Positions 1-64,000 of a stretch of DNA of 64,000 nucleotides are shown piece after piece. Every line of letters starts with the position of its first letter. The stretch's first letter is position 1. The DNA comes from Torpedo marmorata (lineage: Eukaryota), in contig OZ360228.1 in NCBI GenBank assembly GCA_977017645.1, positions 116,188,001 through 116,252,000 of the forward strand, read 5' to 3'. The notes under the pieces were generated by a model, which saw only the letters and a program-made list of their open reading frames with translations, was not told the DNA's origin and ran no database searches. The position numbers and the translations under genes were made by a program.

Positions 1-490
1 GACTGATGGTATTGTGAGATTTCATGAGAAGAGAAAATAAACATACAGGAAGGAAGATGGTTTGTTGGTCTTCATTGCAAGTGTGTTGGAATATAGAAAT
101 AAAAATGCTTTGCAAAGAGAATACAAACTTTTGATATTGCACCATTTTGAATACTGCTTGCAATTTTGGACTCAATATTTAAATAAGTGTATACTTTTTT
201 TTGTAGAATAGATTTGCTAGAGTAATTCTAGACATGAGAAAAGGCAGGTTAAATGTCCTCTACTTATTGGAGTTAAGTAGAATGAACAGAGATCTCAATT
301 AGACCTTTTTACACAAAGGGTGGTGAGCATATGGAATAGGCTGCTGAAGATAGTGGTTGAGGTAGATACTATTGCAATGTAGAAGAAAAAAATTAACGGA
401 TCCATGGATAGGATAGGTTTTGAGGGATTTGGAACAAAGACATGCAATTGGGACGAGTGTGGATGAGACATTTTAGTCAGCATGGACTGC
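1..490 (+). mobile_element. Degenerate CR1-type LINE 3' fragment
   Basis: Decayed similarity to the CR1 ORF2 C-terminus and 3' region seen at 37393-38206 (e.g. tttttacacaaagggtggtgagcatatggaat). No intact ORF. Confidence 0.6.
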
Positions 491-974
491 TTCCATTTAT
501 ATAAAGGTGTTAACGTAACAAAAACACCACATGCCGCTTTATGAATGTGTTATTAATCAATAAAAAAGTCATGCTCAGCCACATAAGGAGATGCTTATGA
601 TGATGGAAGGTCAAAAAGGTAAAGGTGCGTGGCATCCAAGGGAGAACAGCACAGAATGGTTATGGCACGGATAGAAACCATTACACACGTTGAATTCATA
701 CCACCTCTATGTAAGAGCAATTCAGATAATCCCACTCCTTCTCCCTTTGACCAAAACCCTGCAAATTCTTTTCTTCTAGATCCATTTGTTGTGGAAAATG
801 AAAAAGATAATGAGTTTATTTTCATACAAGTAAGTGCAATGTAGGGGGGCGTGGCGTGATGGCGTAGGGAGAAGACGCAGGATACACCTCTCCCAACAGA
901 TTAAATCAAGAAGCCCTTTTAATTAACTCTAAAAGTTTTTTAGAATACTCTTAAAAGTGTTATAAAGTAATACA

Positions 975-2340
975 ATGGCTACCAGAAAAAAAACCGAAAG
1001 AACAGAAGGCTAAGAAACCTTTAAAACAACTGCTCTTAGTACAAGAAGAAAAGAGGCCTACCTTGGCTTTGGATCCTGGGACTGTCCTGTCGATGAAGTC
1101 TAAGGCTCAACGGAGAAGACGGTCAGGTGAGTCGGCAGTGCCGACGCTAACTCCGCAGGGAGCTGCGGAAGATGGCGCCGACACCCGACGTAAAACTACA
1201 AAAAAAACTTTGGAGCCACTGCGCATGCGCGAGTCGTCAAAGATCGATGAGCTGCAACAACAAGCAGCTGGAGAAAGGATGACGTTTGTTAAGGCTCCCC
1301 AGGCTATGCTACAGACTGGGGAGCCAGAAATATCGTCAGACACTGAAGGAGAAAAGGATATTCAGCAGCTGGAAGAAGAGGACAGTGAGGAATATGATAC
1401 ATATTCAGAAGACACAGAAGATTTAAAGAAGGATATAGGGTTAGTAAAGAAAAGTCAACAAAATATTTTACAAGCCATTGCAAATTTAGAGAAAAGTGTA
1501 CACATAGAATTTAAAGCAGCTATTAATCAACTTGAACAAAGAATGCAGAATGAGTTTCAAGAGATAAAGCAAAGTATGAAGAAAATGGATGTTAGAGTCC
1601 AGAAGGTAGAAGATGAAATTGAAGATTGTAAAGAAAGAGTGGATAAAATGGATGATACTTTTACTGGTTGGGAAAAACAACGCGATCAATTAATACAGAA
1701 GATGGACCAGATGGAAAATCAAAGTCGGAGAAACAATGTTAAAATATTGGGACTGCCGGAAGGAACTGAGTCACAAGATATAACTCAATTTTTTCAGAAT
1801 TGGTTGGTGCAGATATTTAAACTTGACCAACCAATGGAATTGGAAAGAGCACACAGGATTGGAAGGAAAAATCAGGGTGATCAGAGACCACGTCCAGTTT
1901 TGATGAAGTGTCTCAGATATCAAGATAGAGAAAAAATTTTAAAAATGGCAATTCAAAAAGCACGAGATAATAAGGGCCCGATGGTGATAGAAGGAAGTAG
2001 AGTTCTCTTCTATCCTGACTTAAGTCCAATGGTGGTCAGGCAACGTAAAGAATTCAATCCCGTAAAGGCTATATTGTGGGAGAAAGGATATAAATTTTCG
2101 TTTAAGTATCCAGCAATTTTGAGGATTCAAGATGACGGTGATAAATTTTTATTGTTTATGGATCCTGAAAAGGCTCTTTCCCATGCAAATGATCTTCCAC
2201 GTCGGGCAAGAAGTTTCCAGTATATTCCTGAACAACAGGATCGGGAAAGCCAAGCAAGTCGCGGTGATATGCTACCTGGTGTGTCAAGAGAAAGTATCTT
2301 AGTTCAAGTTGAAGAAGAACAGGAAGATTCAGCTGTGTGA
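975..2340 (+). CDS. L1 ORF1p (coiled coil, RRM, CTD; Transposase_22-like) with one apparent frameshift near the start
   Basis: Motifs ENQSRRNNVKILGLPEG, ERAHR, RPRPVLMK and FYPDLS. The likely ATG at 975 (MATRKK) is out of frame with ORF 1063-2340 by one base in an A8 run. Confidence 0.9.
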
Positions 2341-2619
2341 GGAGTTGATTGAATATATGTTGGACAAATATATATCTGTTGGGGGGAGGTGGGTTTACGG
2401 ACACTTCTTCCGAACCTATCACCACCTTAGCGGCGAGAGCTGCTTCTCGAACAATGGAGGGGGGTAGCACTGGGAGTAGAAGACCAGTGTTTTTTATAGG
2501 GGAGTTTTTCTTTTTTTTACTTCTGTCTTTTATTCTAGTTGAGGAGGAAATGTATATACAGCAGAATAAGAGGGAAACGCTGGTGGATTTGATTGACAGG
2601 GAATGGTTATTATTTGATT

Positions 2620-5600
2620 ATGGGGGATTCTAGAAGTATAAATTTAGTAAGTATTAATATAAATGGGCTTAATAATCCAATTAAAAGAAAAAGAACTTTG
2701 GCATATATTAAAAAGTTGAAAGTAGATATAGCTTTTTTACAAGAAACTCATCTGACAGATATTGAACATCAAAAATTGAAAAGAGATTGGGTAGGTCATG
2801 TTATAGCTTCTTCATTTAATTCTAGAGCCAGAGGTGTAGCTATTTTAGTTAATAAAAAATTACCTTTTAAGATACAATCGATAGTGACTGATATGGCAGG
2901 AAGATATGTTTTGATATATTGTCAAATTTATTCAGAATTTTGGACTCTCATGAATTTATATGTGTCAAATCCAGATGATGAACAATTTATCCAAGATGTT
3001 TTTCTACATTTATCAGATGCTAAAGAAAATATTTTAATTGGTGGAGACTTTAATTGTTGTTTAAATCCAGTAATGGATAAAACTTCTAAGACATCTATTA
3101 GACCTAAAATAGTTAAAAAGATTATTAATTTGATGGACGATTTAAATTTGGTAGATATTTGGAGAAAATTGAATCCTAGAGAGAAAGATTACTCATTTTA
3201 TTCATTTAGACATAATTCATTTTCTAGGATAGATTTATTCTTATTATCTTCTCAAATTCAAGATAGAATAACACAAGTATCCTACAAAGCAAGAATAATT
3301 TCAGATCATTCACCTTTATTAATGACATGTATAATCCCGGAGAAGGAAAAAACTGTATATAATTGGAGATTTGACTCTTCTTTATTGAAAAGGAAGGATT
3401 TTTGTGAATATATGAGAAGAGAAATTCAGGAATTTTTAAGAACAAATAATAATTCGATTAATGATAAATTTATGATATGGGAAGCTTTGAAAGCTTATTT
3501 AAGAGGTTTAATAATAAGTTTTTCAGCAAAGATTAAGAAAGATTATTTGAAAGAAGAAGAAAAATGAGAGAGAGAGATTGAATTCATGGAAAAGGATTTA
3601 CAGAGAAATAAGTCAATTCTTAAGAGAAATCGTTTAGTTAGGAGGAAATTACATTATAATTTATTACAAACTCGTAAGACTGAAAAATTAATTGAAAGAA
3701 CGAAACAAAGATATTATGAATTAGGGGAAAAAGCTCATAAGGTTTTATCATGGCAATTAAAAAAAGAGCAAGTTTCTAAAATTATTAATGCTATAAGGAA
3801 GAGAAATACTGGGGAAATAACTTATAAGCCACAAGAAATAAATGAATCTTTTAAAGATTATTATCAGAATTTATATAGATCTGAGATCGATCATGATGAT
3901 ATGAAGATTAATAGATTTTTATCTAAAATTACTCTACCTAAATTGAGTGTTCAGAGTAAATATTCTTTGGACTTACCTTTTACGATGAGAGAAGTTACTG
4001 AGGCAATATCGACATTGAAAAGTGGTAAATCTCCGGGTGACGATGGGTTTCCAGTAGAATTTTATAAAGAATTTAAAGATTTATTGATACCTTTATTTAT
4101 GGAGGTATTGAATCAAGTTACTGAAACTCATTTATTACCGAAGACATTTTTAAACGCTATTATTACAGTTATACCAAAGAAAGATAGAGATGTGTTGAAA
4201 ACTGAGTCTTATAGGCCTATTTCATTATTAAATGTAGATTATAAAATAATGGCAAAAATTTTAGCAAATAGATTAGCTAAATATTTACCAAACTTGATAC
4301 ATTCAGATCAAGCTGGATTTATTAAGAATAGATATTCAAAAGATAATATAGCTAGATTGATAAGTTTGATTAATTTACATAAGAAGAAACAAGATTTACC
4401 ATTGGTGGTAACATTGGATGCAGAGAAGGCTTTTGATAGTTTAGAGTGGAATTTTTTATTTAAGGTTTTGGAAAAATTTGGTTTTGGAAATATTTTTATA
4501 AATTGGATTAAAACTATATACAAAGAACCTACAGCTAAAGTAGTTACAAATGGACAAATATCGCAAAAATTCTTATTATCAAGATCAACAAGACAGGGAT
4601 GCCCTCTGTCACCTGCTTTATTTGTTTTGGCAATAGAACCTTTAGCTGAATTGATTAGAGAAGATATAAATATAATGGGTATAAAAGTTGGTAGGGAAGA
4701 ACATAAGATTAGCTTGTATTAGCTTGTAAGATGATGTATTAATATATATGACAAAATCTGTCACATCACTTCAGCAATTGGCTACTATATTGATAGAATA
4801 TGGTGAGATATCTGGATATAAAATTAATTCAGATAAAAGTGAGATTTTGGCTTTATCTCAAGGGGATTATACTAGATGTAGAGAGGTTACGGAGTTTAAA
4901 TGGGCTAAAGAAAGTATTAAATATTTGGGAGTTAAAGTGGATACAAAGCTGGAAAATTTGTATAAATTAAACTATATACCTTTATTTATGAAAATAAAAA
5001 AAGATTTAGAACTTTGGAAAGACTTACCTATAACTTTGATGGGAAGAGTAAACTGTATTAAAATGAATGTTTTTCCAAGAATTCAATATCTTTTTCAATC
5101 GATTCCTTTTGGAATCCCAAATAAATTTTTTAAGGATTTAAAATTTGTTATTAGGAAATTTTTATGGAAAGGAAAGTTGGCAAGAGTAAGTATAGATAAA
5201 TTAACATGGAATTATGAGATGGGAGGATTGCAACTTCCTAATTTTCAGTATTATTACAAAGCAGCTCAATTAAAATTTATTAATGAATTTTTTGATTCAA
5301 CTAAATCTTCTGCTTGGATTAATATAGAATTGAATAATATAGGAGAAATACATAAAGAAGAGATTATTTATAAGTGGAATTCTAAATTGTTATTAGCTAA
5401 AAAGAAAAATTCACCAATTATTAAACATTTGTTGGAAATTTGGTCACAGGTAGATAAAGAGATAGGTCGGAAAGGATCAATTTATTTAAATACACCAATA
5501 TATCAAAATCTGCTTATACCATTTTCTATTGACAATCAGTTACTTAAATTATGGTTTCAAAAGGGAATTAAGACCTTAAAATATTGTTTTGAAGCTGGTA

Positions 5601-5791
5601 GATTCGTTACTTTTCAAAGGTTAAAAGAAAAATTTAATATATTAGATAATACAATATTAGTTTATTTTCAAGTTAAAGCCTTTTTGATTGAGATATTAGG
5701 GTATGAATTAGTAGCACCAAGACAAAATGAATTGGAATTGTTAATTACTAAAGTTAATATTAATAAGTTTATATCACAAATGTATAAATTA
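2620..5791 (+). pseudogene. Outer L1 ORF2, N-terminal part (APE endonuclease and RT), disrupted
   Basis: SININGLN, FLQETH, GGDFN, SRID and SDH endonuclease motifs, plus LDAEKAFD and TRQGCPLSP RT motifs. In-frame stop at 3565-3567. FADD motif destroyed and frameshifted at about 4708-4730. Confidence 0.93.
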
Positions 5792-8700
5792 AAAGTTAAA
5801 GAGAGAATGGGTGGGACATGTAGTAGCTTCATCTTTTAATTCTAAAGTGAGAGGTGTAGCGATTTTAGTTAATAAAAAATTACCATTTAAAATACAATCA
5901 GTAGTGACCGATATAGCTGGTAGATATGTTTTAGTACATTGTCAAATTTATTCAGAAACATGGACTTTTTTAAATCTATATGTTACAAATCCAGATGATG
6001 AACAATTTATTCAAGATACTTTTTTACATTTATCTGAGGCTAAGGAAAATATTTTAATTGGTGGAGATTTTAATTGTTGTCTTAATGCAAATATGGACAA
6101 ATCTACTAGAACATCTGTTAGACCTAAAATAGTTAAAAGAATTATTAATTTAATGGATGACCTGAATCTGGTAGATATCTGGAGGAAGTTAAATCCTAGA
6201 GAAAAAGATTATTCATTTTATTCTTTTAGACAAAATTCATTTTCAAGGATTGATTTGTTTTTGATATCTTCACAAGTTCAGGACAGAGTAACTCAAATAT
6301 CTTATAAAGCAAGAATAATCTCAGATCATTCACCTTTGTTAATGACATGTATAATTCCAGAGAAAGAAAAAACTGTATATAATTGGAGATTAGATTCTTC
6401 TTTATTAAATAGAAAAGACTTTTGTGAATATATAAGAAAAGAAATTCAGGAATTTTAAAGAATTAATAATAATTCAGTTAATGATAGATTTATAATTTGG
6501 GAATCTTTAAAAGCATATTTAAGAGGTTTCATAATAAGTTTCTCGGCAAAAATTAGAAAAGATTATTTGAAAGAAGAAGAAAAATTGGAAGGGGAGATTG
6601 AATTTATGGAAAAGGATTTTCAAAGAAATAAAACAATTTTTAAGAGACAACGTTTAATTAGGAAAAAACTGCATTATAATATATTACAAACACGAAAAAT
6701 AGAAAAATTAATTGGTAGAACAAAACAAAGATATTATGAATTGGGAGAAAGAGCACATAAAGTTCTAGCATGGCAATTAAAAAAAGAACAAGTTTCTAAA
6801 ACTATAAATGCTATAAGAAAAAAAAGTACTGGTGAAATAACCTATAAACCTCAAGAAATAAACGATTCCTTTAGAGAATATTATCAGAATTTATACACTT
6901 CACAGATTGATCAAGATGTTACAAAAATTGATAATTTTTTATCTAAAATTACATTGCCTAAATTAAATAATTTTAATAGAGATTTGTTAGATTTACCTAT
7001 TACAATGAGAGAAGTAGTTGAAGCTTTATCGACATTGAAAAGTGGTAAATCTCCTGGTGATGATGTATTTCCGATAGAGTTTTTTAAGAAGTTTAAAGAT
7101 TTACTGATACCTATATATATGGAAGTATTGACTCAAATAAAGGAAACTCATTTATTACCGAAAACATTTTTAAATGCTGTTATTACAGTTATACCAAAGA
7201 AAGATAGAGATGTATTAAAAACTGAGTCATACAGACCTATATCACTGTTGAATGTAGATTATAAATTAATGGCAAAAATTTTGACAAACAGATTAGCTAA
7301 GTTTTTACCGCTTTTAATACATTCAGATCAAGCAGGATTTATTAAAAATAGATATTCGAAGGATAATATAGCAAGATTAATAAGTTTAATTAATTTGCAA
7401 AAAAGGAAACAGGATTTACCGTTGGTGATAACATTAGATGCAGAAAAAGCATTTGATAGATTAGAATGGAATTTTTTATTTAAGGTTTTAGAGAAATATG
7501 GGTTTGGAAATACTTTTATAAATTGGATTAAGACTATATATAAGGAACCTACAGCTAGAGTAATTACAAATGGTCAGATATCATCTAAATTTTCCTTGAC
7601 GCGATCAACAAGACAAGGATGTCCTTTATCACCTGCTTTATTTGTATTGGCAATAGAACCGCTGGCTGAAATGATTAGGAAAGATATCAATATAAATGGG
7701 ATTAAAGTAGGTGCAGAAGAGCATAAAATTAGTTTATTTGCAGATGATGTATTAATATATATGACGAAATCTATTGGATCGCTTCAACAATTAGCTAAGA
7801 TACTGAGGGAGTATGGTGAGATATCTGGTTATAAAATAAATTCAGATAAGAGTGAAATAATGGCTTTATCTCAAGGAGATTATACTAAATGTAAAGAAGT
7901 TACAGGATTTAAATGGGCTAAAGAAGCAATTAAATATTTGGGAGTTAAAGTAGATACAAAATTGGAAAATTTATATAAATTAAATTATATACCTCTATTT
8001 CAGAAAATAAAGAAAGATTTGGAAAATTGGAAAGATTTACCTATAACCCTAATGGGAAGAGTGAATTGTATTAAAATGAATATCTTTCCAAGAGTTCAAT
8101 ACCTTTTTCAATCTATACCTTTTGGAATTCCTCAAAAATTTTTTAAAGATTTAAAAATCATTGTTAGAAAATTTTTATGGAAAGGAAAATTAGCAAGGGT
8201 AAGTATGGATAAATTAACTTGGGAATATGAGATGGGTGGATTACAACTCCCCAATTTTCAATATTATTATAAGGCAGCACAATTAAAGTTTATTAATGAA
8301 TTTTTTGATTTAACTAAATCTACTGCTTGGATTAATATAGAATTGAATAATATAGGGGAAAGATATAAGGAAGATATTATTTATAAATGGAATTCTAAAT
8401 TATTATTAGTTAAAAAGAAAAAATCACCGATTATTAAACATTTACTGGAAATCTGGACTCAGTTAGACAATGAGATAGGACGAAAAGGGTCATTATCTTT
8501 GAATATGCCATTGTATCAGAATTTATTGTTACCTTTTTCTATTGATAATCAATTTTTAAAACTATGGTTTCAAAAAGGAATTAAGAAGATTAAAGATTGT
8601 TTTGAGGCTGGAAGATTTGTTACATTCTCTAGGTTGAAAGAAAAATTTGGAATAATGGATAATACGATTTTGGCTTATTATCAGGTTAAAGGATTTTTAG

Positions 8701-9428
8701 TTGAGAAATTGGGGAATCAATTAATAACTCCTAGACAGGATGGATTAGAATTATTAATTACTAATGGAAATGTTAACAAATTTATATCACAAATGTATAG
8801 ATTACTTCAGAGAAAGATGCCTAAGGTAGGATTGCATAAATCAAGATTAAATTGGGAATCAGATTTAAATATTAGTATAGATGAAAAACATTGGAAAGAA
8901 TTATGTAAATTGAGTATGACCAAAATTATTAATGTTAGATATAGATTAGTACAATATAATTTTTTTCATCAATTATATTTAACACCTAAAAAATTAAAGA
9001 AATTTAATCCGGCACTATCAGATATGTGTTTTAGATGTAGGGATGAAATAGGTTCTTTTGTACAATGTACATGGTCATGTTTAAAAATTCAAAATTTTTG
9101 GTCTAAAGTTAAGGATTTTTTGGATAGAATTTTTAATATTACGGTTCCAATGGACCCTATGTTATTTTTATTTGGAGATATTAAAAAATTTAGTATTAGA
9201 AATAGATTGAATATGTATCAAATAGAATTTTTACGAATTGTTTTAGCGGTTTCAAAAAAATGTATCGCTATTACCTGGAAATCAGATTTAGATTTGAGTT
9301 TAGATAGATTACATGCAGAATTACGTTCTTGTATACCATTGGGAAAAATTACATATAATTTACGTGATAAATATCATTTCTTTTTGAAAATTTGGAGCCC
9401 ATATATGAGAATTATGGGTATGAATTAA
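5792..9428 (+). pseudogene. Inner L1 ORF2 (partial endonuclease, RT, Cys-rich C-terminus) with one nonsense codon
   Basis: ORFs 5811-6458 and 6567-9428 are in the same frame, separated by TAA at 6456-6458. Intact LFADD. C-terminal CFRC...W.C motif. Confidence 0.92.
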
Positions 9429-9756
9429 TTCTCTAGAAGTTGGTACCGCTGGCAAAAATAACCTCCAATATATAAATAGAATTAGCTTGTAATTTGTTTT
9501 CTCCTCACTTTAACTCTTTAATTCTTTATTATTCAACTCTTTTCTTTTTTTTTCTTTATAACTAACATTCTTTTTTTTTCTTCTTTTTTTTTAGAATAGT
9601 GTTGGGGGGGTTGGGGAGGGGAGGGTGGGAGGGGGGAGGTAATATATCACATGTATTTTAAATGGTATACTATTTTTGATTCATGTATTTTGTGATTTTA
9701 AAATTTAAATAAAATTATTAAAAAAAACAAAAAAAACCCAAAAAAAACAAAAAAAA
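5792..9756 (+). mobile_element. 5'-truncated L1 of a related subfamily nested in the outer L1 ORF2
   Basis: TSD acaaatgtataaatta at 5776-5791 and 9757-9772. Own 3'UTR and A/C-patterned tail at 9720-9756. The uninterrupted site is visible in another L1 copy near 63906-63930. Confidence 0.95.
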
Positions 9757-9772
9757 ACAAATGTATAAATTA

Positions 9773-10399
9773 TTTCAGAGAAAAATGTCTAAAGTAGGGT
9801 TACATAAATCTAGATTAAAATGGGAACTAGACTTAAATGTTAATATAGATGAAAATCATTGGAAAGACTTATGTAAATTAAGTATGACTAAAGTTATTAA
9901 TGTTAGATATAGATTAGTACAATATAATTTTTTTCATCAATTATATTTAACACCTAAAAAATTGAAGAAATTTAATCCAGCGTTATCAGATATGTGTTTT
10001 AGATGTTAAAGTTAAATAGGTTCTTTTGTTCATTGTACATGGTTATGTTCAAAAAGTCAAGATTTTTGGTTGAAAGTTAAGAATTTTTTAGAGAGAATTT
10101 TTAATGTTGGGTTTACAATGGATCCTATGTTATTTTTATTTGGAGATATTAAAAAATTTAGTATTAGAAATAGATTAAATATGTACCAAGTAGAATTTTT
10201 ACGTATAGTATTAGCAGTTTCGAAAAAGTGTATAGCTATTACTTTGAAGTCAGATGTGGATTTAAATTTAGAACGATGGCATGCAGAGTTACGTTCAAGT
10301 ATACCATTAGAAAAAATTACTTACAATTTGCGAAATAAATATCATTTTTTCTTGAAAATCTGGGGCCCATATATGAGAATTATGGGTTTAACAATTTAA
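9773..10399 (+). pseudogene. Outer L1 ORF2 C-terminus, resuming after the nested insertion
   Basis: Continues QMYKL/FQRKMSKVGLHKSRL across the TSD. In-frame stop at 10007-10009. Confidence 0.9.
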
Positions 10400-10681
10400 A
10401 TTCTCTAGATATCGGATCCACTGGCGAAAATAACCTCTATGGTAGAATTAGTTTGAAGTTTGTTGTCTCCTCACTCTATTTTTCTATCTTTCTTTTTTCT
10501 TTTTCTCTTTTACTATATTTTTTTTTAGAGTAGTGGGGATATAGGGGTTAGGGAGGGGAGGGTGGGAAGGGGGGGAGAAAATGTATATCACATGTATTTT
10601 TAAATATATGCATTTTATTTTATGTATTTTGTGATTTAAAAATTTAAATAAAATATTTTTATAAAAAGTAAGTGCAATGTA

Positions 10682-11610
10682 CATGTGCACCAAAATTCTT
10701 ATTTGCTGCAGCCAAACAGGTGTTCTGTAAATTACCATATGGAAAGGGATAATAAAATATTCTCTGATAGTGCAAGAAAAAATAAAGTGGTGTTTCAATC
10801 GTGCTGACAGGGCTCTTTGTGGTGCTGGAGTATTTCATGATGAAGGGTAATAAGAGGAGCTTTAAGAGCCTGATAGCTGTTGGAAAATAAACTGTTCCTG
10901 AACCTAGAAGTTATGGACATCAGGCTTCAGTACCTTCTTCCCGAAAATAGCAGCAAAAGGTTGTGGCCAGGTTGGTGGGGGTCCTATATGGTGTTGGCTG
11001 CCACCTTGATGTAGCGCCTCTCATTGATGTCTTCACTGGATGGGAGATCAGAGTCTGTGATGGACCTGGCTGTGTTTGCTAGTTTCTGCAGCCTTCTGCT
11101 TTCCTGGGGACCCGAATTACCAAACCAGGTTGTGATACAACCATCAGTATGCTTTCCACAGTACAGTTGTAAAGGTTTGATAGAGTATTTGGTGATATGT
11201 CAAACCTCCGAAGAATTCTTGGAAAGTAGAGCTGTTGAGGTGACTTTTTCATGGTTGCCATGATGTACTGGCTCCAGGTATGTGGATTCATAGGAACTTG
11301 AAGGCAACTAACCTTCTCTACCTGTGTACCATCAACGCGGACAGATCCCTCTGCCTCCCCTTCCTAAAATCCACAATAAGCTCCTAGGCCTTGGTGACAT
11401 CGGGAGCAAGATTGTTGTTCTGTCTCCATCCAACCAGATTCTCAATCTCCATCCTGTATTCTGATTCATCATTTGCAGTTATTCGGCCAACTACAGTGGC
11501 ATCAGCAGAAAATTTGGCTATGTAGTCATGTGTGCATAGGGAATAGAGCAGGGACTAAACACACAGCTTTAAGATGTCCCTGTGTTGATGGTCAGTGAGT
11601 CAATGCTGAC
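10682..11610 (-). mobile_element. Degenerate Rex1/Babar-like LINE 3' fragment (its extreme 3' end is at about 805-843)
   Basis: ILRRFDISPNTLSNLYNCTVESIL resembles the Rex1 C-terminal domain. The 3'UTR matches the copies at 51180-51256 and 60545-60618. Confidence 0.8.
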
Positions 11611-11669
11611 CATCAAAACAAAATTTGCAATTCAAAACTGGTTCAGGGTAGGGACGAGAGGTTAATAAT

Positions 11670-11730
11670 GTGATATACAGTATGATCTGATGTGATATGA
11701 TATATGATATGAAATGATATGATATGAAAT
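11670..11730. repeat. (GATAT)n-like microsatellite
   Basis: Imperfect gatat/gaaat pentamer run. Confidence 0.7.
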
Positions 11731-11987
11731 GGCAGCACAGTTAGTGTAGCGGTTAACGCAATGCTGTTACAGCGCCAGAAATTGGGACAAGGGTTTGAAT
11801 CCCACGCTGTCTGTAAGGAGTTTGTATGTTTTCCCCGTGTCTGCATGGGTTTTCCCCGGGGGCTCCGGTTTCCTCCCACCCTTCAAAACGTACCGGGAAT
11901 TGTAGGTTAATTGGGTGTAATTGGGCGGCATGGGTTCGTGGGCCGAAAGGGCCTGTTACCTACCGTGCTGTATATCTAAATTAAATT
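11731..11987 (+). mobile_element. tRNA-derived V-SINE (HE1-like)
   Basis: tRNA-like head with B-box-like ggtttgaatccc, V-domain ggagtttgtatgttttccccgtgtctgcatgggttt...ctccggtttcctcccac, and CR1-like tail gggccgaaagggcctgtt. Confidence 0.88.
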
Positions 11988-13293
11988 CAAAATATGTGTT
12001 TATCATCATATAAATAAGTACAATGTACAGATGCACTGAAGTTGTTATTTGCTCTAACCACATATTTATATAAGATACACTAACAACAATAGTATAACTT
12101 AAATCATCATAATACATCATGAGAGAAAAAGAGATAATAAATGTAAAAGGATAGATCTGGACTCTCTGTCTGCCTTATGGTAGACAAAAATCAAAGAATT
12201 TCATGTATGTTACATTTCTAAATGTAGTATTACGTGACAATAATGGAACCTTTACCTTTTACCTTTAAATAAATATTCACAGTTGCAGTTAGTACAAAAA
12301 AGGTTTCGGTTTCAAGAGTACAGACAGATCTTCGGTGGACCCTGAGTATTTTATGGTCAGGGTACTACAGGGAGGTTAAAGAGCCTGTTAGCTATTAGTT
12401 CTTGAAACTGGAGTTGCTGGACTTCAGGCTTCCGTACTTTCTGACTGAAGGTAGCAGTGCAAAGAGGTTGAGATCAGGCTGGCGACAATCCTTTATGATC
12501 GGAACTCATTTAGAATTGTCAAAGTCTTGGATGAGCACTTCAGCAGCAAATGAGCTGAACTCAAAGCATGTAATTTACACTGGCAATGTTGATCAGCAAA
12601 CTTAAAAGAGAATATCAAATTTTTTCATTCCGTTTGAGCTGTAAATTAAGCAGAAAGTCTTAGGCAAGAGATCTGCTTGAAGCTATAAAACTCAAAGAGA
12701 ATAAAATCAGAGTAGGCTAAATTAATACATATTCTTGAAGAGAAAAAACCAAATACAGTGTAATGGAACATATGTGCTAAATTATTTCCAGCAATTATTC
12801 TGCAAATGGAGAATAATACAAAACGCTTCATAGGTCAGGCAGCGTCTGTGGAAAGTGAAACAGGGTTACATCAGGATGCTCTTTATTGATTGCAGTATGG
12901 TATTCAACACCATCATCCCTCAAATCTCATAAGCAAACTCCAAAACCTGGGCCTCAGTACCCCACTGTGCAATTGGATCCTGGATTTCCTCACCTCCGGT
13001 CTACAATCAATTGGCAAGAACATCTCCTTTTCATCTCCATCAGCACCGGAGCTCCACAGAGTTGCATACTTAGACTCCTGCTCTACGTACTTTACACCCA
13101 TGACAGTGTGGCTCAGTAAGGCGACACCACCATTTACAAATTTGCTGATGATACAACTGTAGTGGGCTGTATATAAAGGGGTGATGAGTCAGCTTACACT
13201 AGGGAAATTGAAAATTGGATGAATGATGCACTAACAATAACCTCTCACTTAATGTCACTCAATGAGACCAAGGAGCTGAGTTTTTTTTAATTA

Positions 13294-14211
13294 CCGTATA
13301 TTTCGGCGTATAAGTCGACCCTTGAAACCCTCAAAAATGTCTCAAAAAACGGGGGTCGACTTATACGCCGGATATACTTTTGAGACCTTAAAATCAGCTC
13401 AAAATCGAGTTCACGCCGTTTCGGCGTATAAGTCGACCCCTGAAAACACGATTCGGCGTATAGGTCGACCCTGGAAGTGCCTCCCCACCGCCGGCGCCGC
13501 CGCTCCCCGACACCTCCCCACCGCCGGGCGCCGCCATAAACCACCCAGACATTCTACAATTGTAGAGCCTGAGCTCCCCGCTCCTGCCCGGGAGAACGAG
13601 GTCGCCGCTCCTGCCCGGGAGAACGAGCTCCCCGCTCCTGCCTGGGAGAACGAGCTCCCCGCTACTGCTCGGGAGAACGAGCTCCCCGCTCCTGCTCGGG
13701 AGAACGAGCTCCCCGCTCCTGCCTGGGAGAACGAGCTCCCCGCTACTGCTCGGGAGAACGAGCTCCCCGCTCCTGCTCGGGAGAACGAACTCCCCGCTAC
13801 TGCTCGGGAGAACGAGCTCCCCGCTCCTGCCTGGGAGAACGAGCTCCCCGCTCCTGCCTGGGAGAACGAGCTCCCCGCTCCTGCTCGGGAGAAAGACGTC
13901 GCCGCACCTGCATCTTCCCGGCCAGAAGCAAAGGTATTTTTTACTGTTTTTTTTACTTACCGGTACTTGCTTAATTTACAGCTTTGTTACTTGGCGATTG
14001 GGATGTTGTAACAAATTTTGGGTTGTTGCTGGGAGGCCCAGACAGCCTGAAAATTGGGGGTCGACTTATACGCCGGTCAATGCGCAACATCTCAGGCATC
14101 GCGATTTCTGGGGTCGACTTATACGCCGGATATACCATAAAACCATTAAAATGAGGCTGAAAAAGGGGGGTCGACTTATACGCCGGTCGACTTATACGCC
14201 GAAATATACGG
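13294..14211. mobile_element. Non-autonomous Tc1/mariner-superfamily (pogo/Tigger-like) DNA transposon
   Basis: Perfect TIR CCGTATATTTCGGCGTATAAGTCGACC at both ends, TA on each side (13292-93, 14212-13), and about 8 terminal/subterminal copies of GGTCGACTTATACGCCG. No transposase. Confidence 0.9.
13571..13912 (+). repeat. 27-bp GC-rich minisatellite, 12 full copies plus a partial one
   Basis: Unit gagctccccgctcctgc(c/t)(c/t)gggagaac, translating as ELPAPAREN repeats. Confidence 0.95.
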
Positions 14212-14546
14212 TAAATATTTTATTTAAAATTTTTAAATCACAAAATACATAAAATAAAATATAAAATTATCAAATTATTTGTGATACATTTTCACCCCCC
14301 CTCCCTCCCTCCCCTCCCCAACCCTCCCAACCCCACTAATCTAATAAAAAATAAAAATATAAAATAAAAATAGAAAAAGAAGAAGAAAAAGATAGAGTAA
14401 GGAGAATGCCAATCTATAAACTAATTCTATTATGGAGGTCAAGTATGCCAGTAGATCGGATATCCAGAGATCTTCAAATCCTTAAACCAACAGCTTTCAT
14501 ATATGGGCTCCAAATTTTTAAGAAGAAATGGTATTTATTACGTAAA

Positions 14547-16634
14547 TTATGTAATTTTTTCAAGTGGTATACACGAACGAAGTTCTGCATACCATCTTTC
14601 TAATCCTAAATCTAATTCAGATTTCCAAGTAATAGCAATGCATTTCTTTGAAACAGCTAAAGCAATTCGCAAAAATTCTATTTGATACATATTTAATTTC
14701 ATCTTAGTACTAAATTTTCTAATATCTCCAAACAAAAATATCATAGGATCCATTGGAAATGTAATCTTAAATACTTTATCTAAAAATTTTTTAACTTTCA
14801 ACCAAAAATCATAAACTTTTGGACAAAACCATGTAGAATGTACAAAAGAACCTTCCTCTTTATTACATCTAAAACATAAACCTGATAGTGTCGGATTAAA
14901 TTTCTTTAGTTTTTTAGGTGTTAAATATAATTGATGAAAAAAATTGTATTGTACTAATCTATATCTAACATTAATAATCTTCGTCATACTTAATTTACAT
15001 AATTCTTTCCAATGATTTTCATCTATTCTTACATTCAAATCTAATTCCCATTTTAATCTTGATTTATGCAATCCTACTTTAGGCATTTTCCTCTGAAACA
15101 ATTTATACATTTGAGAAATAAATTTATTGACATCTCCATTAGTAACTAATAATTCTAATTCATTCTGTCTTGGTAAAATCAAAGCATAACCTAATTTCTC
15201 AATCAGAAAAGCTCTAATTTGATAATAACCAAAAAGTTTATTATCTAATATATTAAATTTATCTTTCATTCTTTGAAAAGTAATACATTTCCCAGCTTCA
15301 AAACAATCATTAATCTTCTTAATTCCTTTTTGAAACCAAATTTTAAATAATTGATTATTAATAGTAAATGGAATAAGTCCATTTTGATATAAAGGCATCC
15401 TTGAAGAAATCAATCCTTTTCCTCCTATTTCCTTATCCGTCTTATTCCATATTTGTAACAAATGTTTAAAAATAGGCGAATTTTTCTTTCTTGTTGATAT
15501 TAATTTAGAATCCCATTTATAAATAATTTCTTCTTTGGAATCTTCTCCTATATTATTTAATTCTATTTTAATCCAAGCAGAAGATTTAGTTGAATCAAAA
15601 AATTCATTAACAAATTTTAGTTGAGCTGCTTTATAATAATTTTGGAAATTAGGAAGTTGTAAACCACCCATTTCATAATACCAAGTTAATTTTTCCATAC
15701 CTACTCTTGCTAACTTTCCTTTCCATAAAAAATTTCTAATAATTGAATTTAAATCTTTAAAAAATTTTTGAGGAATTCCATAAGGAATTGATTGAAAAAG
15801 ATATTGAATTCTTGGAAAAACATTCATTTTAATACAATTTACTCTTCCCATTAAAGTTATAGGTAAATCTTTCCAATTTTCTAAATCTTTCTTTATTTTC
15901 ACAAATAATGGTAAATAATTTAATTTGTATAAATTAGCCAATTTTTTGTCAACCCTTATTCCCAAATATTTAATTCCTTCCTTTGCCCATTTAAATTGTG
16001 TAATTTCTTTACATCTACTATAATCCCCTTGTGATAATGCCATAATTTCACTTTTATCAGAATTAATTTTATATCCAGATATTTCCCCATATTCTCTCAA
16101 TAACACAGACAATTGTACTAAGGATGTAGTAGATTTTGTCATATATATCAATACATCATCTGCAAACAAACTAATTTTATGTTCTTCCATTCCAACTTTA
16201 ATACCAACTATTTTAGGATCTTTTCTAACTAATTCTGCCAAAGGTTCTATCGCCAAAATAAATAATGCTGGTGACAAAGGACATCCTTGTCTAGTAGATC
16301 GAGTCAAAGGAAATTTTGAAGAAATTTGTCCATTTGTAACTACTTTAGCAGATGGTTCTTTATATATAGTTTTAATCCAATTAATAAATGTATTCCCAAA
16401 GCCAAATTTCTCCAATACCTTAAATAAAAAATTCCACTCTAATCTGTCAAAAGCCTTTTCAGCGTCTAAAGTTAAAACTAATGGTAAATCTTCCTTCTTT
16501 TTATGTAAATTAATTAAACTAATCAATCTAGCTATATTATCTTTTGAATACCTATTTTTAATAAAACCAGCTTGATCTACATGGATTAAATCTGGTAAAT
16601 AATTAGCCATTCTATTTGCTAAAATTTTTGCCAT
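14547..16634 (-). pseudogene. L1 ORF2 fragment (RT and C-terminal Cys domain), 695-aa open stretch
   Basis: LDAEKAFD, TRQGCPLSP, LFADD, CFRC...H..W.C. Lacks the endonuclease and stops shortly before the natural C-terminus. Confidence 0.9.
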
Positions 16635-17150
16635 TATCTTATAATCTACATTTAATAATGAAATAGGTCTATAAGATTCAGTTTTACCAAGGAGCTGATT
16701 GTAGAAAGGAAAACCAGAAGTATACGATCCAATGATCAGAGATGGAGAGGGTGAGCAAATTTAAAATCCTGGGAGTCACTATCTGGGGGAACCATTCCTG
16801 GACCCATCATACCAATATCATTGTGAAGAAAGCAGGTCACCGCCTCTACTTCCTCTGGAGTTTGCAGAGGTTCGATATGTCATCGGAAACCTTGGCAAAC
16901 TTCTACAGATGCGTAATGGAAATGCTGACCAGCTGCATCATGGCCTGATATGGGGGCACCAATACCTCTGAGTGGAATGCCCTGCAAGAGGTAGTGCATA
17001 CAGCCCAGTACATCAAAAGCAAAACTCTCCTCACCATCGAGAACATCTACATGAAACACTGCCATCAGAGAGCAGAAGCAATCAAGGTTCCACACCACCC
17101 AGGGCATGCTCTGTTCTCACTGCTGCCCTTAAGAAAGAGGTATAGGTGCC

Positions 17151-18005
17151 TGTTACAAAATCAAACCAACAATGACAGAAGACGCAATGCAAAAGGGGTA
17201 AAATTGAAATTATTATTTATTAAACACAAGTAAACATATAATTTCACAACAATTAACCCCACTATAAACGTCTATAAACTCTATTCTTATCTAAAAGGTG
17301 TGTGTGTGTGTGTAAAGCCCAGACCATTAGAGTCTGTGCCCAACCCTTATGTAAAAAATGGAAAACCTTCCCCAAAAACCCCAGGTCAGTCATAAAAAAC
17401 AAGTCAGTCAAAAAAAAAGATAAACAGTCTACAAATTTACTCTCTAAGTTCAGGCTTCAATTCAACTCTGTGTCTGGTAGAAGTACTTCTGAATGAACGT
17501 TGGAGAGAGACAATGACTGTTTATGCTTACAAATACTTGTTTTCTTCTCTGATGACGTCCCCTTCTTGTAGGTTCATAAGGATTGCAAGTTCCAGATCAG
17601 TATACCACTGATTTAGGCGTGTGCTTGAATCTCACAGCTAGTCTCGCTGATCTCACGCCTGTTCTCCACAGAAGTTGCTTTTCCTCAGAATTTCTCTGAG
17701 ACAGGAGGCCATGTGCTCTTCTGCCATTGATTTTCTCTGGCTGTGCACACAAGCCTGGATCTGGCTGTGTTCGGTAGCCTTTGCAACTCACAACTGTTTG
17801 CTTTGCAGAGATCTGCCCCTGCTTTTTGCAAAAGTGCAACAATGTATCTTTTCCACAGTCTGTCTCTCTCTGCTCTCTCTCTCTGGGTACACCAAGTCCT
17901 GGGGAAGTTGACTTTTTCAGTACCTGGCCCCAGTGTGTACTCCAAAAGACTTCATCCTTCCTGCTGACCATCCGCAGTCCAAATGGTCAGTCATGGTCCA
18001 TAACA
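17151..18005 (-). mobile_element. Solo LTR (855 bp)
   Basis: TGTTA...TAACA termini and 5-bp TSD gtgcc at 17146-17150 and 18006-18010. It interrupts an otherwise recognisable Rex1 sequence. Strand inferred only from tttatt near 17216. Confidence 0.85.
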
Positions 18006-19179
18006 GTGCCACAGAAACAGTTGCTACCCCTCAATCATCAGACTTGTAAATTACAAACTCAATCAGAGACTCATTTCATGACTCTAACTTTGCACATTAT
18101 TTATTACTGAATATTTATTTTTTCTGTATTTGCATAGCCAGTTTGTTTACATTTCTTACTTTGTTTACACATTTCTTCTCAAGTACAGTTTACAGTTACC
18201 TATAAGTAGAAATTCTGACTGGCCTGCAGGAAAAAGAATCTGAGGGTGGCATGTTCTACTTTGACAATAAATTTGAACTTTGAACTGTGAATGTCTTAGG
18301 TCAAAATCCGCCTGTCAACTTGAAAGATTAAGTGCTCTGCTTTGCACAGATGCTGCTTGACCTGCTGAGTCCTTCCAGCACTTTTATGTCTTAATTGATA
18401 TTTCCAATATCTGCAGATGTCTTTTGATTTCTATTCCGAAAACAGAACAAATTGAAGTGTTCACATAAAAACGATAGAAGAAACTCTCTTCAAAACATGA
18501 ATGCTCTGTTCACCTTTCCAAAATGTTCTCAAACTTTATTTCATTATAATGGAACTTTCTTTCATAATGATTTAAGTGTGTGCACAGAAGTGGGCATCTT
18601 CACTATTTTATTCATTGTTCAACACAATAAAAGCCAATGGTTTAGACACTAACATCAACTGCACCACAGGTACAATGTTCAAACAGCAACCCAGCTGGTA
18701 TTTCAGCTTTCATACAAGAATATTTTTGATGTCTGATATGAACATATTAATGGTAATGAAAAAGTTGCATTACCAGTTGAGATTGTGGACAAATGGCCCA
18801 TTGCGAGTTAAAGGTGGCAGATCAGAAGAATATTAATACAGAGATCTGTGCAGGAAAGTTTCAGAGATGGAATCTTAACAGAATATTAAAGAGCTGATGC
18901 TGCACTATGAGCATTTGCTGGATCAAAGCTTGGATGGGTCTTTGATCTGTTCCAAAATTGGAATAGAGAATGGTTCCACTTCATTGAAGGGCAATTCAAA
19001 CACTGCAGTGATTGCTGACCAGTCTGCTGAGTTACAAAGTGGTTTCAACTCTCATTCAAGATTTGCTAATGTATACATAGAAAAACTAAAGAAGGACAGA
19101 AACGTTATTATCCAGCTGGATCATCAATAGATCATCAGGTAACAAAAATATCAGACTGGAATATAATCTACGATGTAGT

Positions 19180-21336
19180 ACATTGGATATCAGAAGTCCA
19201 AAAGCACCTCATTACAGGAAGGATGAGGAAGCTATGGAGAGGGTGCAGAGGACATTTACCAGGATCAGAATCAGAATCAGAATTTATTGTCATGAACAAG
19301 TCATGAAATTTGGTGTTTTGCGGCAGCATCATAGTGCAATTAACATTCATATTAACCATCTTTCGACATTACTATAAAAATTATAAATAATAGTGCACGA
19401 AAAGTAAGGCAGTGTCTTTGGTTCATTGATTATTCAGGAATCTGATGGCAGCGGGGAAGAAGCTGTCCTTGTGCCGTTGAGTGCTCGTCTTTAGGCTCCT
19501 GTACCTTTTTCCCGACGGAAGCAGAGTGAAGAGGGCATGGCCTGGGTGGTGGGGGTCTTTGAGGATAGAGACTGCTTTTTTAAGACACCGCCTCATGTAG
19601 ATGTCCTCGATGGAGTGAAGTTTGGTGCCTGTGATGTCACAGGCCGAGTTAACAACCCTCTGGAGTTAACTCTTGTCCTGAGAGTTGGCACCTCCATACC
19701 AGGCAGTGATGCAACCAGCCAGAATGCTCTCCACGGTACACCTGCAGAAGTTTACGAGAGTCTTCGGTGACATACCGAATCTCCGTAGACAGCTCACAAA
19801 GTATAGCCGCTGACGAGCCTTCTTTGTGATTGCATCAACGTGGATGCTCCAGGACAGATCCTCGGAGATGTTGACACCCAGGAATTTGAAGTTCTTGACC
19901 ATCTCCACTACTGAGCCCTCGATGAGAACTGGGTCATGTTCCCCTGACTTTCTCCTGAAGTCCACAATCATCTCCTTGGTTTTGCTGACGTTGAGCTCAA
20001 GGTTGTTGTCATTACACCATTCTATGAGCTGATCTATCTCCCTCCTGTACGCTTCCTCATTGCCATTTGTGATTCTGCCGACAACTGTGGTGTCATCGGC
20101 AAACTTGTAGATGGCATTGGAATTGTGCCTGGCCCCACAGTCATGGGTGTATAACGAGTAGAACAGTGGACTAAGCACGCATCCTTGGGGTGCACCTGTG
20201 TTGATAATCAGTGAGGATGAGACGTTGTTTCCAATTCATACTGACTGTGGTCTTCCGATGAGAAAGTCAAGGATCCAGTTGCAGAGTGGGGTACAGAGGC
20301 CTAGAGTTTCTAGCTTCTTGACCAGCACTGAGGGAATAATGGTATTGAAGGCTGAGCTGTAGTCGATGAAGAGCAGCCGTATGTATGAATTGCTGTTTTC
20401 GAGGTGATCCAGAGCTGAGTGGAGAGCCAGTGATATTGCATCTGCTGTGGAGTGATTGTGACGATAGGGGAATTGCAGTGGATCCAGATCTTAGCATAGG
20501 TACGTGTTAATTCTGGCCATGACCAGCTTCACAAAGCATTTCATCACAGTAGAAGTTAGTGCTACTGGGCGGTAGTCGTTGAGGCAGCCCACACTACTCT
20601 TTTTGGGTACCGGGATGATTGATGCCCTTTTGAAGCAGGTGGGAACCTCTGACTGCCGCAATGAGAGGTTGAGAATGTCCGTGAACACTCCGGCTAGTTG
20701 GTTGGCGCAGATTTTCAGTACCCTGCCAGGTACGCCGTCAGGGCCTGACGCCTTGTGAGGGTTCACCCTCTTGAATGATGTTCTGACATCGCCCTCGGAG
20801 ACAGATATCACAGGGTCCTCAGCCTTTTCAGAGATTCTAGTAGGCACTGTTTTGTTCTCCTTCTCAAAGCGTTGCCTGGATTGGAAAACAAGTATTATGA
20901 GGCAAGGTTAGTAGAACTGGGACTTTTCTCTTTGGAGCGTAGAAGGATGAGAGGAGACTTGATAGAGGTCTACAAGATTATGAGAGGCATAGATAGGGTG
21001 GAAAGCCAGCACCTCTTTCCCATGGCAGGAACAGCAAACACCAGAGGACATCTGTACAAACTGAAGGGAGGGAAGTTTAGGGGAGACAACAGGGGTAAGT
21101 TTTTTTTACGCTGAGAGTTGTGTGTGCCTGGAATGCCTTGCCAGAGATGATAGTGGAGTCTGAACAATAGGGGTATTTAAGAGTCTTTTAAACAGGCACA
21201 TGGATGAAAGACAAGTACTGTTGTGCGCTATGAGGGAGGGAGGGTTTGTTTTATTTGGGGGTAGGTACAGTATTTATAGGTCGGCACAACATCATGGGCC
21301 GAAGGGCCTCCAGTGTGCTGTAATGTTCTATGTTCT
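19180..21336 (+). mobile_element. CR1 3' fragment interrupted by a Rex1 element
   Basis: APHYRKDEEAMERVQRTFTR (to about 19263) joins [35 protein letters not shown] (from 20871). Tail ends ttctatgttct. Confidence 0.88.
19264..20870 (-). mobile_element. 5'-truncated Rex1/Babar LINE (RT to 3' end)
   Basis: [36 protein letters not shown], and (TTCTGA)n tail after AATAAA. Highly similar to 53072-55859. Confidence 0.92.
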
Positions 21337-21519
21337 CTGAACCTGGAGGTGCTGGACCTCAGGCTTCTGTACCTTCTACTTGAATGTTCAGATGAATGGC
21401 GAGGTGAAATGAAAGGTGTTTTTTCATTTTCACCTTGGATTCCTCTGGCACATGGATGAAAGAAAAATAGAGGGTTACGGGGTAGGGTGGGTTTACTACT
21501 TTTTTTTAGGAATATATGG

Positions 21520-22157
21520 TGTAAGAGCCGTAGGCTCATTAACTTACCGTTGTTGCGGCGCTCCGATGTCTCGTCAGGCCTTGGAGCGCTCGCGTTGTTC
21601 TGTAGGCCGTCCTCGGAGCGCACCGAGGCCGCGTCGGGCCATGGAGCGCTCGCGTTGTACTGTAGGCCGTCGTCGGCCCGTTCTGTGCTCTGCGCATGCG
21701 CGGGAGTGCCGACGGGCGCATGCGCAGTATGGAGTGACGTCATTGTGCGTGTTGCAGTCTGGGAAATGTAGTATGCGCGGGGTAGGATGCGCGGTGGTTT
21801 AGGAGCTAATGGGCATGCGCAGATCAAGGATAGAGAGAGAGAAAAGGAAAGGAATAAGATGTTTGGAGGGTGAGTGGGGTCTCCACATCTTTATTGACCG
21901 TTTTTATATCGTTTAACATCATTTTACAGTGTTTCATATTGTTTTGGAATTGTTTAAAGAATAATTTAAAGGAACACTACGTACATCATTTCAAGAACTG
22001 TTTATATTGAGGTCATTGAAGATTGCTGCAAGTCACGTGTGTAAATAAAGGTTTTTGAACATATTGGACTTTGTTGGTGGATTGATTGAAACGCGTCAAA
22101 GACAAGGACCACACTTAGCCTCCAGGTGACTATTGTTGGATCGAAGTCACCGTAATA
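21520..22157 (+). repeat. 5' LTR of the BEL element
   Basis: TGTAAGAGCC...CGTAATA. About 13 substitutions versus the 3' LTR, counted by eye. Confidence 0.95.
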
Positions 22158-22607
22158 TAGTCAATAAAGAGCTGGCTGTTTGGAACAGAAAGTTGAAGGA
22201 AAGAAGATAGAAAAAACTGTCTGAGCTTTGGACAGATATATAAAATGGTGGCCATCTTGGAGATGCCTCGAGTTGGGGGCAGTTTGTAATCCACTTCCAT
22301 CTGCCATAAATAACAGCCAGAGAGGGATTTAAAGCTTCAAATCTTATAATAAAGTGTCCTATAATTACGTTGGAGAAACCATTTTTGGAAAATCAGTGAT
22401 ATTAGTGACGGATGTTGTGGTTGAAACTCGTTTGTGGATTGCAGCACATTACAGTCATTTGAAGTGGTAGGCATAAGTCTGTGGACTCCTTCTGTGTATC
22501 TTTAGCAAGTAAGAACACAGATTGGAATTGCTGCCGCTGGTCCATTGGGGACTGTTGTTTGGCTAGTGTTGTGTATGCTTGAAGGAAAGAGGAACAAGAC
22601 GAGTAAA

Positions 22608-25600
22608 ATGGCCGCAGCAGCCACTGATACAGCAGCTACTGATATATCAGCAGCTGACGCAGCAACCGCTGATGTTGCTGTTGAGGACCAATGTATTGAA
22701 GACATGAAGGTTGCGGATATTAAAGAAGAATTGAAGCGACTGAAAAAGGACATAAGTGGAAATAAAAAGGTTCTTATCGAAAGATTGAAGCTGGCAAAGG
22801 ATGAAGAGGCAGCTTCATTAGTTGAACAAGAAGATAACTTGGAAATGGCTGAAATTGTGTCAACAAATGATGAAGAAATTGAAGTGGTAGAAGATGCAAA
22901 GGATATACAATTTGAATTGGATAAAGAGGTAAGTATGAAGACAACATATGAACAGCAGGACGAAATACAAGCAAGTGACAGTGTCTCAAATGCTGAAAGC
23001 AGGAGAAGCAAAAGAAGTTCTGGTTCGAGCTCCAGAGTTTCTCGTACTTCAAGTTCTGCATCGTCACGTACAAAGATTGATGTTAAATTGGCCGCTCTTC
23101 TTGCACAACAAGAATTTCTTAAGGATAAACATGTTTTAGAAGAACAGGAGGAGGAACTAAAGGAGGAGCAGCTGAGGCAGAGACAACGGCTGAGGCAGAG
23201 ACAACAGGAGGAGCAGCTGATGCAGAACCAACAACTAAGAAAGAGACAAGAGCAGCTAAGAAAGAAAAAAGAACAGCAGGAGCTGAAAGCAAACATTGCT
23301 ATTGCCAAGGCAGAAAAGAAAGCAATAGAAGGCTCAATGGTATCTGGTGCTAGAAGTAAATTATCTAAAGTGTCTGATAATAAAAGGTCATATTTAAAAA
23401 AGGAGTCACAGGAAAATAAACCAACCAAAAGGATAGATATTTTAGAACCAAGGATACAAAACTTGCAAATACCAGGACAAACCTTTCAAGAACATATTGA
23501 TATCGAGTCACATGTACCAACGGTAACATCTGAAAGCAAAGCTGCGGCTTGGGTTCGGTCGAATGAAGCAGCTTCTTTGTTATTTGAGTCAAATATCAGA
23601 AATATGGAAGAAACTACACCAGTGAGGTTTCCAGATACATTGCATGTAACAAGAGACGGTGAACAGAGCAATGTATTGTCGTCCAAGGAAAGACAAAATG
23701 AAATTGCTGCATCATTGTTTCAGTCTCTTCTTTACCCAAGAAAGAGATACAAACTTTTGATGGTGATCCACTTCAATATCAATCATTTATGAGATCTTTC
23801 AAACGCAATATTGAAGATAAATGCCAAGATCGTGATGAATGTCTTTATTATTTGGAAATGTTCACAAAGGGACATCCAAAAGAACTGGTAAAGAGTTGTA
23901 AACAAATGTCTTCAAAAAGAGGATTAGACAAAGCTAAGGCTTTATTGGAACAATATTTTGGCAACAAGCATTGAATTGCTTTAGCTTATATGGATAAAGC
24001 TCTTAAATGGACATCAATAAAACAAAATGATGTAAAGGCTCTGCAAGAGTATACTCTGTTTTTAAGAGGATGTTGTAATGCTATGGAAGAAATCGATAAT
24101 ATTCGTGAGCTTGAAGTGCATAGTAATATGCGAATCATCTTAGAAAAATTACCTTACAAGTTATGGGATAGATGGAGAAATTTGGCTTGTGATTTACAAA
24201 TAAATTACGGTCGAAAAATTACCTTAAAGGATTTGGTAAATTTTCTTGAACGACAGGTGTATGTTGAAACAGATCCACTATATGGAAATACCAGAGATAA
24301 TTCAATGGGCAAAGATGTAAAGAAGTCTAACACACTGTCTAGTCCGAAAGTGAAAAGGAGTACTTTTGCTACTAATGTGTCAGTTATAAATAAAGAAAAG
24401 GACAAAGTAAAGAAGGAAAAGGAAAGTTTGCCTGATGAAAAGAGTTGTTTGTTCTGTAAAGGTGGACATGCTTTGGAAATGTGTTTACGATTGGAAAAGA
24501 AGGAACATAAGGAAAAGATCGCTTTCTTAAAGGAAAATGGAATATGTTTTAGCTGTCTGTGTAAAGGGCACATCAGTAAAAACTGCGAGAAGCGAATTAA
24601 TTGTAACATATGCAATTTGAAACATCCTAGAAATTTGCATATCCATAACAGAAACAAGGAATTGGAAAAGGAGCAAACAGAAACAAAGGAAACAACAGAA
24701 AATAATGTTATAACCTCGGTTCAGACAAGTGGTCTTACTGGGGCCGGGGTGAATAACTGCAAACTTTCAATAGTGCCTGTACAAGTCAAGGCCAAGAAAG
24801 GGGATGCAATAGTAAAAACATATGCATTTCTAGACCCAGGCAGCACTGCATCTTTTTGCACGGAAGGACTAATGAATAAACTTAATATTCAAGGAAAAAG
24901 ATCAAGAATTATGTTAAAAACCATGGGACAAGAAAAGGTTGTTGAAACTAACATTGTTTCAGGCTTAGAGGTTGCTGGATTGGATGACAAAAAATTTTGT
25001 GATCTTCCAAGTGTATACACTCAGAAGACTATGCCTGTGAATGAAGGAAATATTCCTCATCAAAGGGATATCCATCATTTAGCATATCTGTGGAAGGTTT
25101 ATTTACCTGAAATTAATTCTGAGATAGAAATGCTGATTGGTTCAGATGTGCCAAAGGTTTTGGTACCAAAAGAAGTAATAGAGAGTAAAAGGAATGGACC
25201 TTACGCTATTAGAACCATGCTTGGTTGGGCAATCAATGGACCAATGGAAAGAAATAATGATATTGCTCAGGAACAGGTAGCGATAAATATTAATAGAATT
25301 TTGTTTGAGAAAGTTGAAGAATTAAGAGAAGAGCAAAAAACTGTGAATAAGAAAATCACTTTTGAAGAAAAGAAAACAGATCAATGGGAAAATAAATCAA
25401 TGGTATTTAAAACAACATTGAAGGAATTAATTTCGTCAGAAATGGATGAAAGTGAAGTATTAGAAGATGTTGCAAATAATACTATTGATCATTCATGTGT
25501 AATTGAATCAAATACAGGAATAAAACAAGTGACTGAAAACAAATCTGAATGTAGATTTTGTAGTTCAGAGATTACAACAGACAAAGCTAATGAAGAATTA

Positions 25601-26404
25601 TTGCAATGTGATGTAAAACTGGAGAACACAGAAAATTGTGCTGATGGAATAAAGAATAATGTGAATGATAATTTAATGCAATTGAATTCAGAGAACAAAA
25701 TGTTGAAAGGGGAATTGGAAATATTAGATAATCAAGAAAACAGTAAACAGAAAGATTTAATTGTAAGTAAAACTCGTAAAGTCAGAAAGCGGAAGAAAAG
25801 AATAACTGCTGAAGAAATGAATACAGTTATTGAGGAAAGAGATTCAGCATTATCAAAATGTAAAAGGTTGGAGGAAGAGATTAATGTTTTGAAAGAGAAC
25901 AAGTTATTGGTTAATAACACAAAACAGTTAACTTTTAAAACCAATCAAGAATGTAAATTGAATGATCAACAATTAACAATGCAGAAAAAATGTGATATTG
26001 CATTGCAGAAATGTAACAAGCAAGACGAAGAAATTAAAAAATTTCAAGTATGCCGCAACAGGATTGACAATGGAAATATCAATGTATCACATGATATTTT
26101 GACTTCGGATCAAATTATTAATTTCTCGGAAAGAATTGAGACTGAATTGAAAGTTGCAAAATTGGATTTAGAATTGCAGGAAAGAGCAATAGAAACCAGA
26201 GTGGTTAAACAGACCTGTTTAAAATCGAAAGGATCAAATAAATATTCAAATTCTAATTCTAAGAGTTTAAATTCTTCACATGAGAAGTGGAATACTGAAG
26301 AAAAGAATAAAGTGAAACGACATGCTGAAGAAGTGCCTCATGTTAAATTCAAAAGGAAAACTGTATCTATTTTGTCTGAAGAAGATTTGAGGTTTACTGA
26401 TTGA
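22608..26404 (+). pseudogene. BEL polyprotein: SAP-like domain, coiled coil, Gag (DUF1759-like), 3 zinc knuckles, aspartic protease, MIPOL1-like coiled coil
   Basis: LPKKEIQTFDGDPLQYQSF after a frameshift at about 23730. In-frame TGA at 23972-23974. CLFCKGGHALEMC, CFSCLCKGHISKNC, CNICNLKHPRNLH, AFLDPGSTASF and RTMLGWAINGP. No RT or RNase H motifs follow. Confidence 0.9.
25760..26053 (+). other. MIPOL1: Captured host-gene fragment resembling MIPOL1 (mirror-image polydactyly 1) coiled coil
   Basis: KRITAEEMNTVIEERDSALSKCKRLEEE matches my recollection of vertebrate MIPOL1 MRITAEEMSALIEERDAALSKCKRLEQE, with colinear weaker similarity over about 100 aa. Not database-verified. Confidence 0.78.
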
Positions 26405-26427
26405 CGTTTTAACTCAGATTTGAAGAT

Positions 26428-26615
26428 AAAAGAACTTTAAAGAGACATTGTGATTATTATGGATAATTCAACTTCAAGAAACTCCTGGTTACTTGGAGAT
26501 ATTATTGAGACTTTTCAAGACAAAGAGGACTTGTGCGTCAAGTGTGAATTAAAACTAAGACTGGTTTTTTCGAAACAGACCTATTAACTAGGTCTGCCTT
26601 TTGTTGGAGACAGAG
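26428..26615 (+). pseudogene. Frameshifted remnant of the BEL integrase C-terminus (DUF5641-like)
   Basis: Translates piecewise as DIVIIMDNSTSRNSWLLGDIIETFQDK / GLVRQV / IKTKTG / RPI / VCLLLE. Confidence 0.8.
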
Positions 26616-26813
26616 GAACTTTGATAAATATAAACTGACTTTATTTGTTGTTGTATATTTCACAGGTTACAGACTTTTGTTGAATCAGAGTTATGGTAAA
26701 CTCTAGGTTTATGAAGAAGGAAGAAAGAAGATTGGTATTGTTTTGAATGTTATGGTTATTGTTATTTATAATTTATAGTGTAATTATTATTCAAGACATT
26801 ACATCTAATTATA

Positions 26814-26828
26814 ATAATTAGGGGCCGG
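26814..26828 (+). promoter_or_regulatory. Polypurine-tract region (plus-strand primer site)
   Basis: ataattaggggccgg immediately upstream of the 3' LTR. Confidence 0.8.
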
Positions 26829-27466
26829 TGTAAGAGCCGTAGGCTCATTAACTTACCGTTGTTGCGGCGCTCCGATGTCTCGTCAGGCCTTGGAGCGCTC
26901 GCGTTGTTCTGCAGGCCGTTCTCGGAGCGCACCGAGGCCACGTCGGGCCATGGAGCGCTCGCGTTGTACTGTAGGCCGTCGTCGGCCCGTTCTTTGCTCT
27001 CCGCATGCGCGGGAGTGCCGACGGGCGCATGCGCAGTATGGAGTGACATCATTGTGCGCGTTGCAGTCTGGGAAATGTAGTATGCGCGGGGTAGGATGTG
27101 CGGTGGTTTAGGAGCTAATGGGCATGCGCAGATCAAGGATAGAGAGAGAGAAAAGGAAAGGAATAAGATGTTTGGAGGGTGAGTGAGGTCTCCACATCTT
27201 TATTGACCGTTTTTATATCGTTTAACATCATTTTACAGTGTTTCATATTGTTTTGGAATTGTTTAAAGAATCATTTAAAGGAACACTACATACATCATTT
27301 CAAGAACTGTTTATATTGAGGTCATTGAAGATTGCTGCAAGTCACGTGTGTAAATAAAGGTTTTTGAACATATTGGACTTTGTTGGTGGATTGATTGAAA
27401 CGCGACAAAGACAAGGACCACACTTAGCCTCCAGGTGACTATTGTTGGATTGAAGTCACCGTAATA
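26829..27466 (+). repeat. 3' LTR of the BEL element
   Basis: Direct repeat of 21520-22157, preceded by the PPT. Confidence 0.95.
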
Positions 27467-28990
27467 TATGGGTCGGCACAACATCGAGGAGCGAAGGGCC
27501 TGTACTGTGCTGTAGTGTTCTATGTTCTATCTTCTAAAATACTGCAGTTGATGGAAATCTAAACTAAAACAGAAAATGCCATAAATATCCAGCAAGACAA
27601 GTAGTATTTATGGAAAGTGAAAGAGAGTTAACTTCCATTCGAACTCGGAAAATTTAGAAATGAAGTAATTTATATGTTCAGAGGGAGGAGGGAGAGGAGG
27701 CGAGAGGACAAACAGGAAGGCAGGAGAGATGGAATGTCACAGGTCGCATTGGCGGTGGTATTGGCTAAAAGAGGGCGGTGAAGGAACATAATAAGGGGAT
27801 GTTGCCCTGACAGACATTTGATCATGTGGGGTTGGATTGTGAATGGATCAGTTCCACCACCGTGACCCATCCTCTGCAATCTTCCCACTTGTCAGATATT
27901 GATCATTTTGAAGCCTGTCTACTGCAGCCACCAATGGGATAAGAGGAGGCTGCAGCTGTGCGGACTCATGGGTCGGAAGGGCCTGTTACTGTGCTGTATC
28001 TCTAAATTAGGAATAAAAATGGCCAGAGACACTCAAAAATTATTTAAATCGAGCAAATATTTTAAAGTTAATATTCATCACAAAATAAATAAATACATCC
28101 ACAGCTGGATTCTGACACCTGCAAACATGAAAGATGACAAACAGCAGTGGGCTGATAGTTCTCTGTTCTTGATTAGTGAGGGTGTCAAAGGTTGTGGGAG
28201 AAGGCAGGAGAATGAGTTGAGAGGAAAAATACATCAGCCATAATTTGAATGGCAGAGCAGACTCAATGGCCTAGTTCTGTCCGATGTCTTATGGTCTAAG
28301 GATCTGCCAGTTCAGTTCATCTGAGGCCATTCCTGCACAATTTATTTCCAGGGTTCTTTATCTTTTAATCATCATTGCCCATTATCACATCTCTTTTAGC
28401 AAATTGGCCTTCACATATCCTATGCCACAGAAGTGACTCATTTTGTAATTCCTTAGTTGACTGTAAAGTGCTCTATAACACCTTTTGTTGGTCTGGACTC
28501 CTTCCCCTGCCAGTCTTTATTCTCTCATCTTCCTGTTCTTTGCTTACACCTTGAAGACACCTCGCTAATATATCTTTACCTCTTATGGACGCTGCAACAC
28601 CGACTGAGTTCCTTCAGCATTTCTGTGTGTTTCTACTGTAAAGTGCTTCTGGTCATTTATGGTTTTGAAAGATGCTACCAGAGACAAGATAATAGAGAAC
28701 ATTTCACAAGTTCATGTTTGACGATAATCAAAATATAATATTCACAACAACAAATGAAGGGGAAACTTGGCACTTTGCTGTTAGGCACATGGATGATGAC
28801 ACACTATCCTGGACTCTTCTGCCTCTAATGTCTGGACTTCACACAAGCTGAGGATTTTTTTGAACAATACAGCACCGTAGAAGGCCCTTACAGTCCTTGA
28901 AACCCATGCCAATTACACCAAGTTAAGCTAGCAACCCTGTACGGTTTGGAGGGTGAGAGAAAACCGGAGCACCCATAGAAAACTGACATG

Positions 28991-29472
28991 TCAAAATTCA
29001 AATTTATTGTCAGAGTATGTACGTGACATCACATACACCCGTGAGATACTTTTACCAGTGGGCCGGATAGAATTTTGAATTACCAGTAACTGTAAACTGC
29101 ACTTAAGAAGAAAGAAATGTGAACAAAAGAAAGAAATGTAAACAAACTGACTGTGCAAATACAGATAAATAAATATTCACTAATAAATTATGAGCAAAGT
29201 AAAGGTCCTTAAATGAGTCTCTGAATGAGTCTGTTGTTTAGGAGTCTGATGGTTGAGGGGTAGCAACTATTCTTGAACCTGGAGGTACGAGTCCTGTACC
29301 TGTACCTTTTTCTTGATGGTAGCAGCGAGAACAGAGTATGTCCTAGGTGGTGTGAATCCTTGATGATTGCTGCTGCTCTCTGACGGCAACGTTCCATGCA
29401 GATATTCTCGATGGTGGGGAGAGTTTTGCCTGTGATGTACTGGGCTGTGTCCACTACCTTTTGCAGTGCTTT
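28991..29472 (-). mobile_element. Rex1/Babar 3' fragment
   Basis: HHLGHTLFSLLPSRKRYR. Similar to 34929-35410. Confidence 0.85.
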
Positions 29473-29599
29473 ATATATTATGTACTATATTATCTATTAT
29501 ATTAGATATTACAGAGAGAACGTATGAACTCCTTACAGACAGCGTTGGATTCTAATCCGGGTCACTGGCGCTGTAATAGCATTGAGCTAAATACTAAGC

Positions 29600-29952
29600 C
29601 AGGGGTGGCCAACCTTTTTTGGTTGTGAGCCACATACAGAAAAATATAAGAAGTTACAGGCAAAACAATATTAAGCCCGGCAGTTTTAAACCAAGGTTGG
29701 CTCCTTTAACAGGCCGTTTTAAGCCTGTACAGAACTGATGGCAGTTGGACTGGACAGTTGGACTCCGCAGTGGAGTGCTGAGACTTCGCTCCATGCTGAG
29801 ACTTCGCTTCACGCTCTCCACGGGTTTGCACCAGCGTCAGCGCTGCCATTACAGCAGCTCCGGCAGCACTGCCATTTTTTTCTTCTAACTGGCCACTTAA
29901 AAATGGGCAACGGGCCACAGTTGGCCCAGGGACCATAGTTTGGCCACCCCTG
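29600..29952. mobile_element. hAT-type MITE
   Basis: TIR CAGGGGTGGCCAA / TTGGCCACCCCTG, with a degenerate 8-bp TSD tactaagc / ttctacgc. Confidence 0.85.
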
Positions 29953-32064
29953 TTCTACGCAAATCGTGCCACCCTTGTCTTTTAATGCAGCACCTTTCAT
30001 GGGCATAGTACCGGAAAGACATAATCTTCAATTAGTAGATGCTAACAATAAAAAAATATTTTCAGGGTTGTCGAGAGAACACACAAGGAAGATGAGAATG
30101 ATTAGAACTGCTGAGGCATATTCCACAGAAGTTCCGCTCAACCTTATTAAATCTTTTGCCAGAAATTCTGTTTATTATCAGCAAAGTCTCTGGAGAAATA
30201 GTTATTAACTTGCATTGCCATCATGTATTTGTCTTCAGGATACACCCAGTCCTCAATATCTGCTGATTTGCTCTCTGGGTTTTATGTACTCACAAGGTTA
30301 GCCATAGACATTATCTTGAATTTTTTTCAGAATCTTTGAATTGTATTAAAATGATCTGAAACATAAATTATTTCTAAAAGACTGGTAGGGACTGGTTTTG
30401 TAGGGTGCAAATGATTCTATTTATGTGTCATCCAGAAGCAACAATTATTAAGAGAAAGCAGGTCTTTATTAAATTTATTTCCCTGCATTGATTCAGGATT
30501 TCAGGAGAGTCACAAGCTATGCATATTAAGAGCAGAACCACAAGCTCCCTCCCAATCTACTAGATTAGCATTTAAACGAACCATTCAAGGCCACTTCCTA
30601 AATGCGTATTGTTCAACAGGTTTACAGACGCATTAACAGCTTAGCGAGCAAACAGAACCTGTCAGAAGAGGCGGCCTGTTCATAAATATTTTCCCGGGCA
30701 AAAGACAGCTGTCTAACATTACAACTGCCAGCCGCAGAATGGCTTCTCAAAAGCAATAGGGTTCACACGTCAACGTTAAGGCACCAATAGAGTTCCTTTC
30801 CTCTTTCAACCTTAATCTAAAGCTTCCTTCCCTTTGTGAATGTTAAGAATTTAATTGAATTCCTAGACTGATAATTTGCATGTGATAATTAAAACTTAAA
30901 ACCTCCTGCACACATGACACGGATGTTCGAGGTGTATTAGAAGCAAACCTTCTAGACATTGCTTCAAATGTTTTGAAACATGAAATATCAATTGTACATA
31001 TGAGTGGCTGATTGACGTCATTCCTTTACAAGAGAGATCAACAATGATTGGTATTAGCAAGGAACTGTAACAATGCACTTCAAATGAATTCAAAGAGATA
31101 TGCTTATCAACTTGTAAGAGATATGCTGCCAAAATATGACATAAATACTGTGCCATTTCACTGTGATCTTTGAGTGAGGGTCAATATTGACTAAGGTGAC
31201 ATTGTCTACCTGAACTTAATATTGCTCACTCCCGCCGGCGTAATTTAATAAATCTGTGTTGTATGCTCTATGGCTCTGCTGTGCATTTTTCTATCTTGAC
31301 AGCGCGGACTGACTATTACAGGGTGTGGAGGGACAAGCTGCTGAAAGAATTCAGCAGGCCAGGAGGTATCAGTGGAGGGAAATGAACAGCCTTCATCTGT
31401 CCAGCTCCTGCTGCACTATTAAGTAATAACATGAACAACAGAAGTGTCACACAATTACTCCTTCCCAGCGGAAGAAGCAATTACCGCAAAACTAAACAAG
31501 GCAGATACAAATAGAACTTGCTGCTTCTCCATGAACTTAATAAGCCTCATCTCCAAAAATGAATCCATGGTAGCTTCTTTTCCCTGCTTTGGTTTAAATA
31601 ATTACTGTAGCTGGGCAGAGCAGGGAATTAAAGGCAGATGGGTTTCATACAACTCTAACAGAGTCTATTCGATGTCCCTTCTCCCAGCTCAGTGGGAGTC
31701 TGGGCCTACCTACTGGGCCTACTCAGTGGAAGCTGACGAGACTTATTCCTCATCAGAAGTTGACCACATTGTCAAAAGAGCAGCATCCCTATTATCTCTG
31801 GGCCCCTACCCCTGACATATTTTGTGTTTCTCTAGCCTCCTTTTAGTTCTGCGGTTGATTGGCATGGTTTCTTTTGATCTAGGCACACTCTCCCACAAGC
31901 TCATAATTACACCTTGCTCTCATCCATGGCATGTCAGTGAGGATCACCACTTTCGGGTATTTTTTACACAGAATGAAATATGTGGATTTATATTTCTCTT
32001 TTAACATGAAACAGGAACATTGTTACTTCAACATCGTGAATATTTCATAATGCTTAGCAGTTAG

Positions 32065-32928
32065 AATGGCTACGCTGCCAGAGCCGCTGTAGCGGCAACG
32101 CTGCCGCTGGTGCGGACCCGCGGGGAGCAAGGGAGCAGAGATGCAGCGCTCCCGCAGGGTACAGCCGCCCAGTCGACTACCGTCGGCTCCGCACGGGCTT
32201 TGAACGGCCTGTTGAGGGAGCCGACGGTGGTTTTATTTGAGATCCCATGACCATGGGGTCTGCGCCCAAGATGGCAGCACCTATTAATCAGCAGCAGCCA
32301 CGAGGGGCTGCAGACTCCAGGGAAGCGGAGGACTGGAGCAGGGCACCAGAGGACAGAAAGATCACCCCCGTCTGAGAAGGAGAAGCAAAGGAGACGTCCC
32401 ACGGGACGGTGACCATGCCGGCGGACCAGTGAGGGGCTTTGAGGCTGAAGGAGCAGTGCATGCGTCGGGCTGCTGGCGACTCGAGGCGAGGAACCCGCGG
32501 AGGCTGTGGGCTGCTGGAGACTGCTGTCGGGGGACTCACGCCGGGCTGCGGACTGCTGGAGGCTGGCTCGAACTGGCTGGAGGAGTATCAGGTATCGGAA
32601 CCGGGATGCGAGGGGGTGCTGAGTGCGCCGAAGGGTTCCTGACCGTGTTGGAGGTTCGGATCTGAAGCTCGGGTTGCCGATGGTTTGGACTGGACTCTGT
32701 GTGGCTGCGGAGGCTGCGGAAGCGCTGGAGGCGAATCTACGGACACTCGGTGACTCTGGGGGGGATTTTCTTTTGCTTCTCTTTCTCTGACTGTAAGGAA
32801 TGTAAGAGGCGCTTAGGCAATTTCTGCTGGTGGCGAATCTGTCTGCCTTGCAGCAGGCAAAAATAAATTTCATGGAATATGACACTGTTTTATTACTGTG
32901 ACAATAAATTGAATCTTGAATCTTGAAC
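32065..32928 (+). mobile_element. GC/CpG-rich non-autonomous retroposon with a Rex1-like 3' tail
   Basis: Abrupt GC-rich block ending gacaataaa(ttgaatc)2. A related tail fragment lies at about 12160-12265. No credible protein. Confidence 0.65.
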
Positions 32929-33155
32929 ATTATTTGAACTAAAAGTACATCAGAGGCAAAGGATGTCCAAAAGCTAGGTCAAAGAATTCTGTTTAAAGAG
33001 AACCTTAAATTAGGAGTGTGATAAGGTGGGCACACAGAAGATATACCCACTTGTGTGAAAAGCTGATGCTGGGGACCATAAAATCAGATGGTCATTAATA
33101 ATTCAATGAGATTTCACTCAAACATCTCATTTGAAAATAACTGCTCTCCAACAGT

Positions 33156-33880
33156 AAAAACACATTGCTGGAGAAATTCAGCAGGTCAAACAGTGTACTT
33201 TACATAGCAACGATACAGATACATAACCAACATTTCGAGCTTGAGCACTTTATTAAGGTATGAGCATATTTTGCGTTGGTTATGTATCTTTATCTTTGCT
33301 ATACAATAAAACTCCTAAAATCAGGACTGCTCGTGGATTGGGACGGTCTGGATTTTTGGATTTTCCGGATTCTCAGGCAGTACTTTTAAAATTCAAATTT
33401 AAGGAGAATAAAGAAGAGATGAACAGGTAAATTTTGATATTTATTAATTAGAAAATACAGCATGCTTCATTTGTCAAAATGAGCAGTTTTAAAGAAAAAT
33501 AAAGTCAACACTTGACAAAAATGTAAACATAAAATTTTATCACTAAAAAATAGCATGTAATGCTTGAAATTATGTTTAAAATGAACATTGTAAAAGAAAA
33601 ATACAGTGTAAAAATAAATTTCTTTGTGATAAGATTACCTGTATTAAGCATGGTCGCTTGTTGCCGCTGTGCATCTGTGGCACTTACGCATGCACGCACG
33701 CACATAAAAGCCCGCTAAATTTAAAAAGTTTGAGAATCTGGATTCTCGGGTGGTCCGGATTTCTCGCATCTGAGTTTTTGGACTTTTACTGTTTTAAGTA
33801 CGCTGTTTGACCTGCTGAGTTTCTCCAAAATTGTGTTTTTATTTCAATCACGGCGTCTGCAGACTTCCGTGTTTAACTCT
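33156..33880. mobile_element. Short Penelope-derived inverted pLTR element, interrupted by a MITE
   Basis: 15-bp TSD ctgctctccaacagt at 33141-33155 and 33881-33895. Arms match the termini of 44959-46604. Confidence 0.85.
33304..33791. mobile_element. Tc1/mariner (Tigger-like) MITE
   Basis: Imperfect TIRs caataaaactcc / ggacttttactg, TA on the left, repeated ggattt motifs. It interrupts the pLTR sequence. Confidence 0.7.
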
Positions 33881-34263
33881 CTGCTCTCCAACAGTGCAAA
33901 GTAACCCTTAAGAGAATTCAGAAGAAATTATTTTAACTGGAAGTAGTTAGAAATTGGAATGTTAGCACAAGTAACACAGACACATTTAAAGGTAAGCTGA
34001 AAAAAGATGTCTGAGAACAGGATACAGAGAATGTGGTTCCTTTATTGCATTCGGGTCACAGGTCAACCCAAGGTTTTTTACAACTAATGATAGAGTCACT
34101 GCTGTAGGAATCATGGCAGTTAATATCTGCAAAACAAGATCCCACAAAATCCCTGTATTGTACAAAAGCTGCTGTTGAATGATCCCAGAAGTACCAGAAA
34201 ACTGGAGATAAAGTCCTTGCTCTTCCTCAAAATGATGCTTATAAGATATTTTACATCTATTTA

Positions 34264-34928
34264 TGTAACACAGATGATTATTCAACAGGTCAGACAGGAA
34301 GCTGATCAGGGCAGTTTCCATGTGCTTGCAACCTGGAGGGTCATCTGACCACCCAGACAGGAAGCAGGCCGAAAGTCACTTCCCGCTATCAATAAATGTC
34401 AGGCCCACCCACTGGTAAAGACTCCTTCCAATTGGTCCACCCCCTCATCTAAAATCTCATGGGCCTACCTGGGCCGCCCCACTAGGCAGCTGCAGTATAA
34501 AGCCCAACACATGGGCTAGCTCACTCCCCTTTCTCTTTGGAACCATCCCGAAGCTACAGTTCAGGTTGTGAGCCATGGGTCATGCTGGAGGACTAATTGT
34601 CAGGTGTGTGCCGGTGAAGGCTGTTGGTGACACGCACCTGGGAGAGATTATAATGTCTTGCACATTGTAACTTGAAGGTAGATATACAACCTTGTCAATC
34701 GGTGTGTCATGCCTGCTTGTCTGGGGAGGGGTGGCAGGTGTTGTTTGTTTGAACTCTTGAAATAGCATGGGTATAGTTTAGTTAACTTGTAGCAGAGCAT
34801 TACTGATTTTAATGTGGGTGTGTGTGTCTCCTGTTGCATATTCGTTTTGCATGTATATAAAGATCACGGTTTGGTACTAACACGTGTCCAGGATTGTCAC
34901 TCTTTAAACCCTTCAAATCAGCTCTACC
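34264..34928 (+). mobile_element. Possible solo LTR or LTR-like promoter sequence
   Basis: TGTAAC start, then CCAAT (about 34427), GC box (about 34473) and TATAAA (about 34496) in LTR-like order. 3' end and TSD not resolved. Confidence 0.4.
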
Positions 34929-35908
34929 AGATTTCAGATTTATTGTCAGAGTACATACATGACATCACATACAACCCTGAGATTCCTTTTTCCTGTGGGC
35001 GCAGCAAAATTACCACTAATTGGTAGTGCAAAAATAAACTGTACACAGCGTAAACATGTAAACAAATAAAAGAACTGTAAACAGATAACGAATGTAAACA
35101 AACTGACTGTGCAATACAGAGAGAACAAAAAGAAAATCAATAAAGTGCACAAGTAAGAGTCCTTAAATGAGTCCCTGATTGAGTTTGTCGTTGTGGAGTC
35201 TGATGGTGGAGGGGTAGCAGCTGTTCCTGAACCTGGTGGTGCGAGTCTTGTGGCACCTATACCTTTTTCCTGATGGCAGCAGTGAGAACAGAGCGTGTGC
35301 TGGGTGGTGAGTGTCTTTCATGATTGCTGCTGCCCTCCGACAGCAGCGTTCCCTGTAGATGTACTCAATAGTGGGGAGGGTTTTGCCTGTGATGTCCTGG
35401 GCTGTGTCCACTACATTTTGGAGGGGTTTATGCTCAGGGGTATTGGTGTTCCCCTACCAGACCGTGATACAGCTGGTCAGCACACTTTCCTCTCACCTCT
35501 GTAGAAATTTGCCAGTGTTTCTGGTATCATACTAAACCTCCGCAAACTCCTGAGGAAGTAGAGGCACTGACGTGCTTTCTTCATGATGCCATTGGTGTGT
35601 TGGGTCCAGGATATATCCTCTGAGATAGTAACTGCCAAGAACTTAAATTTTCTCACCTCTACCTCTGATCCCCCAATGATCACTGGATTGTATACCTCTG
35701 GCTTTCCTTTCCTGAAGTCAACAATCAGCTCCTTGGTTTTGGTGACATTGAGTGCAAGGTTGTTGTTGGTGCACCTTTCAACCAAGTTTTCAATCTCCAT
35801 CCTGTATGCTGTCTCATCCCCTTCCTTTATACAACCCACTACCGTGGCATCGTCGGCAAATTTGTAGATGGTGTTATTGTCGTACCGAGCTACACAGTCG
35901 TAGGTGTA
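34929..35908 (-). mobile_element. Rex1/Babar 3' fragment
   Basis: [44 protein letters not shown], and AATAAA-tctgaaatctg tail. Confidence 0.92.
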
Positions 35909-37392
35909 AACCACCACAACTTGAGAAAGGAAAGTGGCATTAGAAGTTATGTTTCTGCCTCAAGGGTCCAATGACCTGGCTTTGACCCTGATCTTCACTG
36001 CTGGCTAGCTGGAGTTTGTACATTCTCACTGTGAATGTGTGCGCATCCCCTGGGAACTCCCAAAGCCATGTGAGTTGGTGGTTAATTGGCTAATGTAAAT
36101 CACCCCAGTTGAGGATGGGCAGTAAGATCATCAAGGTTCAATTGACAGGCAGCTGAGAGAGAACCAGTTACAGGTAAATAAACTGGGAATGCGATGGAAT
36201 TCCACTGAGGGCTTCATGGGCCAAACAAACTTCATCTTTGTCAAGAGAAACATGGGATATATGAGCAAGTGCAAGAAATGTGGCCTCAATGAAGTGACTC
36301 ATTTGAAAGGCAAGTGCTATTCAGCAGTGTGACATTCCCCTTAGTACTACACTGAAGAATCAGTGTTTTTTTACTTTTTAATCCTCTGGAGTGTGGCTTG
36401 AACCAATAAACTCCTGATTCAAAGGGAAGTGTGCAATCAAATAAGTTTTGCTTGATATAATGAATGGAAGGATACCAGATTTTTGCAAGAAATTAAGAAT
36501 GACAAATGGTCTTGCAAGAAGCATAAATACAAGCTGAAATCCATTGAGCTGAGTTCTACATCACTGAACAAAGAGAACACAATGGTATTTTCAAACACAC
36601 GTACAGAGAATGGGGCAAGAATGCTTCACCTGCACACTGTGCACCTAAGCAATTGGCCTTCGAAAGGTTGCAAATCAAGGAATTTGTAACAGAGCAATTG
36701 GGGGAAATTCTCCTTCAGTTGCACGTAGTCTTTGTAAATCATGATCTCTGATACAGCGGTCTAAAGCCAATTAAAAACAGTCACAGCCACCTTGTGTCAG
36801 AGCTTGCCTGTCATGTTGTGAGCCTTGCGTACACATGTCCTATTGTTTTCATTCACCCAGAAGCCATGGCTACAGTGGCCTTTTCTGGCTGAAGAGCTGT
36901 GCCCTGCATCAACAGTTCTTAGTCAAAGAGTTGTGTAGAACTAGGAAGATTGCTGTAACTGTACCATAATGTTCTTTCCATCCAAGATTAACTATGTGTT
37001 AAACGATGAATTTTTTTGATTATTGTGCACAATTTTCATCAAGCTCAGAGGTTTCAATTTTCCTTCTGCTGACCACGCCTGTGGTTTTTTTGGGGGGGAA
37101 TTTGACCCAATATTTACAATTTCTGCTGCCTCAACAACTGGTTTTCTTTTTTTTTTGGCAAAAACAGATGATGTGTGAAGAGTGCCTTGTGAAACCTTCT
37201 GTAAATGCTCAGGTTTTATTTCAGATTACGCAATACCTTCCAGGATCTCAAAAGAGTTCTTTGGAAAATAAAAGTTCAGACCCTGTGCGGGAAACTGTTC
37301 AATTCTTCACCAACCAAATCGTCCACCTTGGTGATGGACTGCCAGTTTAATTTGATTCTCCCACACCATGCCCTCAGCATCAAAATACCTGA

Positions 37393-40115
37393 TATAACCA
37401 TATAACAATTACAGCACGGAAACAGGCCATTAGACCCTTCTAGTCCGCACCGAACCAAACTCTCCTCTCTAGTCCCACCTACCTGCACCCTGCCCATAAC
37501 CCTTCACTTCCTTCTCATCCATATACCTGTCCAACTTTTTCTTAAATAATAAAATTGACTCTGCCGCCACTACTTCTCCCGGAAGCTCATTCCACACCGC
37601 TACCACTCTCTGAGTAAAGAAGTTCCCCCTCATGTTACCTCTAAACCTCTGCCCCTTAACTCTTAACTCATGTCCTCTTGTTTCAATCTCTCCTAATCTT
37701 AATGGAAATAGTCTATCCACATCCACTCTGTCTATCCCTTTCATAATCTTAAATACCTCTATCAAATCCCCTCTCAACCTTCTACACTCCAAAGAATAAA
37801 GACCTAATCTGCTCAATCTCTCCTTGTACTCTAGATGCTTAAACCCAGGTAACATTCTGGTAAATCTTCTCTGCACTCTCTCCACTCTGTTGATATCCTT
37901 CCTATAATTTGGCGACCAGAACTGCACACAGAACTCTAAACTAGGCCGCACCAACGCCTTATATAATCTCAACATCACTTCCCAACTCCTATATTCTATG
38001 CAATGATTGATAAAGGCCAGCATACTAAAAGCATTCTTCACCACCCTATTCACATGAGTTTCTACCTTCAGGGAACGATGCACCGTTATTCCTAAATCTT
38101 TCTGCTCTTCTGTATTCATCAATGCTCTCCCATTTACTACGTATGTCCTGTTTTGATTCTTCTTACCAAAATGAAGCACCTCACACTTATCAGCATTAAA
38201 CTCCATTTGCCATTTTTCAGCCCACTTTTATAAGCAGCCCAAATCCCTCTGCAATCCTTGAAAACCTTCTTCATTATCCACTATTCCACCTATCTTAGTA
38301 TCATCTGCATATTTACTAATCCAGTTCACCACCCCATCATCTAGATCATTAATGTATATAACGAACAACAATGGGCCCAATACAGATCCCTGAGGCACAC
38401 CGCTGGTCACCGGCCTCCAACCTGACAGACAATTATCCACTACCACTCTCTGGCCTCTCCCTTTCAACCAATGTTCAATCCATTTGACTATCTCAAAATT
38501 TATACCTAAAGACTGCACCTTCCTAACTAACCTTCCATGTGGTACCTTATCGAAGGCCTTACTGAAGTCCATATAGACAACATCCACTGCGCTACCCTCA
38601 TCCACATTCCTAGTCACCTCTTCAAAAAATTCAATCAGATTGGTCAAACAGGACCTTCCGCTCACAAATCCGTGTTGAGTGTTCCTGATCAGACCCTGTC
38701 TATCCAGATATTTATAAGTACTATCTCTAAGAACTTTCTCCATTAGTTTACCTACCACAGACGTCAAACTTACAGGCCGATAATTGCCAGGCTTCCTCCT
38801 TGAACCCTTTTTAAATAACGGAACCACATGCGCAATACGTTAATCCTCCGGCACTATCCCCATCTCTAATGATATTTGGAAAATCACCGTCAGAGCCTCT
38901 GCTATTTCCTCACTTACTTCTCTCAAGGTCCTGGGGAAGATCCCGTCAGGTCCCAGAGACTTATCCACCTTTATGTGCCTCAAAAGCCCTAACACTACAT
39001 CTTTCGTAATCACTATATTCTCCATATTTACCCAATTTGCTATTATTATCTCGCATATCCCAATATCCTTCTCCTTGGTGAATACCGAAGAAAAGAAACT
39101 GTTCAATATCTCCCCCATTTCTCTAGGCTCCACACACAGTTTTCCGCTCTGATTCTCTAAGGGACCAATTTTGTCCCTCGCTTTCCTTTTACCATTAACG
39201 TATTTGTAGAAACCTTTTGGATTAATTTTCACCCTGCTTGCTATAGTCTCCTCGTACCTTCTTTTAGCTTTCCTAATTCCTCTCTTAAGATTATTTTTAC
39301 ATTCAATGTATTTTTCAAACATCTCCTTAATTCCATGCTTCTTATACTTAATGTAAGCCTCCCTTTTTTTTCGAACCAAGTTTCCAATATTCCTCGAAAA
39401 CCACGGCTCTCTCAAACCTTTTGCCCCTCCTTTTAACCTAACAGGAACATAAAGCTTTTGCACTCTCAAAATCTGATCTTTAAAAGACTTCCATCTCTCT
39501 ACTACATCCTGCCCATAAAACAAATTGTCCCAATGCACACCCTGTAAGTCCCTTTGCATCTCCTCAAATCTAGCTTTTCCCCAATCAAAAACCTCAACCC
39601 TTGGCCCTGACTTATCTCTTTCCATAATGTCATTGAAGCTGATGGCATTATGATCACTGGACCCGAAGTGCTCGCCAACACAAACCTCCGTCACTTGACC
39701 TATCTCATTTGCCAACAGTAGATCTAACACTGCTCCTTCTCTGGTCGGTACCTCTACATATTGTTGTAAAAAACTATCATGCACACATTTCACAAACTCC
39801 AACCCATCCAGCCCTTTCACAGAATGTGTTTCCCAATCTATATGTGGAAAATTAAAATCTCCCATAATTACAACCCTGTGCTTATCACAAATATCCACTA
39901 TCTCCCTACAGATTTGCTCCTCTAGGTCTCGGTCCCCTCCGGGTGGTCAATAATACACCCCTACAAGTGTAACTTCTCCTTTCCCACTCCTCAGTTCCAC
40001 CCAAATAGCCTCCGTGGACGAGCCCTCTAATCTATCCTGCCTAAGCACCGCTGTAATATTCTCCCTGACAAGCAATGCAACACCACCTCCTCTTGCCCCT
40101 CCGACTCTATCACCT
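37393..40115 (-). mobile_element. 5'-truncated CR1 LINE (HER1-like): partial endonuclease plus RT, with a few lesions
   Basis: [56 protein letters not shown] and RRLRGDLIEVFK across ORFs 38840-39898, 38228-38827 and 37469-38206. Confidence 0.95.
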
Positions 40116-41324
40116 TTGTGATGCAACTGCTTTCAAATACTTCAGCATCCACTATGGGCATCTCCAGTGAGACCTATTAGCAAGGGACGACCTTGTGTGG
40201 GATATCACAATGGAGTACTGGCCACAGGTTGTAGTAACCTCTCCACAGCTGGTTCCTTTAACCAATCAACCAAGTAAACTGGCAGCAAAAACTTTAGTAT
40301 GCATTAAAAATCAAAGATGATATTTTTACTATTGTGCCTGTATGGAACACATTAGAAGAAATATTTGCTTGAGCTTTCCAAAGCCAACTAGATTTGACAC
40401 CCACAATTCACCCCATGCTTCCTTATTCCTGCAGAAGCTGACCCCTGTGGTCCTGGGGTACATGAATGGAAACAAATCTGAGCGAAGTGGACCACAATCG
40501 ATTGTCTGGTCAGGATAGTGACAGGTACAGAGCCACTGCTCCTTGACTTCCTGAAAAGACTCTGACACTGCTAAGAGGCAGAGCTTAATTTCCAGTCAAT
40601 GCTGTCAGTATTTTTTAACAGTTTTGTAAAGAATTTTGGCATTCTGGGACATTTAAAAGCTATAAAAATATTGAAGATAAATACACGTTATTTCTGTCTT
40701 AAGGTAGTAATTAATCAAAACGTTCATGAATAGAAGAGTGGATATCGATTATAGTCGAGAAGGTTTAATAAATCAGATGTAAATTTAATGTGTGGAGGAG
40801 CAAAACCCGAAGCAATTAATAGAAGATAGTCACCTAGAAATCCAACAGGGAATTCAGTGGAAAAAAAACTACTTTAGCCAAAACGTAGTGAAAACTAACG
40901 ACTACAAGGCATGATTGAAGCAAGTGATTTCATTTATTTAAGGGGAGGTGGAAGAATCAAATGAGAGAAAACGGCATAATTGCTGATGAAAGATAGGATA
41001 AATTTTGAGTTGAGCACGCTCACTGGTCAAATAACCTGCTACTGTGTTGTATATCCTATGCAATCCAATGTTAAATGCTGAAGAAATAATTTTAAAACAT
41101 TAAACTAAAACAAAATTATTAAAAATAAACAAATTCCTTCCCCTTTGTCTCAGAGTGAACAGGCAGAGAATTTCAATTGAAATCTATGAAGTCTCTGCAT
41201 GTGGCAGATGTGACCTGCTCTAGGATCTGAGAGGTGACTCCCCAGCATAAATCTGGCTGAAGTGGAGAGAAGTACCGGGGTTGGACCAAGTGAATTTGAA
41301 AGCAGAGTGGATTTTAAAAATTTT

Positions 41325-41564
41325 TTTGATATGCATCATGGTAACAGGCCCTTCCGGCCCACGAGCCCGTGTCCCCCATATACACCAGTTAACCTACAAC
41401 CCCCATACGTTTTTGAAGGGTGGAGGGAAGCCGGAGCACCCGGTGGAAACCCAAACAGACACGGGGAGAACATACAAACTTCGTAACAGACATCGCCGGA
41501 TTTGAACCCGGGTCGCTGGTTCTGTAATAGCGGTGCACTAACCACAAAGCTAACCGTGCCACCC
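41325..41564 (-). mobile_element. V-SINE (HE1-like)
   Basis: Reverse complement of the 11731-11987 family. Confidence 0.88.
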
Positions 41565-42419
41565 ATTTGGAAATTGGCAGCGAAGTTGATAAAATTGACG
41601 AGCTTATCATGGGTGGTCATTATGGGGAGTTCATCACAGGACTGGTTGGGAAATGCATTCAGAGGATGGGTTATGACAGGTGTATTGCTCCCAAATTTCT
41701 CTCAAATCACTCACAGTACATAAACTGTTTGGACTCACTATCAAGCACAGACTTGATAATGGAGTGAAAAATATTCCTCAATGCCTCAGACCTTGATTGT
41801 GCATCCTCAGGTTTTATCCCTTAGTTATAGATGACCCAGTGAGGGGGAAGGGGAAAACATCAGCGCAGCATCTATCCTGAAACATCTCCTCAGTAGAGTC
41901 AACTGCCATTTGTCCATGCTCTCTCGGATATGGATCCAATTACAGAGGTGTTTTGGAGACAAAGGAACAGAAGCCCATAACACTAGGCTTCCATCCTGCC
42001 TTTGATGAGGCAGTGGATGATATCAAAATACAGACAAGAATATTCCATCCACCATTGTTCAATGTATAATCCTAATTCTGTAAAAGAACTTCCATAAAAA
42101 ATAAGTGGTCTCATTAGTTCCCCAAGATTCCTTAATTGTTAGCTTACTCTGGAATTAGTCTCAGAATTTAATTTAATTAAGTGCTGAGTTTTAATTTCTT
42201 TTAAAAATTTAGATATATAGCACGGTAACAGACCCTTTTGGCCCACGAGCCTGTGCCGCCCAATTTGGTACATTTTGAATGTTTCTCCAGCACTTTTGCA
42301 TGTTCCTTAGTATCTCATATGTTTGAATAAGGTCACCCTGATTCTTCTAAACTCAATGAATGCAGACACAAACTATCTGGTCTCTTGGTAGGACAACCCT
42401 CTCTTCCCAGGAATTATTT

Positions 42420-42700
42420 ACATGTACTTCGTCCAACCCCGTCAATTGCTTTTGGTGGTCCTGATGTGGCCTCCTCTACATCAGTGAGAGTAAGTTCTGA
42501 TGCTGTCTGCAATGGTCACCTGGAGCCCCACATTGAGAGCTATTTCAACTTGCCTTTCCATTCACACATCAACCTGTCTATCCTTGCTCTCTTCCTCTGC
42601 TGCGGTGAGACCAAATGCAAATAAGAAGAACAGCACCTCATATTCTGCCTGGGTAGTCTGCAAACCAATGACGGGAACAGTGAATTCTCCAATTTCAGTT
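42420..42700 (+). mobile_element. Degenerate Penelope GIY-YIG fragment
   Basis: Decayed match to 59570-59850 (gaacagcacctcatattctgcctgggtagtctgcaa). Confidence 0.65.
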
Positions 42701-42897
42701 AACCCGCTCAAAAGCTTTGAAAAGCTATTCTTTTCAGTGTGATTTCTCGAACTGCTATTCTATATCTGACAAGTCATAACTGTTCTACTCTCTGGAAGTG
42801 ACCTTAGCATTGTGTCAGTGTCTCCACCTTGGGGCATTTATATCAAGCAATAAAATGATTCTTTTCTGCACTTTTTTTTCAACTGAAATGACAATAA

Positions 42898-43515
42898 CAC
42901 TGGACAACAATTTTTTTCAAAAAGTTTGCTTCCTGAAAAAAATTTGGGGATTATGATAGAAAACTTCAAGATGAACACCTAGATAATTTCAGATTTTCTG
43001 TATCATGAATGAAGTTGGAGAAACATTAAATTAACTTTTATTGAATTTAGCATGTTTAATTGCATATTGATGCTGACATATTGCGTTAGTTCTACTGACC
43101 TAAAAATGTTTTGCCTCTGATTTTTGTTTGTACTTAGTATCTGATGTCTCTTGTGTAAGTGTCCAACTATAGTCAGCCAGCATTGATGGATTCCAGTTGC
43201 CCTGATTCCCCTTTTCCATGGTTGCAATGTCCTGGTGAAATCTTTCACTATGTTCGTCACTGATTGTACCAAGATCAGCAGGGAAGAAGTCCAAGTGTGA
43301 ATGCAGAGAATGAATTTTCAATGACATGTTGCACTTCATGGTTTTGTATGCTTGAAGTAGACTTAAAATATGACAGGAAATCACAATAATGGGTTATATT
43401 TTTTTAAAAATGATACGTGACAGGAAAATTCTAAGGTGATTTTCGTGATCAGCAGCCCAAATTTCATAAAATAAACCCAAAAGTGTTCAGGAAGCTAAAT
43501 CTTCGTTGTCCAGTG
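42898..43515 (-). mobile_element. Internally deleted DNA transposon with a transposase C-terminal remnant (probably Tc1/mariner-related)
   Basis: TIR CACTGGACAAC / GTTGTCCAGTG. Encodes MSLKIHSLHSHLDFFPADLGTISDEHSERFHQDIATME, a widespread transposase C-terminal motif. Confidence 0.8.
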
Positions 43516-43549
43516 TAATCAATGTTGTTTTCTCAAGAAAGACTGGTGT

Positions 43550-44640
43550 CCTATTCAGCCCAACTTTGGCAGCAAACAAAGGCATCGCACAATGTAATTC
43601 TTCTATCCAAAAGAGACAATCTAATAAAGGTGGGCATGTGTAAACCTGTCCTCAATATTCCTGAATTTACAACCATTGGAACAGAGTGAGTGTTCAGCAC
43701 AAGAAAGTAATGTCTCAACATGTGCATTGGGAAACAGCTACATCCAAAAAGGCAATGATTTATTCTGAGTTCTGCAGGTGTATGCAGCTTGACAGTGTGT
43801 GGAGTTGTCCTGTACTTCAGAAAGGACATGGTTACGGTGAGTTTTGAATATCTTTGTGGCATGTGTTCCATGAGAGGTTTCAGATCTGACTTTGTCTTCA
43901 CTGCTTCACATGAAGCCAGGTAAAATGAATGAATAAGTATTTGCTGGATATTATTCAATTTCATAAAATTTCTGAAATCTTTCAGAAATGAGCTGTTCAT
44001 ATGCCATGACATGCACTTACTGAATTGCATTGTACATTCAGTTGCACTACATGAATCCATGCTTTTTACTTCCATCTACTTTGAGTGACAGATGGTCAGC
44101 ACCAGAAAATGCCATTCATTTTTTTTACAGTTGCATGTCCTCTCTAAAAATGATCTTGCAAGTGTGATCGTGACCACAAAAGAGGTCACCATGCAAAAAT
44201 GGCCAGCAGACAAAGCTTCCAACAATTGCTTCATACTGACCATTGCTACGTATTCAACACGGTCAACCCAAACTATCCTATGACTCGTGCCTGCAAGATT
44301 TTATCCATCATGGATGATGGTTTTGACTCCATAAGAAAGTCTTGTGAATGTGAAGTGCTCTTTGTGCGGGTACTGCTGCCTGCCTTTATCTGCATTCAGT
44401 TGTATGAAGAGGACCCAACATTTGAGAATACCTTTAATCTTGTTAGTACTGCATACACGTCCTACAAAGAGAGTGGCAGATATTGTTCATCAGCTTAATT
44501 TATCATGACTTTGTAGTCTCCAGACACCTGGAGCATCAAAGCATCAGCCTCAACCATTATTGCCATAGTCCACTCATGATAGGGAGTGTTTACAAGCACA
44601 GTATTTTGCTATAGCAAATCCAGTTCCTTTCTACTTGACT
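43550..44640 (-). mobile_element. Highly decayed Gypsy-type pol remnant
   Basis: FLKYRTTPH...TPAEL integrase-like motif, and an RT N-terminal-like GDYKV segment near 44505-44525. Confidence 0.55.
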
Positions 44641-44648
44641 CTTTAAAG

Positions 44649-44903
44649 CAGCCATTCTCAACGGAGGCCAATACAACCCAGCCCCCCCCCCCCCCCCTTT
44701 GGAGGAAACAGCACATTTAAGTAAAAGCCCTGTTTTCTTTTCACCTCCCGAGGCCTAATTTTTAAATGTTTTTTTTATGTAGTCAGTAGGAGTGAAGTAC
44801 AGAAGAAATCAAAACTTGACTGCTTTACAGGGAAGGGGGTTTGTAAGCTTTGAGCAGAGTCCTAGGGGGGCTACAGCCATAAAAAAAAGGTTGAGAATGG
44901 CTG
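44649..44903. mobile_element. hAT (Charlie-like) MITE
   Basis: TIR CAGCCATTCTCAAC / GTTGAGAATGGCTG and 8-bp TSD ctttaaag / ctttgaag. Second copy at 52048-52273. Confidence 0.88.
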
Positions 44904-45027
44904 CTTTGAAGCACATAAGACTGGTCTGGGTTTGTAATCAGGTTGAAGCAATTGTATGTAAAAAACACAAATGCTGGAGAAACTCAGCAGGTCAAACAGT
45001 GTCTTTTATGTAGCAAAGGTAGAAATA

Positions 45028-45068
45028 CATAACCGACGTTTCGGGCTTGAGCCCTTCATCAAAGTATG
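45028..45068 (-). ncRNA. Minimal type I hammerhead ribozyme motif (Penelope pLTR)
   Basis: Reverse complement of catact-TTGATGA-agggctcaagccc-GAAAC-GTC-ggttatg. Confidence 0.75.
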
Positions 45069-46455
45069 AGAAAATGACGGCAGGCATCCGAACAAAAGAG
45101 TGAGGGGGGAAGGGGGGTGGCAAAGGCAGGAGATGATAGGTGGAGAAAGGAGGGAGGGGATAGCAGCAAAGAGGGGGAGGAGGGATGGCTGGGTAGGTGG
45201 AGGAAAACAGGAAGGACAGGTGAGGGGGGAGGGGAAGGGAGCGACAAGCAGGTTTAATGGAAAGTAGAAAAGTCAATGTTAATGCCATCTGGCTGGAGAG
45301 TACCCAGACGGAAAATGAGATGTTGTTCCTCCAATTTGCGGGTAGTCTGGGTGGGATAGTACATAAGGCCATGGACAGACATGTGAGTGTGGGAGTGTGA
45401 CCCGGAATTGAAATGGTTGGCTACTGGGAGGTCGCTGTTGTTGCGGACGGAGAGGAGGTGCTCAGCAAAGTGATCTCCCAATCTACGACCGGTCTCTCCG
45501 ATGTAGAGAAAGCCACAGAGGGAGCAATGGATGCAGTAAATAAGTTCTCTGGATGTACAAGTGAAGTGTAGTTTCACTTGGAAGGCCTGTTTGGGGCCCT
45601 GGACCGTGGTGAGGGGGGAGGTGTGGGCGCAGGTATTGCACCTCATGCGGGCACAGGGGAAGGTGCCGGGGGTGCGATGGGTGGGGAGGGATGAGTGCAC
45701 GAGTGAATCGCGGAGGGAGCGGTCCCTACGGAAGGCCGAGAGGGGAGGAGAAGGAAAAATGTGCCTGGTGGTGGGATCCTGTAGTAAGTGCCGGAAATTC
45801 CGGCGGATAATGTGTTGGATGCGAAGGCTGGTGGGGTGGTAGGTGAGGATGAGGGGGATTTTATGTTTGTTGCGTCTGGGGGCAGAGGGGGCCAGGGCAG
45901 ATGAGCGGGAAATGGAGGAGATGCGGGTGAGGGCTGAGTTGATGGTGGTGGAGGGGAAGCCACGTTTCTGGAAAAAGGCAGACATTTCAGAAGATCTGGA
46001 CTGGAACACCTCATCTTGGGAACAGATGCGGCGGAGGCGGAGAAATTGAGAGAAGGGGATGGAATCCTTGCAGGGGACAGGGTGTGAGGAAGTGTAGTCC
46101 AGATAGTTGTGGGAGTTGGAGGGTTTGTAGTAAATGTCGGTGGAAAGCTTGTCTCCTGAGATGGAGACAGAGAGATCCATGAAGGGCAGAGTGTTATCGG
46201 AGATGGACCTGGTGAATCCGGCAATCTCCAGCCAGATGGCATTAACATTGACTTTTCTGCTTTCCACTAAACCTGCTTGTCACTCCCTTCCCCTCCCCCC
46301 TCACCTGTCCTTCCTGTTTTACTCCACCTACCCAGCCATCCCTCCTCCCCCTCTCTGCTGCTGTCCCCTCCCTCCTTTCTCCACCTATCATCTCCTGCCT
46401 TTGCCACTCCCCTTCCCCCCTCACTCTTTTGTTCGGACGCCTGCCGGCATTTTCT

Positions 46456-46496
46456 CATACTTTGATGAAGGGCTCAAGCCCGAAACGTCGGTTATG
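46456..46496 (+). ncRNA. Minimal type I hammerhead ribozyme motif (Penelope pLTR)
   Basis: Core (U)UGAUGA, stem II GGGC/GCCC, GAAAC-GUC, and stem I catact/ggttatg with a bulge. Confidence 0.78.
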
Positions 46497-46799
46497 CATT
46501 TCTACCTTTGCTACATAAAAGACACTCTTTGATCTGCTGAGTTTCTCCAGCATTTGTGTTTTTTACTTCAATCACGGTGTCTACAGATTTTCGTGTTTTA
46601 CTTCTGAAGCAAATGTATGCATTGTTATCCTTTAAACTCATGGAGCCTTTTTTCATCATATCATACCATTCTGCCAATGGATCAAGATGTGACTGTGAAG
46701 TCCAGTTTCTATTATAATTTTGAATTGTCAACAGGTTTGTTTTTGTCACTTGTCCTAGCCTTTAATTTGCATATTGTTAAAACATGACACCTTATTTGC

Positions 46800-47210
46800 A
46801 CATTTTTACATGTTTTCGGGCACTCTTTTGGGCAAAGATGTTCTGTGATGATAATGAGGTGAGGAAAAAAGTGGTCTGCCCAAAAGAGCCAACTGTTTGT
46901 AACAAGGGCTCCAACAGTGCAGTTGTGGACCTGGGAGAGGATGCTGACAATGCTTTGTTTATCTTAACAATGGATTTGGAGGATTTTGGGAAGAGACCTT
47001 TGATGGTAACCCACCAGTGTTTTGTAATGTCTGTTGTAAGTAGTCCAAGTTCTAGAGACGCATAGGAGGGGAAGGATCCCTGTTGCTCTGCAGTCCATGA
47101 GTTTTGGGCAGGTTTGCGATTGAGACCTGCAAACATCCTTCTCTTATGACCAAAGGTTTTGATGGCTCTCTGGGGGTGATAGTGATTTTCTTTTTCAACT
47201 GATGTTTATT
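46800..47210 (-). mobile_element. Degenerate RTE-clade LINE fragment
   Basis: The minus strand reads TYNRHYKTLVGYHQRSLPKILQIH, resembling the RTE C-terminal region. Confidence 0.55.
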
Positions 47211-48889
47211 GATGCATGCTTAGATGATGCAGCTTCACGTCATGGAAAATTGAGATAAGGACCACTTTCTACATGCACACACCCACCCAGCCCTCAACAT
47301 GGGTTTGAATGTGTATATGCACAAATGGATACAGCAAGGACATCATGTCCATGCTTGAAGATAGATAACAGGCACCTTCTTGTTTCTCCTCAGCATTTAA
47401 TTTCTACTTCACTTAGCCCCAAGGCCTCAGAAATCTGGCCTCAGGATATTTATTTTTTTCAGTATTCCCTCACTTGCTTTCCTGCCTTTGTTTCCCCATG
47501 CACTCAATTCCTACTTTCTGTAGCCCTCAGGGCACGGTAACCCGGCCCAAAGATATTTAATTTTTTTATACTCCTTCGCTCACTTGCCCAATCTTTTTCT
47601 CTTATTCTTCCAACATTTTTTCCTCAAACTATTTCCTTTCAATATTATATCTGAGCTGCTTTCACCTTAATAGTAGCACCAAAGTGAGTTTCACCGCATA
47701 GTTGGAATTTCATTCTATAACAGAACATGACTATTTATTTAATTTATGTGAATGGAAAATGACACGATTTGGTATCTGTTTCTGGTTCGATAAGCTTTGT
47801 TGGTTACATTCTGAAATGCTGACTGCAAACTCTATTCTCCAATGCCAAGCGGATCAATTGATTAAAAATTCAGATTGATACATGACACATTATTCCACAA
47901 GGATTCTGTTTTAATTCTTCTTAAAACTGTCAAGTGCAAGCTCCCTGTATTAAACATGTAAGAAGCTTTCATTAACTGGCATCTTCAGTTTATTAATTCA
48001 CACTGGCCTAGTTTCTTTCAATAATAAATGGGAAAGATCTACATAATCATCAGTTTTAAAGCAGGTTCATTGTGCCATTGAAGAAATTCATAGGAGAATG
48101 AGTTTTCCATGATACATTACACTTAAGTGAACCATTCAGAGATTATTGCATTAGGTAGGTAAATTCTAAAAAATGATTTCACTTGTTTTGCACTGGGCAG
48201 TTTGTGTGTGGCATTATAAATGTGACAACATTTAAAAATCTTCAATTATAATATTACAGAATTGAGAGGTGTAACACTCTGGATTCTCCATGCTTGAGAC
48301 CTGTCCAAATAATTTAATGCATTCATTTTATGAAATGAAAAATCAGAAGATAGATTGGGAATACAATAATAATCACTCAACCATCCACTCCCAATTTGGG
48401 TATTGTGTTCAACTAGCATTCTGCTGATTTCATTGAGCAGAGCTTTCACTGCCATTAATGTTCAATTTCAAGCATGATTAAATATTTTTATGTGCTTGGT
48501 TTGTGAACAAGATTCCCTCTATGCAAATCTGTATGTCTAAAAACCCTTGGTCCTATGCACCTTTTGGAAAGTGAGAACAAGTTAGGAATAAGCTGCATTA
48601 AGAAGTAAATTTGAGTATGTTATGTAACAAATCAAAGTTGCTATGAGTTTAATCTGTTTGTAAATATTGAGCTTGCCTTGACTCTTAGGTATATCAGGAG
48701 AGAGATTTGAAAGATTAGACGAGAGGGCGGCACGTGTGGAACTGGAGGTAAACAGCAGCTTTGAAAAGCAGTGTTGCTCTTGTCTTATGTCGAATTGATA
48801 AGGTTGAGGATGGGGTGTTAGGGTAGAAGGGGGTAGTGGAACACTTAAAACAAGAACAGGTATTCTCATTAGATTTCAATGAGGTCGAT

Positions 48890-49122
48890 GGGTGGCACGG
48901 TTAGCGCAACGCTATTACAGCGCTAATGACCTGGGTTCGAATCCTGCGCTGTCTGTAAGGACTTTGTACGTTCTCCCCGTGTCTGAGTGGGTTTCTTCCA
49001 GGTGCTCTGGTTTCCTCCCACCCTCCAAAAATGTATGGAGATGTGTAGGTTAATTGGTGTATTTGGGTGGCGCGGGCTCGTGGGCCGGAAGGGCCTGTTA
49101 CGGTGCTGTATACTGTATAGAA
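48890..49122 (+). mobile_element. V-SINE (HE1-like)
   Basis: B-box gggttcgaatcc, V-domain and CR1-like tail. Confidence 0.88.
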
Positions 49123-49294
49123 ATTTTTAAAAAGGTATTTATGCCCCTTTCATTTACCTTGATGCTTTTATTTAGTGCAGCAAAGGCTTTGCCTCCTCAG
49201 ATTCCATTCATTCCCCTTCATTACTCTCCTGCCATCCTGAGCATTCACGTACACATCTGCAGTGATGGGACAGAGGTGGAGAGAGTTAGGGGGT

Positions 49295-50466
49295 AAACAC
49301 ACCAAAATTCTGGAGGAACTCATCTGGTCTTTTCAGCATCTATAGGAGACAAAGATATATTGCCGACATTTCGGGCCTGAGCCCTTCTTCAAGGAAAACT
49401 CAGAAAAGGCAGAAGCAGAATATATAGGAAAGTCTCAGAATTCAAACAATGGGTGAAGAATCCAGACCAACAAAAGGTGTTAATTGGATATGATAAGGGA
49501 CTAGGTGAGAATTTATCATGTCTGTGCAAAAGGAGACAGGGAAAGGAGAGACGACAGGGGAAGAAGGGGGTGGGGGGTTAACAAAAGCAGAGAAGTCAAA
49601 ATTAATGCCATCCGGTTGGAGGGTGCCCAGTCGGAAGATGAGGTGTTGTTCCTCCAATTTACAGGTGGTCTCAGTCTGGCAGTGCATGAGACCATGGACA
49701 GACATGTCGGCAAAGCAATGGGATGGAGAATTGAAATGGGTGGCCACTGGGAGATCCACGCTATTGCGGAGGATAGAGCCGAGGTGCTCAACAAAGCGAT
49801 CTCCCAGTCTGCGTCCAGTGTCTCCGATGTAGAGAAGACCACAGCGGGAGCACCAGATGCAGTATATGACCCCTGCAGATTCACAAGTGAAATGTTGCTT
49901 CACTTGGAAGGTCTGTTTGGGGCCCTGAATAGTGCTGAGGGAGGAGGTGTGGGCGCAAGTGGAGCATCTCCTGCGGTCACAGGGGTAGGTCCCAAGGGAA
50001 TGATTGGTGGGGAGGGAGGAATAAACAAGGGAGTCACAGAGGGAGCCGTCCCTGCGGAAGGCGGAGAGGGGAGGAGAGGGGAATATGTGTCTAGTGGTGG
50101 GATCACGTAGTAGGTGGCGGAAATGGCGGAGGAGGATGTGTTGGATGCAGAGGCTGGTGGGGTGGTAGGTGAGGACAAGGGGAATCCTGTCCTTGTTGCG
50201 CGTGGGGGTGGAGGGGGCCAGGGCAGATGTGCGGGTAATGGAGGATATGCGGGTGAGTGCCGAATTGATGGTGGTAGAGGGAAAGCCACGTTGTTTGAAG
50301 GAGGATATCTCTGATGATCTGTCATGGAAGTCCTCATCCTGAGTGAAGATGTGATGGAGACGGAGGAATTGAGAGAATGGAATGGAATCCTCACGGGTAC
50401 AGGGTGGGAAGAGGTGTAGTCGAGGTAGCTGCAGGAGTTGGGTTTATAGAAGATGTCTGTCGAGAG
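49295..50466 (-). mobile_element. Penelope-like element, second subfamily (GIY-YIG and pLTR)
   Basis: GVIYCIWCSRCGLLYIGDTGRRLGDRFVEH. Degenerate hammerhead-like motif at about 49360-49395. Confidence 0.9.
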
Positions 50467-50585
50467 TTAGGGGTGAAAGTTCATGTCGGAGGCTCGTTCA
50501 TGTCGGAGGCTTGATCCTGTAGGTCGCCGGGGCTGAAACGGAGAACCACGTGTGAAGCCTGGTCCTGTGGGCCGGTTGGTTCAGG

Positions 50586-51256
50586 GTGAGAGTTAGAACC
50601 TTCAAGTTCCAGGGAGTCCATATCTCAGAAGATATTTCCTGGAGCCAGCACATCAAAGCAACCATGAAGAAAGCACAACAACACCTCTATTTTCTAAGGA
50701 GATTTGGCATGTTGTCTAATACTCTATCAAACATCTACAGGTGCGCTGTAGAAAATACACTGACAGGTTGCATCACAGTCTGGTTTGGGAATTCATATTA
50801 CCAGGAATGCAAAAGGCTCCAGAAGTTAACAAAACAGCCAGGTCCCTCACAGCTGACCTCCCATCCACTGCAGTCATCTGTGAGGTGCTGCCTTAAGATC
50901 ATAAAGAACCCTCATCACCTTGGTCACAAACTCTTCTCACTGCCACCTTCAGGCAGAAGGTACAGAAGCCTGAAGACCAGCACCTCTAGGTGCAAGGACA
51001 GTTTCTTTCCAACAGTTATCAGACTCTTGAACCTGCCTTTGGTACACTCATCATGGACTGTCTGTACTATTGCATCGCTTTTTTTTGCACTGGGATTTAT
51101 TTATTATCTATCTTATGTATTTGTTGTCCATTTTAATTTAATTCATTTAGTTTACTTTTATAGTTTCTCTTTATAAGTTCCTGTTCAGCTGCAGCAAGTA
51201 AGAATTTCGGGCATAAGTACATTGTACAACGTGCCTGATAATCAACTCATTATCAT
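50586..51256 (+). mobile_element. Rex1/Babar 3' fragment
   Basis: FKFQGVHISEDISW, KKAQQHLYFLRRF, GHKLFSLPPSGRRYRS. Confidence 0.88.
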
Positions 51257-51805
51257 TAGCATTAACACATGAGAAAGTTGATATCCAGTCTCTACTTAAT
51301 GCTCATGTTATAGTGATTTCTGTATTTTAATGTTTGAATAAAATAAGTCTTTGAATAACCTTGGGCCATAGTAGCTAATGAAAAATGGGAAACAATTATA
51401 TTGCCAGTTTCAATGAAAAAAAAACTTTTCATTAACTCTGTACAAAAATAAAAATTGTCCCAGATAAATATAAAGTATAACTTGGATATGAATGCTATCT
51501 TCTTTCACAGTTCTGAATCAATGCTATTTATTGTTGTGATATGGAAATAGTTCAAATGAGATTTCCAAAAACGTAAAGTATTTTCATCAATATTCAGCCC
51601 TCATTTGTGTCATAGTTATTTCTTATGACAAGCTTCAGTAGTATTATCCTTTCAGTTTAATGTTTCTGGTCATCTAGCCTTCCGAATACAAAAATAAAAT
51701 CAAGTACAAAAAAAGGTAGAAGAAATGAAAACAAAAATTGTTGGATACCCAGTGTCTGTGAGAGAAAAACTGATTTCACACTTCTGAGGAAAGATCATCA
51801 ATAGA

Positions 51806-52382
51806 AGTTTATAAAATCACAATAGGCTAGATAAGATGAGTTGCTACTATATTTCCCGAGGGTAAATAAGTCTACAGCTTGAGGGCATAGGGTAAAGGGG
51901 AGAGGATTTAAAGGGGGCCTTAAGCATGTTTTTCACACAGCGATGATGCATCTATGGAGAAAGCTGCCTAAAGAACTGTTAGATCCAGGTACAATTACAA
52001 TGTTTTAAAGACATTTGGGTAGGTACATAGCTAGGAAAGGTTTACAGCAGCTATTCTCAACCTTTTTTCAGCTCTGGCCCCACTAGGACTCTGCTCAAAG
52101 TTTATGGGCCCTCTTCCCTGTGAAGCTGTGAAAGTTTGGTTCTTCAATTCTTCTCTCCTACCTAAATAACTGCATAAAAAACATTTAAAAATATTTGTTA
52201 CATGAGTTGAAAAGAAAACAAAGCTTTTGCTTAAATGTGCTGTGGTCCCCGGGGCCCCCATTGAGAATCGGTGGATTAGAGTGATATGGGCCAAATGCAG
52301 GCATATGAGCTCAGGAAGTCACCTTGGTCAGCATGGACAAGTTTGATTGTGGGGCTTATTTCTGTGCTGTGTAACTCTATGA
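51806..52382 (+). mobile_element. Degenerate CR1 3' fragment containing a hAT MITE
   Basis: atagaagtttataaaatc through the tgtgctgtgtaactctatga tail. Confidence 0.7.
52048..52273. mobile_element. hAT MITE (same family as 44649-44903, opposite orientation)
   Basis: CAGCTATTCTCAAC...TTGAGAATCGGTG, shared internal sequence, and a degenerate 8-bp TSD gtttacag / gattagag. Confidence 0.8.
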
Positions 52383-53071
52383 TCGATAACTTGAAAAGTT
52401 AACAGTTTCCCCCTCCATCGATACTGCCTGGCATGGCAAGCATTTACAGAGTTTTCTGTTTTTGTTTCAAATTTCCAGCACCTGCACTTTTTTTTTGCTT
52501 TCCAATAAATGGTAAAATAACCTTTTTTTCATACATTTTCCTCTGCACTTTTCTGCTTAACAGCACCGTTACTGACTTAAAATAAGGTGGGGACAGAGGG
52601 TGAATTTTGCTGGTATCAGTAACATTTCTGTTAAGTTTCTATTTGGTTCTGGAAGGATATCGTAAAGCAATGGAATAAATTCAAGAAAACTTTAAAAAGA
52701 AAAAAAAGATTAAAAGTGCTGATTAGAGCTCAAAAGTTATATCTACATGCAGAGATTAGTGCATTGAATATGGACCTGACATCATTCTTTACTAAGGAAG
52801 GTACTTCTGGAGTGTCAGCAAAAGAGGATGCTATTGTGATACTGAATAAACTAAAGTGGAAGCAGTAGAAATGTTGGGTGTATCTAAAATGAATAAATCA
52901 TCTGACGTCATGTATCCTAGATTTCTGTAGGAAATAAGGGTGGAAACTGCAGAAGTATTCACCATGACCTTCCAACAGTCTGCAGTTACGGGAAAGGTGT
53001 CTGAGGACAGGAGAATTGCAAATGTTAAACATTTGTTCAAAAAAGGGGACAAGGAGAAACCCAGCAACTGA

Positions 53072-55859
53072 ACCTGCTGCTAAGACCATAATTGACACAG
53101 GAGTACACCACCATGAAGAACGCATACCGAGCCATACCACGACTGTACTTCGGAAAGTCTGATCAGCTGGCTCTACTTCTACTCCCGGCATACAAGCAGA
53201 AATTGAAGACCACAGCACCAGTGGTGAAGACGGCGAAAGTATGGTTGAGAGAGGCGGAGGAGCGTCTGCAGAACTGCTTTGAATCGGTGGACTGGAACAT
53301 ATTCAATACCTCATCCATACCCCTGAATGAATATGCAACAGGTGTCACCGACTTCATCAAGACCTGCGTGGATGAGTGTGTGCACACACGCACATACCAG
53401 GTGTTCCCCAACCAGAAGCCCTGGATAAATCAGAGAATTCGCAACCTGCTGAGGGCAAGAACAAGGGCGTTTAAGGCCGAGGATCGGGATCTTTACAAGA
53501 AGTCCAGGCACGACCTGCGAAGGCTGTCTCTGAAGCAAATTAGCAATTCCGGAAGAAGCTGGAGACAGATACATGCCAGATTTGGCAGGGAGTGCAGGCC
53601 GTTACAGCCTACAATGCAAGGGCGAACACTATAGACGGCTGTGATGCTTCACTACCCGATGAGCTGAACACCTTCTATGCCCGCTTTGAGAAGAAGAACC
53701 AAACAGTTCCTACTAGAATCTTTGAAAAGGCTGAGGACCCTGTGATATTTGTCTCTGAGGGCGACATCAGAACATCATTCAAGAGGGTGAGCCCTCGCAA
53801 GGTGTCAGGCCCTGACGGCGTACCTGGCAGGGTACTGAAAATCTGCGCCAACCAACTAGCCGGAGTGTTCACGGACATTTTATTCTTTTTTTTAAAATAT
53901 TTTATTTATATATTTTTTAAAGCCAAACATATCATCAATAACAAAAATAATTCATCATCAAATATAATAGTTCATATGTTGACTATTATAGTAAAAGAAA
54001 AAACAAGAAAAAAATAAAACCCACCCACCCAGTTCCCCCCAAAAAGAAAGAAAAGAAAAGAATAGACAAAGAAAAAGTTGAAATAGAGAGAAAAAAAAAG
54101 AAAACTTTGGAGGTTTGTCGTCCACTCCGCAGGCTTAAATTACTTGGCTTACTCGGATTTTAAAGAGGAAACAGACATAGGTCTTGGAGGCGAGGGGGGC
54201 CCTAGCTATAGATTTACAGCCATATATTGTAAATATGGAGTCCAAATCTTTAAAAATATATCATATTTATTTCTAAGGTTATAGGTAATCTTTTCAAGGG
54301 GAACACAACTATATATTTCCTCATTCCATGTTGTCATACCTAGATGGGAATCAGACTTCCATGTGACCGCTATACATTTCCTGGCCACCGCCAATGCAAC
54401 CTCTACAAACTTTATTTGAAATTTTGACAGACTCATCTTAGGTCTTACGCCGGAGATATTGACGGACATTTTCAACCTCTCATTGCGGCAGTCAGAGGTT
54501 CCCACCTGCTTCAAAAGGGCATCAATCATCCCAATACCCAAGAAGAGTAGTGTGAGCTGCCTCAATGACTACCGCCCAGTAGCACTAACTTCTACTGTGA
54601 TGAAATGCTTTGAGAGGCTGGTCATGGACAGAATTAACACGTACCTAAGCAAAGATCTGGACCCACTGCAATTAAAAATTAAAACAGCAGCCTCTGTCCT
54701 CAAAGACCCCCACCACCCAGGCCATGCCCTCTTCACTCTGCTACCATCAGGAAAAAGGTACAGGAGCCTAAAGACGAGCACTCAACGGCATATGGACAGC
54801 TTCTTCCCCGCTGCCATCAGATTCCTGAATAATCAATGAACCAAAGACACTGCCTTACTTTTCGTGCACTATTATTTATATTTTTTATAGTAATGTCGTA
54901 AGATGGTTATAATATAAATGTTTGCACAATGATGCTGCCGCAAAACACTAAATTTCATGACTTGTTCATGACAATAAATTCTAATTCTGATGACTGTGGC
55001 CAGGCACAATTCCAATGCCATCTACAAGTTTGTCGATGACACCACAGTTGTCAGCAGAATCACAAACGGCAATGAGGAAGCGTAAAGGAGGGAGATAGAT
55101 CAGCTCATTGAATGGTGTAATGACAACAACCTTGCGCTCAATGTCAGCAAAACCAAGGAAATGATTGTGGACTTCAGGAGGAAGTCAGGGGAACATGACC
55201 CAGTCCTCATCGAGGGCTCAGTTGTGGAGAGGGTCAAGAACTTCAAATTCCTGGGTGTCAACATCTCCGAAGATCTGTACTGGAGCCTCCACGTTGATGC
55301 AATCACAAAGAAGGCTCGCCAGCGGCTATACTTTGTGAGATGTCTGAGGAGATTCGGTATGTCACCGAAGACTCTCGTAAACTTCTACAGGTGTACCGTG
55401 GAGAGCATTCTGGCTGGTCGCATCACTGCCTGATATGGAGGTGCCAACTCTCAGGACAAGAATAAACTCCAGAGGGTTGTCAACTCGGCCTGTGACATCA
55501 CAGGCACCAGACTTCACTCCATCGAGGACATCTACATGAGGCGGTGTCTTAAAAAAGCAGCCTCTATCTCAAAGAACCCCACCACCCAGGCCATGCTCTC
55601 TTCGCTCTGCTCCCATCGGGAAAAAGGTACAGGAGCCTTAAGATGAGCACTCAACGGCACAAGGACAGCTTCTTCCCCGCTGCCATCAGATTCCTAAATA
55701 ATCAATGAACCAAAGACACTGCCTTACTTTTCGTGCACTATTTTGTATATATATTTTTATAGTAATGTCGTAAGATGGCTATAATATGAGTGTTTGCACT
55801 ATGATTCTGCCGCAAAACACCGAATTTCATGACAATAAATTCTGATTCTGATTCTGATT
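53072..55859 (+). mobile_element. Rex1/Babar LINE, 5'-truncated, with a nested L1 fragment and an internal extra 3' end
   Basis: [40 protein letters not shown], and (TTCTGA)n tail at 55840-55859. Confidence 0.92.
53882..54461 (-). mobile_element. Short L1 3' fragment (different subfamily)
   Basis: ALAVARKCIAVTWKSD...PLEKITYNLRNKYDIFLKIWTPY. TSD acggacatttt at 53871-53881 and 54462-54472. Confidence 0.9.
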
Positions 55860-57849
55860 GACAGTTCCAAGACAATGTGGTTTAAGTACCTTGGAAATTA
55901 TCTAAGTGAATGCTTGCAAAGTGATCCTGCCTTTGTGTCCAAGTCTCAATCACAAAGATAACTCATGATAGGAAGTTCCCAGTCAAATTTTCCAAAGTGA
56001 CTCTGAAATGGTTGTTATTGAACTTTAGTCAGGAAAACAAGGTTATGAATTGCACAATGCTTGAAAAATGGCATTTGGCAATTGGATTTCTAAGCAGGTG
56101 ACTTGGCGTTTGTAAAACTTGAAACAAAGGATATCTCTCCAGGGAGGAAAAGGATGCAAAGACCAATGTTTTTCTTCCCTTAGGAAATTCATGCAAATAT
56201 TTCATACACATATGGTAAGATAATTAGTTGGTTCATCTTAATTAATTAAGGTTGGGCCTTAAATGTTGGCATTCTCGGCAACACCTACATCCTGTAAGTT
56301 CATTTTTAAAATGAATTTCTGGCACTTCTGGCAATATGATGATTCAGTTAATAGGGTGGAACTGAGAGAGAACAATCCTCGTGTTGTTCCAACGTGTGTA
56401 ATCATGCAAGTCAAAATGAGGCTTGCTCTGATAACTAGATATTTGATCGTTTTGTTCAAAGAGACTATTCCACCATTATTACCCATGTGTGTTCTGCTAT
56501 ACAACTGTTTCCCTTCCTGGAATTTGTTGTGATCATATCAGAGTTTATTTTGATAAAGAGACCATCTTGTACTTCAAACCATTTAAAGCATAAGTCCTAT
56601 AACTGATGCTAAATTGAAACAACACAATGCATTCACATCTCATGTGCTCTGAGAACTTAGACAATGGTTCAAGTATGTAACATGGCCTTTGCTTGGAGTT
56701 CAAACGTGAATACCATCAGAGAGATTACACTTCAGTCAAGATTAGTTGACATACCAGGATCAGAAATTATATACAGTGTGATGGACATCAATGCAAAATA
56801 ATTTGGTACAGTGAAATTATGTGCTTAGGTTGGAATTATGTTCAGAAAAGGAATGCTTTTATCAAGAGTTAGTTGTATTATATCTTCACCATATATTAAG
56901 GAAAACAAGGCAAGGTCGTGTTTGTTTTACCAAGGTTGCAGTTGAGGCCAAGCAGCTAGTGCAGCTGGATGAGTGTGTGATTTTTAAAAAATTCTCAAAG
57001 TTTAACTCTTTCCTTTCATTATGGGTTTCTTTCCATTAATTCCCCATTTGCGTCAAACGCTGTTTGTGATTTGGGAAAATCAGTGATAAATATTCCAGGG
57101 GATAGCCTTGAATTTTATACTATTTGTATTTAAAATGACGCTTCATTTTTTAAAGGCTCTTTGGTGAATCCTTTGTCTTTTCCAAGTAAGTATGAAAATC
57201 CCCTGAAGGTGACATTTTGCTGCAATAAAAGTGCATGTGCAAATATTCCTTACTCTAACCATGGGCAATGCTGAGAATACTGGGAAACATGAAGTGGCTT
57301 GCTGGAACATGCATACTTTGTTCATTCAAATGTGTAAGTACACAGTGCATGTGTAAATGTGTCAAATATATAAATTACACCTTTTCAAATTACAAACATA
57401 TGAATCCATCAACACCAAATTGGGTGCACTGACATTTTTTCTTCTTCAGAAGAAGAAATATTTTGCCAAATGCCAAAGGGCTCTTTCTTTTCAGTACATT
57501 GATATTAACTGGGAACAAATGTGGCTCTGTTGCAATACCAAAGCCACTTTTTTTCTTGTTCCATATGTCCAAATTTTAACTTTGAAATGAAGTAAGTCTT
57601 TAATCATTCAAATAGTTTTCAAATAATAGTAGAAAATTTCTTGAGTGCAGTACATATTTACAAACCAAAGGTGTAACGTTCTGTTATTCCAGCCAAGGGG
57701 GTACAAATTAACCAGTGTTCCTTTTCCCTTGTCAAGTATGATATATTGGCATAAACTTGTCAGAATGATGCAGGAAATCCTTTAGGCAATCATTGATCGT
57801 TGTCCACAAGAAAACGTATTGCATCTCTCGAAGGTGATAGAAGAGCTAA

Positions 57850-58530
57850 TGTTGAATTTACTGCTTTTGATGCTAGATCTCAGTCCAATGCTCCCAATAC
57901 AATGGACATTGAGAATCTAGTTGCTTGGTTCAGAACAACAATCTTGCTCTCAATGTCACCAAGACCAAATAGCTTATTGTCCATCTTAGGAAGTAGAGGC
58001 TGAGTCACCACACACCTGTTTGCATTGATGGGACTGAGGTGGAAAGGGATAGAACCTTCAAGTTCCAGGGAGTCCACATTTCAGAAGACCGCTACTGGAG
58101 CCAGCACATCAAGGCAACTGTGAAGAAGGCACACCATTGCTTCTACTTTCTAAGGAGTCTGGGGAGATTTAGCATGTCATTGAATATTAAATGTCTACAG
58201 GTGTACTGTGGAAAGTATACTGATTGGTTGCATCACAGCCTGATTGGGGAATTCTAATGACCATGAATGCAGAAGACTGCACAAGGTAGCAAATGTAGCC
58301 AGTTCCATCGCAGACTCCTATCCACTGCAGACATCTGTGTGAGGCACTGCCTCAAGAAGACAGCCAGCATCATAAAGTATCTCCATCAACCTGGTCACAA
58401 CCTTTTCTCACTGCTACCTTCGGGCAAAAGGTGCAGAAGCCTGAAGTCTAGCACCTTTAAGTTAAAGAACAGTTTATTTCCAACAGCTATCAGGCTCTTT
58501 CCCTGTTACGTTAATCATGGACGGCTCCAA
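57850..58530 (+). mobile_element. Degenerate Rex1/Babar 3' fragment (3'UTR continues after 60190)
   Basis: FKFQGVHISED and GHNLFSLLPSGKRCRS. UTR end gacaataaactcattatcatt at about 60598-60618. Confidence 0.8.
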
Positions 58531-58538
58531 CACCACAA

Positions 58539-60181
58539 GGGCAGACCCATTGTTTCTGCCTGCTCCTGCCCAACCGAACTAGTTTCATCTTACCTTGACT
58601 CCATCTTTTCTCCCCTGGTCCAATCCCTCCCCACCTATATCCGTGACACCTCACATGCCCTCCATCTCCTCAATGACTTCAGATTCCCTGAACCGGACCG
58701 CATCATCTTCACCATGGATGTCCAATCCCTTTATACCTCTATCCTCCACACAGAAGGTCTGGAAGCACTTCACTTCTTCCTGGACCAAAGACCCGACCAG
58801 TCACCCTCTACCACCACCCTCCTCCGCCTGGCTGAACTTGTCCTCACTCTCAATAACTTCTCCTTCAACTCATCCCACTTCCTCCAAATCAAAGGAGTAG
58901 CCATGGGTACCCGCATGGATCCCAGCTACGCCTGCCTGTTTGTGGGCTTTGTGGAGCAATCCATGCTGCAAGCCTACACAGGCAAGACCCCTCATCTCTT
59001 CCTCCGGTATATCGACGACTACATTGGGGCTGCCTCATGCACCCGCAATGAGCTTGTCAACTTCATCCACTTCGCATCCAACTTCCACCACGATCTCAAA
59101 CTCACCTGGTCCATCTCTGATAACACTCTCCCCTTCTTGAATCTCTCTGTCTCCATCTCAGGAGACAAGCTTTCCACCGACATTTACTACAAACCCTCCA
59201 ACTCCCACAACTATCTGGACTACACTTCCTCACACCCTGTCCCCTGCAAGGATTCCATCCCCTTCTCTCAATGTCTCCGCCGCATCTGTTCCCAAGATGA
59301 GGTGTTCCATTCCAGATCTTCTGAAATGTCTGCCTTTTTCCACAAACGTGGCTTCCCCTCCACCACCATCAACTCAGCCCTCACCCGCATCTCCTCCATT
59401 TCCCGCTCATCTGCCCTGGCCCCCTCTGCCCCCAGATGCAACAAACATAGAATCCCCCTCATCCTCACCTACCACCCCACCAGCCTCCGCATCCAACACA
59501 TTATCCGCCGGAATTTCTGGCACTTACTACAGGATCCCACCACCAGACACATTCAGAGAACTTATTTACTGCATCTGGTGCTCCCTTTGTGACTTTCTCT
59601 ACATCGGAGAGACCGGTCGTAGATTGGGAGATCGCTTTGCTGAGCACCTCCTCTCCATCTGCAACAATAGCAACCTCCCAGTAGCCAACCATTTCAATTC
59701 CGGGTCTCACTTCCACACTCACATGTCTGTCCATGGCCTTATGTACTATCCCACCCAGACTACCCGCAAATTGGAGGAACAACATCTCAATTTCCGTCTA
59801 TGCCCTCTCCAGCCAGATGGCATTAACATTGACTTTTCTGCTTTCCACTAAACCTGCTTGTCGTTTCCTTCCCCTCCCCCCTCACCTGTCCTTCCTGTTT
59901 TTTTCCACCCACCCAGCCATCCCTCCTCCCCCTCTTTGCTGCTGTCCCCTCCCTCCTTTCTCCACCTATCATCTCCTGCCTTTGCCACCCCCCTTCCCCC
60001 CCTCACTCTTTTGTTCGGATGCCTGCCGGCATTTTCTCATACTTTGATGAAGGGCTCAAGCCTGAAACGTCGGTTATGTATTTCTACCTTTGCTACATAA
60101 AAGACACTGTTTGACCTGCTGAATTTCTCCAGCATTTGTGTTTTTTACTTCAACCACGGTGTCTACAGATTTTCATGTTTT
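58539..60181 (+). mobile_element. 5'-truncated Penelope-like element (RT, GIY-YIG, pLTR) with an internal deletion near 59550
   Basis: GRPIVS, MDVQSLYT, GVAMGT, RYIDD and LIYCIWCSLCDFLYIGETGR. Same family as 44959-46604. Possible short TSD accacaa. Confidence 0.93.
60038..60078 (+). ncRNA. Minimal hammerhead ribozyme motif (Penelope pLTR)
   Basis: catact-TTGATGA-agggctcaagcct-GAAAC-GTC-ggttatg, with G-U in place of G-C closing stem II. Confidence 0.7.
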
Positions 60182-60305
60182 ACCACAAAAGGACTGATGG
60201 CCCTATTGCAAAGTCACTTTTTTTGCACTAGGATAACTGTGAATATTTATTTATTATTTATTTATCTTTTGTATTTATTGTCTCTTTTTTATTCCATTAA
60301 TGGAT

Positions 60306-60512
60306 AGCGCAACGCTGTTACAGTGCCAGCAATCAAGACCGGGTTTCGAATCCTGAGCTGTCTGTTAGGAGTTTGTATGTTCTCCCCGTGTCTGCGTGGG
60401 TTTCCTCCAGGGGCTCCGGTTTCCTCCCACCGTTCCAGTGGTTGTAGGTTAATTGGACGGCACGGGCTCGTGGGCCGAAATGGCCTGTTACCGTACTGCA
60501 TGTATATCTAAG
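60306..60512 (+). mobile_element. V-SINE (HE1-like)
   Basis: Same V-domain and tail as the other copies. Confidence 0.87.
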
Positions 60513-60789
60513 AATACTATTGTAGTAATTTTTTTAAACAAATTACCTGTTTGGCTGCAGCAATAAGAATTTCGGTGCATATATATAAAATGTATATGAC
60601 AATAAACTCATTATCATTACAACAGCACTTGTATTAAGTAATTTGATTGGAGGAATTGCCTCCTACTTTACTAGACTATAATCATCAGATGTCAATGTTG
60701 TTAAATTTGATCACAATGTTGGGTTTTGTAACATCATGTTAACCTGATGACAGGTTGAAATTCCCAGAGGGCATGCCATTGTTAAAACA

Positions 60790-61090
60790 GTTTTTTTTCT
60801 CCAAAATATACTTTATTCACAATAAATCTATATACAACAGAAAACTGTGCAAATTTTTTTCGTATCATTAGTACTTTGTTACATTGATCCTCAAATTTGC
60901 TACATCGCACTGTTGCATCAAATGCGTCCCTTTGTAGTTGCTCCCCCTCTGTTGTTTGAAGGGCTTCTCCTCCGGTCTCAGCCCCTCAATGTCCTTCCCC
61001 ACAAAACCTCGCGTTGGCTGCACCGACCATCAGTGCATCCTTCAGCACGTACTCCTGCAGCATGGAATGTGCCAGTCGGAAACATTCCTT
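60790..61090 (-). mobile_element. Tx1-like LINE extreme 3' fragment
   Basis: The minus strand reads ECFRLAHSMLQEYVLKDALMVGAANAR, followed by AATAAA and an A tail (T-run at 60791). Confidence 0.6.
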
Positions 61091-62137
61091 CAACGTAATA
61101 ACAAGGTCCAATAACTTGCAAAAGGAGAGCAGTTAAGGCCAATAGGAATGACGAATATAGTTGTTCACAGTTAACTTGAGAGGAGTTAACAATGTTTTTT
61201 ATCTTCGGGGCACAGAGGCCTTTGGGGTAATAATTCAACTATGCTCTCTGGTGCCACAAACTTCAATGGAATTGAATGTGTGGGAGTGATCGTAATGGAC
61301 TGCAGATACACGCATGGCATTTTAGACAGTGACCAATGACGCATTTCTGTCCCTACAATCTCTAAATTTTATGTTGCTTCAAGGATACCCTCAGACACGT
61401 GAACATTTGTCTAATTACACCGAAAGCAGTAAAGCTTTTAAGAACAACTGTTTGAGGCTTTCATTCCTGTTTTCCTTTTGAAACGTGGACATAAGAATGA
61501 TTCATATCATGACCTTAATGCATACTGCTGTGTTCTAATCCATTTAATGTCTGTCTAATACTGCAGGCACCTGCTTTATCTCAAAAGGAGCACTCAGCCT
61601 CTTGGAATTTCTCACAGACACATCGGTTTCACAATTCTCATGCCTCTTGATCATTTAACTTCAGCTGTTATCACTGAGTTACACTGAAAAGTGTTGTGTA
61701 AAATGTTTTCTGTCAAGGGTATCTCAAACTGTGAGATGTGCGTGAAAAAATAACAAACTGGACCACCTCATTTCTTATTTCTTCCTTTTTTCAGGTCAGC
61801 AATAAAGAAAGAGACTGTTAATGTTTGCTTGACAACACTTGCCCTGCCCCTGAGAAGAACTAAATGGACATGTTCAATCTTTGTTCAGGGGTATTGCACA
61901 CATGGTAAATTTGTCTGCAAGAGGATGTGAAGATAGGACCTGATTAAATCGATGGGTCTTATATTCTATGAAGCAAAATTGTATTTAAATATTTGCATTA
62001 AATATACAAGCAGGGACATGCACAAAGGAATTTATTCAAGGGTGGTTCAGTAAAATTTATTTTTTTATATTTTTTTCTCCCCTGGGGTTAAAGAATATAC
62101 TTTTATTTAAGTCAAAGTCAATTTCTCTTTGTAACAG

Positions 62138-62368
62138 ATTTAGACGTACAGTAAAGTAACAGACTCTTCTGGCCCACAAGCCCGTGCCGCCCGAATACAC
62201 CCAGTTAACCGACAACCCCATACATTTTGGAGGGTTGGAGGAAACCGGAGCACTCGGGGAAAACCCATGCAGACACGGGGAGAATGTACAAACTCCTTAC
62301 AGACAGTGGCGGATTCGAACCAGGGATACTGCCGCTGTAGTAGCATTACGCTGGCCGCTACGCTAACT
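62138..62368 (-). mobile_element. V-SINE (HE1-like)
   Basis: Reverse complement of the SINE family, with B-box ggttcgaatcc. Confidence 0.87.
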
Positions 62369-62463
62369 GAGCTTATGTTGACAATGCTTATAATCAAAGA
62401 GGAATCAATAGAAGCACTATGTTAAATGATTTTTTTTTAGATTTGCCAGATCATCCATGATAT

Positions 62464-63030
62464 TATTTTTTTAAAATATTTTATTTTAAATTATGAATTT
62501 TCTCACAGTAGTACAACATGCGTAATATACATTATTAATTCCAGTAAATGAAAAACATAGTTTGTATTACAGTGTATCTAACCCATCCCTTAACCCACCC
62601 TCTATAATACTGCTACCCCACCCTCCACCCTTCCCCTCCCTTTAATTCCATCCCCTTACTAAAAACTAAAAGAAAACAGAAAGGAAGTCATTGGTATTAC
62701 TTATTAAAAACATCTGCACGGATCGCTGCTGGGTCCACGATTCGACGCGAGGCATTCAACAATATTTATTCTTTAAATTTGAGAGAGTCAACAGGGTCTA
62801 GGATGTAGAGCAACACATTTAAATATTCATACCTAATGATTGGATATATGGTCGCCAAATTTGCAAAAATATCCCATATTTGTTTCTCATGTTAGATGGT
62901 ATTTTTTCCAATGGAATACAACTTCGCATCTCTATATTCCATCTATCTATGCCTAAATTTGTATCTGATGTCCAAGTTACTGCTATACACTTCCTTGCTA
63001 CTGCTAAAGCAATTTTTAAAAATTTCAGTT
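62464..63030 (-). mobile_element. L1 3' end (ORF2 C-terminus and 3'UTR)
   Basis: The minus strand encodes AVARKCIAVTWTSD...RSCIPLEKI. G-rich UTR, AATAAA and A tail. Confidence 0.88.
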
Positions 63031-63033
63031 GAT

Positions 63034-64000
63034 CAAAAGAAGGTATTAAATATTTGGGAGTTAAAGTGGATACAAAATTAGAAAATTTATATAAATTAAA
63101 TTATGTACCTTTATTTACGAAAATAAAGAAAGATTTGGAAAATTGGAAAGATTTGCCTATAACTTTAATGGGGAGAGTAAATTGTATTAAGATGAATATT
63201 TTTCCAAGAATTCAATATCTTTTTCAATCAATTCCTTTTGGAATTCCAAAATTTTTTTTTAAAGATTTAAAGTTTATAATTAGGAAATTTTTATGGAAAG
63301 AGAAGTTAGCAAGAGTGAGTATGGATAAGTTAACATGGAATTATGAGATGGGAGGATTGCAACTTCCTAATTTTCAATATTATTATAAAGCAGCTCAATT
63401 AAAATTTGTTAATGAATTTTTTGATTTAGCTAAAACTTCTGCTTGGGTTAATATTGAATTAAATAATATAGGAGAAAATTATAAAGAGGATATTATTTAT
63501 AAGTGGAATTCTAAATTATTATTAGTAAAAAAGAAAAATTCACCGATTATTAAACATTTGTTGGAAATATGGACACAGGTAGATAAAGAAATAGGCGGCA
63601 GAGGATTAATTTCTTTAAATATGCCATTATATCAAAATCCACTTTTATTATTTACTATGAATAATCAGTTATTGAAAGCATGGTTTCAAAAAGGAATTAA
63701 GAATTTTAAAGATTGTTTTGAGGCTGGAAGATTTGTTACGTTTCAAAGATTGAAGGAAAAATTTAATGTATTAGATAATACATGGTTAGCTTATTATCAA
63801 GTTAAAGCTTTTCTGGTTGAGAAATTAGGAGAAGATTTGATTGCTCCAAGACATAATGAGTTAGAATTATTAATAACTAAAGCAAATGTTAATAAGTTTA
63901 TTTCTCAAATGTATAAATTATTTCAGAGAAAAATGCCTAAAGTAGGATTACATAAATCAAGATTAAAATGGGAATTAGATTTAAATGTTAATATAGCTGA
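63034..64000 (+). mobile_element. 5'-truncated L1 ORF2 fragment, apparently open to the window end
   Basis: KEGIKYLGVKVDTKLENLYKLNY...GGLQLPNF...KMPKVGLHKSRLKWE. Same family as the L1s at 844-10665. Confidence 0.92.

Follow-up and report, generated by a model that had tools for sequence, protein, structure and literature searches.

Spliced pieces of BRCA1, MIPOL1 and Elongin A in place of pol in a high-copy, non-autonomous BEL/Pao element of Torpedo marmorata

In a 64,000-nt stretch of the Torpedo marmorata genome (contig OZ360228.1, positions 116,188,001 to 116,252,000; hereafter the window), a long open frame begins as the Gag and protease of an LTR element and then runs on in sequence that is not pol. 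What is this sequence, how did it come to stand in the place of pol, and why has it stayed open? A reading of the letters alone (the sequence-only reading) had proposed that host RNA was captured in place of pol, placing a MIPOL1 fragment in frame behind Gag-protease. We found that this holds, and that MIPOL1 was not captured alone: where RT-RNase H-integrase would lie, the reading frame runs through spliced fragments of BRCA1, MIPOL1 and Elongin A (ELOA), all in sense orientation, with exact junctions between host exons and no introns.

The element occupies 21520-27466 on the forward strand and is a young, non-autonomous derivative of the BEL/Pao group. Its two LTRs (21520-22157 and 26829-27466), each 638 nt with TG...TA ends, differ at 13 positions (K2P 0.021) and are flanked by the 5-bp target-site duplication TATGG (21515-21519 and 27467-27471). 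An N-terminal gag frame with a SAP domain (22608-23792; domain at about 22695-22790, PF02037, E 1.2e-8) is disrupted in the window copy by a frameshift near 23.7 kb and a stop codon at 23972-23974. It is followed by an 809-codon open frame (23975-26404), in which the remaining Gag with its Cys/His knuckles and an aspartic protease (motif at 24827-24844) span 23975-25336, with 87-91% amino acid identity to pol-bearing relatives, and are succeeded by about 350 residues without a Pfam match. As the sequence-only reading had remarked of the RT motifs, neither this frame nor the complete 1330-aa frame of a sister copy has a match to RT, RNase H or integrase families. The order is Gag-protease-BRCA1-MIPOL1-ELOA, all on the sense strand and each piece in its native frame. 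Beyond the cassette, 26442-26828 comprises the 3' end of a helper-type pol (an out-of-frame DUF5641 remnant), the 3' UTR and a purine tract, with 94% DNA identity to a pol-bearing relative. The cargo is bounded by two halves of one LTR element, the match to the relatives stopping at 25336 and restarting at 26442. The BEL-type affiliation of the Gag-protease part comes from the frame of these relatives, which matches DUF1759 (below cut-off), Peptidase_A17 and DUF5641; a DUF1758 match in one older cargo copy is weak (E 0.003). With RT, Peptidase_A17/RNase H and integrase missing, the window element is a non-autonomous derivative rather than a full autonomous member of BEL/Pao.

The window as a whole apparently holds no host gene. 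AT-rich LINE copies, which from their motifs we take to be L1/Tx1-like, lie at 955-9428 (+; apparently a tandem or nested pair), 14547-16760 (-) and 63033-63998 (+), and further fragments at 37469-39946 (-), 19666-20907 (-), 45254-46279, 49442-50443 and 58267-59851 (-) are presumably CR1-like, L2/Rex-like and Penelope-like.

The genome measures 6.2 Gb, and the nearest named protein matches are those of rays. Positions 25745-26050 (residues 591-692) are 66% identical over 102 aa to ray MIPOL1 (database-wide E 7e-34); the 34 matches all have two Pfam domains in common, and every one of the 23 with a name is MIPOL1, which rules out a generic coiled-coil match. The downstream piece at 26060-26221 corresponds to earlier MIPOL1 residues, 295-375 (tblastn E 2.6e-8), so that the out-of-order arrangement suspected at the outset is real. 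A homodimer prediction for the MIPOL1 piece scored 0.18, which speaks neither for nor against dimer formation. The stretch before MIPOL1 (25337-25756) is BRCA1, with 61% identity to ray BRCA1 over 139 aa in the window copy (pairwise E 2e-46); six of six matches are BRCA1 (best E 4e-71). The large exon of the single host BRCA1 locus is 87-92% identical to 13 of 13 older copies; the match begins at its acceptor in 11, and upstream of that acceptor the element runs on in BRCA1 coding sequence, not intron. The captured fragment (25337-25757) is in its native frame and spliced across this acceptor. A database entry, "ray BRCA1 isoform X2", starts with a Gag-like retrotransposon segment (residues 1-195), probably an annotation artefact.

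The third gene is best seen in older copies. In one of these, the open frame extends beyond MIPOL1 into Elongin A (PF06881, E 7e-16; PDB 8oev_M, E 7.5e-37), and in a second the ELOA piece spans human residues 426-585. All seven copies compared have an exact joint between two host ELOA exons that lie 10.7 kb from each other, with identities of 95-98% and 91-96%; an Elongin A paralogue (C25:175318134-175337048) is just 76-78% identical to the captured piece. The tail of the window cassette (26204-26420) is an eroded remnant of this fragment, in which the frame ends with a stop at 26402-26404. The three pieces occur together: among 20 loci chosen for ELOA only, the fetched flank contains MIPOL1 in 19 and BRCA1 in 15. 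An earlier notion that the flanks of MIPOL1 were pol linker was wrong, these being the BRCA1 and ELOA pieces. At the switch point from BRCA1 to MIPOL1, the sole one compared with both host partners, 2 nt are shared exactly, or 4 of 5, which is weak microhomology.

Host MIPOL1 lies on contig C40 (64385712-64591881), where seven exons, B to H (136, 106, 130, 34, 171, 108 and 95 nt), all with AG/GT ends, were mapped over 206 kb. We compared them with 16 older element copies chosen from the closest matches to ray MIPOL1 protein, and hence the least diverged. All 16 show the exon order F(part)-G-H-B-C without introns, most exon matches being 91-98% identical; 14 start at F48, and 13 also contain the first 18-20 nt of exon D. 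The common order and boundaries indicate that a single MIPOL1 capture lies behind all of them. In the window copy, exons F (part), G and H occupy 25758-26058 (junctions 25858/25859 and 25963/25964) and exons B and C occupy 26059-26203, with an 81-nt in-frame deletion near 26131; alignment to the host gene, proposed earlier as a check, bears out that the piece crosses exon junctions intronless. The joint of exon H to exon B (26058/26059), eroded in the window copy, is exact in the older ones, its junction 16-mer being perfect in 11 and carrying one mismatch in the other five. It consists of the host donor TACTACAG (followed by gt in the host) fused to CAGGGCTG behind the upstream acceptor (ag). 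Host exon B has a tandem acceptor, of which the element took the upstream one. The reversal that the sequence-only reading had noticed is, in the older copies, an exact junction of the back-splice type and not a random rearrangement; the chance that a random template switch would land on both splice sites is roughly 1 in 26,000.

A junction of this kind could in principle come from linear RNA, through an ancestral tandem duplication of exons B-H or through trans-splicing between two MIPOL1 pre-mRNAs. Such RNAs would bear the identical H-B junction, and Dong et al. (PMC4897178) note other possible origins of non-colinear junctions. We consider a linear origin very improbable: the intron preceding exon B has one match in the genome and is single-copy, no second exon B was found in the 45 kb fetched downstream of exon H, and all captured MIPOL1 sequence (F48 to D18-20) is confined to exons B-H. 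In the first two of these comparisons no extant tandem duplication of exon B was found. Back-splicing would be the simplest source of the joint, and the template was very probably a circular RNA of MIPOL1 with the H-B joint as its back-splice junction. Exons B-H total 780 nt and contain no stop reading round the circle; a host circle of this kind would be a candidate for rolling-circle translation. The copies give no sign that the capture went beyond a single lap: exon E is missing from all 16 older copies, and a tandem array in one copy (L082) is an internal duplication with units 100% identical. The older copies (L073-L088) retain three or four residues in common with MIPOL1 of another ray that have since changed in the host gene, and the capture thus predates those host substitutions.

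The missing pol points to dependence on helpers. The Pao family PF05380 yielded 6,618 candidates across all BEL families, from which eight loci were fetched, six for their long frames and two as top matches. In seven of the eight, LTR, gag and protease are 87-94% identical to those of the window element, and the match resumes from 26442; one scanned relative carries SAP, DUF1759, RT, Peptidase_A17, integrase and DUF5641. No env family match was found in the helper frame, and about 200 nt separate the helper stop from the 3' LTR. The cargo is missing from these pol-bearing relatives, and we therefore rejected the possibility that it is a normal BEL domain. Old cargo copies are about 73% identical to the relatives in gag-protease, and their dS from the window copy is 0.54-0.63 in gag/protease versus 0.29-0.33 in the cassette. 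The LTRs of young cargo copies and of pol-bearing relatives end in TA (window 22157 and 27466; L105-L112); those of older cargo copies end in the usual CA. From the dS contrast and the helper-like LTR end of the young form, we infer that the cassette shifted onto the backbone of the current helper by recombination. In all likelihood, then, judging by these comparisons, the pol-bearing relatives are the source of RT and integrase, acting in trans, and gag and LTRs have passed between them and the cassette-bearing element.

The element is abundant. A 24-nt cargo motif has 25,443 genome matches at two or fewer mismatches and its reversed control none; this number of copies would make up about 2.4% of the genome if full length. 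Four cargo copies met in 300 kb of unrelated intron DNA are compatible with a range of 23,000-212,000. A single decayed copy, one of the readings considered, is ruled out by these many genomic copies. The first 70 exact motif matches on one contig comprise four tandem duplicates, one old-type copy and 65 copies of the window form; dropping the duplicates (L123-L126) and the old-type copy (L161) left 65 young copies taken by position, which are 93-98% identical to the window copy. The old form with the longer ELOA piece gave 261 first-look candidates. It retains a part of Elongin A (L078:7300-7580 and about 260 other older copies) which we take to be the BC-box part and which the young form, about a hundredfold commoner, has lost. 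K between LTR pairs is 0.066-0.102 in six old copies, 0.006-0.033 in four young ones and 0-0.024 in seven pol-bearing relatives; one repeat pair (L075) with K 0.20 and ends that are not LTR-like was left out of the dating. Tandem arrays of the element with a spacing of about 5 kb occur at L122-L126 (C1:1498292-1518171) and on C3914, and in one locus (L084) a young cargo copy is nested inside an older one. From the host to the young form the cassette diverged by about 20% in identity, and 65 of 66 positional copies are of the drifted form, 79-81% identical to the host. No intermediates between the old and young cassette forms, which are about 20% apart, were found among the 66 independent positional copies; the element may have persisted for long at low copy number, or the change may have taken place in a different species. 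No fused protein of other species was found among 7,998 scored candidates of 444-1416 aa, which is weak evidence of absence because annotations mask repeats. Contigs from four sequencing runs, two covering both forms and two the young form alone at low depth, are uninformative on expression or host range.

Why has the frame remained open? Between the host and the window copy, the cassette became shorter and its G+C content fell from 39% to 29-30%, and no stop arose against 3.1 + 6.4 expected (P ~7e-5). All seven lineage indels, a class that requires a difference from two or more of six old copies, are multiples of three (3, 24, 120, 81, 195, 3 and 3 nt), as against 10 of 52 private indels (p 6e-5). 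The reading frame of the cassette is clearly under selection. Its residues present a different picture: the synonymous share of changes equals the type-matched neutral expectation in both BRCA1 (z 0.56) and MIPOL1 (z -0.60), and the mean BLOSUM score of the changed MIPOL1 residues is -0.08. Since long-term change in the MIPOL1 residues has gone at the neutral rate, the kept frame is no proof that a MIPOL1 protein is used. The earlier proposal that the chimera replicated as a family with its frame maintained is borne out by the many motif matches, the want of stops and the in-frame indels. An early estimate of w 0.09 (low dN) for the cargo was discarded because the copies behind it had been picked by protein identity.

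These data bear on the possibility that the MIPOL1 coiled coil (about codons 596-687) was recruited to a function within the polyprotein, for instance as an oligomerisation arm replacing the Pol domains in protease activation or particle assembly, with the same history of capture. In an MK-type contrast, the ratio of nonsynonymous to synonymous variants in MIPOL1 among the 65 young copies is 105:24 for private variants and 42:26 for those shared by at least three copies (p 0.003; p 0.001 at six or more copies), with a neutrality index close to that of the protease (p 0.002), in keeping with recruitment; the BRCA1 piece is without such signal (92:25 and 50:16, p 0.71), and the ELOA piece has p 0.46. 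With CpG sites removed, however, the MIPOL1 signal falls to p 0.06-0.07, whereas the protease is still at p 0.003 at the same threshold (z 4.2), and the direct contrast of MIPOL1 with the flanking pieces is not significant (p 0.14-0.27). The best-kept block of 15 MIPOL1 codons is 96% identical to the host, but it is A-rich, and most cassette changes start from C or G. Seven of the 65 young copies, all scattered within one 19-tip subfamily, have a stop at codon 688, at the boundary of a T/A run, where inheritance and a mutation hotspot are both possible; the last 120 codons therefore need not always be translated. This stop and a 45-nt deletion within exon G, common to one subfamily, both leave codons 596-649 intact, as recruitment would have it, and HIV-1 reports, in the portions available, describe RT or a post-protease leucine zipper as affecting protease activation (PMC11998509, PMC3291649). 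Against this stands the neutral change from host to window described above. Protein-level selection on the MIPOL1 piece is only suggestive, and we judge its recruitment unlikely. Slightly more doubtful still is the fuller proposition that a host coiled coil from a circular RNA would serve as a working replacement of the Pol domains, helping the parasite to outnumber its helper several-fold, and that the Elongin A BC-box region of the earlier form could have docked a host ubiquitin ligase.

The best reading is that the cargo is stop-free filler and not a recruited protein, which also explains why all three pieces are in their native frames. The long frame is probably kept for the sake of RNA stability or of translation-linked packaging. 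We think it somewhat probable, from the pattern of stops and indels, that what is selected is an uninterrupted frame with the host pieces as filler; most likely, translation reaching close to the 3' end would spare the RNA the decay that a long 3' UTR can trigger. No direct precedent for this decay step was found in our literature search. Camouflage, an idea from plant gene-capture work, would offer another advantage, in that pieces of needed host genes might make piRNA silencing costly to the host and so favour the chimera. The older copies, 87-98% identical to the host BRCA1, MIPOL1 and ELOA exons, are near enough for cross-targeting; but it is the drifted form that has succeeded, near-host copies are rare, and the kept frame would be left unexplained, so that camouflage seems to us very improbable. 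Taken together, the explanation that we favour, with somewhat better than even confidence, is that of a Gag-protease BEL/Pao derivative that arose by capture of host RNA, lives off helpers and keeps its cargo as stop-free filler. Pol would have been replaced when RT, once or repeatedly, switched template to host RNAs packaged alongside that of the element; the MIPOL1 template would have been a circular RNA with the H-B back-splice junction; and helpers would provide RT and integrase in trans, the cassette swapping gag and LTRs with them by recombination.

The literature searched, which leaves out most subscription papers, contained no account of this element or its combined features. LTR-mediated capture, multi-gene capture (as in maize Bs1) and circRNA pseudogenes are each already known; their combination at such a scale was not found in print. 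A three-gene capture in one frame, BRCA1 included, has here been amplified to at least 25,443 copies, and thousands of dated copies permit a test, seldom possible, of whether it is the protein, the reading frame or the RNA for which captured host sequence is retained. Defective oncogene-transducing retroviruses have a Gag-host fusion replacing pol, depend on a helper and recombine with it. The sequence-only reading had drawn this analogy, and it applies to the architecture, in which gag is fused to host sequence, and to helper dependence, which the missing pol implies. It fails in that env is missing, spread is germline-intragenomic, and there is no evidence of an effect of the cargo on the host; the element behaves as a defective transducing retrovirus would, without belonging to that class.

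Among transposons, the nearest parallels are the animal LTR-mediated retrocopies of Tan et al. 2016 (PMC5131818), which include BEL/Pao cases such as mosquito BEL18 and two genes in the Drosophila Pao element BATUMI. As in those, spliced host pieces lie in sense orientation between two halves of an LTR element, and introns have been removed, here at four colinear MIPOL1 junctions, one 10.7-kb ELOA intron and one BRCA1 acceptor. In the parts of that paper available, however, the retrocopies are young with limited secondary copying and the word "circular" is absent, in contrast to three genes in a Gag-protease frame, a back-splice junction and more than 25,000 copies. Maize Bs1 (PMC5131818, PMC13317346) is likewise non-autonomous, an LTR element whose hybrid frame is made up of segments from three host genes, its copies all sharing their switch points; as described in the available text, it has 1-5 copies and is interpreted as a new host gene, whereas the present element is a mass-replicating vertebrate parasite with a circRNA-type junction. 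The mouse circRFWD2 circRNA-derived pseudogenes (Dong et al. 2016, PMC4897178), with 33-42 copies and a mechanism termed mysterious, share with it a reversed exon junction at exact splice sites, sequence only from exons within the circle, and LTR sequence in the flanks. Unlike in those, carrier, helper and both breakpoints are visible here, and the putative circle junction lies within a presumably translated frame that has stayed open; this element may lay out how a circRNA reaches the genome, a question that the paper defining such pseudogenes left unanswered. Finally, a preprint (bioRxiv 10.64898/2026.06.26.734816) names MIPOL1 at the head of the five genes with the most retrocopies in cartilaginous fishes; its main text, without BRCA1, ELOA or the word "circular" in the parts available, takes the MIPOL1 copies for ordinary retrocopies, with expression and selection as the shaping forces. 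The other top parents in that list (SUDS3, SDF2L1, SLU7 and ZNF276) may also be transposon cargo. The element may be the reason for the top place of MIPOL1, and counts of MIPOL1, BRCA1 and ELOA retrocopies in such genomes may reflect one transposon family and not independent retrocopies under host selection.
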